A DNA stretch of 64,000 bases, taken from NCBI GenBank assembly GCA_030704615.1, contig CM060731.1:74834001-74898000 (forward strand), read 5' to 3'. How positions within the stretch are numbered: position 1 is the stretch's first letter; the number at the start of each line of letters is the position of its first letter. Under the pieces are notes generated by a model. The model was not told the DNA's origin. It saw only the letters and a program-made list of their open reading frames with translations, and did not search any database. Source of the DNA: Takakia lepidozioides. Lineage: Eukaryota; Plantae; Bryophyta. Below, in pieces: positions 1 to 64,000 of this stretch. Both the position numbers and the translations under genes were made by a program.

Positions 1-171
1 AGGAGGGAGAGAGAAAGAATCCCTGGTTTTAAGAACATGGACCGTCAGACCCCTCTTACCAGTGATCAAGGGTGCTGACCAGGGTGTAGGGTGCTTCTAA
101 GCGAAATTCCCCTGAAGGTAGATTGTTGTTTGTGTGCAGGTAAATTGAAGAGGTTCGCTGAAGCACTTAAA

Positions 172-2589
172 ATGGTGCATTTCGGGCATTTTATTTCGGC
201 CAACCAGGTTACGGGCTGGGAAGAGTATATCTCTCTCTTATCTTTACTTTGTTTGCTTTTGGGTTTCTATCTGAAATGAGATTATGGAATGATGGGATTG
301 AATATGGAATGATTGAGACATAATAGACAAGCTTTATAGACACTCTTGTGCCCCTCCTATCGTTTAGGACGTAGCCCAGTTTAGGATCTACTTTGTATTG
401 CTCCTATAGCTCACACAGCAGTTTACAAATCCACTCTGAAAGAATCTGATAACTTACTATATTCTTGACCAGTTATTACATTGGCTACAAGTTTTTGAAG
501 AAGACGATAAAGCATTATGCCTCGCGGGCCACTATTGCGTCTGAAGAGGAGCGTGAGGAAATCGTGAAGTCCTTCTCTGAAATTTTAGATTCACAGGTTT
601 ATACTTCACCCTTGATGGAGGTCCTGTGTCATCCAAGGGGCTGGGGGAAGAGGGAGAGTTGGACCCAATAGACTTGGCTTGCTGTATTTTTGTGACCGTA
701 TACCCTGAGCAGAACTGTGAAGAAGAGTCAGGGAACTTATTGAGCACTTCATGCAAATGTTGACATTGATGTACCCTTGAGGGCCCAGTTACCTTGGGGA
801 ATATGCCCTGGAAGAATTAGGGCTTCATCTTCAGATATGGACTATTCCTGTACCGCTGTATCTTGTGCTGCATAGGCAGAGCAATAATAATGTGCTTTCT
901 CTGCAGATAGAGAAGATTGTCCTCTTTTTGATAGAGAAGCAAGGGGTTCTGGCTGGGCGGTTGCAAAGACTACGGGAGAGGCGAGAAAGCTCACAAGAGA
1001 CAACAGAGGGGGACACTGAAGCTGCACTACTTGAGCGACCCTCGAGCCCATGGCCATGCCTAATGGATGACTACAGGTATGATTTATACCATCAGAGAAA
1101 GGTGCTGTTGACATGCTTGTTCATCTTAAACCAAGTTCAATTGCAGCAATTGGCAAATTTTGTGGTACTCTTTGGGTGTCTGCTGTGGCAGTTTCTCTTT
1201 CTCTTCTCCTATCACAGCCTGTCCAGATGCAAAAGAAATAATGTGAAGGGAAATGTTGCAGGCAAGTGGGTCTTGAGCTTCTGCAATTATTGCACTTTGT
1301 GGAGCTTAACACTACTGGCCTTCGCAAGATACTGAAGAAGTTTGACAAGCGGGTTGGTTTTCGGCTCGGTGCACAATATATTGCCTCCCGTTCCAACCAT
1401 CCCTATTCACAGCTCCAGCAGGTCTTCCGCCAAGTGGTAGGTATTTGACTACCCTGGACATACGGAAAATCTTTTCTTCTTTCTCGTTTGACAGGAAATA
1501 TGTGGACCCATATGTTATGTCTGATAAGAAAAGCTATGGAGGAAAAGCAAGTAGGATCCATATATACTTTGGACCTGTCTTTTCACACCGATATGAGGTT
1601 CTCACTTAAAAGTTGGTGTGTGACAGGGCATAGGGGCAATGGTGGCCACCATATCTCAAAATCTTGCTGAGCTCCATTCTCAAAACTTTGAATTTAGCTC
1701 TACTAGTAGTTCTATCTCCCTCTTCCGCCAGGCCTCCCTGCCTTCACGGGTAGTTGCGCAGGAGCCCATTATTCAGGTTGGTCTGGGTCTCCTCTTCTTA
1801 TTGAATGGTGCATTTGATGAGGGAATTTGTAGTGAACTTTGACCTCTCAAAGATACTAGAGTTTCTCTTTGCTGGTCTCCTTGCTGGTATCATACGTGGC
1901 AAATAGAATCTATGATCAGATGTCAATAAACCTTACTTCAATTCATCGAAGGTGAATTCATCATGTAAGATGACATCCCAATACAAATATTGTCCTGATC
2001 ATGTGAATTGGTATATCTGTGGCTTTCAAGAAAATTGAAGGGGAGGGGGGGGGGCGGAGGGAATTGCACTAGATGCATGCCAGGTCCAAACTAGAAGATA
2101 AGGAACAATTAGATCACTGCAATTCTCTCTTAGTCAGGATCAGACTAACAGTATGTCTCTATTTGCAGGCTATTGAAGGGGCCATGCATCGACTGACACA
2201 GGAGGTCAGCTTAGCATCATTTCTGGCAAACGAGCTGTTGCTACCGACTCGAAAGGATGAGATATGTGGAATGTTGATGGAGCAGGAGGATGCCCACTTC
2301 CTATCTCTACAAATCAATCTTATGAACACTTTTCTCTACATGGTACAGGCTCTAGTGTCTCATTTTTTTTCATGTTGTCATTCATGTGCTTTGTCTGTAT
2401 GGCTGTGTGCCAGATTCTTTTCCTGCACACCCCACGCGACACGACTCCCTCTCTCCCCCCCTACATCCTTGATCTTTTCAATTTTTGTTCAAATATGATT
2501 CGGCAGACGTTTGTGTACCCATTACAAGCTAATGCTAGCACAGAGGGTGTCTATCGTGAACCACCTACAAGTAGAAGACTCTCTGTGGA

Positions 2590-2627
<38 letters not shown>

Positions 2628-5600
2628 ACATCCCGCTCAAACTGGGCGCGGGGTCAATGGCCACAAGGCTACGGCAAACAACGTCTTCATAATGGACAAA
2701 ATTTTGTTCCCCCAGTGTGCCAATGTGTTGATCGACAGAACTGATATTGGTACCTCTGACCACTTCCTGGTTTGGACTGAGATCAAAAGGTGTTTTCCCA
2801 CCACCAAGAGATCTGTGAAACGTTCGATTCGGAAGTGGCGCATAGGAAAATTCTACAATGAGGAGGTCAAGGCTGAGTACGTCCAGGCCTTGCAAGAGGC
2901 TCTCCCTCATTTTGTCCAATCGCTCCAAGAACTTCAGTCACGCTCTGTTAACGCAAGAAATGAAGTCGAAAGAGCAGTGGACTCTTGGGAGAGTTTCGTT
3001 TCCTCCGTGGCTGACAAGATCATTGGGAGGAAACTAATTGTCTGCGGTAGAGCAGTTAATTGGTGGACTAATGAGATTAAACTCAAGATAGCTGAGAGAC
3101 GAGCCCTCTATAAAGAGTGCTGCAATTTGGAAACCAACAGAGAATTGTGGGCGAGGTACTACCAGCTCCGTAAAGATATCAATCAGCTTGTTAGGTCTCA
3201 GAAGAAAGTATACTGGGACAAGTTATACAGTGAAATAAACTCAAACCACCATGGTGGTAATGACAAGAAATTCTGGTTGGCCCTTCAACGTTTGTACAAG
3301 CCGAAAAACGGTCAGCAAGTACAAGCGCTGAAGACTACTAAAGGTGCAGTGGTGACTTCATCGGTTGACATTGTCAAAACCTTTGAAACTCACTACAGTA
3401 TCCTTGGCAGAACTTCTAGGTCTAACAGTGTGGGGTCTTCTGCTGAATGGAGGGACACAGTTGGAAAAACTGTCCCTATGATTCAAACAGCCCTGATGAA
3501 CTGGAGTATATTTCAATGGCTTATAATGCTCCCATTAGTTCTTCTGAGATTGTGGAAGCAATTGAACATTTAAATGGATACAAAGCTGGTGGACCTGATG
3601 GTATTGTCAACGAGCTAATCAAGCACGGTGGCGATCCCATGATAGAGGCCCTAGTTCTCCTCTTTAACCTTATCTGGAAGACTGAAATGATCCCCTTTCG
3701 CTGGCGACAGGGGGTCATTGTCAATCTATACAAGAAGGGTGACAGAGAAGAACCGGGGAACTACCGTGGCATCACGCTCCTCAATGCTGTTGGCAAGACA
3801 TTCTGTAGAGTTATAAGTACTCGTCTCGAGGTTGATCTGTTTCCACGAAGGCCAAGCTGGCTTTCGGCGAAACAGGGGCTGTGTGGATCATATCTTCACT
3901 CTAAGCCAGATTATCCAGGGAAGGAAAAAAGAAGGGAAACCCACTTATGTCTTTTTCCTGGATGTCAAAAAGGCTTATGACACAGTGTGGAGAGATGGCC
4001 TATGGTTCCACCTCTGGTCTTGTGGGATCAAGGGAAAGATGTGGAGAGTTGTCCACAACTTGTATGCTCACACCAAAAGCTGTGTCACTGTTAACGGACA
4101 GAAGTCCAACTTCTTTGACATAGACCAAGGTGTAGCTCAAGGTTGTACTCTCTCCCCTCTGCTCTTCAATGTTTTCATCAATCAACTCCTCGAGGATGTG
4201 GAAAGTGAGGGATTTGGGTTAAGGGTGGGTGATACCACCATACCAGCCCTTATGTTTGCGGATGACTTCGCAGGCATAGGGGAGACTCCAACCAATCTCC
4301 AGGAGTTGATTGATTGCGCGAAGAGATACTTTGATCTTTGGGGGCTAGAGGCTAATGTCAGCAAATGTGCAGTGGTAACATTCAACGACAGAGGAGAGGG
4401 AGGAAGTGATCTTAAGTGGCACTGGGGTAGCCAAGAGATCCCGGTCCTCCCTTCCTACACTTACCTGGGCGTTGAGTTCTCCTCCAATTGTAATTGGGAT
4501 GCACATATCCGGAAAGTTGTTCAAACTGGCAAGGGCAAAGCTCTGGGGCTCACTAAATTTTTCCACTGCAGAGGGGTCAACTCTGAGGTTAAGAAAACCA
4601 TGCTTTGTCGCGTTATTAGACCTGCCTTGGAGTACAGATCTGCTATATGGGTTGATAACTCCAACCAGGCTAAGTCTCTAGAATCCATTCAAGTGGGGGT
4701 GCTTAAGGAGTGTATGTCAGCATGCTCCAAAACAGCCAATGTGGCTGTTCGGGGTGAGTTTGGCATTCCGTCCTTAAGCTCCCGACGAGATGAATTCAAG
4801 GTCAGATGGTGGGGTCAGCTGCAACATATGCCCAACACCAGATATCCTAAGTTAATCGACTCTATATCTTGGAAACAGGACCGCCCTGTCAAACAGGCTA
4901 AGTCCTGGCAGAAGAGAGTAGAAGAGATTCTCAAGGACCTGGACCTGGATCCGCAAGTCTTGACCCTGCTGGATAAATCTGACTTAGAGGCTGTAGTGTC
5001 CTCAGCCATGTCTGTTGCCATGAGATTGTCTGTTGAGAATGAAGTTAGGCAGAAAACTTCCCTGAACTTGTTTCCAGTCTGTGACATGGGGGAGGACATC
5101 TTGGATGACCTCAAGGGTCTACCCACTCTCGGCACTAGACTGAAATTTAAACTCAGGGCAGGAAGCCTACCTTTGAACAGCAAACAGAAGCAGAGAGGAA
5201 AGGGAGAGTGCAATTGCCCGTTGTGTGGGCAATCTGAAGACAGTATTCATTTTCTGATACACTGTCCGGGGTTCTCTCACCAAAGAGACGCTCTCTTCAA
5301 ATCTAATAAGGGAATTGTGCCTGTACCCCTGTTTACCAACTTTGAAAGTCTCGAGGCTGAGCCAAAAGCCCAGGCCCTCCTGAGGCCTAGTTTTTGGGCA
5401 AATCACACACAGCAGATTGATGCTTGTGTGAAGGGATTTCTAGAGGATATCTGGAAAACCCGGATTAATTCTTTATATGGAGGTAAGTCTTACTACCAAC
5501 GTCAGCCCCTGACAGAGGTAGGTTCTGTCCCTTTTGTTCCCGCTCAAACTGGGCGCGGGGTCAATGGCCACAAGGCTACGGCAAACAACGTCTTATGAGT

Positions 5601-5887
5601 ACAATCTCTCTCTCTACAACCTTTGGTATGGATTGTCCTAGATATCTTTTCAGATAATTAGAAGGACATAACCATCCCTAAGATGCAGCAATTATAAGGT
5701 AACCTGCTCAGGGACTTCAATTTTTTTTTTTAAAAGAGGATCACCTGCAAAGGCCCTTTTTAAGGAGGTGTATTTAGCAGTGCACTAATTAGGAGGTGTA
5801 TTTAAGGAGGTGTAAATACCTCGTTCTGCCCAAACTAGGCACGGGGTCTGTGGCCACAAGGCTACGGCAAAATATGTCTTATGAGTA

Positions 5888-5930
<43 letters not shown>

Positions 5931-8900
5931 CCCTTCTAGGGATTTCTAGAGGATATCTGGAAAACCCGGATTAATTCTTTATATGAAGGTAAGTCTTACT
6001 ACCAACGTCAGCCCCTGACAGAGGTAGGTTCTGTTCCTTTTGTTCCCGCTCAAACTGGGCGCGGGGTCAATGGCCACAAGGCTACGGCAAACAACGTCTT
6101 ATGAGTACAATCTCTCTGACCCCTTCTGCTGGGCAGAGTGATGCTTGTGTGAAGGGCTTTCTAAAGGAAATCTGGAATGCCCAAACATGTCTATATCATG
6201 GTAACTTACTACTGGAGTGAGACACAGCTAGCGTCTGCTCCCTTTTGTTCAACCCAACGTGGGTGCACAAAGGTGGCATACAACCATAACCCACTAATTT
6301 CGAAAGTTCCAAGATTATTCTCACTACTATTTGCTGATGTGCTTAATGTACATGTCATTGAAATGCAGGTGAATTACTATATAGTTGTTCCATCATCTGA
6401 CGACTATGCAGAACAACTACATGCACCAGCCACCTTGTGCGGTGTTATCATTGGCTCCATGCCATTGGCTGCTCTTATCTCCTCACTTGTCTATAGCTGG
6501 TGGTCCAACTATTCCTACAAGGCCCCTCTGATTGTTAGCACTTTAATTTTGATATCAGGCAACTTACTGTACGCGCTGGCCCTCTACTTCAACTCTGTCT
6601 GGTTTCTGCTGATTGGCCGGTTTCTCTGCGGGTATCCTTCTCTCACTCGAGCAATATTTTTATTTTTGGCTCTGGTTTTGTTTCCTCTCTCATGTTTTCT
6701 TCCATTTTGTCCCATAAGCTCTACTAGCTTTCCGCGGACGTTATAAAGCACCATTTCATTTCATTTCTCCTGTGTTGTATTGAGTCCTAAGGACCCTATG
6801 GCCCCCTTGTGGCCTCAATAGTTTTTTCTTTTCTTTGTTTCTTCTTTCTTTTTCTCAGTTTGGCCTCAAGGTTGCCAAGTCTAACGAGTGGTTCATGCTG
6901 GCTTTCTTTCTCTCTCTCCCCCCTTTCTGCTCCATCCATTCCGAGCGCAGGCCTTCTGGCCACAATGAGATGTCTCCTTAACCTCATCTTTTGTTCTGAA
7001 GTCTTCCCATAAGCTCTTTGAGCTTATCAAGGATGTTATATAGTTGCTTTTTTCGTTCTGTCTCCCTCTCTTTGAGCTTGCACTCCCCGTAAACATGCAT
7101 TTCTTTCTTTCTTTCTTGGGTTCTGGTTTTGTTCCTCTCTCATGTTTTCTTCCATTTTGTCCCATAAGCTCTATGAGCTTTCCGCGGACGTTATAAAGCA
7201 CCATTTCATTCATTTCATTTCCTCTGGATTATTTCCCCCATATGACATCTGTGTGATGCTTTATGGAAGGTAGCAGCTCCAAATAACTAGGCTTAGTGCC
7301 TGCTACCATTGACCTGAGATATTTGGACCCCATATTTGGCAGTCCAATATGTTTCCCAGGTCATTTGAATCAAGGGTGTATTCTCCCCATAGACACCTTA
7401 CACATGGGAAAGTCAGCTGCTGGAGTCAACTCAAGAACAAGAGAGAGGAGAGTTTCCTGCTCAACTTGACAGGCGCTAACAGGTTATCTCGTGGAAGTCG
7501 CTAGCTATTGCCAGTTTTAGAAACAAGGCATCTGGGAGATTCTCTGAGCTTCCCACGTTCATCTGTGTTTTTTATGTGTGCAGGTTAGGAGGGGCAAGGG
7601 CAATCAATAGGCGTTACATTTCTGACCATGTGCCTGTTAAGCAACTCACAAGTGCATCCGCTGCCTTTGTGAGTGCAAGTGCACTGGGTATGGCAGCTGG
7701 CCCTGCTCTAGCTGGGTTTTTTAACAGAATTAACTTCAAGGTATTCACATCCTTCGCCTGCCACTACAATTGTTCCACAATATGCATTTCTTTCTAGTTC
7801 CCATGTAAATGGAGCATACTCTAAACAGGTTTACTAACATCTTGGTCAATCCTACTTCCTGGATTTTTGCTCTTATTGCTATCCTAAGATTACTGTTTTC
7901 CCTGCAGATTTATGGTGCACCAGTTAATTTCGCCACAGCACCTGGTTGGCTGATGGCATGCGCATGGGGGTTGTACCTCATTCTCACCTTCCTCTTCTTC
8001 AAAGAACCAGCTTCTTCCAAGCCAACCATGAGACAAAACTCTGATAAGGGTATAGACATAACAGGAGTTGGTTCTCCTAAATCAACACTCACCGCCCCGT
8101 TGTTGTCAGACTGTCCTCCCCATTCACTGATTTTTGAGCATAGAAAGGATACTGACGTCGATGATGAAGAGGAGGGGGAAGGGGACGACTCAGACTGTGG
8201 AGATGACAAAGCTGTTGAAACATTGGGTGCACTATTAAAGGAGTTGACATTACCCGTCAAGATATTACTGTGGGTGTACTTCATGTTGAAGTTTGCCTCA
8301 GAGATTCTTATCTCCGAGTCAAGCGTACTCTCTGGATTTTACTTCAACTGGACTTCCTCTCAGGTGGGATTTTTAAGCTACAAGATAATATGTACTCATG
8401 CTGTTCCTTGCAAACGTTGGCTTGCCATAGCCTTACGGTCATTGACCCATGGGAAACGAACCCTCCCGGAGCCTTTTGGTGGGTTTCGCACCCATCAGGG
8501 AAAAGCTTATCCCGGCAGCTCAGCTGCAGGTATAAACTTATTGTCCCACAACTGCCATTAAGGCACTCACAGGAGCACTTGTCCTCATGCAAACTCGACA
8601 GCCAGGTTGCAGCGTTTTTTATTTTAGTTTTATAGCCCTGCGTTTACCACAGAAATGACATGCATGGGGATGTGCAGGGCACCGGAGGCTTCCGCCCGTC
8701 ACTCTGGGTTGCGTGCAGGGTGAAAGCTACAAGATAGAGAATGAGAGACAGGAATATGTGTACCTGCCCTTGGATGGTGATTAAGTGATGTGAGAGGACT
8801 GTTTCAGAGCCTTGATCAAACCCTGCATCCTGAGCTTCAGGATTGTCCAGACCTGGGGCCACTATCAGTTTCTACAGAGAAAGAACAGAAGGTAGCATTA

Positions 8901-10139
8901 TCTTTATTGTGTCCACTGATAGCACAGTTTAGGGGACTAGAGGGTCAAAATTTGGTGCCCTTCATGTTGTATTTCTCATAAAGAGCATACTCATGGGTTA
9001 CATAGTTCTACTAATATTATGGAGCCCACTGGTGATGTTCATGTGTCATTTTTGGTGCATGCAGGTGGGTCTCTTTTTGGGGATTTTAGGTCTGACGGTG
9101 CTACCAATCAGCGCTGTTGTCGGCAACTACATCAGTAACATTTATGAAGATAGGTGAGTCTCTCGATGTGGTTTAAACTGATGGGATGGAATGAGGAATG
9201 TCGTTGTTGTCGGAGCCGTATAGGGAATAAGGAAAAGGAGGGAGCAGAAAGAGGTAAGGAAATACTCAGAGAGAACATGAACAGAAGGGAGTAGAAGTAC
9301 TCTGCAGCTGAGCAAATGGAATTTTAAAGGTGGAAATTGGTGGAACAGGGTGGTACTTGTATGGTCGGAGGTGTGCACGGCTATAGGTGTTGTGGCCATC
9401 TTCTGCTTCTGCCCATGGCTGCCCTACAGCAGTTACCAATATGTGGCTGCTGCCATCATCATTTTTGTCTCCACAAATGTACTTGAAGGTAGGACCTGCT
9501 GCCTTTGTTGTGTATTTATGTTTATGCATCTCCTGGTAAACTGCCAATGCACATTGGAAGTATTTGACTTTTAATGTGGTCAGTTCACAGATGTTTGCAA
9601 TGGAACACTCATAACTGATGCATTTTGGTGCCAATTCTAGGACATCTTCAGCTGCTACAGTATGTGTTTGAAAGTCATGCAATGGACTAACCCATCTTAT
9701 ATATTCTAAGATATCATTGAATTGGCAAAGATGTCTGTGGAGTATTATCTGTCAAATGCTTATGCTTCCCATTTGACACCCATAAGGTGGGTTAATTAAG
9801 CCGTGCCTCTCTCTTTTCTTTCCATGTGTAATGCTCTGCTTTGGAGCTGAAGAGCTGGGTGCTTTGGGACTGCTTACATTTTTGCTTTTGTGAGGTGCAG
9901 GTGTAAATATGTCGCTATTGTCAAAAGTGATGTCTCCACGTCTTTCTCGAGGCGTATTTAATTGTGGCCTTCTCTCCACTGAGGCTGGAACCCTTGCAAG
10001 GGCACTAGCAGATGGCCTAATAACAGTCGTTGGAAGGGCAGGGGAAGGTTATTTGCTCAATTTAACAATGATACCCACCTTAATAATCGTAATTTTAACG
10101 ACAGCATATACTTGGGTAGGCTATTACTCCCTGTATTGA
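172..10139 (+). CDS. SPX-MFS vacuolar phosphate transporter (PHT5/VPT family). Coding exons: 172-224, 473-596, 907-1076, 1262-1436, 1627-1776, 2169-2342, 6369-6631, 7584-7740, 7908-8363, 9065-9153, 9349-9488, 9901-10139 (~729 aa)
   Basis: N-terminal SPX motifs ([18 protein letters not shown]; [19 protein letters not shown]; [14 protein letters not shown]) followed by MFS motifs ([17 protein letters not shown]; [13 protein letters not shown]; [15 protein letters not shown]; [20 protein letters not shown]). All introns are GT-AG and the exon phases sum to an open frame of 2190 nt. Confidence 0.93.
2592..2627. repeat. (TC)n microsatellite, the LINE target; a second tract is at 5891-5927
   Basis: Read directly from the sequence. 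Confidence 0.9.
2631..5604 (+). mobile_element. 5'-truncated non-LTR retrotransposon (APE-RT LINE, RTEX-like) in intron 6 of the SPX-MFS gene; ORF has two frameshifts
   Basis: End of AP-endonuclease (SDHFLVW), RT motifs ([51 protein letters not shown]) and a C-terminal CPLC..H..C knuckle. A 14-bp TSD tctctctctctaca lies at 2617-2630 and 5605-5618. Confidence 0.92.
5619..5890 (+). mobile_element. Older non-autonomous (SINE-like or chimeric) element ending in a diverged copy of the LINE 3' tail
   Basis: 5822-5890 matches the LINE tail (ggccacaaggctacggcaaa..gtcttatgagtaca) and is followed by (TC)n. The upstream ~200 bp does not resemble the LINE ORF. Confidence 0.55.
5938..6110 (+). mobile_element. 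173-bp 5'-truncated copy of the same LINE
   Basis: Near-identical to the last ~173 nt of the 2631-5604 element. 17-bp TSD tctctctgaccccttct at 5921-5937 and 6111-6127. Confidence 0.9.
6130..6290 (+). mobile_element. Old, diverged 3' fragment of the same LINE lineage
   Basis: gatgcttgtgtgaagggctttctaaaggaaatctggaa aligns to gatgcttgtgtgaagggatttctagaggatatctggaa at ~5419-5456. Confidence 0.6.
6671..7215 (+). repeat. Intronic direct duplication of ~95 bp (6671-6765 and 7122-7215)
   Basis: cctctctcatgttttcttccattttgtcccataagctct..agctttccgcggacgttataaagcaccatttcatt occurs twice. Confidence 0.8.
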
Positions 10140-10153
10140 TTCTTCAATGTGCT

Positions 10154-10337
10154 AGACAACCAAGTTGTAGCCCCAGTGGTAATGGTCACATACCACATTG
10201 GAAGTGGTTCTGGGTTCAATCCACCAATTGGTGTGACAAAGGTGTCCACCTTCCCACCAGAAGGCAGTAGCCCTTGGGGGTCAAGAGACACCATAATTTA
10301 CTCTTCCTTGGGGAGGCATCCTACCTTTTTCTTTTTC
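10154..10337 (+). mobile_element. tRNA-derived SINE with a T-rich tail, 14 bp after the SPX-MFS stop codon
   Basis: Pol III A-box tagccccagtgg and B-box ggttcaatcc. TSD tcaatgtgct at 10144-10153 and 10338-10347. A related copy is at 21870-22065. Confidence 0.85.
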
Positions 10338-10880
10338 TCAATGTGCTGACGACTATCGTTAATAAACTGATGTTTGCACTAAACAGGCGACTAGCTGCTG
10401 TTGAGACCACTGACCAGTAAAAGGAGTTTGCTAATGGCTTCACATAGTGCAACTATTGTCGTTGAGCTCTGTTGGATCTAAACTAAAGACGGTGGGAACC
10501 TGGTGCTAAGTATGTCCGGACCCTACTGGTATGTACTATCAGGCTTAGTACGGGGTGCGCCCAATATGCTAAGCCTGGAAGTGTCCAGCCCGTAGCAGAG
10601 AGGTAATGTACGGTACTTAATGGTGTTGCTACCGAAACATGCATGCAATCTGGGTTTAAGAATTGGTATGAGTCCATGGTTAGGGTAGATTTTTCATAGT
10701 GCAAATATGGTAGACACATTGGTGCAAGAAGGTTATGAGATTGCTCAATTCTTTGCATTCGTTCTGCACATTGAATTTCATGTGTGGTGTACTTGCATTA
10801 TCCTAAACATCTCGTTGTACTCATTCATGCGGTTTTTTGGAGTTGTTTTGACTTTGGAAGCTAATATCAGATGAGGATTA

Positions 10881-11586
10881 GGCTCTCATTTTTTAATAAT
10901 AGGGTCATGAATGCCCGGGCGGGCCCCGCAAGTACGACCCTCACCGGTGAACCGCCCATTCACCGGGTGGGCGAGATTCTGAAATTTTTCTTAAGTCCTT
11001 GTTCTTGTACCGTGGCGGACCTTCTAAGAGGGCAGACCCTCCAACAGACCGACTCCAACCTTCTAGCAGACAGGCAGGCAGACTCTCCAGCAGACCGGCG
11101 AGCGGACTGGCACCTCTCCAGCAGACTGGGCAGACCCCCCTCCAGCAGACCGGCAGACTTTCCAAGCAAACCGAGCAGACCCCCCTCCGGCACCTCCGGC
11201 AGACCAGCTTGGACCCTCCACCAAACTGGCTGACCCTTCGACAAAATATATAATTAATAACACACATTACCGTCACAGTATAACCTAACGAGATCAAACC
11301 TCGTGTTTATCAATTATTGCTCTTAACCACCACACTACCCACCACTTTCTACAAACCCATGCAATAACTAATGCTTTATGTGGATATTGTGGCCCAGCAA
11401 ACTAGTTCATGTGTTTTGTGGGCCCCAGCAGACCCGCTTGTCGGGCAGACCCAGCAGCAGACCGGCGGGGATTGGCGGGGTCCGGGTAAGGGCGCTCCCA
11501 CCCTCCGCGACCCCCTCTGCCACACGCGGCCCCGCTGCAGCAAATTGTGCGGGCATTCATGACCCTATTATTGTTAAATGAGAAGC
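10881..11586. mobile_element. PIF/Harbinger (Tourist-like) MITE
   Basis: ~35-bp imperfect TIRs (ctcatttt..aataatagggtcatgaatgccc and gggcattcatgaccctattatt..aaatgag), TTA on both flanks (10878-10880, 11587-11589), internal cagcagac repeats and no coding capacity. Confidence 0.8.
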
Positions 11587-11958
11587 TTAGGATTATGAAC
11601 AAGCTAGCACTACATTTCGCGCATGCTCCAGTTCATACCAGATGTGGTACCTGTAAATTTTAAAATATTGAGCATTCGCATGATACTAGGACTACGAATA
11701 TGAGCAAATTTTAGTGACTACTGAAGGTCAAGGTCAGAGACTATTTCAGTGTAGAGCAGGAATAGGGTGCCATAGTGACACATCATTGTCGTCATTTTTA
11801 GCTATCAAAATAAAACAAAATAAATAAAACTGAATTTTGAAGATCTTTTTTGCAAATCTGCTCTAATAGCTCTTGCTTCCTTTCTTCAGTCACGTCATCG
11901 TCGTCAATTTTGCTGCCCAGGAAAAAGAATTTGTCTTTTTTTTTTTTGTCAAGCTGTT

Positions 11959-12593
11959 GCTTCCCGTTGAAAGATAATAGCGTCTTCAATGCGCGCGCAT
12001 GTGGCTGCGGCGGGGCCTGCGTGTAGCAGAGGGGTCGGGAAGGGTGGGAGCGCCCCTACCTGTTGGAGGGTCCGTTGCGACTAGGTCTTCTCAATCCGCT
12101 GCTGCGTCTGCCGGGCAAGACTGGGGGCCATAAAACACATAAAATATGTACTGGTAATGCATATAAAACATTAGTTATTTCAATAGTTTGTAGAAAGCAG
12201 TGGGTAGTGTGGTGGTTAAGAGCAACGAATCATAAGCATGAGGTTGAGTGCTCATTTCCTATCAGGTGGTACTATGGCGGTAATGTGTGTTATTAAATAT
12301 GCTTGCATTAAATATATATTTTGTCTGAGTATGCTAGAGGGTCTGTCAGTCCGCTCGAAGGTTGGAATCAGTCTGCTGGAGGGTCTGCCAGTCCGCTGGA
12401 AGGTTAGAGTCGGTCTAATGCAGGGTCTTCCCAGTCCGCTAGAATTCCGCCGCCATAGAAGAATAAGGACTTCGAAAAATTTCAGAATCCGGCGGACCCG
12501 GTGAATGGGCGGTGGGCTTATGAGCTAACCCCATGGGCCATACTAGCGGGGCCATAGGCGCATTGAAGATGCTATTATCTTAAAATGAGAGGC
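11959..12593. mobile_element. Related MITE subfamily in the opposite orientation
   Basis: TIRs aagataatagcgtcttcaatgcgc and gcgcattgaagatgctattatctt. The interior is the reverse complement of much of 10940-11520. Confidence 0.75.
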
Positions 12594-12817
12594 CTCTAAC
12601 ATAGTTTTGTTCCTTTCTTTTGTTGCTCGACACATTCAATATATATATTACACACTTCTAGATATTAATTGTGATAAAAGCATCAAACAGAAATCAATGA
12701 TATGCCCAATTTTCCAAACACTCACAAGTCAAATCTTTGTAGATTTTGTGGTGAGCACGTTTTAATTTATTGCTATGTTACAATAATACATATATACTCA
12801 TCAACCAACTTTATAAT

Positions 12818-12900
12818 TCTAGCGACGACCGAAGGTCGGGAGCTAGTTTAGCGTAAAGCGTGAATAGGGTGCCATAGTGCCACATCATCGTCGCCACGTT
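12818..12900 (+). mobile_element. Putative Helitron2/Helentron-type terminal hairpin region; a diverged copy is at 11712-11800
   Basis: Hairpin tagc..gacc-gaa-ggtc..gcta followed by gaatagggtgccatagtg(c/a)cacatcat.gtcg, present twice. The architecture resembles Helentron/HINE left ends. Confidence 0.4.
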
Positions 12901-12970
12901 TCGTACATCGTCAAAAAAATTATGTCTGCCCGGACTGCCCGAAAATAACCGTGCGAGGTTGCAGCGCGGA

Positions 12971-13290
12971 ACAAGGTTCTTGGGAGAGTCAGTCGTGTTT
13001 CAATCTCTGCCTACTCGAATGCACCGTGGTGGTTCTCATAGATCGATCCGACATTATCTGACTACAGACACAAGCAGCACACACAACAGGTTCTTGCCAG
13101 GCCGTGTTTCAATCTCTGCCTCCTGCTAGTACCATGATTTGGTATTCTTCCTGATGTTTACAAGGTTCTTGCGAGAATCAGCTTGGTCTTGTCGGGCCGT
13201 GTTTCAATCTCTGCCTGCTTAGCTGCACCGTGGTGGTTCTCACAGACTGATCCGACATTACCTGACTACGGACACAAGCAGCACACACAA
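12971..13290 (+). repeat. Tandem ~125-bp duplication (about 12971-13095 and 13161-13290) with a partial third unit
   Basis: caaggttcttg..gtgtttcaatctctgcct..gcaccgtggtggttctca..gatccgacatta..gacacaagcagcacacacaa is repeated. Confidence 0.75.
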
Positions 13291-13365
13291 GAGGTCCTTT
13301 TGGGTTGATGGTCTCCATGGGTCATAACACAACGTCAAGGACAATGTGGTGAGGGCACCGTCTCC

Positions 13366-15258
13366 TTCGACTGCCATCACGTGTTTACTTGATACTTTTA
13401 AGTGCTGCAATAACTTTTATATTTCCGGTTTGTTGTTTATTGTTTTCACGTCGTCTATTATGTTGTTGAAGTCTTCTGAACGGATATTGTTAAGGATTAG
13501 TGCTTCACTTTGAAATGCTGATCTCGACACTGTTAATTTTGCGCCCAGACATATTTGTCTACGTTGCATTAGATTGAACATGAAGAATGGAAATAAGTGG
13601 TGTTTCGAAAAGTCGTGATGGATATCAGTCAGACTCATCAAATACTCAACGTAAGCATCCAAAGTTACTTTAATTGGACGGTTTTTCATTTCGGTTACGC
13701 CGATTCCAAACGGAAATAACGTTGAAAACATGCACACGATCAGTTTTGGGTTTGCGTGGTTTCATGCGTGTATGAAAGGTACATATTTTGTTGTAGTTGC
13801 AATCCATTTAAAGCGTTGGAGATTAGATCGTCGTGCTTTATGTCTATTCCGTCAAAATCGATGAGTCCAGAGGTGTTTATGACGGGCTGGATCGTATCGT
13901 CGTCTTCGTCGATTGATGTTTTTTTGTTGTGCAAATCCATTATGTTGGTACGATGGTCAGCGTTAGCGAAGTCAATATCTGTGGATTCAAACACCGATCT
14001 CAAGATTGATGGTGGAATATCGTTCTCTGGTAGTCCATCCAATATGTCGTTATCAATTTGAATGTCCTTGTAACCCATGTAATTGTTTTTCAACCATGTT
14101 AACCATGTTGTCACTGCAAGTCTACGTACGTATAACAAATTACATGTTTTCACAACGTTAACGAGTGGATGTGAAGTGCCGACAAAGTGGACGGCGACAA
14201 TATCGGATAATGAATCTAAGGGTTGTGGCAATTTGTTCAACAATTCGACCGCACAACCTGAATTTTGAGCAAAACTCACCAAATTTCCTCTCAATGCGCG
14301 TTGTCCATTTCCGCCCTTGTTTACATATCATAATTTGAACAACATCACACGACAACGGTATCTTGTTATTAACGCTTCTTCAACCATGGTTAACTTTGGC
14401 AAAATATTGTGAACTTTTCCGATCCATAAACCGTTAGCGGTTGATGTGTCTCTGCTGCAAACACAACAATACATATTGGTGAAAGTCTCATTACTAATGT
14501 ATTTGTTGAAGTTGGATAAACAAAACAAGTTGTTCTCCAGACATATTTTTGGTGGGAATTCATGATCGTTCTTCGGCTTCTTCGCAAGAGTGCTATACAT
14601 TTGTTCTCGTTTTCTTTTGAGTTTTTCCTTCTATTCATTTTCGTTTGTAATATATTTCTGAATTTGTGCAGCACATATTTTATCTTTGATCAATGAATCT
14701 TGGTTTTTTTGGAATGCATATTTTGTCCTTCGTTTAGCATTTGTTTTGTCTGGATCTATTTCCGTGATTTCTGGTGGATGTTCGAATCTGTATTTTTCCC
14801 GTCATTTAGTATTTGTTTCGTCTGGATCAGAACTAGGTTGAAATTCTATTTCCGTGGTTTGTGGTGAATGTTCCAATCTGTATTTTTCCCTTCGTTTAGC
14901 ATTTGTTTCGTCTGGATCAGGAGTGGGTTGAAATTCTATTTCCGTGGTTGGGTAGTGGATGTTCAAATCTGTATTTTCCCCTTCGTTTAGCATTTGTTTC
15001 GTTTGGATCTATTTCCGTGGTTTGTGGTGGATGTTCAAATCTATATTTTTCCCTTCGTATAGCATTTGTTTTGTCTGTATCTATTTCCGTGGTTTGTGGT
15101 GGATGTTCAAATCTGTATTTTTCCCTTCGTTTGACATTTGTTTTGTCTGGATCCGGAGTCGGTTGAGATTTACATCTTTTCCGTCGCTCATCATTTAGTT
15201 TCTCTTTATTTAAAGCATACTTTTCTCCGTCTCTTAGCATTAGCAAAAAAAATTTCAT
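13366..15258 (-). pseudogene. Helitron2/Helentron-like RepHel, block 1 (N-terminal repeats, DUF6570-like and Helitron_like_N regions)
   Basis: ANGLWIG..LPKLTMVEEALI..RGNLVSFAQN..LYVRR..V..WL.WLK.N..Y; FSTLFPFGIG; HHLFPFFMFNLMQRR. Contains frameshifts and stops. Confidence 0.8.
14725..15170 (-). repeat. Coding tandem repeat, ~6 units of 72 or 90 bp (DPDKTNAKRREKYRFEHPPQTTEI)
   Basis: cttcgtttagcatttgt-type starts at about 14728, 14801, 14890, 14981, 15053 and 15125. Confidence 0.85.
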
Positions 15259-16679
15259 TTTAATTTGGAGTTATACACTCTGGAAATATATTTCACAAAT
15301 AAGTAATTGTATTTTCAGTGGACATGAGCCTTTTGATAAGATAAATAATGACTGTATAGGTCTATATGAAATTTTAACGGAAATAATTGTTTTTAATAAA
15401 AACTCATTTGTCTTGATAAAAACAATTGTTTCTGATAAAAATCATTCGGCTTGATAAAAACCAATCTTTGAAAAAAATCATTTGTCTTGATAATGGTAAC
15501 GATAATGATGATGATGTTGATATTGATAATGATCTTGATAAAAGTGATAGTGATAAAATTGATTTTGATATTGATATAATCAGTCTTGACACCTTTCACA
15601 GTGGCACGTTCAGCGGACGATTTGCTGCCTGAACCATCACCCCACCCCACAACCATAAGTTTCCACTCATGACATTTAATATCAGAAAATTCTAAAAAAT
15701 GTACTACTGCCACTGCTCATCTGTCAGTCCCAAGTATTATGTGACCAAGCTTCTTTTCCTCTTCAGCTACTCTCTCGCGCCCTGGAAAATGAAACCAAAC
15801 AAATCTTAACGTCTTTACTTTCTGGAGTACACTGCAGAGTGTAAACACATAATTTCTATTTCAATAATGAATAAAAGGACGAGGAAGGAATCAAGATTGT
15901 GGTTGAAATGTGATAATACTGTCAGTCCCAAGTATTATGAAGGTTTTGGAAAGGATTAGAGGTTGAACCTGGTCATCAATGTCATTCACGTACAGATTCA
16001 TTTGCTCTTTTTAATGTATTATGCCACATGGAATGCTCCCTTAGGCTTTATATTGTTGTTCCCAAGGTCCAGACTAGTTATTTTTCCTGCAATGGAGGAG
16101 CGGGTGCTGGTTAATCCATGAAATCCTCCTTCCGCACTGACTTTTGAAGGAAACACACATCCTGACAGAGTTCCTTCAGTTGCTCATCATAAAATCACCT
16201 TTAGGTGCATCCATCTGTATAGAGGGCTGCATGAACCATGACGTTGTGTGATCGAGTGCAACAAAATTGTGTCATTCATTAAAAGCATTACTGACTACTT
16301 TATAAGACTGTTTGTGTCTCTACAATTGATGCGTATCACTTGCTAATGGTGCAAAAAATTCACACCTGGCATGGACATTGTTCACAAGTGGGTTATCTAG
16401 ACATACTTTGCCTTATGTCTCTTCTTGGCTCTCCTCCTACCCTCTCTCTTCCAACCATCCTTCAAGCTACACTCAGTTGGGGAAATCTGTGGTCAATGTC
16501 GTAAATATGAGAGGGAAAGCAGTACACAAATTGCGTGATTTGATTGAACAATAGATATTCAACAACTCGTGAAACGATCACAACATACCCTTATGAGCCA
16601 ACAATCCAGTCACTAATTCAACAGTTAAATCAGACTCTGCCGATCTCCTTCCACCCAAATGGGACAGATGGAGCTTTAA

Positions 16680-18075
16680 CTATACATGTTGAGACCTTTG
16701 CATGCTCGATGCTCCCACATTTGGCGTACATGTCCACCAGGGTATTGTTCAGGATCACATCTGGTACGATTCCAGCTCTGACGATGTCGCCATGCAGGTC
16801 TCTTTGCCCTTCCCTTTTCCAGGGCTGCCAGGCTTGCACGCGCACACAAACATGATGTGGTCGGGCTTGACCCCTTCCCCCATCATTTGCTCATAGGTCT
16901 CCAAAGCATTCATACCACACCCATGCTTGGTAAATCCTGCCAACATTATATTCCATGTGATCAAAGATCGTTGAGGCATTCTGTTGAACACGTGGTGAAC
17001 ATCCATGATGCTCCGCACTTAACATACATGTTGACAAGGGTGCCGAGGAGAAAAACATTTGGCGTGAATCCACTTTGGATAATGTGAGTGTGCACCTGCT
17101 TTCCAGCTTCCAGGCCTTTCACCTTTATGCACTTATGCAAGAGACAAACATACGTTTCTGAATCTGCTGAAATGCCTCCTTGGTTTAAAGTCTGTAGAGC
17201 CTCTTTCAGTCTGCCTGCCTCACAAAGCATCTTCACATGCCCAGAAGTGCCAGAAGAGGCATTGTGGACTCCCTCTCTTGATCCTCTTCTAGAGGCTGTG
17301 GTCATGGTTGAGGTGCCTGATTTTATCAACTGTGCCACTGCAGCTGCTGCCTTTAGTTGACCATCTACCCATGCAGGTTTTTTGTAGCTATTGATCCACA
17401 GGGAATCATAGGTAATCTTGTGCTTGAAATTTGGCCCTCTTGGATGATTATGTACATACGCTCTACCCCTGCTTTGGCATACATGTCCACCAGGGTATTG
17501 TTCAGGATCACATCTGGTATGATTCCAGCTCTGACGATTTCGTCGTACACCTCTTTGCTCTTTTCCAGGGCTGCCAGGCTTGCACATGTATTGCAAACGC
17601 ACACACACGTGATGCGGTTGGGCTTCACCCTTTCGCACATCATTTGCTCATATGTCTCCAAAGCCTCCATCCCGCGCCCTTGCTGTGCATATCCTGCGAG
17701 CGTCGCACTCCATGACACCACAGCTCATTCCGCCATATTGTCGAACACTCCCTTTGCATGCTCGATGCTCCCACATTTGGCATACATGTCCACCAGGGTA
17801 TTGTTCAGGATCACATCTGGTACGATTCCAGCTCTGACGATGTCGCCATGCACCTGAAATGCCAGAAGAGGCATTGTGGACTCCCTCTCTTGATCCTCTT
17901 CCAGAGGCTGTGGTCATGGTTGAGGTGCCTGATTTTATCAATTGTGCCGCTGCAGCTGTTGCCTTTAGTTGACCATCTACCCATGCAGGTTTCTTGTAGC
18001 TATTGATCCATAGGGAATCATAGGTAATCTTGTGCTTGAAATCTGGCCCTCTTGGATGCTTCTGTACACACACTC
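16680..18075 (-). pseudogene. Shuffled fragments of a PLS-class pentatricopeptide repeat gene
   Basis: PPR motifs (YVCLLHKC..LEAGKQVH..II.SG..PNVFL..LVNMYVKCG; VSW.A..AGYAQQG.G.EAL..YEQM; NTLVDMYAKCGSIEHA), internal duplications and frameshifts. Confidence 0.85.
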
Positions 18076-19325
18076 TACCCCTGCTCCTTCAGCTATCCAT
18101 GCCTCTGCACAAATCATGCATTTATCCTTGCCTTGCTGCTAACAACAGACAATGACAGCCTAGATTTGTTCTAGGAAACACCCAACTCAGCTTATCACAC
18201 TAGTTCCTATGCTCATTGCGTCTGCTACTCTCTGTAATCCAACAGGCATTCACCTTTCTCCGATGAGAAACATAAGTCCTCGCCATCGAACACGAGGTCA
18301 AGTGGATGTCGTACCTAGCGGAGGGTTTATTGGACGAGGAGGAAGTGCAGCCTTCTAATCCTTTCTTTTAGTGTTCCAGCCAGCAACCCGTGGAACAAGC
18401 TGATTGCAGGTAGCGGTTTCGTCTACTGGTTTCTTGAATCAAGTTTACAAAGACGATTCGGTTGGTTGCGTATGTCATGTCACTAGTCTTGTTTTGCTAT
18501 GTATCTGAGGATAAGCTGCAAAATGAACTCAACTGAGCACCTGGGACCTCATCAAGGGACTTCCACGAATTTACCGAGGTTAAGCGGAGATACAACTTAG
18601 TTCATTCTCTATGTGACAGTGACAATGACAACCTAGATTTGTTCTAGGAAACACCCAACTCAGCGTTCCTATGCTCATTGCGTCTGCTACTCTCTGTAAT
18701 CCAACAGACATCCACCTTTTTGCCTCGATTGTCCCACCATTGACTGTGGTCAGAAAGTATTCTTTCCACATCTTCTCCTCGTCTCTCTTACCTGTTTCTG
18801 GATACTTTGGCAGTATCATGTCAAAGTCACTCAAACTATCAAAGGTTCACTCAAACAGCTAACTTGCAGAATTCAACATGAAAATTTAAGGCCAGTTCTG
18901 ATAAGAGGGAACCCACACTCCATCCCTGCTCCTTCAGCTATCCATGCCTCTGCACAAATCATGCATACATCCTTGCCTTGTTGCTAGCAACATACAATGA
19001 CAGCCTAGAATTCTTCCAGCAAACACTCCAACCATACTTATCAGACTAGTTTATGCTGACTTGCATCTGCTTCCAACAGGCATTCACCTTTTTGTCTCCA
19101 TTGTCCCACAATTGACTGGCTTCGGAGAAATGTTCATTCCAAAGCTTCTCCTCGTCTCTCTTATTTGTTTTTGGATACTCTCATGCTGCCACATTGGCAC
19201 TAACTTGTCAAATTCATTCCAAACCACCACACATCCACTGCAACATATGGCAAATGAAATGCTATAACTTGGGCGCAGACACTATATTCAATATGCAAAT
19301 TTAGGGCCGAGTCTGATAAGAGCGC
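18075..19325. repeat. Patchwork of diverged duplicated blocks (18075-18260, 18625-18910, 18915-19325)
   Basis: Shared words such as ccctgctccttcagctatccatgcctctgcacaaatcatgca, ttcctatgctcattgcgtctgctactctctgtaatccaacag and ctgataagag. Confidence 0.7.
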
Positions 19326-19332
19326 AAAACAG

Positions 19333-20684
19333 GTTGAAAGCAGTTGCGCAACACAAAGGAACGAAATATTCAGCATGATGCAACGGAACACCAAGCTTAT
19401 TCTTCACTTTGAATCCAGCATTCGTACATCATCCTTTGGTGTCCCTGCTAAGTGGAAACGACATCGATCTTGACATTTTTTTCGACGTCAACCTCCCAGA
19501 CCACAATGAAAGGCGTGCAATTGCCACTATGAATCCGAGATCCCAAGCTAAATTTGTACACATCATGGTCAATGCAGTTTTTAAATACCTCATGCGTGTC
19601 AGAGATACTGCCAAAACTACCACAACAAATACAGGAGTACTTGGAAACATAAACGTTTATTACGGTTGTTACGAAACGGCGAAAAATGGTTCACTTCACC
19701 TACACACATTGCTATGGCTAGAAAATGCCCCAGATCCAAACGACCTCGTACAAAAACTGAAAGACGATAAAGAATTCAAACGCAAAATGTTGGCATATTT
19801 GGACAACATCATAGTAGGTGACTTGGTCCAATTCAAATCCGAAATACCAGTCGACGACAATATTCCACCCACTATAATTGACCCCAACAACGAAGAAAAT
19901 AATGTAAACACCGAAATCCATTCTTGTACTATTGGGTCTCCCGATGTTCACTCTAAAAAATTTCATGCTGACTTTACGCTTGACGTTTCAAAACTGTTGA
20001 ATGTATGCAATCGCCACATTTGCAACCCCGCGTGCTACAAAACCAACAAAGATGTTTTTAAAAAGAATTGTAGATACGGATTTTTCGCTGTCTTAGTTGA
20101 AGAAACGCATTTCGACGACGAAACCGGACTACTGCATATAAAACGAACCGACAGATGGTTGAACAACGCAAATCCATGGATGTTAGTATCAGAAAGATGC
20201 AACCACGATTTGAGATTCATCGGTGCTTCAGGGAAAGACGCAAAGGCTCTTATATACTACATCACGGATTACATCACAAAATCTTCCGTCTACACATCAC
20301 ACATGTATTCGCTCTTGCAAATAGTCGTAAAAAAGATCAAAACGACTTATGACGATCTATATTCTGAACATTCAGTTGAGAAAAGTCGCAAATTATTGAT
20401 CCGATGTTTAAACACGATCGGATCGCAACAAGAGATCTCGGCGACAAGGGCAGTCAGTTACCTTATGAAATATCCAGACCATTTGACAGACCACTAGTTT
20501 GCATATCTACCGTGGTATAGTTTATCGGCATGGATTCGCGAACGAGAACAATCTCAATCAAACGAAGATGGAAGCAACGATCTGAACAGCACACCTGACG
20601 ATAACAACCCCAAAAACACTTTTGAAACGTTCAAAGTCGAAAGATCCAAGCAGAATGACAAGTTGATTATGTATAATTTCCGCT
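19333..20684 (+). pseudogene. Helitron RepHel, block 2 (HUH Rep nuclease domain)
   Basis: Motif 1 PSLFFTLNP, motif 2 YETAKNGSLHLHTLLW and motif 3 YYITDYITK; also NRHIC...CYK and CNHDLRFI. Confidence 0.88.
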
Positions 20685-21869
20685 CACGGAATTTTCCGCT
20701 CACGGATTCTACTCACGGTTTAGCAATCCCCAAGTTCTGGCTCTTCCCTCTAGAGACAAACTGCTCCTTAGGGCCAAAATAGGTTCATGTTGTTCTACTA
20801 TAACACTTGCAATGCAAAGTTAACCTCCCCAGTAGTCATGACCTGCAATGCACATGGTCTATATCAAACAGTCGAGTGACTATTGAGTGACTATGTTAAC
20901 GAGGGTGTTTACTCCATGAAAAGCGAGCCTTTCCCTCCTCTGCATAAGCTGCTACTTGACAAGTGCAAGATGGTTGAAGGGACTCAGTACACAGACTGCC
21001 TTCAACTTCGTGCAGGGAGGACAGGGCCCCTTCATCGCAACAAAGCCATATACTGCTTGTACAATATTGACTTCAGACCACACGCAACCATAAAATGTCC
21101 CTCTTTAGCCCAGTTTTATATTTGAAAATTAAAGTTGAAGTAGATCAAGAATCTAAGAATCTTGTAGCTCTCCACGACCAAAGACTGGGCTTTGGATCTT
21201 GGAATGTCGTTCAGAGTCATCGGTTTTGCTCGAAGAACCGACATCTTGGAAGTCTGGTGAGCCCCACATCACGCAAGGATACAATGGAACATAGACAGTG
21301 TGATAAGAAACAAGGCAGTGCTAACGAAGGTACCTTCTTCAACCCATTTAAGCCTGGTTTTCCCCGTTATTAGAGTCGTCCCTAACAAATCATGAATACT
21401 TGCTGCTAGCAGATGACACTGATGGCGTGAAGTTCTTCCAGCAAGCACCCCAACCCCTATTACTACAGTAGTTCCAATTCTAAATTGCATCTGCTTGTCT
21501 TTGTAGTCCAACGGGTTTGTCTCCATTGTCCAGCCATTGACTAGGGTCGGATTGGAGGTTAGTTCGGCAATTTTCACACCAAAACCTGAATCTTGTTTCT
21601 GGAATCGCTATGCTTGATAATCGCACAGTAAGTAAGCAGCTCTAGGGTCGAAGCCTTTCGCTAGTCCCGCAAATCAGTCTCTCTCTCTCCCCCCGCGTTC
21701 AGTTCTCTCTCTTCTTGTGCTTCACTATTCCCCCTCCCCACGTGTTCACTACTCTCTCTCTCTCCCCGCGTGTTCACTACTTTCTAGACAGATTCGTTTT
21801 TATTATTTAGGCACCTCACCTAGGTGATTTCCAAATATTAGGCATGTATAACAATCGACCCTTGGATAA

Positions 21870-22065
21870 AAAAGAAAAAGAAGTATGACGCCTCCCGAAG
21901 GAAACGTAACTTATGGAGTCACTTCACCCCGAAGGGCTACTGCCTTCCGCTAGGAAGGTGGACACCTTCATGACACACCAGACCGTGGTTTGAACCCACA
22001 ACCATATCCAACGTGGTATGTGCCCATTACCACTAGGCTACATGCTGGTTGTCAATAGTCAAAAG
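21870..22065 (-). mobile_element. tRNA-derived SINE, same family as 10154-10337
   Basis: Minus-strand A-box tagcctagtgg and B-box ggttcaaacc. 15-bp TSD tcgacccttggataa at 21855-21869 and 22066-22080. Confidence 0.88.
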
Positions 22066-22458
22066 TCGACCCTTGGATAATAATGAACAGTTATTTTTTA
22101 CCTCCCTAAAAAAAAATTATTAAAAAAATGTAATGGTTTTGAAAATAAAACTTGCCTCAACAATTGTTTCTGACCTCCCTCAAAAACTATTATGTAGTTG
22201 CATCAATGTAAGCCTTTTGGAAGTTGTGTGGACATGAAATTCTAAATGGTAGGCATTTTTTTTCCATTTTTTGAACTTTAAGAAATATAATTTAGGCATT
22301 GTTCCACATATTTGGAAATTTTGGTATTTTTCACAATTTTTGATCTACTAGGCACTTCTCAAGATAGTTTTCCAAGTTTTAGGCACATTTTCCAAAAATG
22401 TTCTAAACCCTCCAAAGCACCCCGACACTGAGGTGGAAAGAAAAAAACAAACGTCACG

Positions 22459-25400
22459 TCATCTCAGGTCTTCGTATTGTGAATGTTGTTTTGGAAATGG
22501 ATCAATTCGTCGGTTGTTTATGCAATCTCTCAAGTGGGTTCTCATGGCGGATATTGCGTATCGGGAATGTGCGGGATCTAATCCGAATGCTATATCCGTG
22601 GCATAAGCTATCGCAAATACGCCACAGGATGAACAGTCACTTTGTTGCATGACATCGGCATAGAGATAATTGAATTGTGGGACTGGGATTAATTTTCTTA
22701 GATGTTGTTCTATTTCCCTCGGTAGCTTCTTATCCGCGGGCATGCTAGAATCAAACACCGTACATTGATAATTCGTTCCATTCGAGTTTATCGTGGTTAA
22801 AATCCAATGGTTATTGTTGACGAACACGTGCTGCAGACTTCGTTCTGCCCAGTAGAGTCGAATACGCATGTTGCTGGTAGTTTTGTGTTTCCAATTCCTG
22901 ATCAAATAGAATTTGCATGTCGGCCGCCAAATGCTGGTCACACAACCATCCGTTATCATCCAACAGGATTTGCTCGTCGTGCGTCGTCAATAGAAGATCT
23001 TCGTGCCAATATGTTTCTTGGAGCACATCTACATTTTATGTGTCGGATTGTTCATCTTCGAAATCGATTTCTATGATTTTGACCGGTGTGAGAGATAATT
23101 CTGAGCAAGTTCGGTTTTCATTTGGTTCCATTGGTGTGAGATGTTCGGCTTCAAAATCGGTTACCACTTGCATTTTTTCAGACGCATGTCTCGGTTGGAT
23201 TGGATGTGGATGTGGCGTTTTGATGGCAGTGTTGGTATTCACCGTGCTGATGTGTTCTGTGGTCTTGTGTGATTTTTGTTCTTGGACATTACAACCGGTT
23301 TGTGGAGTCATGAACTGCAGTGAGCCTGTCTTGAATTTGGTTGTCTGGATGTCTTTGAACTTAATGTCCCGAAGTACTAGTCCTTGTAGCGAACGCAAAC
23401 GAGACAGTGTGACGTAAATGTTGTCCATATTCAAGGGGTGTCCATCTGGCGATTTTTGTAAGTCGATGATTATTCTGTCGAAAGTTTTGCCTTGGCCTTT
23501 GTAGTCGATTATGCAATAGGCGGGTATCAGAGGCAATTCGTGTCCGCTGATTTTGAATTTCTTTGGTTTTTTCAATTCATCCTCCGTGTGGTGATAATCG
23601 AACGTTCTTGAAATGGGTGTAATCGGCACTACGTTTTTTTAAAGATTTTCTAAATTTATGTCGCTCAATGTTTGATGTTGACTGATGAATTCGCTGAAGT
23701 CGATTAATACGTGATTTGGTGGGTGCATCAAGTTATCTTCACGTACGATCTAATTGTCTTCTGTTGTCGAGATCCCCACTATTTCTCCGACTGCACCATT
23801 TACAAGCCCCAATCTAGGATACAAATTGTCGGTGAACATAACTGTCATTCCTTTGTACAATCTCAAAAATGGAAGAAGGTTGTGGCTTCTATTCCTAGGT
23901 ACGGTTTGTCGGATTGCGAATTAGAACTCGTCGCGGAGTGTGTGCTTCTTGTAGGTGTCTGTGGCTACTATGGTGTAGGATGCGTGACTAGATTTACGTG
24001 TGTTATATTCTATCATTTGGTGATTGATGGCGTTCTTTAACTGGTTACGAGGTACGAGGTACGTTGCTTTATCCCAGGTTTCGTTGAACATGTTGACTTT
24101 CAGGTTCGACATGAATCTTGTCTGTAATAATTCAAAATCCGTTTGGGTGAAGTTATCTTCGCATATATTCTGTAGCAATTTCGCATATTGTACATCGTGG
24201 GCTTGCCTCATTTACTAGGTCAATATGATTGTGTTAGGGAGTATGTAATTTTCCATAGGCTTTTGCCTATAATTTTTTTCTGTGTGTATTTTGTGAATGT
24301 GAATATGAGATGTATGTTGGTGGAATAGAGAGGCGCATCGGTAACTGGTGGAAACTGCATGAAATCGCCCATGAACATTATGTTGAGTCTTTCGAAGGGT
24401 AACATGTTTGATTTGAATTTTTGTAATTTCAAATGAATATCGGCAATCATGTTGCATCCGACCATATATACTTTGTCTATAATCAAATAGTCAGTTCTAG
24501 ACCATTCGTTTATAAAAAAAATTGTGTCGGATTCATTGACACTCCGGTTGATTTTGAGTCCCAATAGAGCGTGGATGGTTGATCCACCTATGAGGGTTGC
24601 GGCATTGGCTGTGTAAGCACCAATTTTCAGGATTTTTGGTTTCTTGGTTTATATAAAGTACGTTTGGATTGCTTTAATTATTTCGGTCTTTCCCATTCCG
24701 GCAACACCTCCCACATACATTAACGTTTGTTTCCTTACATCGAAATGGTGATTTTGTGGATCTATGAAACGTTTAAATGCTGATTCCTGCAAAGTGTTGA
24801 GCTTGTATTTTTTCATGACAGAAAATTTAGTTATTTGATGTTGATCTCCATTGTGCACGATATTGGGAACTACATCGTAATTGTCATCATCTTGAATGTC
24901 CATTGGTTTGTTTTTTGGAATTTCTCTCAATTCTGGAATTTTGTGGTGAAGGTTATCGTTTTTGAATGACTGAGTTGCATTTGCGAACTCGTACAGTTCA
25001 TTGTCAATGCCAATGGGCGGATTTTTGGATTTGCGTAATGTTTTCAACCATTTCTTGGTTTGGGTTCTATTTGATTTTTTGGATGCAGTTTGGATTATTC
25101 CTATTTTTGGTGCGGTATGGGGTTGTGGTGATATTTTCCCGTTGGTATCCGTAATGAGCTTGTTGGTAACTTCGGCCACATATTTGTTTTCGCTTGTATT
25201 GTACATAAGATATTCGATTTGTAGCTTCTGGCCTTTTGTGACTATGTCTTCTGTATGTTGTGACGCCGAATTGTCGTCTATATATATTTCGTCGTTATCG
25301 TCTTCGTGCATTTCGTCTGGCATCTCATTGTATAACGGTCGATGTTGATGTCTTATGCATTCTCGTCATTGTCTGGATTTTCGTTCTTCAGTAACAGTCT

Positions 25401-25794
25401 GTCGGAGTCTCGTGATTCTTTGCATTCATGCAACATGTCGATATTTGCGATGATTTTTCTATTGAATTCCGAACATATTGGATATAGTTCGTCGAGAGAG
25501 TCTTCCCAACTTTGTTGTGATTTTGGCTTTAAGTCGTGGATAGATCTCCATGGCATGAATAGAATACAAACTGCACGAGTGTACATTGCTGCATCATTTT
25601 TTTTCGAATGTATTTTGTAGCCTTATATTACCGGCATTTTGGTTACTTGAGATTCATATACACTATGGGTGTCACTTTGCGGATGTTCATGCATGAATTT
25701 GTAGTAGTATGGGCTTTTCACCTTGCACGATTTACAGTAGAACTCGTAAGGTGACATTTCCCCGAACTTGTGTGGCATGCTTTGGTAATCAAAG
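22459..25794 (-). pseudogene. Helitron RepHel, block 3: Pif1-type SF1 helicase followed by a C48/Ulp1-like cysteine protease
   Basis: GGVAGMGKT (Walker A), YLIIDKV.MV, MGDFMQFPPV, MRQAHD, PAYCIIDYKGQGKTF and YVTLSRLRSL. The C-terminus has GWLCDQH, NNHWIL, FDS and QQSDCSSCGVFAIAYA. Confidence 0.88.
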
Positions 25795-25949
25795 AGATAA
25801 GAGTCTTTTAAGATCAATGTAGCCAATGACTTCATTTTGCAATCCATGATGCAGGGAAGTCGGTAAGTTGCCGTTCTAACCACTCTTTGGTTTATATTGG
25901 TGGTTGAGAAAATAAATATATAGTTGTTTGAAGTGACGTGACATGTGCC

Positions 25950-26123
25950 CTGTGGGTCAATCATGAGAGGCCAGCGGGTGCTGCGAGTTACTAGAACCCC
26001 ATTTTCTATGGAAAATGCATCAGCAGGAAGGCCTTGTAGGTTCCATTCTCTCACATCTCCAGCATCGGATAAGAATGACACAAATGTGAAATTTGGTGAA
26101 GATGCAATTTCTAGTTTTTGGAC
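25950..26123 (-). pseudogene. Isolated exon of an axonemal dynein heavy chain (DNAH2/I1-beta-like, ATP-binding/AAA5 region)
   Basis: FLSDAGDVREWNLQGLPADAFSIENGVLVTRSTRWPLMIDPQG, preceded by a ttgtag acceptor. No other dynein exons were recognised nearby. Confidence 0.85.
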
Positions 26124-29100
26124 CTACAACCCACGACATGCATAAAGGTAAGAAGGGTTAGGTCACACCAGATGTGGTTCCTTAACTTGTGCACATGCTG
26201 GTAGTGACCGGCTTGTGTTAGAGATGAAAATTTAAAGAATACTCTACGTGCCACAAAATTTCTCAAATGCTCAAATTGCAATGAATTTGCTCAAATTGCT
26301 CAATCTAAATTCGACTATCCTCCCACATGCAGGTTTCAAGTAAATGGGAGTTGTGGGAGAAGCCTCGCAGGGAATTGGTGGATACGTTATCCACCACTTA
26401 TGCATCTGACGAATTCAGAGAGACCTGCAAGGACTATGTATGCAACGGAGGAAATGTTATATTCACATGTTGAGCTTTTGTTTCTAAGGATAAAAAATTG
26501 CATGAGGTTGTCTTGCATGAAAACGAAGGCCATCATTTAGCTGTGTGAAGTGTGACCCTGACCTGTTCCGTTTCTGACATTTGAACTTATCGATCGACAG
26601 TTTTAGATAGGACTTCAGTATCACGAGCATCATCCATGGGCTTTCTGATCCAGCCATTGTTGTACGCAACCTGATTGAGCAGGTGTTTACTTCAAGAACG
26701 CAATTGGAAAGGAAATGTAGTGGACTGGAATGAGAGAGATGGACAAAGGTTTTTGACGGGTAGTGGGGTTGTAGGACCATGGGCAATAGGACCTTTGTTA
26801 GGGGTCGCTTCAAATGCCAGCCTGTTCTTGAATGGTAATGGCTGGATGTCAAGCTAGTTTTTTAAGTCAAAATCTATTCCCTGAAGCGTGATTGTAGATG
26901 GAGCAGTACAACATGAGTTGTAGCTGGTGGTTATGGATGCAACGTTATTATAAGAAATCAGATTTGGCTAAATTTCATTGCAGACCGTATAATAACCTAG
27001 CAAGTTGAGCAAAGCTGAAGTATATATTGGTAGTGAAGTCCATCAGCATTACCAACAGAGGTCATGCACTTGCAAGCTGTCACACATTGGGAAAAGGTGC
27101 ATTACTTGGAGCAGATATGATCCAATGTGGGACTTAATGGTCTTCAGCTCCTGTCGGACTGTCATATATGCATGTAGGTAGTGATTTAGTGAGAAAATGA
27201 GCTCGTGTGGAGCCCTAGGAATTGAGGGGCATTCACAGACGATCATACTAAATACTTCACAGTGTGACCATGGAGAGGAATTAAACCCCAACAGCTCCTG
27301 ACAAGTAATGCTCACAGGATAATTGTCTTGTGCCAACATTGGATGTAGTTAATCTGCTACTGTACTTCCTTTGTGGTTTTGAACTCCCTGACAACATAAC
27401 CAGTCGTCAGATAACAGTAAGGTCTTCGACGTTGGGCAAGTTACAGATTCTGAACCATTAGTACGCAAAATTTCTAACTATCTTTTATTTCGTGGTCTGA
27501 AGTAGTGAAAGGCATGTAGCATTGTTACCCCTTTGAATGTCCAAGCCTTGCCCCCATCGCTTCAGTACCCGGTGGTGCTGTTCCAAGGTCCAGTAGCCTA
27601 AATGATGGTGGCCAAGCTACATGGTGGTCACAGCAATTGGGAAGTGACTTGATGGACAAGATACTGATGAAACCTTGCCTTGTGTGTTTCCCGTGGTGCT
27701 CAGTGACTGGACTCACAATTCTGTTTTCTTCCCTTAATCAACACCCACAACTGACAAAGTGTTACTGACATGTATGTACATGTTATTATTTCTCATGTTT
27801 CTAACCGTGTTTGTGAGAATTGAGGCACTGCTGGGATTATCTTAGTTGTGATTGTAAGTTTTGGAAGAGTGGTCAGCTTGGGGTTGCTAGCTGTGGGGTT
27901 CATTGGGGGTATGGGATTGATAATGGTGTGCAGTATTTACAAATAAAAGAGTAGAGGATGAAAAAATAGTGAAGAGGGAAAACACCATCATATGTACGCC
28001 AGAGGAGTTGTGAATGCAGCATATATCTTACATCAAGAAAAGCTTTCTCTGTATGTGTCTTCCTTGTACATCTGCCATTTGGAAAAGTCTCTCCAACTTT
28101 TCATTTTTAGAACTGGTAAGGTGTGCGTAGTGACTACTTACAAGGGGCCGACCCTTGCAGGCCCATTGCCATCATTCCGTATGATAACTCGCCTATGCAA
28201 GCTGGGCATAGGCGGTTGTCCGTCGCAGGTTTCCCCATTTGCACTCTCTATCTGTAGATTGTGGGAGCCCACCCTGAGAAGGTGAGAATTGGGAGGCTCT
28301 CTATCACTTTGTTAATTTAACCGATTAATTTTCAAATGGTGTCAGTGCAGACACTGTTGGTGAAATGTGTAGGAGATGGTTTTGGAAGTGCTTGTTGTTT
28401 CTGTCCTCTCCAAGTCTCTCTCTAATGAATTTGACAGATCCTGGGAGGAGGGGTTCTTCCAATCTCTAGAGTTCGTATATTTGTGGGTAGAGATTACAGT
28501 GTTCAATTCATTTGTCATTGCACGGGATTTTAATCTTTTCATGATATGCTCACCAAGTTGTTTTTTATACACAGTCTGTCACAATTGACATTGGCTTCAT
28601 TCAAAGTGCTCATACCTTCACAAGTAAAATGGTAGAAACTGTGAGAAAATAGTAGTTTGAGTTGGTTGTCAACAGTGAGATTTGCATGGCTGATGTCACT
28701 GATGTTTTTGTCTCCTGGTTCAATCTGCATTAGATTTGATGTGTCTTGCACCTTGCTTACCTTTCTGTTTCTTTCCCTGCTCTACTTTTCTTACTTTCTC
28801 TTCTCCACCATGCCATGTGTGGTCCTGATTTGACCAACCTCCAGCAAGCACCAGTAGTGCTTTGCTAGTTATAAGATACCGCCTCACTTACTTGCTCTCT
28901 CTCCAGCTGTGGTTCATATCCTCTTATTTGCAGATCCTCTGTCTCCATCACTTCCTCAGCCTCTTTTAGCAGCTTGTTCCGCTGTCTCTCAAATGATCGC
29001 TCTATGACTCTCGTGTCTACTATTAAGAAAACTGGACTGTGGTGGGCAGACCAGACTACATCTACATAATGTTAAAACTGGATTTTGCAATTAGGATGGT

Positions 29101-30969
29101 CATTTACCTCGGTCTGAGAGAGAAAGCCACAGTTCTATAGATTAGCGTGATTAATTTTAAAGTCGCACTCTTAGGGTTTAATTCTCCTCAAAAACCCACC
29201 GATATATACTTTAAGCTGCCCCCGCCTCTCTCTCTCTCTCTCTCTACACCATACATACAAACAACCATGTCAACATTGGAAATAGCCGACACAATAACAC
29301 TGTAACAGACCAAGAAATAACCCACCAAGACATGACAAACGTGATATACGACAGTTTCACGTCCAATGACCATCATGCCCTAAAGGTAACACATGGAAAC
29401 GCCTGCCCAACAGTACAAACTTCCACAACGCCTTGTGGAACGTCCCTTCGGACCGTGAAGAAATAACAATCTTCGTAGATATTGCAAAATTCCCCTACTT
29501 GGCAAAACCGGGAATTACAGATTCGTGACTTTCGCCGAAGAACTAAAAGACGCAAAATTCACAATATTAATAGAAGACAGCCATTTCATGTTCGACTACA
29601 CAAAAACAATAACGGAATGGTCCGATCATTGGAGGAGGAGAGGCGAGGACATGAGGTGGATGGGTGGAAACAACATGAGCTTCACGAAAAAAAACTCCTA
29701 AAAAATAACGCAAACAACTCTGGCTCGACGTCCGGTAACAACAAATGTCAAAAAACAAACAACGACGAGATGTACAATACAATAGAAGTCCTTAACAAAA
29801 ATGGCCAAAAAATGGATGGAGAATCCGTACGTTCAGGGGATCTCGTTGCAATCAAGTGTAACATCCGATATTGGATGAATTTCGAGCCGCGGGAGCGGCG
29901 AGAGTATTCAGGGCCAAATTACAACCGGTAACCTGCTGACTCCCACCTGCTACCTCACATAACCAGTTTTAGGATAAGTTGAGCTGTTAGATGTTTTCCA
30001 TGTGTGTCGTCCATTCCTTAAAATGCTATGTGCATTGTCCGATCAATTGAGCCCTTATTTGACATGACAAGCTAAAACGGTCACTCTACCTACCTATCTC
30101 TTCGACCTTGTTAAGTGAGGGATTAGCATTCACTTTATGAGGTCCGCTTTCTGTGGAGTCATGCAGTGGGAAATGTTTGAAGGGCAATGACTATGGGTTA
30201 TAACCGAAGTCCTTAGAATTAGAGAAGGACACATTGGCAAGACCCATCCACATGGTAGGTAGGAAAAAATTGAAGGGCGAAGAGTATGGGTTATATCCAG
30301 CGTCCTCAAAGCCAATAAAACCATGACACATTGGCAAAACTCATCCTAAAACTAGTTGTGTGGTTCAATATACTTTACATGGAAGAGAGAGAGGATTTCA
30401 TACATGTCAAATGTATAGGAGGAAGGGCATGAGTGGAGGGCCTTCCGCCATATGAGGGCCGTAGACGAGGGCGGTAGCCCGAGACCAGGTCCCGAAAATG
30501 GCGGAAGGGCATATACAATGGCCTTTCTCCTGCGTAAAGAACTATCCAAGGGTTTGCCCCTATTTCTTTCCACCATCTTTATCTTTCCAAGTTCTATCCA
30601 ACCTATGTCATATCGTCGTGCTAGCTTGTCAGAGCGACCAACCATACTATCATTCTTACTTGCTAAGCATTGTGATTTTGTGAATATCTTCGTGAAGTAC
30701 CTAATGAACAACATGAGATGAACACGCTTGAATGGACAAACAAGCTGCAGACTTAGCAGACGCAAGTGAATCGCTCTGAAGAGGTGATGCTGCACTTAAC
30801 AAATGAGCCTTGCAGGGAGGAGATCGACACATAAGCAAGAGGCACTCCGCAGCAATGTCTAGAGTAGGTGGCTCCAAACTTCGAGATATCTTGAGAACGA
30901 GAAGTTATATGTAAATTTCCACACAGTTTCTTCGCAGAATAACCTTCCAAACCCTGGACAACAGCCATC

Positions 30970-33470
30970 GTGCTAAAATTGACACGAATCTCCACTATAA
31001 TCATGATGACGGAGCGCCGAAAATTGTGTGCTCAAAATGCACTTGACTCATGGAGAGAATTTAAAGGATATGATACTTCCAAGACGATAGCGGATCTTTC
31101 AAAGGTTAATAATGTAAAAAGTTTGGTCAATATGCTTGTGATGTTTATTCTACAAGTCGCAAAAAAAGATGGATCGCTCTACCCTCCTACAAAGGTTTAT
31201 GGATTGCTCATTCTTTAGTCTTATTTTAATTTCCTCTCTGCTTGATCTCTCTCTCATTTGTTCAGTGACTGATATATTTATTGATTGTGGTGTCTTCATG
31301 AATAGCATCCAAGGACTCGTCCAAGCTATTGGACGCCTCATTCGGGCTCGTCAAGAACAAGGAATGGTTCATATTGGTATTCCTGAAGTGAAGTTTAATC
31401 TCTTTCAAGATGTGCATTCGACTTATTGCATATTTCTCAGGAGATTGGTGAGTGAATCCATGGACAAATATGATGTTGTAGTCAATATAAGCATCGATCT
31501 CACTATATGTTCTTATACTCTTCATTCTGGTGCTAAAGATACCGAATCTGACGATGATGTAAATGACATGTTGAGTGTAAGTTCGCTCCACCGGCAGACC
31601 ACTTTGTGAATGATGTCGACGATGAAGTCGCAAATACTAAAAACGATCTAACTTTTGATGTTCTTGGCAATGACTCTCATGCACCAGCCAAGGCTAAGAA
31701 CTCTCGATTTAGGAAACTGGACGAATATGAGGAGGACAGCGTGAACGCCGGAGGCTGCCGACGGAACAAACATGCTAAGGTGGTCATCCAAAGCTCGTTT
31801 GGGAAGATCCGTAAATGAAAGCAACGTTCTGACCAGGGAATAAGATATTATGATATTAGCTTAGCCTAAATGTCAATCTAGTACCCATGGGATGCAATCT
31901 AGTGGCAAATAATCGCCAGATTTTGACCTCACGCGGGTCTTGGCGACATGGGCAAAGGGAAATGAGGCTGAAAATTGCAATCTTTTCGCCAAAAGCTGAT
32001 CTGGTGGGGCCATCATTCGCCAAAGGGGGTGCAAGAGGGAGGCACATGACGCCATATTGAATGAAGGCAATTTACAACAGAGGAGCCAGTTCCCACCGAC
32101 CACCTGCAGGACATCGCCCCATTCCGAGTGGGCGGGAGGACGTGGAGCCAGCTATGCTGCCCATTTTTCTACACACACACACATATATATATATATGGGT
32201 AAGTATAGTCTGTATAGATAGACTTTCAGAGATAAATTTGTAGCTTGTGTATGGGTAGCTTATCGGTAGATAACTCCTTTGGTAGCTATTCCACTTGGTG
32301 TTCAATTCCTAACACCTCATTATTTTTTCGATAGCAACCTGGTTTGGATGATAAAGTTCTTAAATATGAAAAAGATGGCCGTGGAGGAGACTGTAGAGGA
32401 GGAGGATAATCAAAATGGTGGTAGAGATTTACAAAAACAGAATGAGACATTCACTTATTCATTTTTTTTGGGATGAAAAGACACATGCAAGTCGCCTCAG
32501 CAAGTCTAATAGGTTCAACACCCATTCAAAATCTCATATTATCGCCAGTCATCTCGACTATGTAGTTTGCGCCATACGTGCTCCTCTAAGGTTCTCATGG
32601 ACGCCACTTGTGCTACAATGTAAATACCTTAAAAGAAACGCTGAATCTAAGGTTCTCATATTTTTGCAACCGCAACTTCTTCATGTGGGCAGCATCGGAG
32701 TTGCGTAAGATCGATGATTATGATTTCTAGCTTGTAAATCTTTCTACAGGGCTTGTGCTACAATAAGATTTGTTTCCAACTTTCTTTGAAGTCTTATCGA
32801 GCTTATTGTCAAGTATCTTTGTGCACAATGGTAACTATACATTATGTATTGTTTTGTGCAGGTTTAGTCAAGGGATTTCGAAGAATTTGTGATTGGACCT
32901 TATTCACTGTGGCGCTGAAGTGAATTGCCCTACCAGCGATGTCATTAACACTTACATACACATCATGAATCACCGTCTTGTTGTAGGAGAAGAAGCAGGA
33001 CCGCAACCGTTTTTTCTAACCCCTCGCTCCAAATGGTATTATAAGGTTGATGTGTGGTACTCAAAATGCCTTGTCGGAGTCAATATGCTCAAATCTTATA
33101 CTTAAAGACTCACCTGTGAGATACCAGTACTTGTAGGAAAAGTGTTGATCAACAAAGCTGGTAGATCTGTTGGTATTAGTAGCATGCATGACGCAAACGT
33201 ATCAGTGGAGGACGGGATGCTACAGACCAGTCACATGGACCATAAGTCCTACGAAAAGTAAGATTCGATGATTTAATGGCAATTGGATTTTGTATCAATG
33301 TGTTGATCTTTTAGGTATGGCTATGTGTTAACAGGTATGATCAAAGTTCCAATGGTATTCAAGATCGTGCGAGTTAGAGGATAATCTTTGGAGAGGTTCG
33401 TCCTGATGGCAAGTCAGTTCGATTTGCTGATCTGCTTGACGGAGAGAGGGATAGGTACCAGAAGCTTAGT
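30970..33470 (+). mobile_element. Degenerate Crypton-like (DUF3504-type) tyrosine recombinase gene with introns; its middle is replaced or interrupted at ~31415-32860
   Basis: ALDSWREF..MFILQVAKKDGSLYPPT; FFLTP..WYSK..VGVNML; INKAGRSVGISSM (HxxR box); QTSHMD..SYEKY (H..Y box). Confidence 0.65.
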
Positions 33471-35544
33471 GTATGTATGTACATCCATATGTTCGGTTTC
33501 ATTTTATAACTTATGGTGTCACTTTACCCTGAGGTTGGGTAGTCCATGAGCATGCTCACGTGAGCACAAGGGCATATTCCCCGAATTTCCATGATACCCG
33601 TAAAATATTCCACAACGAAACGAAATGGGCGAAATAACACATAAAGAACAAGTAGCCCCTATACCTGATGAACATATTACTATATAGGCGTGGTTTTTCT
33701 CCACAACAGGAGCGGGAGAGGGCCTCCTCGCCTATGGATAATTTCGCACAGCGAAACTCTGTACCAACCAGCTTGAGAAGAAATCACACTGTAGCTGAAA
33801 GGATGAATAGGTCACTTTTAAAGTCCCCACCCATTCCTTTTGGATGTGGGATTGTTGGGTGATGGGATTTCGTATAGAAAGTTTTGACTCAAGCTATACC
33901 ACTAAGGGTTTCTCAATGCGAAACCCACTGCTGCTTAGGTTTGTGCCCAATCACCAAATATTTCTCAATGCGAAACTTGCCGCCGCCGCCGCTATAGGTT
34001 TAGGTTTTTTGGCTACACTACTTAAGGTTTGGCCTCGCTGAATTGGCACAGATATAACATACCAGTCCTCTATACCTGCTTATGGAAAGATATAACTCCT
34101 ATTACCGAGCTTAAAAGACATAAAACTCCCATGACCGGGGGGTTGTGCCCCCATACCAACCCCACTTTACCCTAAAAGGCTACTACTTCCGTTTGAAAGG
34201 TAAACGCCTTCTAGCAGCCGTAACCTGGCAACATAGGAGGGTCAGTAACCGGTTGATTTCCATTTTTCTCAACAAAGCTCAAGAAGCCGACACTACCTAT
34301 CCTGCAAAAGTACCATAAAAAATGTTGAACTAGTGCGGAGCAACCTGGAGGACTAGTTCTAGTCTGAATGTCGGAGACTAGTTTTAGTGTATAGCAGGAA
34401 TAGGGGGCCTTAATGAACGAGAAGAGATCTGACATTTTTTCAATGGTCATGATCGCATCTGGAGGCGCAGATATGACGCGCAGTCGCTGCAATCGTTGTG
34501 CATCATCCATGAGGGCGTTGTTTCATCCACGAAGGCTATTGTTACATCCGGGAAGGCATTCATTTCATTCAACAGTTCTCTACATGAAGTAAGGTAATCG
34601 CCACATGTCAACCGATTACCTGACATGGGTCGGTCGCCCTTTCGTCTCGCAGTCGCTCCCGCGGCTCGACTTCCAGGGCTCCCCATTATATGCGGTAATG
34701 GCTTTCCACGCAGCAATTACCTAGTTCGCATGTGCCAATAAAATACAAAGAAAAATATTGGCAAGCTCTTTCCACTCTGTAAGCACCCCTGCTAGGTAAA
34801 AGCTGGTGTTTCTTCTTTGGGTTGTTTTGGGCTGCCCATCAAGCATGCCTTTGGTACTGGAAATGAATACAATCCTGAAATGAAATCATCCATCCATTCC
34901 CAAGAAACTACTTCAGTAAAACTATACCTTTCTTTTCGAAGTCCTTTTCATCTGCACTACGCACACCTATCCAGAAAAGCAACCATACATATGCAGCCAT
35001 TTTTACTGGATATGGTTTTACCCCATTCCAGTACTTATCCCGCAATCCCAATATGTACAAATTTGAGGCAGCGAGAGATTTTGAGTGGCAGTATCATTGC
35101 CTTTCCTGTTGGTCGCAGAACTGACTAAGGCCGATTCGCAAATAGACTCTCAATTTTGGGATTTTCAATACCGGTCATAAACAGATATTTGTGTTATCTG
35201 GAGGCTCCCTGGGTACACTTTGAAAATCAAGCAACACAGTTAATTAAAAGGATTCAAACCATGAGGCCATGACTCCATAAGCCCTCAAAGGAGCACTGGA
35301 ACAATCTACTTCACACCAGAGTCTTTTCTCTCTATAATGAAACTAGTACCCTTAATTGATCGAATATGTTTTGATTTAAAATAAACAATATTTTTCAATT
35401 TTCACACCTTGTTGCTTGAGAAATCAATGGAATTGAATAGACATGTACAATTAGAAGGTGAATAGGCAAGATGCGGAGTGTTTCAATTTCCTACGCAACT
35501 GGAAAATTCATCCTTCCCTTACCTTTTCTCTATCAATACATGTC

Positions 35545-38500
35545 TTAGACCTTAAGGAAGACTGGTGCTGAGACTGTCTCTGCAGCATATAAATTCTTTA
35601 CCTCCTCTACATCTTCGTAGCTCCCCAAGAAAATCGGTGACCGTTCATGGATCTTTGAGGGGACAAGGTCAAGTGCCTGCGATCCAACCCAGATAAAAAA
35701 ATGAGCCAGACAAAATGAACTAAAACACTTGTATTAGAAGTGACATTCTTGCATGAGTTTCAAAGGTTGTCTGATTAGAAGCTCGACCTCAGCTCGACCC
35801 ATGATTTTATAACTCTGATCTCAACATGACTGACGCCTACCTTCATGACTAGCTGCTGCATTTGAGAAAAGATAAAAAAATATTTGCCCCAAGCAATTCA
35901 TCTAGCTGGCATGGTTTTTCAGCAATCCCATTTAAATTATACAATTTAGTAGAACAAAGTGGAGGTCTGATTCAAATTATAAGTTGCAGCCTGAGGAACA
36001 TACCCGTCCTTTCCCGGTGAATGCTTGACCTCCAGCTTGCTCCATAAGAAATGACATTGGGAAGACCTCATAGAGGACCCTGGCGGCCATTTCACAGGTT
36101 AGAAATATTGCACAAATCCAGCGACACAAATTCCAGCTAGTCAAAAAGTACCCACAACACAGAGATCTTCTTTTCACTGATGCACCATTACTTGCTCTGC
36201 TGAAAAAAATGTTGAATCCACTGCTTAGTATCTAGATGAATTTTGGAAGTACATGAAGACAGTAGGTGGTTACTCTCTCGCCTCTGAGCCAAGGTGAGAT
36301 ATTCAAGGCTACATTAGGTCGAAGGGTCTTACAGACTTTTGAAGGTCTAGATTTTGAAGCCACTTGATTTATTATTGCAGCCTCTCCACTACATTTTGTA
36401 TGCCAATCATATGCAAAAATGAGGACTAGCTACGAGGAAAGGTGGAGATATACCGAAGCTTGCCATTAGGGCTCTTCTTATCAGCGGGATACATGAAGAT
36501 ACCTCCATACAGCAGTGTCCTATGGACATCTGCTACCATGCTGCATCACCCATTGTAATCTTCAAGTTAGGATCAGACAACTAGAGTAGCAAATATCCCC
36601 CCTTGCACTGTATGCAATCTCAAAGTCCCTTGATGTCAAAATTTCGATGACCTCTCACATGCCAACTGCACCAGCAAGGGTAACTAAAATTACAAGATTG
36701 ATCTCCTCTTTCCTCCATAAGTAAATCAATCTTTTGATGAGGTACTACCTGCCAATGTATCTCAAAGACTTGGGAGATGAGCCATCTTTTGGGAACTTGG
36801 CTTTCTCAACATACCTGCACATAAACCCCTCAGTAATATCAGTAAACGAAACTGTCGTGCAGAGTTAACCACATGGGATAGCAACCCTTTGGGAACATAC
36901 GACCCAAGCCAACTCAGAGGTTCCTAGGGGGCTTGAGCAATAAATGGGCATGTCCTTTTGGTAGATCAAGTGCCTTGTCAGACAAAAGGCTGACCATGCT
37001 CGATAGGGAATTGCTTAAGCCTGTGTCTATCTAGGGGATATGACACCACTAAAGTCATTCAGAGCCTTCCCATTGTACACCTGGTATCATAAGTAAAGAT
37101 AGGGAACCTTCCTTGACACAGCTTACAGTTACTGATTTCCTATCTGAAACATTGGTTTAATACATCAAATTGCAAGCAACATAACAACTTACAATGTTGT
37201 GGGCTTGTCCCAGTTTTTGGCATTTCCTTCATTCACGGAGTAAATCTTTCCTTTCTTTGGAATCTGTGCACAGAAGTCTAGTGAGTATCCCAAAATTTGC
37301 AACTAGAAATTATTGTAGCACAATCAGTGAAAGAAAGAACTGAACCAGTTCAGGTCCAGTTTTAGGGCTGAATAGCTCATAGCTGTCAGATCTTCCCATC
37401 AGAGCTTGTAGTATCCTTGTGGTTTAGTCAGATTCTACTATTTAAGAATCCATATGTTTTAGATGCACCAGACAACGAGACAACCTAGTTCACGAAATCA
37501 GACTTCGTAGCAAACTAGGAGTCTATCCAAATTGCTCTGCATGCTCTTTCCACACAAAAACTTTGGAAAATAAGAACCTATATCTCCTTGTGCCAATCAC
37601 AGTGGGACACACGTCCCTTATATGCCTCTCTCTATGCCATCTGGGTAGGTCACTGGTGGGGTTTACCTCTGCCACCTCTTCCAAAGAAGAAATCATTTTT
37701 CCAAACAAAGGAAACAACGGCCCAAAGGGCTGGCTCCTTCGGCCTTTTGCAACAAAACCATTTCAACAACCCCTTCACCACCCAGTCCAGCACTCTGAAC
37801 AGAATCAGCAGAGTACCTTGATGTCAGGGTGTGTCAAGATGAACTCCCCAAGAGATGGGTCAAGGGTGAACCCATTCACTCCTGAGCCTGTGCTCAACAC
37901 CAACTGCAAAACACATTCCATTTGAGGCATTGCAACCCTCCCTCTAAACAGCAGAACACAGGTTAAGTTTGCTTCTCCCAGCTTTTCTTACTGTGTGTTA
38001 AGGATCCACCCTTTGATGGTGACTAGAAGACATAACATCCAAACATTTCTCGCTATGGTGAGCATCATCTGTATCCTTTCACATCATCTACTTCCTGCTA
38101 TAAATCCAATGAATTCTCAAAAGTACTCTCCCATGCTTGTGGGGACTCCATCCCCTAACGAATTTAAGCATTATTGCAAAACAGGCCAATTTCCTCATAC
38201 ACACATATTTTGTTTCGATTCTAAATATTCGTCACACATCTTGCCCCATAGGCTCTTTAGATTTCAAAGTCCTTTTCTTTCTTTTGTTCCTCCTCTGTTT
38301 ACTTCCTCTATACCATCCTGCCTCTCTATATCTCAACCCCTCTTCGTCCCTTTCTTGGTAATATGGTTAGAACCAAACCGTGCATGAGCTGCCATACATG
38401 CAATAGCCTGCAGCTACCATGGTGTGGCCAGGCTGAAGCACATCATCAACTGTGCCTACGCTTCCTTGCTTGAGCATGTATATGCCAAAGATCTGCATAA

Positions 38501-41392
38501 AGGCACAACTGGCATCTCAAACCGGAAATGAACAAATTAAAGTATTACAGTACCACTCACACCACCTTGAGAAGTGGAACTGTCACACAGGTTTTAATGA
38601 CTGCTACCAATCAATGGCTTCCACATGGTTCCTGTAGCTGCCCTGCAGGTGGAGGTCACTGTGGAGCAGGCTGCAGTACAACATCACAACTGACATAGCA
38701 AGTACATTCATGTAAATGCAGAATAAATGAGAGATAAGAAAAAGGGGACATGTGAAATAAGAAGCTGTGAACCTGTCTGGAAATTTAGTGGCAAAATGGA
38801 AGAATAGACTTCAAAGACCATCACAAAGGGAGAGAAATGCAAGCAAACAGACAAAGAGACAGAATTGCACCCTCGGACCTTCGCATCAATCACAGGACAC
38901 AAGACAATCTCTTAAACAGCCAGTATCTGGGTCAATGAACCATTGGATTGCCTCCAGTCAAGCAATTATTCCAATGGAAACAAAACACTGCTGTTAACCG
39001 CCATAGTTCCTTAGTGAAACCATAGGAAACCTTCTACTTCTGCAGATGAAAAGAGGGGGGGGGGTCCAGGGAAGGTAGTCCAATCCTGGGCCAAAAAAGG
39101 CAAGTGGGAAGTTTACCGTGCCAATGGAGACGCCACAATCAATGTTGGAGGACCCATCAAGTGGGTCAAACACAACACAGTACCTGAGAAAACCATGATG
39201 TCCATCAAGGGAAAGCACTGTTTCAGTCTTGCAGAGAAGATGAAGAAATGCAACATATCAATTCAATACATGCCATCAAGATAAGCACAAGAAAGCTGCT
39301 GTTAGGAATAAGGATATGCCCTCTTCAACATCACAGGTACCTGAAATTCACAATTTGTAGCAACATACCTCCCACGTTTAGAAGGTTCCACAAAAATTGC
39401 TTCTTCATTCTCTTCTGATACTAGGACATTCTGCAACAGAAAAGAGGAGTCGAAGTTACATACCCAGTAAGTCGTTATGAGAGACACCGAATGTGTCCTT
39501 CTGTGGCCAAGAGGGTCCACAAACCAAGGGTCATAGAAAAGAGAGAAGGAAGTCAAAATTCACTACGTCCACAGAAGTCCATGGTAGAATGAGGAAAAAG
39601 TGTGTTAAAACGTACCAACAGTACCTCAGACAAAGAACGAGAGAGAGAGAGAGAGAGAGAATCCATGGCTGTACTCGGAACTATTCAGGATAAATGGCAG
39701 GTCCCTTCTAATGACTAATGCCCATAGGAAAACACCCCGGGTAGGGTGCAAGATAACCTCTAAAGCAGTGAAAATCACAGTGAACTGGAGACTGCACAAA
39801 AAAGAACATTAAGAAACTATGGAATGGAGGGAAAGGATGTGTTAATAACGTACAGTGCGGCCACTACTGACAAGTGCATTGATGAACACATCATTGGACA
39901 GCACATCCAGCTTCTTTTGTTCCTCCCCCTATCCCCGCCAACAGCCATGCATACCATTAGCATGCTTGAACCCTGACACCAGTAAGGTCATCCGCAGAAT
40001 ACTCCAACCATTTGACTTCAAATTGATCTCAATTATTGTATGAGAATGCACAACCATTCGTGCAAAAAGTTAAAAGAGATTTGTAAAGGTCAAACAAGGT
40101 CACAAGAAAGGAATTGCAAGAGGAGCACACACTCCTTGGAATGGAGCACACAGTTTGAAAACCAAAGCATGAAGAACTGTCATAAGGCTTCTCTCTTTCA
40201 TCGGTCTGTCTCTCTCTGTGTATCAAAAGGGGAACTTGGCAAGTGATTGAGGACAGGAATAACAACAATGGATGGAATGCCACGGCAGTCTGGCGATGCA
40301 TCATTTAAAGAGTGGTGAGAAATACTTGAGCATGAAGGACTAGGAGTATTCCAAGAGAAAGAAGGCTAAACCTGCACATTGGTCTCGCCTGCCAGACCAA
40401 TAAGTTTTGCCAACCCTGCCTGTGCCCAATCCCAATAATCCTCTCAGCATTTCACCAAGATCACAGCTTGAGATGGACGACACAAAAAGGTATGCAGCTC
40501 TTGGAGGCCCACATCAAAGTTTTCTTACGTGAAAAATAAGTTAACAGGGCAGAGATGTGGACCAGAATGGTCGTCATTTATTGAAGTTGTCAACGCCACT
40601 TTAAGGCGACTCATGAAGAAAAATGGATCACAGAACTCTCAGCTCAAGTTCAGATAAATATCTGCAGTTCAAGGATGAAACAAGATACAGTCCACAAACT
40701 GCGGTTCTCTGAAGTGTCCGAACCCATAAAGTAGACGTGAGCATTTAGAACTTGCATCCGAAAAGGGTATTTGCGAATTTGAGAAACTTCAACAACGCAA
40801 CTTCCAACCTCACCTAACGATTTTGAGCTCTGAGTTTTAATGCTATTTCAATTAGTAACGGCTTTGAAATTTAACATGCCTTCCGAAATGGATAAACTTC
40901 CAAGTGAAACGCAGAATACCAATTCTGGATCTCAAGATAGATGCAGACTCCAACATTTAGGTCTAAGTAAAATTCGTAGAAAAGCGTGGAAAAAGCTGAC
41001 ATGGAACTCCCTTAAAATTCGATCAATTAGTCAGTAAGCGCACAATTAGACAGACACGGACACAAGCGCAGACAGAGCGAATGATAGACAACAGTCCAAA
41101 AGAGACAGGAGGAAATGACCTGAGGAAAGCTGCAATGACATGAAAACAAAGAAGCGACCACGACATTACAATACCGTCAAAACTGATTTGAGTGCGACCA
41201 GATAGGAATTCAATAGAAGCAGCAAGACATAACCTTGCTGACAGAGGAGCAGACGAATTTGCAACCAAGAACGATGTTGTTCAGCAGGATGGTGAGATCA
41301 CCGCGCGCCTCAGGAAAATTGCTCTGCTCATTCAGCACGAACCTGGTAATGGTCATCAGATCCGTCCTCATGGCATCCGCGGCGTGATCCAT
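35545..41392 (-). CDS. cFBP: Cytosolic fructose-1,6-bisphosphatase. Exons: 41234-41392, 40372-40419, 39854-39928, 39369-39430, 39117-39183, 38379-38492, 37817-37903, 37193-37263, 36749-36814, 36454-36540, 36004-36079, 35545-35676 (~347 aa)
   Basis: [82 protein letters not shown] and [25 protein letters not shown] introns, 1044 nt in frame and no transit peptide. Confidence 0.96.
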
Positions 41393-41689
41393 GGCTGCCG
41401 CGCTCGAAAGAGCAAACCACCTCTTGCCACAGCACAATCTGCGTCAGTGTTATTTCTCCAATTTCCCAACACAATCCTCTGCGTCTCTTACTAAATGATT
41501 TGTGACTTCATCTTCCACCTCGCGATCTCCTTGCGTTGAGTATGCACATGAGCGAAAAGAGGGGACGGGCAGGCTCGGGATAGGCTAGGTCCCGTGGGGA
41601 GCGAACTAGTTTTGGTTCAGGATAGGTCTGGAGATAGGTTCGGTTCGATTTTAGATAATTATAATTTCTAGTGACTATTTTAAAGCTTC

Positions 41690-42085
41690 CATGAAATTGG
41701 CACGTGGCGGATTCAGGAGCTTATATATTGCAGCTACAAACGAGAGCGTCTGGAAATCCGCCACGTGGAAAGTATATTCTAAATTTCGGCCGCACTTGCC
41801 CAATCCTAAGCCGAGCCATAAATTTCGAATCCACCTTTTCATTCATCCATTAGTAACAGAACACGCCATGGCCAAGCGACGGTGCCTAGCCCACAGCGAT
41901 AGCTTTCATTATCCATCCCTACCTGTGCGTGGCATACAACCGGCTTTGGCAAGTGAGGCCCAGGATCGCCAAAAGCCAAGGGCCCATACATTTACATGAT
42001 CGAGAGTGCCACATGGCGTTTCTTCAGTGGCCAAACCACCCATATGCGGGTGCCACATAAGGGGCCTAGGTCACACGTGTATTTT
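41690..42085 (-). promoter_or_regulatory. G-box/ABRE cluster upstream of cFBP
   Basis: ggCACGTGgc (~41699), gcCACGTGga (~41760), caCACGTGta (~42072) and the variant gccacatggc (~42008), all 300-700 bp upstream of the ATG. Confidence 0.45.
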
Positions 42086-42624
42086 AGAAAAATCGAAAAA
42101 TTGAAAATCAGTCCCGGGGTCACTTTCTTGGTCACAATGTAACGGTCTGGGTTGTTGGGAATCCGCAGCAAGTCTGATCTGTTTCATCGCAAGGATGTGA
42201 GAGCAAGTGTTCTTCAAGGCTATATTCAAGAGATTTTCCCATACAGTCGCTACAGATTGACCTGAGTTTCTTCACTCTTGAATTCCCCAGTTTCCTTCAG
42301 TATCAGAGTATTTCGTGACTGCCACTTCTGCATTGTTTTTGATTTTTTAGACTGCACTTTCAGAATCATCTTCAGAGTCGCTCACACCTGTCATCCCGAG
42401 GTTAGCACTTAAAACTTGTATTTAAACTCTTCTCTTTCTTCTCCCGTCACCGAGCCACATCACACTGCCCTCACACTGCCTCCTGAACTCGATCAGAATG
42501 CCATCATCCTACGAGGCTTTGCACACTCCACCTCCAAAACTGTGAGCTCATCACAACAAGGGAAAATCCCAGAACGTTCACCGTCAATCAGGTAGGTACC
42601 GAGAACGCATCCCCTCTTCTACTG

Positions 42625-44480
42625 ATTGGAATTGTACATATGTGAGAAGCTGAGACTTAAGTTACAAGAAGTCACTCAATGAAGATACCATAGCTAGGTT
42701 GTATTTATAAGAGATGCTTTCATGAACTAAAAAAAGAGCTCAATGTCTCTTTCCGAATTTAAGGAGTTCAGTACACTCAATACAGATATTATTTAGATCA
42801 CATGTGTACAATCCCATATTGGTATCAGAGCATTGCAGTTGGAGACGACAAAGCTATGAAACAGTGTGTGCGAAAGCTAACCTTTCATTGTATTGAAGAC
42901 TAAGAAATTCTACGGATTTCTTGAAGGAGCGAAGGATGATGAAAATATCAATCTTGAATGGAGGTCGTGAAGGTCTGCAAATGATACGGACCACGGACTG
43001 CATCGACTTTCTTAAGCATATACCATGAAACCAAAGATTTCAAGACTCTTCAAAGGTTAGCAAGGGGATTTATAAACTATTGAATGTTTTGCTGCTAGGG
43101 AAGTGTTGGAGTCTAAAGTTGCAGCGTGCAGTGGTAGCAGTGGTAGCATTCAACGACAGAGGAGAGGGAGGAAGTGATCTTAAGTGGCAGTGGGGTAGCC
43201 AAGAGATCCCGGTCCTCCCTTCCTACACTTACCTGGGCGTTGAGTTTTCCTCCAATTGTAATTGGGATGCACATATCCGGAAAGTTGTTCAAACTGGCAA
43301 GGGCAAAGCTCTGGGGCTCACTAAATTTTTCCACTGCAGAGGGGTCAACTCTGAGGTTAAGAAAACTATGCTTTTGTCGCGTTATTAGACCTGCCTTGGA
43401 GTACGGATCTGCAATATGGGTTGATAACTCCAACCAGGCTAAGTCTCTAGAATCCATTCAAGTGGGGGTGCTTAAGGAGTGTATGTCAGCATGCTCCAAA
43501 ACAGCCAATGTGGCTGTTCGGGGTGAGTTTGGCATTCCGTCCTTAAGCTCCCGACAAGATGAATTCAAGGTCAGATGGTGAGGTCAGCTGCAACATATGT
43601 CCAACACCAGATATCCTGAGTTAATCGACTCTATATCTTGGAAACAGGACCGCCCTGTCAAACAGGCGAAGTCCTGGCAGAAGAGAGTAGAAAAGATTCT
43701 CAAGGACCTGGACCTGGATCCGCAAGTCTTGACCCTGCTGCATAAATCTGACGTAGAGGCTGTAGTATCCAAAGCCATGTCTGTTGCCATGAGATTGTCT
43801 GTTGAGAATGAAGTTAGGCAGAAAACTTCCCTGAACTTGTTTCCAGTCAGTGACATGGGGGAGGACATCTTGGATGACCTCAAGGGTCTACCCACTCTCG
43901 GTTTTAAACTCGGGGCAGGAAGCCTACCTTTGAACAGCAAACAGAAGCAGAGAGGAAAGGGAGAGTGCAATTGCCCATTGTGTGGGCAATCTGAAGACAG
44001 TATTCATTTTCTGATACACTGTCCGGGTTCTCTCACCAAAGAGACGCTCTCTTCAAATCTATCAAGGGAATTGTGCCTGTACCCCTGTTTACCAACTTTG
44101 AAAGTCTCGAGGCGAGCCAAAAGCCCAGGCCATGGCCTGAGGCCTAGTTTTTGGGCAAATCACACATAGCATATTGATGCTTGTGTGAAGGGATTTCTAG
44201 AGGATATCTGGAAAACCCGGATTAATTCTATATATGAAGGTAAGTCTTACTACCAACGTCAGCCCCTGACAGAGGTAGGTCTAAAGTTGCAGCTGCAACA
44301 TTCAACTACTACAACCCTTTAATACAAAAAGTCATTTGTAGGTTGTATTTGTATTTATAAGAAGATAGACCTTTTGATGTAAAAAGAGCTTTGTCTCTCT
44401 CTCATTGTAAGGATCAATATACTCAAGGAGTTCAATATATATTGGAATTGTACACAGGTGAGAAGAGACTAAGTTACATG
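42625..44480 (+). mobile_element. Short non-autonomous LTR element (TRIM-like) whose 3' LTR is interrupted by a LINE; related pieces on the minus strand at ~44560-44700, 45510-45565 and 46170-46500
   Basis: PBS tggtatcagagc at 42820-42831, a ~270-bp non-coding interior, and a purine tract then TG at 43104. The reverse complement of 46240-46370 resembles 43020-43125. Confidence 0.6.
43126..44278 (+). mobile_element. Second copy of the LINE, truncated at both 5' and 3' ends
   Basis: Highly similar to ~4368-5520. 15-bp TSD gtctaaagttgcagc at 43111-43125 and 44279-44293. Confidence 0.92.
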
Positions 44481-46989
44481 AGAAATAGTACCAGGGCCGC
44501 TGTCCCCTGTTGGTTTAAAAAATAAAAATAAAAATAAAAATATATCTATATTGATGAACTCCAAGTTATAAAACTCCTTTGTAGAACTCTTTATAATGAG
44601 AGAGAGAAAACTCCTTGTACAATAGGTCTGTACTGTACAAATACAACCAATGGTATCTATTTTAAGTTACTTCTTATAATATCACATGATGTTTTTTTTT
44701 TTTTTAAAGCACTATTATAATATAGATGGTCATGGTCTTGTACACAGCTCAAGCAATGAGCATAGAATGGCGCTAGCTGGAGTTTGTCTCACATCCTCAG
44801 TCGCAATGGTAGGACTCGGGGGGTATAGGTAGAAGAGAGAGTAATGGTGGTATGTCCAGATTCCTGTTGGTATTGGTGAGGTGTGTTTCCACTGTAGGGG
44901 CGCCGCCGCCTGTGGAGGATATGTCGATGGCAGCTGGTGGTGGTGTGATGTTAGGGCCCCCATAGAGCCCGCTGCGGTGAATGAGAGCAGCGAATGGGGC
45001 AGCAGTGAATGGGAGTTCAAGTAGAGCCAGCGGCTGGTGAGCCTTTGGGTGTGCATTCTCTGCGATAATGGCCGCGCCTTGCCCTGTTGGTTGATTGAGC
45101 CTGCATGGGGGGGGTGGGTAGCTTTTCAAGTACCTTATTTGCATGCTCGTAGAAGAGTGCTAAGTTAGCACCTAGATTCTTGGTGATGGAATACTGGAGC
45201 GACAGGAGGTCAGTGTGATGTCCTTCCTGCCGGGCGGCCATGCTGATTGAGACCCTATTTTCCATGGCCACTCAATCCTCTTTGATATCTGTCTCGATGG
45301 AGATGGCCTGAGCGGCTAGTTGCTTGTTGATTTCTGCCATTAGTGAGTCGTGGCCTTGTTTTTTGGTTTGAGGTCGTCTTGGAGCTGATTCAGGCCCTTG
45401 GTCACTAACATGAGCACGTCGTGTTCCGCTACGACTTCCTGGGGCATAACGGCGAGGCCAGTTACACTGGCACGACGTGAGCAGAGCTGCGGTTTTATGA
45501 GGGCAGTTTAAATATGAAGGGTTGTAGTTGTTGAATCTTGCAGCTATGCAACTGTAAATTGCAACACGGCCGACTACACAGTTTGGTGCAAAGCCTACAT
45601 AACATTTTGAACCCTCAAGTTCATTTGCTAGCTAGCAGCTAATAAGCACATTTAATTAGGACAATCTCCAATAAATCCTAAGATACATGCATGTGACAAT
45701 GCATCCCAGACCTATTGAAGTACTTATCTAGGTACAAAGCCCCATAACGTTTTCTGTTGAAAGCGTAGAAGACTAAGTAATTACAAGATAAATAGTATAT
45801 TTTATTAAGTATATCTAGAACTCTCCTTAGTAGCACGCCAACGGAATGATGGGCGGAAACGTCCACACCCTTGCACTGAACCCTATATCCCATGAAAAGC
45901 GGGCACTGAATATCGTTCCGTGCAGTGAACCCGAGAGCTGTATTCAGGGCCCCAAATACACCCCTGAATCCAAGTCAACGTGACTAACACATGCGTGTCA
46001 GCAGCTTGGCAATGAGCACGGCCCTCCTGCCAATGGGAGCTGAGCTACGCGGGGATAGCGTGGGCGATTCAGGGGCAAGGGTGTGCGCTAGGAGGGGCTG
46101 CCTCGCCACAGAACCCAACAGGCCCTGAATCCATTACAGGGAGTCTTTTGGGCTCAAGGGTGGGGATGCTCTTTACAACATATGATAATGATCTATGTTA
46201 TGTGACTTCTTATATATACACCCCAAATAGATATGAAGAGTTGTAGTTGTTGAATGTTGGAGCTACAACTTTGCATTCCAACACTCTCCCAGAGTGGAAA
46301 CATTTAATAATCTATAATCCCCTTTGCTAATCTCCAAATCTTCTTGAAATGTTTGGTTTCATGGTCCGAATTTTAAGAAAAATGATTTAAGAAGTTGTTT
46401 CTTGTAGTACTCCGTATCAATTGTAATTTTCATCTTCCTTAATTAGCTCCTTAAAAAATCCATAGATTTTCTGAGTCTTCAATACAGTGCAGTACTTTTC
46501 GTTTCCAACGCTTTTGATCTAAGTGACCCATTTTCAATTATGACACACGACATCATTTTTCTTCTTGAATTTTCCATGTACATATACTACATTTTCATTT
46601 GTCTCATATTAGAGTGCAGTCACCATCCTATACATAGTCAGTTTTGCCCCGTTTTGAATTGCTTACAAGTATAATCCCTCTATAACTCTCCTGCTAAGAT
46701 AGTCCAAGATAGTGGCTATCGCTACTAATTTTTCTCTGTATGTGCTAAAGCTCTTTTTCTTTTTTTCTTTTTTTTTGGAGAAAGGGGACTCAGGCCTGCT
46801 TGAACTTTATTTATAATTATTGGAGGGAAATAAGTTAAAACCCTCGGGTGCCAAAGGCTGCCATAAGGCATTTCACACGGGAGGCCGTGCCAGATAACGA
46901 AGAACAAAGCTATTTGAGATGTTGTTCTACTGGATGTTTTTCTCCATTCTTAAATAAGTATATAAAAAGACTTAATTTTATACATTTTA

Positions 46990-47600
46990 GATAATATTAC
47001 CCTTTTACTGAAAAACATTTGTATGCTTCAAGTGTGATGTTTTCACGTCCTCAAGTGGTTATCATCCACATTCATCATTATTGTATTTCTAATGTAGATG
47101 TCATATATTCTACTTCTGTTGAAGATAGAGGAATCGTCGTTTGTGGTTTGCTAGTCCAACTTATAGCTCCTTCAGATAGAATAAGAACATATCATGATGT
47201 CAATTTTCTGCTGTCAATATCCTCGGCCCCATCTACTTCTAAATAACCGTGGCACACCATCTTTGGTACGGTTTTAGAACTTAAGTTGGAGCTTTCTTTG
47301 TAGAGAAGTCCATGATCTGATGTTCCTTTAAAATATCGAAAGATCTTTTTCCTGAAGACCACTGAGCAATTCCAGGATTGGCCATGTATTGCAATACGAC
47401 TCCAACTGCATAAGCAATGTTGGGCCGTGTGCATACCATAGCATACATCAAGCTCCCAACACCAGACTGATAGGGCACATCAGCTATTTTCCGCCTTTGT
47501 GCTTCTGTACTTTGAGACTGATATTTAGTTAGTTCGTTGTTTAGTTAGTTAGTTAATCCGAATTCAAATGAGGCATTGACTGGTTTATATGCCTCCATGC
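46990..47600 (-). mobile_element. Ty1/copia RT-RNaseH fragment
   Basis: PYQSGVGSLMYAMVCTRPNIAYAVG; IFRYFKGT. Confidence 0.8.
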
Positions 47601-47604
47601 CTCC

Positions 47605-47855
47605 GAAGAGCAGCGTTTAACAACCTTGGATGATGTACGAGCTTATATGTTGGACGATGAAATCCTTCGGTATAAGGATCGAATCTCTATTCCACAAGCT
47701 GGAGAATGGCGCATGAAGTTATTGCTTGATCATCATTCGTCCAATACTGGTCATTTTGGAGTAGCTAAAAGCTACGAGTTCTTAAAACGAACTTATCATT
47801 GGCCATTCATGCTTAAGGATGTGAAGATATTCATTCGGGCATGTATAAGGTGTGA
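47605..47855 (+). mobile_element. Ty3/gypsy integrase zinc-binding (H2C2) fragment
   Basis: LRYKDRISIP..HHS..TGHFGVAKSYE.LKR.YHWP.M.KDV..FIRACIRC. Confidence 0.8.
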
Positions 47856-50800
47856 ATATCTTCTTCTGCAAGGAAACTGGACATATCATTAAGGATTGCC
47901 GCAAGAGAAAGACAGCCGAATTACACCTAGGAAATATTACAGTGGAAAATAGCCAGCTTTATGTAGCGGCACTGATCACGAGCAAATGCAAGGATTCAAC
48001 ATGGTATGTGGACACTGCAGCCATACAACATATGGCGTATGACAAACATACATTTTTTGACGTACAAGCCATAGCCAAAGGGACCAGTTGTTTATCTGGG
48101 AGACGATACAACGCATAAAAAATTGGGCGAAAAAATTGCTGTCATACAACTATGTGATGGTCAATGCAAGGAAGTACCTAATGTTCTTCATGTACCTAGA
48201 CATGAAAAACTTGTTCTCAATTAAGCAACTAGACATAGCTGTCCAGAGGGGAAATGAATATCAAAGAAGATAGATGCAACCTAAAGAATTCAAAATGAAC
48301 CTTATAGCTAGTTGTTAGAGTGAGAATGACTTACAAGCTATGGACTGCAATAGAATGCAATCAAACATGAATGCCGATAGTGTTAGAATCCAACAAGATT
48401 GACCGATTGGGACATATAAGTCAAGCAAGAATGCAACAATTATAAACTAATTCAATGGTGAGAGGATTAGATTCTACAGATGTCAAGCAACTAACATTAT
48501 GTAGTGACTGCATCTCGGGTAAACAACATAGAGAGAAATTTCTTGTAGAAGGAGGCACTAGAGCTACAGAACTACTAGGCCTCATATATATATAGGTATA
48601 TGCGGACCAATGCAGACTGCAACACAAAATGGGTATAAGTACTTTATCACTTTCATAGATGAATCTCTCTCAAGATTCACAACATATAAAACACCCAGCA
48701 GGAAGTTCCAAATTTATCTAATTTGCCAATGGGTAGTCGTTTACTTATTAAGGCATACGTTTGAGCGATTTAAAAAATCAGCTAAACAAAAAAATAAAAG
48801 TTCTTAGGGCTCATGGAGGTGGGAAATACACATCTACGGACTTTTATCTATTCTGTCAAAGTTATGGAATAAAAAGATAATTCATAGAGTAGTAGGTACA
48901 CCGCAACAAAATGGAGTGTAAAAGAGAAAGAAAAGGACTTTAATTATGGGAGCGGTACTTTCTATGTTGCATCATTCTAATCTACCCAATTCTTTCTTGG
49001 GGGGGGGGGGGGGGGGGGGGGCTTAATGACTACCAATTATCTACAGAATAGGTCACCAACTACAGCCGTAAAAGAAAACAAGACACCAATCGAGATGTGG
49101 GTTGGAGTAAAACCAAATATCTCACATCTTAGAGTCTTTGGGTGTAAGGCTTATGCACTAATTCAAAAAGATAATAGGAAGAAACTGGATTCTCACACAG
49201 TAGAATGTACATTTCTGGGATATAGCGAAGAGGCTAAAGCTTATAGATTATTAACAACACAAAAACAATAATCATGAATATCGAGGGATGTGGTGTTTAG
49301 AGAGACGGGTTACAAATCAGTAAGAGATACTAACATAGAAGAGAGAATGCAAGCAGAACAACAGAATGACCTGCAGTTAGATTCGTCTTTATTTAAACAG
49401 TATCCAAACACTAGTAATCAACACCTTTATAGATCACCACTTAATATATGTCCTCATGTACAAGCTTCTCACATATCCAGTGTACGTCCACTATTACTAC
49501 CCTCACAATCTGTGACATAAAATCAAGAAGTGGGAGCAATGCAGCCGACTAATTTGACAGGTTCAATCAGTCATCCGTATAATCACATACAGGAAATTGT
49601 GAGAGAGAGATCATCTAATATAGATATGAATACAACCCCACAACAAAGATGGGGTTAGAAATAGAAGGAATGAAGCCTTGGAAAGCTCTTATTATTCAAT
49701 TATCAATTACAGAACCTACTACTTTTAAAGAGGCTCTATCAGGGTCAAATGCACAAGTTTATGGGGAGAAAGTTATAGAGTCAGAGCTTCTGTCACTTAA
49801 GAAAAATACCATCTGGTCATTAATTGAATTACCTGCTAATCGTAAAACGGCAGCCTTGTGTAAATGGGTTTTTAAGGTGAAATTAAAAGCTGATGGAAGT
49901 ATAGAGAAATATAAAGCGCGTTCAGTAGCACAAGGTTATTCTCAGATTAAAAGGGAAGATTATGATGAATCTTTTGCACCTGTAGTGAAGATCACATCAA
50001 TTAGAGTTATTCTACCTATAGCAGCTCAACTTACAAATCAAACAAATGGATGTTAAAACGGCATTTCTAGATGGTCATCTAGGAGAGGATATCTATATGA
50101 ATATACCATAAGGACTTAGTTTACAGTCAAATACAAAGTTGGTCTGTAAATTAAACATATCGCTTTATGGACTGAAACAAGCACCTACAACATGCATGGT
50201 ATCAATGGATTCCAACGTAGTACTCTAGACACTAATGTATATGTTAAGGAACAAGAGAACTAATATTATGTGTTTCTAGCATTATATGTTGACGATGTTG
50301 TTATAGTTAGTAATGACTCCAAAGGTTTACTACAAGAAACAAATGAGTTATTAGAATCCAAGTTTGAAATGGTGGATCTTGGTGACATATATTATTGCGT
50401 AGGGACACAGATATAAAGAAATAAAGAAGAGGTATTTTAATGTCACAAGAAAATTATGTAGATGGGCTGATTCAGAGGTACAACGTGGATACATATAAAC
50501 CTATATCTACTAGCTCCATTGGAAACTTGAGTGTAGTTGCCACAAGAAGATAGTCCTAAAGCCCTAAAAAAAAAAAAAAAACTATGGGATATGTTCCATA
50601 TCAGAGCGCAGTAGGAAGCCAGGTTATGTTTCTTATGGTATGTACAAGACTAGACGTATCATATGTTGTTGGAACATTGGCGCAACATTTGAGCAATCCA
50701 GGAGAGAAGCATTGGAGTGCTCTGAAAAGGATCATACGGTACTTACAAGGTACCAAGGAAAAGGGAGTAGTATTTAAAATGAACTTAGACGAAATTTTTC

Positions 50801-51210
50801 CTTTGCAAGGTTACTCGGATGCGGACTAAGGTGGAGATCATGTAGACAGCAGACACTCAACATCAGGATACTGCTTAATTTTCTCAAGTGGAGTGGTTAG
50901 TTGGGGAAGTAAGAAACAACGTGGCTTTGTCAAGCACTGAAGCGGAATATATATCTTTGTCAAGAGCAGCGCCTATGGTAGTACTCATTATGATGACTGG
51001 CTGATCTCAACTTGTTTTCTTGATAATCAAAATAATCAAAAGTGAAATAGAATGTGAAGTTCTATGATAGGAGTAAGCACATCGACATACAGTTTCATTT
51101 CATTGAGAGCAAATAATGATAAAAAAGAAAAAATGTTGGCAGACGTACTTACCAAGAGCTTGTCGAAGGAAAAATACTATTATTGTATACAAGGACTCGT
51201 ACTGCTTGAC
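47855..51210 (+). mobile_element. Degenerate Ty1/copia gag-pol (Zn knuckle, protease, integrase, RT, RNaseH)
   Basis: FFCKETGHIIKDC, WYVDTAA, HLRVFGCKAY, CKWVFKVK..YKAR, LYVDD, PYQSAVGS and MLADVLTKSL. Confidence 0.88.
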
Positions 51211-51849
51211 ATCAATTCAGACATTGATCAGAAAAACCTTTTAAAAAAAAATTTAAGAAAGTTCAGACACCTTAATAATTAATTAACTAATCTCTCGTCA
51301 GTAGGAGTAGTATACTATGCAACTAAGGTAATATTTACAGTTAGGACATTGTATACTAAATGAGTATTATGATAATCACTACTGTAGTATTCTAAAATAT
51401 TTTAAATCATTTATATAATATAAGAAAATTAGACCATCATTACTTATGGAGCAATATCAACTACTAACACAATGGTTTTCTTGTACTATGTTTGAACTGA
51501 GTAGTATAATATAAAAGATTGTTGTCATGTTGTGTGGCATTAATTAAAAGAAGTAAATCCACCAACGAAGACACGTGTCTAAGAAGAAATCTCCAATCAT
51601 GGCCAATAGCCATGTCGGATTTTGTCACCAGTATACGAGAATACTAGGTGGTTAGACAATTATGCCATGTCAACATCCACATGGTAGGGGGATGAGAGTA
51701 TTGGTAACTATTATATAAACTGTTCATGCCATGTCATGAGTTTTACTACTAGGCTGTCTGAATCCACTGGTTCTTTGTAACTCGGACTAGACCAATAGTA
51801 GGATGTCTTTTACTACTTAAAATGAGTAGTAAGAATCCCATTTTCCTTC

Positions 51850-54800
51850 TAGTGACGTGGATTTTCTACTGTCTATCGATCCGCATCACAACCCAACCAA
51901 AGTGGAAGCATGTTGTCTTTGTGAGGAATATTAAGACCACTTGCTGCTGTACCTTTTAAGTATCTAAAGATACATTTGACTACCTGCCAATGTGCTGGTC
52001 TCGGATATGAGAAATGTTGAGATACTATCCCCACTGCAAATGCTAAAGTAGGGCGGGTATATATCATAACATAAGCTGTCAAAGAGCCCACGACTTGTTG
52101 ATAAGGGACATGATGTTATGATTGCTTCCACAACTTCAGCTGTTTGAGGGGCTTGAGTTTTATAAGGTTTAAGATTGATTCCAAGGGAGTGGCGACACAT
52201 TGGCATTGTGTCATGCCAAATAGAATAAGTTTCGATTTAATATAGTGAGCTTGAAATAGAAAAATAGTACGTATCAGCAGTGCGATTACAAAAAATTTAA
52301 ATTCAATAAATAGTGAATAGGTCCGTGATCAATCATCTCCAAGGCTGATTTTAACTTAGTCTTGGTATGATGTAAAAGTGACTGATTATCACAAACCAAA
52401 ATTTCATCATTTGTACGTATAGTGCAATAATCAGTCGGGGCGTCCTTGAATATAGACATTCTACGCCAATCGTTTAAATCCAGGATAAGGTAACAATCAA
52501 TTTTTTCGTACCAACCACATGAAGCTTGTTTAAGACCATAAAGACTTCAAAGAAGTCAACACACTTGATGTTCATTGTCTGCTTGCACAAAGTCTTTAGG
52601 TTGTCTCATATGGATTTCTTCTTTGAGTTGGCCGTGTAAGAAAGCTATTTTTACATCCATTTGGTAAACCTCCCAGTTGTAAATTGCATTGTAAATTGCA
52701 GCTAGGGCTAAAAGAATGCGAATGGAGGTAATCTTGACCATGTCAGAAAAAGTATCATGGTAATCAAGACCTGTATTTTTTTTCGAGACTCTCGTGTAGA
52801 AAAATACTCAAATCCTTTCATTCTATCTGCCATCCTTATGGCCTTATCTATAGAGGGGTTCTTGTCTCTCTACCTCTTTATTGATGATTGGCTTTACTCC
52901 ATATACAAATTTAATTAATCTGTCCAATGGAGTCAAATCTTCTATGCCCAACATACAACTTCGATACTGACTAACATTATCCCCTCAAAGAGTTTGTTGT
53001 AGTCGATACCATAACTCTCTCCATTTTCAAAATTGCATTGATGGGTGTAAATTCTTCTAAGAGTCAGTTTCTAAAATATACCCAGAAGCTCAAGCATTTC
53101 TTCTCTTCCCAATATTCTGCTTTATCCATCCATCGATCTGAATAAAATCCCTTAAAGAATGTGCTTACAAATTTCACCATCTGCCATACTTCTTGCAACA
53201 GTAGCATACTACTCTATGGAAAATAGCCAAAGCTCACACTCTTTTCTATCTTTCTTCCCATAGAATTCTGAATATGACTTGTTGCCTAAGAAGAGAAGTC
53301 GTTGGGCCATGTCGGATGCGGATGAATTCGATGATGAAGTGTCGCAACCGTTCATATCTCCCTCGGAGAGGATGGATGTAGGTTGACACTAGAATACAAA
53401 GGTAGCAAATGTTTTTAGGTAATAGAGTTCATAAATTTACTGTGATACAAGAACAATTTCTTTACTATTTAATCTAGGCAAGTAAATTCTATCTTATGAG
53501 AGTCTAAGAGTGTAAGCTAGTTATAGTGTTTTTGCCAGGATTTAATCTCCAACATGATCTCCGTGTAATCAAGTTGTGGCTGCCGGATATTCGGTCACAT
53601 TTTCTAAGCAACATGTTATCTTAGAGAGCAGTGGTGGACGGATGCTCATGTTGAATGAGGTGGGTTTTGGTGGTCTAGTTACAAGGTTGGCTCATTTGGC
53701 CCTAAAGTCACGACTAGCTTGAGAAAGTTAATGGATCCACATTTGGCCTTAACTGTCTCTAAGCCAAGCCTACACTATTCTAGTATCGTTTGGCGCCAAA
53801 TCTTTGGGGGTGAGGCTATCACTATAACAAATTATTTACAAAATAAATTACTCACAAAGACTATTGTCACTCCTGAGGGGATTTGGATAGGCCAAAACCT
53901 AATTAATGTCAGTCATTTGCAAATTTTAGATTGTCATGCATATGCCCACATTCCTAAACAACAACAGAAGAAGCTAGATGCTAAGAGCCGTAGGTGCAGG
54001 TTTCTGGGATATAGCATTGATGTAAAGGGTTATCGCCTCCTTGACATTGACACTCGAAAGATTTAGTATCAATTGTGATGTTGTCTTTCATGAGGACCAA
54101 CCCTCTCTCTAGTGGGAGTCACAATCTATTCCAATTAAGGAACCGGACACTTTTCAAGTGGGGGATGTTACGGTACCTATCCATCCTCTCCCACCCATTG
54201 TGCCCACTTGTATAACCTTTTCTCCCTTCACCACCTGTAGTGGCTATGGCTTTACCCCATATTCCACCACTATCTAATGTGATAGGTACTTATGTGCACA
54301 TTTCTTCTGCTGGATCTCTTGTTCTCCCCTCTAGAGGCGCAATGGACGTCCTATGATAAATCCAGGTTATTCTCATTAGATGATATTCAACATATTGCTG
54401 AGATTCAGTCATTCATACCAGAACATGCAGATCGTTCAGCCTCATGAGTTGATGGTCCACCATTTTCTGCCCTCACTGGCTTTAACATTTGGTTCTCAAC
54501 AAGATACAAGGTCTAGTCGCCTAGTCAAACCCAAACCTAAGTATATTCATTATCATGAACGTCGAACTTAGACTTGTCTCATGACTGAGCCATTGTTTTA
54601 CCAAGATGCTTCGACAAGGCCCGATGTTCACCATTGGTAGGCTGCAATTGACTCTGAGTTTCAATCATTGATGAAGAACCATACTTGGAAGCTTGCTGAT
54701 CTACCAGTAGGATGCAAACCTGTAAATTGCAAATTGGTATTTAATTGAAGATGAAGCCTCATGGAACAATCAAGCATTACAAGGCTTGGCTTGTTGTGAA

Positions 54801-55800
54801 AGGACATTCTGAAATATGTTTATAAAAAATTAAGCTTGATCAGTTTACCTATTTGAGTTTTTGATTATTGAAGATGCTAACAATTCTCGTCTTCATCCAT
54901 CCAACACGGTTGAGTTCATGATCATATATAAATACATGGTATTACATCAATAAAGCTATAACTTCAACAAACAATATGTTTTGAATTTGAAGTTCATCCA
55001 TGTAGGTGACCCCACTGATGCTACTTGTTTTAGAAGTTTAAACTCATGTATATGACTTTTCATATCAACTCCTTTACTCAAACTTCAGTTTACGTCTTAG
55101 TTTGTTTAAGCATACTTCTGGCATCTCCAACACCATTTTTGTCAAGGTGTGTAGGATACTATTAACTGTCTTACTATGCCATTATCTTTACGAAATTGAT
55201 CAAAGGCATTTGCAGAGACAAACTCCGAGCAAACTCCCCGCCATTGTCTGATCTTAGGGTTTTCCGGGTTTATCCTGTTTGTTTCTGCGTAAGAACCTTA
55301 TACTCTTTAAACTTCTCTAGAATTTATTTTTTTTGTTTTAGGAAATTGACAATGGTTCTTCTTGAAAAAACATCGATGAATGGGACAAAATAGATAGCTC
55401 CCCCAAGTGATGTGGTTTGCATAGGGCCACAGATATATGAATGCACAATCTTTAATAGAATCTTTGCACGTTGACCTCCGTCCTTCAAGAACTGTTGTCT
55501 GCGTGCTTGTCTTCTATACAACCCTTGCAAAGCTTAGTATGTTCCACCTCCTTTAAAAAGAGCCCTTCCACTAGGTTTAATTCTTTCAATTATTTGAGTT
55601 TCTTAGTGTTAATATGCCATAGCTGCCTTCTATGCCACAGTTTTGTATCTGAGATAGTCTTTTTCAAATGACTCCGTAACAAGTGCTCTTCTGATTGTAT
55701 TATGAATGTGTAACTTATACAAATTGTTTACCTTGATAGCTTTTGCTACGACATTTTCTTCAACATTGACTGTTCTTGAATAATACATTATATCCAGCTA
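51850..55800 (-). mobile_element. One degenerate Ty1/copia pol in three blocks: A 55096-55800 (-), B 53790-54816 (+, inverted), C 51850-52778 (-)
   Basis: A: VHSYICGPMQT..FID..RSDNGGEF..RSML. B: WGEA..NYLQN..KKLDAKSRRCRFLGYS..YKAWLVVKG. C: GLDYHDTFS.MVKITSIR..QMDVKIAFLHG..TRPTLAFAVG. Confidence 0.8.
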
Positions 55801-56189
55801 GAACTATCTTTATCACAGAAAGTAGAATCTAGCTCTAGAGTCTAATACTATATAAGATTTGGATTTAGCAAAAGGAATCTTATTAGACAAAGAGCTCACC
55901 TCCCAACCTTAAAAGCCTCATGATCAGACAACGACTGACTTCACCCCAAAGCTCAAAGTTTTACATCACAAGTCTAGTATGTTTTCTCAAATCTCATGAC
56001 ACCTGTTGAGACCTAATCTCTTGGGATTAGGCTAAAACCTACATAGATACAAGAGATACAATTGTCTATATGCTACTAACGACATTCTCTGCATGTGTCA
56101 CCGTCGTGGTTGGGGTTCAAATCATGCTACTCTGTCCTCTAGGTATAGGTTGTTGGCCCTCCTTTTAGTAGCGACTATCCATTTGTTTG

Positions 56190-56498
56190 TGTTAAATTTG
56201 AGAGAGAGAGATGTATATCACACACACATATATTTGTATTACAATAAGATGTGTATTTATACACTGTCAGAAGGTAAGACCTTTCAATATTCTAGAGGTA
56301 TGACTCTTAAGGAATAGTTGTGTCCTTTGATGGAAACCATTTGATGTGACTTTTGAAGTATACAGTTACTTATTTTTCAACACCCTCCCTCAACGAAATA
56401 CTTCAAAAAACTAATGAGACAACCTCCTTCTCTTATCTAGAGACGACTCTCATTAGATCTCTATTAATCGGTTGAGCACTAGCTCTGATACCATGTTA

Positions 56499-56571
<73 letters not shown>

Positions 56572-56740
56572 TATATCACACACACATATATTTGTATTAC
56601 AATAAGATGTAAATTTATACACTGTCAAAAGTTAAGACCTTTCAATATTCTAGAGGTATGACTCTTAAGGAATATTCGTGTCCTTTGGTGGAAACCATTT
56701 GATATGCCTTTTGAAGTATACAGTTGCTTATTTTCCAACA
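56190..56740 (-). mobile_element. Complete TRIM (terminal-repeat retrotransposon in miniature), 551 bp
   Basis: TG..CA LTRs at 56190-56382 and 56494-56740, tRNA-iMet PBS (agctctgatacca, 56481-56493), PPT ccctccctc (56383-56391) and a 5-bp TSD gtttg on both flanks. Confidence 0.92.
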
Positions 56741-57162
56741 GTTTGCATTGAAGGACCTTATGTATCTTGTTTATTACCATGGATTGATATTGATTAGTAT
56801 GATTTGGTTGCATGGTAGGACCATAAGTACCTTAAATCTTGAGTGGGTCCAGTTGGGCACATGCTCCCAATCAAATAAAATATATATCAAATTTGTCTGT
56901 AATATAGTGAAAGAAATGAATGCTTCAAATCTTTCATATAGACAAAGATGAATCAAATAGAAATTTTTATAAATTTATCTCTTACCTACATGGTGGTAGC
57001 CCTGTGTTTCATGCATTGTTTTTTCCTCTTAATCAATGGACTTTTGTTTTTTTGCCATGTTTGCTCCTTGTTAGTTTAGTTTTCAAGTTATCTCTACGTG
57101 TTCCAGGCTGGAGAAGTGTTAACAAAATATTACTCCTTACAAAAATGCATTAACATACCATG

Positions 57163-57995
57163 TTTTTTTTTTTTTTTTTGGACGAAAGGGGAGGTAGCCT
57201 TTGAGAGTTTTATTGAGGATTATTGAAAGGAAAAAATTCAACCCTTACATGACCGTAGGCGGCCATGAGGCAAATACTCACATAGACCATGATGGATGAC
57301 CCGAGGAGCAGTTACATGTTACATGTTTGTGTTACATGTTTTTTGAACAACATGTTGTGCTAATTCAGTAGATCAGCTTGTATAACACCTTCCCTAGGCT
57401 TACTTTGGCTATGTGCGGCCGCCCTGTAGCCACGGCTAAGTAACTACAGTTTAGCCAGCGACAGGTAGTGGTGGCTAGTGTGGTCGGGGCAGAAGTGGTC
57501 CTCTACCGAATTAACACTAACAGGCATAGTAGAAGTGGAGAAATTATCCACAAATAATAACTATATTAAGCATGTATTGAGCCTGTAGCTGTATGAGGGC
57601 TTTTATCATTGGTCATTTACATATCTTCATAGATAATTTGCCGACATGCTAGGGATGCATGTAGCTCAATGATTAGGGTACAAGATTAGCGTGGGAGCAG
57701 ATTCGAGTTCAATGCCCCCTTTGATACCTAGGAAGCAAAGCTTTACAAGCTATCATTCCCAGCTTGAAAGACATGGTGCAAAATTGTTCTGCTATGCTCT
57801 ATCTGTGAACCCAAACAAAAGACTAATAGTAACATACCAAGTTACTCAATACATACCCTCAACAAGCATCTAACTATCTAGATCCTAAGCTGTAAGTAAA
57901 TGGGGAGCTACCCAAACATGAATTTGATTCACCAACGGATTGACTGTTCTGATTGTTAGAACACGTGCTAGGGAATTCCAAATAGGCCTTGATGT
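57163..57995 (-). mobile_element. Possible degenerate 3' end of an L1-type LINE
   Basis: The T tract at 57163-57179 is a minus-strand poly(A), with an upstream AATAAA-like word. Coding similarity is weak. Confidence 0.3.
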
Positions 57996-58273
57996 GAAAT
58001 GCATCGCAATTAACTTGATCACCCCCCTAAAAGTGCGCAATTCAATTGAATTGCAAAAACCAGCTTCAAAAGAAACCTAACTTGCAATTCAATTGAATTG
58101 CAAACTATAAATTTTTACGATATAACATATATCATGTATATATATATGTATATGCATCGTAACGAGAGTATAAGCTGAATATACATGTTGCCCGTCTATT
58201 CCTGCTGCCCGTCCATCCTTTGCTTGTGGTAAGGCCTAAGTCACGAGATGAGTCGCGTAGCCTAAAGGAGAGA

Positions 58274-58311
<38 letters not shown>

Positions 58312-58881
58312 GAAGTGATGAAGGGTTTTTAGGGCAGAGGTGCCCTAAAAGTGAAAGGATCAAATCAGTTGGAGGACGAGAAGTAGCGAGAGAAGAATGC
58401 AACAACAGGAGATTTGTGGAGTGGTGGTGGAGCGGTGGTGGCGCTATGTATTATGGAAGCCTTCTTGGATCACCAAATGACAAGATCTGCCCATAAGTAA
58501 GCACATTCCCATACTGGCATGAGTTCCCCCAATCATTGATAAAGATATCATTTTAGCTAAAGCTGTACTTCTTGTGTACGTGCAGGTGACTCATGAGCTT
58601 TGAGGAGAGAACTTTAGGGGTAGTAGAGTGGGTTACCAAACGCTCCTCAACACACACACTGAAAGAAAGAGCTTGATCACATGGTTTGTCTTCAACCCGC
58701 CCACACTGTGTACTGTGGTTTGATAATACATTTTAGGATAGAGTAGTTGTTGTTTCAAAGTACATTTGGTTCATCTACTTGATAGCCTATGTGAACTTTA
58801 GTGACGTAAGTCCTATGGGGAGTGTGTGAGTGGATGCAGTGACTACAGAATTAACAGCAAACAATTACAACAAGGGCAAGG

Positions 58882-59362
58882 TTGAAGGCATTGGCACTGG
58901 GGCTATTAAGCAGAGATAAGACAGATCATGTGAGCATGGAAAACAACCATTTGGATGGTGACAAAGTAGTGGATGATTTAGTACTTTATGTGGAAGCAAT
59001 GTTGAATGAGGGTGCCACAATGAAATCAATCGCCACTGCCCTTTCTTTTGATGATGTACGACCATTGAGAAGATTGTTATCATAAGTCCAAGGGTCTCCT
59101 TTCAAAGTTCATCATCAATTGAGTGTCCAACGTTTGTGTGAAAAGATTCAAGAGTTACTTCTTATTGAAGAGAATGGGACAAATTGGGGAATGAGAACAG
59201 TGCAATTTGCCTTAAGGAGGTCAAATTTGCGGATTCCTCGAAGGAAGGTGGGGGAAGCTTTGAAAATCAGCTCACCCTACCATTATGAGCGTAGGAGAAG
59301 GGCACAGGCAATTCGGAGGACTCAGTATAATGTGACAATGCCTATGGCTCTATGGCACATTG
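58882..59362 (+). mobile_element. N-terminal half of an IS3EU/IS481-like DDE transposase, truncated next to the Gypsy insertion
   Basis: HTH-like start, then NWGMRTVQFALRR..RIPRRKVGEALK..P...ERRRR..IRRTQYNVTMPMALWHI, which matches the G.R.V...L....RR.Y.V..P..LWH.D signature preceding the integrase core. Confidence 0.6.
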
Positions 59363-59379
59363 TCTGTATGTATTTTATC

Positions 59380-60753
59380 TCATGCATACTTCCGGTAATA
59401 GGAGGCGAGTCCTAGGAAGGATCGCACTCCCGGGACCAAAGTCAGAGGCTCCCAGTCCAAGATCGCCCTCACCTTTCTGTCATCCATTTTGATCTCATCC
59501 TGTGTAATCACATGCCCCAAGAACTTCACTTTCGTGACCCCGAATTCGCATTTTGAAGCTTTGGCGTACAGCTTCCCTTCCCGCAACTTTTGGAACACCC
59601 TTTTGAGGTACTCCAGGTGTTCCTCCTTTGTTTTCGAGTACACCAAGATGTCGTCGATGTACACGATCACAAAGTCATCCAACCACTCCTGAAAAAGGTT
59701 GTTCATCAGCGTGCTAAAGGTCGCCGGTGCATTAGTGAGCCCAAAAGGCATCACCAAGAACTCATATGAACCATACCTTGTCGTGCACGCGGTCTTCTCC
59801 TCATCTCCTTCCGCCACCCGAATTTGATGATAGCCGGAGCGCAAGTCGATCCGGCTGAAATACTTCGCTCCTGCCAACCGATCGAAGAGGTCGTCGATCC
59901 TTGGCAAAGGGTACCGGTTTTTGATAGTCACTTTATTCAGAGCCCTGTAATCGACACACATCCGCAGTGTCCCATCCTTCTTGTCTGCGAATAGCACCGG
60001 GGCTCCGTAAGGTGACTTACTCGGCCGGATGTACCCCTTTGACATTAGATCCTTGAGCTGAGTCTTCAGCTCGACCAACTCCCTGTGGCTCAACCGGTAG
60101 GGTGCCTTGGCAGGCGGTTCCGATCCCGGTATCACCTCAATCTTGTGGTCAACTCCTCTTCGCGGTGGCAAGCCGCTTGGTAAATCCTCCGGCATCACAT
60201 CCTGGTATTTCTCCAAAATCCCCTTGATCCAATCTGGGCTCGGCTCCCCATCGCCTTCTCCTTTCACTTCTCTAATGTAAAGCAAAAACTGGGACTCGTG
60301 TGCCTCCTCCACGGCCCACTCCTTTGCTGACAGAAGGTTTATTCGCCCTCCCACGGATTTGGGCGTTTCCGACACTCGTAAAACCTCGCCACCATTCCCA
60401 CATGGCAGCGTGACTACTCTCTTGCGGCCATCTATGACCGCTCCGGATTTGCTCAAAAAGGTCATCCCCAAAATGAGATCCACTCCATCGATCTCGCAGA
60501 TGGTGAAGTTCTCACGTCCCTCCCAACTCCCCAGTTGAAGAGGAACATCAAACGCCAACCTTGTCGCCAACTGAGGTTCTCCTTTGGCAGAGCGCCCCTC
60601 AATAGAGGCCCCCACGTCACTTGTCGGGAGTCCCAACTTTCGCGCCGCCGCCGGCGTCATGAAGGAGTGCGATGTTCCTGTGTCCACCAACAACGACACG
60701 TTAGTTCCGGATATTATCCCATCCACGAACAATAACTGACTCCCTTTACGCAC
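59380..60753 (-). mobile_element. Ty3/gypsy (chromovirus-type) pol fragment: aspartic protease and RT
   Basis: [53 protein letters not shown] and [12 protein letters not shown]. Confidence 0.93.
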
Positions 60754-61819
60754 TTGGATTTAGGTCAAGTGTTAAATCAGGTGTCAAGTTTAGTTTGACA
60801 CCTGGTCCGTCTTATCTTCACGAGAGCGGCAGTCGCGCAGCTCATCTCTTTCGAGTTGAGCCTGCGCGACCGAGCTCCTTCATGCGTTTAGATTTGAGTG
60901 TGCTTATGATGGGAGTGTACGTTGTTGTGGGGTGGAGTCCCCATAGCTTGGGGTGCCCCTGGCTCGATTCTGTTTTAAAGAGTGATAGCGATGGATTCAT
61001 GTTGTTTTTGGTGTGAGCAGTGTGTTTTCTAGTTTTCTTATCACTCGAGAGAGATGCTCTCTTACCTGTGAGTGCAAGGTAGGAGTTGAGGGTTAGCACT
61101 TGCAAGATTACTTGTGTGTAAGTAGTGCTTAGTTTGAGAAGCATATCATTGAATGTGACCACAAGATTCAGCGTGCCCTGAAACGCCTGGAGGATGACGA
61201 TGCTAGAGCCGTCACTGTTGTTGCAGTCGCTGAAGCTACCAAGTCACCAGAGGCTTTGGAGTACACAAGGCAAATCAAGGAGAAGATGAAAGCTGCGGAG
61301 TACATGGATCTGGATGGGAAAGCAGACAACAAAATTCGGATAATGGAGGACGTGGAAGTAAAAAACTGGCAGCAGCCGACAAAAAGGGGTAGCAAGTTAC
61401 TTCACCAAAAGAAATTGGGGTCCCTGACACTCCAATAGGAGCACCATAATTTGCAAAATGGAACTTCTTGACAGTGACTTAGTCAAACGTGATAGAGACA
61501 TGAAAGAAACAAATCAAATCACAAAAAAATGGCTTGTCCCTGCATTGTATGCAACCAGGGATTTTTCACAATAAGAAGATAAAACCGAAACTCAAGATAA
61601 CTTTCAACAATACAAGGTCAGCAGATCTTCAATACGAAGATCAAAGATGAAGTCAACTTCAAGAGACGGAAGGTACTGAGCAAACTATAATGTGTCCATG
61701 TCATCATAACTAAATTATGAGCGCAACTACCAGGATAGCTGCAGAAAGGGGAAATCTACCTATCTAGACCTGGTTTCTGTTTTGGGGACTCTGCTAAAAA
61801 TCTATGGAATTTTTAGAGT

Positions 61820-62656
61820 GTGAGTGTGCCACGAAATATCCACAATCCTGTTTCTAGAACTTGTGCTGGTCTATATGAGAGACAAACCTGTGGATGTACT
61901 CCTTGTATGGCTGGGGGAAATGAGGACGTAATTGAAGGGCAAGTCTCTTCTCTTAGCCTGTGCACACAAGGGGACAGGATTTATGTTTCCCAAGGAACTC
62001 AGACTGATTTGAGTGGAGAACAGTTGGACGAGTTGATTGCATACTGGGAGTCAGGCATTAGCAGTAGACAACAGACTGCTGTAGTTGGCATTGAGGGCCT
62101 CAATATTGCCTTGGACAGTCAGAACTCTGTTGGAGCTAGCAGTTCTGCAGCTGTAGGTGAAATACCAAAGTGGGTGAGAGCTAGGCTTGGAACACAGCCA
62201 AAGACAGCCCCGAGGACCAAGGTGTTCAGCCACAAGGCCGTGGTGTACTGGAGCAGAGGAGCAGGAGCTACACAAGTTTGTGCAATCAGACATGGTTGCA
62301 GCCGGATACGCTCTGCACATGGCAACCACGAGCGGGGGTTCATCAGCAATGACATGTTTGTTGTGCGTGAAGGAGATGCAGTCATTCGCAATGAGGACAC
62401 CCGCAACCGTCTCAAAGCTTTCGAGTTGAGAGACTATCAGACCCTACCTTTGTTTTCTTTAGTGTTCAGTGAGCGGGAGATAGGGGAGTATTGCTTTGTC
62501 TCTACCTGGCAGAAAGAGGAGGAGGGTTGGTTAGAGCGAGCTACTGTAGCTTGGGACAAGGGTAGTGGCAGGTTTCTGGACATAGATATACCTCCTACAC
62601 CTTACCATCATGCAGAGCGAGGCACTTTGAGAGAAGTCTGGCAGTTGATAGCATAG
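61820..62656 (+). other. Uninterrupted 278-codon ORF of unknown function within the retrotransposon-rich zone
   Basis: Long ORF with protein-like composition and no recognised motif. Confidence 0.35.
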
Positions 62657-63231
62657 ATCAGGATTAGATCTTGCTTGGTTGGGCTTCTATTCTTCCCCTC
62701 CATCTCTGTACTATTTTCATTACCTTGTACCTGTAGTTGCCACAGCCTCTCTTGGTGGAGGCCAGCCAGTTTCCTGATACAACTCACAAGAATAGTTGCC
62801 TACCTTGCAAGTCCTGGCGACCACCGCCGCACGAAGTTGGCAAGTGCGAGGTTCAGTATAGCGACAGACCAAGGCTCACAGGCACCATGCGGAGTCCATC
62901 GACGATTGGAAGTCGCACATTGAAGTGGAAAGTATTGTTTCAAGCTACAGGTGGGAGGTGTGATTCCATAGCCAGTAAGTATGACAATTATGGCCGATTC
63001 GGCGACGAAATAACATCTCCTGACAGTTTCTCTTGAGGGTGGATCCAGCAGTATTCTCGGTGCAGACAGGAACGTTCGCACTGACAAATGCCAGTACTGT
63101 TAGTTAAAACGGTCAGACAACCAAATTGTGCTCATGAAAACTGGCCGCAATTGTGTTGTTTCGGAACAATGCAACCCCTTCAGGTTCAGCATGCGGAAAT
63201 GAGGTTCCAGATTTCCCGTCCCGAGTGATTC

Positions 63232-64000
63232 TGTCGCGGCCCTTTGCCTTGAGGGCAGGGGGGGTCGGGACACAAGAGGGGCTGCCCCTGTGGTGGGGGC
63301 AGTAGCAGCGATAGGTACGGGGGCTGAAGCACCCTTGAGTGCCCAAGGCACTCAAGGAGGCGGAGGCGCTCACTAGGTGGAGCCCCGCACACCGGGTTGC
63401 GGTGGGGGTGGCTCCACAAGGGGTGGTGGTAGCTTAGCGGGACTTAGTGGGGGTGGCATAGGACTCACCATGGGGTGGAGACCTCGAGGTGGGAGTCGTG
63501 GGGAGTCTTGGGACTCATCACGGTCCATTGGGGCCGCGGTGAGTGGGCCAAGACTCACCGCGACTCACCACCGGGAATCGAGGGTCTTCGTGGTGGGTTC
63601 GCCATAAAATGGCATGGCTGGTTGTGAAACCCCCGCGGACAGCTACAGAAGTATAAATAGGGAGTAGTAACCCCAAGAACGGTGCAAGCCCGTTGGTGAC
63701 CAAAAACTAGTGAGTAAGCGAGCGAGCCGGAAAGCGACCAAAGAGTGGGGAGCTGTTCCGGACTGCCAACTACAAAAGGGAATTCCCGCTGGTTCCAAAT
63801 CGGTGGAGGGTTCTTTGGGAGAACAAAGGGGGACCGTTATGCCCCGGTGACGGGGAGCTTACCGAAGGGAGGTGCGCGACACTTGGTATCAGAGCTTAGA
63901 GTTCAGTACGCGATCATCCTTGGGATTGGCCTCATCATGGGGTCGGGCAAGCCAAAGCGAAAGCGGAACGGCCCAAAAGATGATGATCCTGGTGAGCCCG
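63232..64000 (+). mobile_element. 5' end of an LTR retrotransposon: 650-bp LTR (63232-63881), PBS and probable gag start
   Basis: tgtcgcg..cgcgaca inverted termini, tataaata at ~63652, PBS tggtatcagagc at 63884-63895 and an ATG at ~63938. Confidence 0.8.

Follow-up and report, generated by a model that had tools for sequence, protein, structure and literature searches.

How does the gene of a Helitron come to lie in three pieces that follow one another in the correct order but read from alternating strands? The question is raised by a 64-kb stretch of moss DNA (hereafter the window, meaning the whole stretch that was analysed), in which a RepHel-protease gene occupies three collinear blocks with zero overlap. 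The available data make it probable that these blocks belong to one element, the first and last thirds of which were inverted in place by breakage and rejoining.

Gene structure and class of the element

The block pattern (Table 1) emerges from mapping a profile of 30 full-length RepHel relatives over the 64 kb, which detects no second RepHel copy in the window, and tblastn with ten full-length relatives returns the same pattern. The closest relatives are the metagenome scaffolds L001-L006, in which the RepHel parts all lie on a single strand. Specifically, positions 7861-9295 of L002 match block 1 (14558->13387) and 10600-13704 match block 3 (25799->22489), with identities to L002 of ~54-64% for block 1, 49-64% for block 2 and 36-58% for block 3.

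The N-terminal part of block 1 contains tandem coding repeats of 72-90 nt (14713-15170, repeat family D1), and the stretch 14613-15258, which lies outside profile coverage, is delimited by its ORF alone. Block 2 holds an open frame of 362 aa (19409-20497) with the motifs HLHTLLW and YYITDY and has 2252 relatives at E<=1e-3, while the helicase of block 3 carries its Walker A motif within GVAGMGKT and the block is closed by a stop codon at 22459-22461. An intact reading frame is absent: the profile match falls into 11 pieces on two strands, with stops and frameshifts, and 5 nt are lost near 19380, shortly past the first junction. The RepHel gene is a pseudogene with at least 10 frame breaks. The positions and strands given for the blocks in the original prediction stand, with the correction that the blocks are not open frames, since every block contains stops or frameshifts.

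Table 1 Features of the rearranged locus, in window coordinates
Feature	Position	Strand	Remarks
Block 1	13366..15258	-	N-terminal RepHel pseudogene part: DUF6570 and start of Rep region
Block 1 profile match	14612->13441	-	Profile 225-685, four frame pieces
Hexamer copy 1, GTCGAA (V-E)	13366..13371	-	End of block 1, sequence read directly
Segment X	15259..19332		Flipped along with block 1
AT-rich low-complexity stretch			Within segment X
PPR pseudogene with internal duplications	about 16700-18085	-	In segment X; evidence: ORFs, weak PPR matches in Pfam
Very high-copy repeat, in tandem units	18066-19322		Final unit stops 10 nt short of breakpoint
Block 2	19333..20684	+	Rep (HUH nuclease) core, orientation unchanged
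Hexamer copy 2, GTTGAA	19333..19338	+	Start of block 2, sequence read directly
Block 2 profile match	19385->20494	+	Profile 735-1089, E 1.7e-109
16-nt direct duplication, AATTTCCGCTCACGG / AATTTTCCGCTCACGG	20675..20705	+	Copy 1 spans 20684/20685
Segment Y	20685..22458		Flipped along with block 3; DNA formerly past the gene's stop codon
Block 3	22459..25794	-	Linker, PIF1-type helicase, C-terminal Ulp1/C48 protease
Block 3 profile match	25595->23186	-	Profile 1239-2007, six pieces
Shared dinucleotide CT	25793..25794	-	Common to 20683-20684; counted once, restores frame ..NFR-FDYQ..

Pfam recognises DUF6570 in block 1 (E 1.9e-15, 57.9 bits versus a cut-off of 24.3), Helitron_like_N in block 2 (E 1.2e-7, 32.6 bits versus 28.9) and Peptidase_C48 in block 3 (E 2.9e-4). 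PIF1 is matched in block 3 by a single fragment that stays under its cut-off (E 3.8e-5, 23.8 bits versus 25.9), and the helicase region matches positions 1537-1667 of the full-length RepHel profile at E 3.2e-36. In keeping with a Helitron-like element, Rep carries the HUH motif and the catalytic tyrosine pair, and the PIF1-type helicase lies downstream of Rep. The AP-endonuclease of Helentrons in the strict sense is missing, the Pfam matches of the scanned ORFs including neither an endonuclease nor an OTU domain, and the gene terminates in an Ulp1/C48 protease. DUF6570 has been named as a marker of HLE2 elements, and Peptidase_C48 is among the recurrent extra domains of Helitron-like elements (HELIANO, PMC11417382). 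Judged by the domains of its gene, DUF6570 marker included, the element is classed as a Helitron of the Helentron type (HLE2). The termini typical of HLE2 (12-16-nt terminal inverted repeats, a 3' stem-loop, insertion between T and T) were not located, the repeat search at 20 nt or more giving none and shorter matches being mostly chance. HLE2 elements are known from land plants including a moss, for example HelenSM92 of Sphagnum magellanicum (PMC11417382). Like this member of the Helentron-Helitron2 group, the present element combines an HUH Rep, a PIF1-type helicase, DUF6570 and Peptidase_C48; unlike it, the RepHel here is a pseudogene in three parts on alternating strands. An HLE2 element with DUF6570 is a kind already reported in mosses and not a new element type.

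The two inner junctions

Block 1 terminates in ..KHVMAVE and block 2 opens with VESSCATQRNEIF, and the two copies of the hexamer found at these ends (GTYGAA) differ by a single C>T at a CpG. A join that keeps a single VE reproduces the spacing V+11=R(N) of 30/30 relatives. Scored over ~30-50 codons, as were the joins at both junctions, this version also ranks highest (398 with one VE, 305 with both, 376 with none), and it is gapless against 9 of 10 relatives. The conserved spacing and the best-scoring gapless join thereby bear out the original prediction of a codon-exact first junction with a shared hexamer.

The second junction behaves similarly. Joining ..LIMYNFR to FDYQSMP..SPYEF with CT shared yields a 52-residue peptide that aligns without gaps to L006 (..IIHNFRIDYQHR..CPYEF) and to L002, with scores of 94 and 100, respectively, compared with 26 and 40 when the blocks are abutted as they are. 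These two alignments agree with the in-frame junction and shared ct proposed earlier; the AGAG of the plus strand at this point leaves a 2-nt uncertainty in the position of CT. L001 was dropped as a reference for this junction, its copy being degraded or deleted there, and L002 and L006 were used. Within the 16-nt duplication that spans the junction, the 12-mer TTCCGCTCACGG has just two occurrences in the 64 kb, at 20678 and 20694 and hence 16 nt apart, against a chance expectation of 0.23 and with at least two matches in 0 of 100 shuffles.

Segments between the blocks and flanks

The DNA between the blocks was predicted to be foreign, and the PPR pseudogene (~16.7-18.1 kb) and the very high-copy repeats (18.07-19.32 kb) confirm this. 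Segment X contains repeat families D2-D8, D10 and D14-D17, and its high-copy repeat reaches a summed contig depth of 1e5-9e5 versus ~50 for single-copy parts. The repeats of segment Y (D6, D7, D10) recur in segment X and at 10.2 kb, and a self-match links 21869-22053 in segment Y to 10336-10155. The contig that covers 20820-21088 shows 9 differences at ~2.5 times the single-copy depth, and this part of segment Y is therefore repeated in the genome as well.

An SSB-like gene lies directly upstream of RepHel in L002 and is found here at 29482-29931 (+), outside segment X; scans against PHROGs and Pfam assigned this ORF to no family. A motif scan for further dynein exons, meant as an independent orientation test and covering both segments and the flanks, gave only the one exon. 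Elsewhere in the same window, a Copia element at 51.9-55.7 kb has its middle part on the opposite strand.

Inversion model and its alternatives

Compared with the single-strand relatives, the block ends complement each other codon for codon at both junctions, which makes it nearly certain that the three blocks derive from one element. A signed-rearrangement search returns a minimum of two reversals, [upstream DNA + block 1] and [block 3 + downstream DNA], and the shortest route to the present arrangement is two inversions, 13366-19332 and 20685-25794. Set against the uninverted references, the inverted segments are collinear but read from the opposite strand, and the inner joins neither lose nor gain sequence. 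The idea of one element with two in-place inversions is thus supported by the codon-exact junctions and the two-reversal minimum, and alignments to relatives show no large gap or overlap at the inner junctions, the kind of mismatch that the original prediction had named as speaking against it.

The proposed course of events would start from the plus-strand order [upstream DNA]-block 1-block 2-block 3-[downstream DNA], with a RepHel gene encoding DUF6570, the HUH Rep, the PIF1 helicase and the C-terminal Ulp1 protease. Four breaks would then have occurred within 12.4 kb, two of them intragenic (after ..VMAVE and after ..YNFR) and two outside the gene, ~4 kb upstream of its start and 1.8 kb past its stop codon. 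Both outer fragments (13366-19332 and 20685-25794) would have been rejoined in reverse, leaving the middle 1.35 kb unmoved. The intragenic breaks were presumably staggered and then filled in, giving the 6-bp and 2-bp inverted duplications, and end joining may have added the short duplication at 20675-20705, either templated or by slippage. Two sequential inversions and a single four-break event would have the same outcome. In the ancestral state, the model predicts contiguous ..GCAGTCGAAAGCAG.. and ..TTCCGCTTTGATTAC.., with the hexamer present once and without the 16-nt duplication. The flips probably postdate the insertion of this copy, now a pseudogene that appears to be decaying by C>T. Of the 48 differences from multi-copy contigs in run X1, 25 are A/T in the window and G/C in the contig, and this bias and the C>T of the hexamer fit an old, methylated copy.

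Several observations bear on the mechanism and on the limits of the model. The breakpoints have no inverted repeats of at least 20 nt, and ectopic recombination is therefore disfavoured. After re-inversion, no repeat unit or feature match spans either outer breakpoint, and the simple two-inversion model fails to place the SSB-like gene at 29482-29931. Two independent, adjacent inversions of 5-6 kb would be an improbable coincidence, unless they were linked or such flips are frequent.

Could the arrangement be a product of the assembly, with two ~5-6-kb segments misoriented by the assembler or scaffolder and a true locus that is collinear? The short Logan contigs listed (17000-22999, four runs, one sample) include no piece that bridges 19332/19333 or 20684/20685, and the Copia element with its reversed middle in the same 64-kb window points in the same direction, such a density of flips being high for natural inversions. 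Exact scans of metagenome contigs gave 0 matches for the present 20684/20685 and for the predicted ancestral junction 1, the species perhaps not being in that collection. However, the window contains zero N and therefore no scaffold gap at any junction, there are no flanking inverted repeats to confuse the assembly graph, and a flipped contig would not yield imperfect inverted duplications or a 16-nt duplication spanning a junction. As such, an assembly artefact is unlikely, and the 6-bp and 2-bp inverted duplications together with the 16-nt duplication speak for breaks that truly occurred and were repaired by end joining.

A rearrangement that arose during rolling-circle transposition or by one replication-based template switch, and was inserted or even copied only afterwards, in which case other copies may share the order, is a little less likely still. 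Such an origin would account for the clustering of all four breakpoints in 12.4 kb of one element and for the joins themselves, which show short microhomologies or duplications, one of them templated in appearance. Parts of block 2 and segment Y do recur in the genome, ~96% identical and with 2-6 times the depth of single-copy DNA, and roughly five other copies are present at about this identity. Template switching, however, usually leaves duplicated segments behind, and none are seen here; segments X and Y contain PPR and high-copy host repeats and are not purely element DNA, and none of the contigs listed from another copy crosses a junction. That fragments of three different Helitron copies ended up side by side by chance, with their strands alternating, is highly improbable, even in a transposon-rich region of a genome with several copies of the family. 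Both junctions fit the relatives to the codon without overlap or gap, identity to L002 is similar across the blocks, and two exactly complementary truncations in a gene of ~2000 codons would arise with a chance of ~1 in 10^6-10^7, by the authors' rough estimate. In-place inversion of parts of one element thus accounts best for the junctions.

Implications and comparison with known processes

The flipped Helitron can be regarded as a well-preserved molecular fossil, a footprint of DNA breakage and repair. The sequence that was broken is a conserved gene, and this allows all inner breakpoints to be located at single-base precision and the footprints of repair to be read, which is seldom feasible when a small inversion lies in repeat-rich plant DNA. 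The rearrangement shows no sign of function and leaves the knowledge of Helitrons unchanged. A more general reading, in which stretches of 1-6 kb are recurrently flipped in place in this moss genome and only 2-6-bp inverted duplications are left, is tentative and rather unlikely. If it were true, staggered breaks would be joined without homology, the Helitron would represent two adjacent events and the Copia element a further case. Should kb-scale flips prove unusually common genome-wide, they would suggest either a repair or nuclease activity of a distinct kind or a systematic error in the assembly, of which its users should be aware.

Among known processes, alternative (reversed-ends) transposition, for instance of Ac/Ds, produces kb-scale inversions with the target-site duplication inverted at the two breakpoints, and it requires transposon termini at one breakpoint. 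Unlike in Ac/Ds, the outer breakpoints of the Helitron (..CACCGTCTCC, ..GCGCAAAACAG) show neither terminal inverted repeats nor any recognisable transposon end. Polymerase-theta-type end joining creates templated insertions that copy sequence next to the break, and the stretch 20675-20705 resembles this in carrying a short copy of break-adjacent sequence at a repair junction, a likeness of sequence footprint only, from which the enzyme is not inferable. The remaining comparison is with inversions via staggered breaks, which Ranz and colleagues reportedly described in 2007 as leaving inverted duplications at both breakpoints; these duplications are said to measure usually tens of bp to kb, and the inversions to be chromosomal in scale. 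The Helitron differs in its duplications of 6 and 2 bp and in its inversions of 5-6 kb, two of them back to back. Like staggered-break inversions, it lacks long inverted repeats and has the break-site sequence inverted at each end (GTCGAA/GTTGAA; CT/CT).

Results

The split RepHel gene anticipated by the original prediction is confirmed, with three collinear blocks on alternating strands. Each of the ten full-length relatives compared with the window returns the same three-part pattern, as does a profile of 30 full-length relatives run on all stop-to-stop pieces in the six frames of the window (Table). No profile position is matched twice, and this six-frame profile search gave no further match anywhere in the 64 kb. 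The closest RepHel relatives, found on metagenome scaffolds (L001, L002/L003, L004, L005 and L006; L002 and L003 are one locus, 99.985% identical), share ~50-65% protein identity and carry the corresponding profile positions in order, all on one strand, which makes the flipped arrangement in the window the derived one. On the L002/L003 scaffold, home of the closest Helitron relative, there is also a PPR-like sequence (18914-19190, minus) that resembles the one in the window, so that these 'metagenome' scaffolds are probably plant (bryophyte) DNA.

Features of the window and the matches that locate them
Feature	Coordinates	Strand	Basis or remark
RepHel block 1	13366-15258	minus	
RepHel block 2	19333-20684	plus	
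RepHel block 3	22459-25794	minus	
Relatives' N-terminal third	14.6->13.4 kb	minus	ten full-length relatives
Relatives' Rep core	19.38->20.6 kb	plus	ten full-length relatives
Remainder of relatives' protein	25.7->23.1 kb	minus	ten full-length relatives
Profile 225-685	14612->13441	minus	30-relative profile
Profile 735-1089	19385->20494	plus	30-relative profile, E 1.7e-109
Profile 1239-2007	25595->23186	minus	30-relative profile
RepHel N-terminal tandem repeats	14713-15170	minus	72-90-nt units
Segment X, between blocks 1 and 2	15259-19332		
Segment X: AT-rich stretch			
Segment X: PPR pseudogene	16695-18085	minus	internal duplications, 233 nt at 94% and 102 nt at 99% identity
Segment X: tandem repeat units	18066-19322		summed contig depth 1e5-9e5 vs ~50 single-copy
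Segment Y, between blocks 2 and 3	20685-22458		
SSB-like ORF	29482-29931	plus	
Dynein heavy chain exon-like fragment	25943-26081	minus	ORF 25623-26081; Pfam AAA_9 1-38, E 6.9e-14
RVT_1 reverse-transcriptase ORF	3832-5598	plus	
Sugar-transporter fragment	6177-6746	plus	
Copia integrase, N-terminal half	55727->55077	minus	
Copia integrase C-terminus to start of reverse transcriptase	~53740->54810	plus	
Copia remaining reverse transcriptase	52807->51876	minus	
Protease-RT retroelement ORF	59380-60753	minus	aspartyl protease families + RVT_1

On translation, the peptides first quoted for the blocks are recovered, but their frames are not open, as each block contains stops and frameshifts. In block 1, Pfam detects DUF6570 (E 1.9e-15); it finds Helitron_like_N in block 2 (E 1.2e-7) and an Ulp1/C48 protease at the C-terminal end of block 3 (E 2.9e-4), with a PIF1 fragment slightly below the cut-off (E 3.8e-5). 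With the 362-aa open frame in block 2 as query, an exhaustive protein search yields 2252 relatives, many of them 1700-2400 residues long. The N-terminal tandem repeats, which encode ..KTN.KRREKYRFEHPPQTTEID.., lie outside the relatives' profile.

Both junctions can be read precisely when the block ends are joined locally, with 30-50 codons per junction. At junction 1, block 1 ends ..KHVMAVE at 13366 and block 2 opens VESSCATQRNEIF at 19333; across the 30 aligned relatives, the interval from ..V(P)GS.. to ..RNEI.. is constant in length in the columns displayed. Aligned to ten relatives, the join with one VE is free of internal gaps in nine and reaches a summed score of 398, compared with 305 for both VE and 376 for none, each with gaps. 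Blocks 1 and 2 thus rejoin to the codon, as had been proposed, and the hexamer is present in one copy too many. The two copies, TTCGAC (13366-13371) and GTTGAA (19333-19338), form an inverted pair and, as originally described, differ by a single C>T at a CpG. A loss of 5 nt near 19380, which shifts the frame past this junction, is ordinary decay and separate from it.

Junction 2 was judged on closer copies, since distant relatives differ in length there. The peptide reads YEIFIVDKNSSNQQYIIHNFRIDYQHRLIHFYFLCPYEF in L006 and FETFKVERSKQNDKLIMYNFR-FDYQSMPHKFGEMSPYEF in the window with CT counted once, and the resulting 52-residue window peptide aligns as a single block with scores of 94 (L006) and 100 (L002). 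Abutting the ends unchanged breaks the frame and lowers the scores to 26 and 40, respectively. The in-frame join of blocks 2 and 3 through a shared ct therefore stands.

The breakpoints carry further footprints. Immediately past 20684, the sequence reads CACGG AATTTTCCGCT CACGG, and the 12-mer TTCCGCTCACGG occurs at 20678 and 20694 with no third site in the window (chance expectation 0.23; two matches in 0 of 100 shuffles). In its first copy, 7 nt come from the gene and the other 5 from the joined DNA; such a duplication across a novel joint would be the expected trace of end joining with slipped or templated synthesis. A repeat search of the window found no inverted repeats of at least 20 nt at the breakpoints, which makes recombination between inverted repeats unlikely.

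The DNA between the blocks includes, as proposed, a PPR pseudogene and other foreign sequence, namely the very deep tandem repeat of segment X, whose last unit stops 10 nt short of 19333. The PPR pseudogene sits within a stretch of very deep coverage, and PPR-like sequence may thus belong to a high-copy repeat here. The deep repeat (18066-19322 and 21399-21551) forms tandem and dispersed units of ~370-460 nt ending ..CTGATAAGAG, followed by an A-rich tail in other copies, making it a possible SINE-like retroposon. Segment Y follows the RepHel stop codon and is itself in part multi-copy in this genome; one contig (20820-21088) shows 9 differences at ~2.5x single-copy depth. Over 20284-20494 in block 2, a contig with 8 differences at ~6x indicates several family copies near 96% identity. 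In run X1, 25 of the 48 differences are A or T in the window versus G or C in the contig, which fits C>T decay of the present copy.

Transposons are abundant across the entire window. In a Copia-type pol (51876-55727), a flipped middle is real at the coarse level, but simple arithmetic leaves ~0.27 and ~0.93 kb of surplus DNA at its joins, making this flip less clean than that of the Helitron.

Discussion

The available data support two in-place inversions of ~6.0 and ~5.1 kb, as originally predicted. A breadth-first search over signed orders gives a minimum of two reversals, with the path found turning segment X with block 1 (13366-19332, 5967 bp) and block 3 with segment Y (20685-25794, 5110 bp). 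These may have been two events or a single event with four breaks; that the inversions lie side by side speaks for linkage or a high flip rate. Misassembly is kept as a candidate because the junctions at 19333 and 20684 are bridged by none of the listed short-read contigs (one sample), exact metagenome-contig scans for one present junction and one predicted ancestral join gave 0 matches, and no match was found to cross the outer breakpoints after re-inversion. It is nevertheless rather unlikely: the window is free of any N, and the junctions bear footprints, of which the joint-straddling duplication would not be created by a flipped assembly segment.

In L002, an SSB-like reading frame (6823-7226) lies on the RepHel strand, ~0.6-0.9 kb or less upstream, and its window counterpart (33-44% identity by tblastx, combined E 7.9e-10; neither Pfam nor PHROGs gave a hit) lies 3.7 kb past the right breakpoint. 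This position does not fit two inversions, and counting the frame as an upstream gene raises the signed-order search to four reversals. More likely, the ORF derives from a neighbouring or tandem copy, or gene order in the window's Helitron family differs. Nearby, the dynein fragment ends ..IDPQG followed by GT, resembling a splice donor; its in-frame run into the head of block 3 is apparently chance, and a motif scan found no second dynein exon in the window.

DUF6570 marks the HLE2 (Helentron/Helitron2) group, which is reported from land plants, among them the moss Sphagnum magellanicum, and recurrently captures domains such as Peptidase_C48 (PMC11417382). The window's RepHel shares both domains with HLE2 elements; the Helitron2/Helentron label is supported by the DUF6570 marker, and the Pfam domain search of this RepHel showed no endonuclease domain. 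The element, a decayed HLE2 Helitron, is of an ordinary kind, and the data support a process of a known kind, inversion through breakage and rejoining. The interest of the case comes from the precise reading that the break footprints allow, and from the possible recurrence of such flips in the Takakia genome. Staggered, filled-in breaks have reportedly been put forward as a model for Drosophila inversions, and the 6-bp and 2-bp inverted duplications in the window fit that same model.
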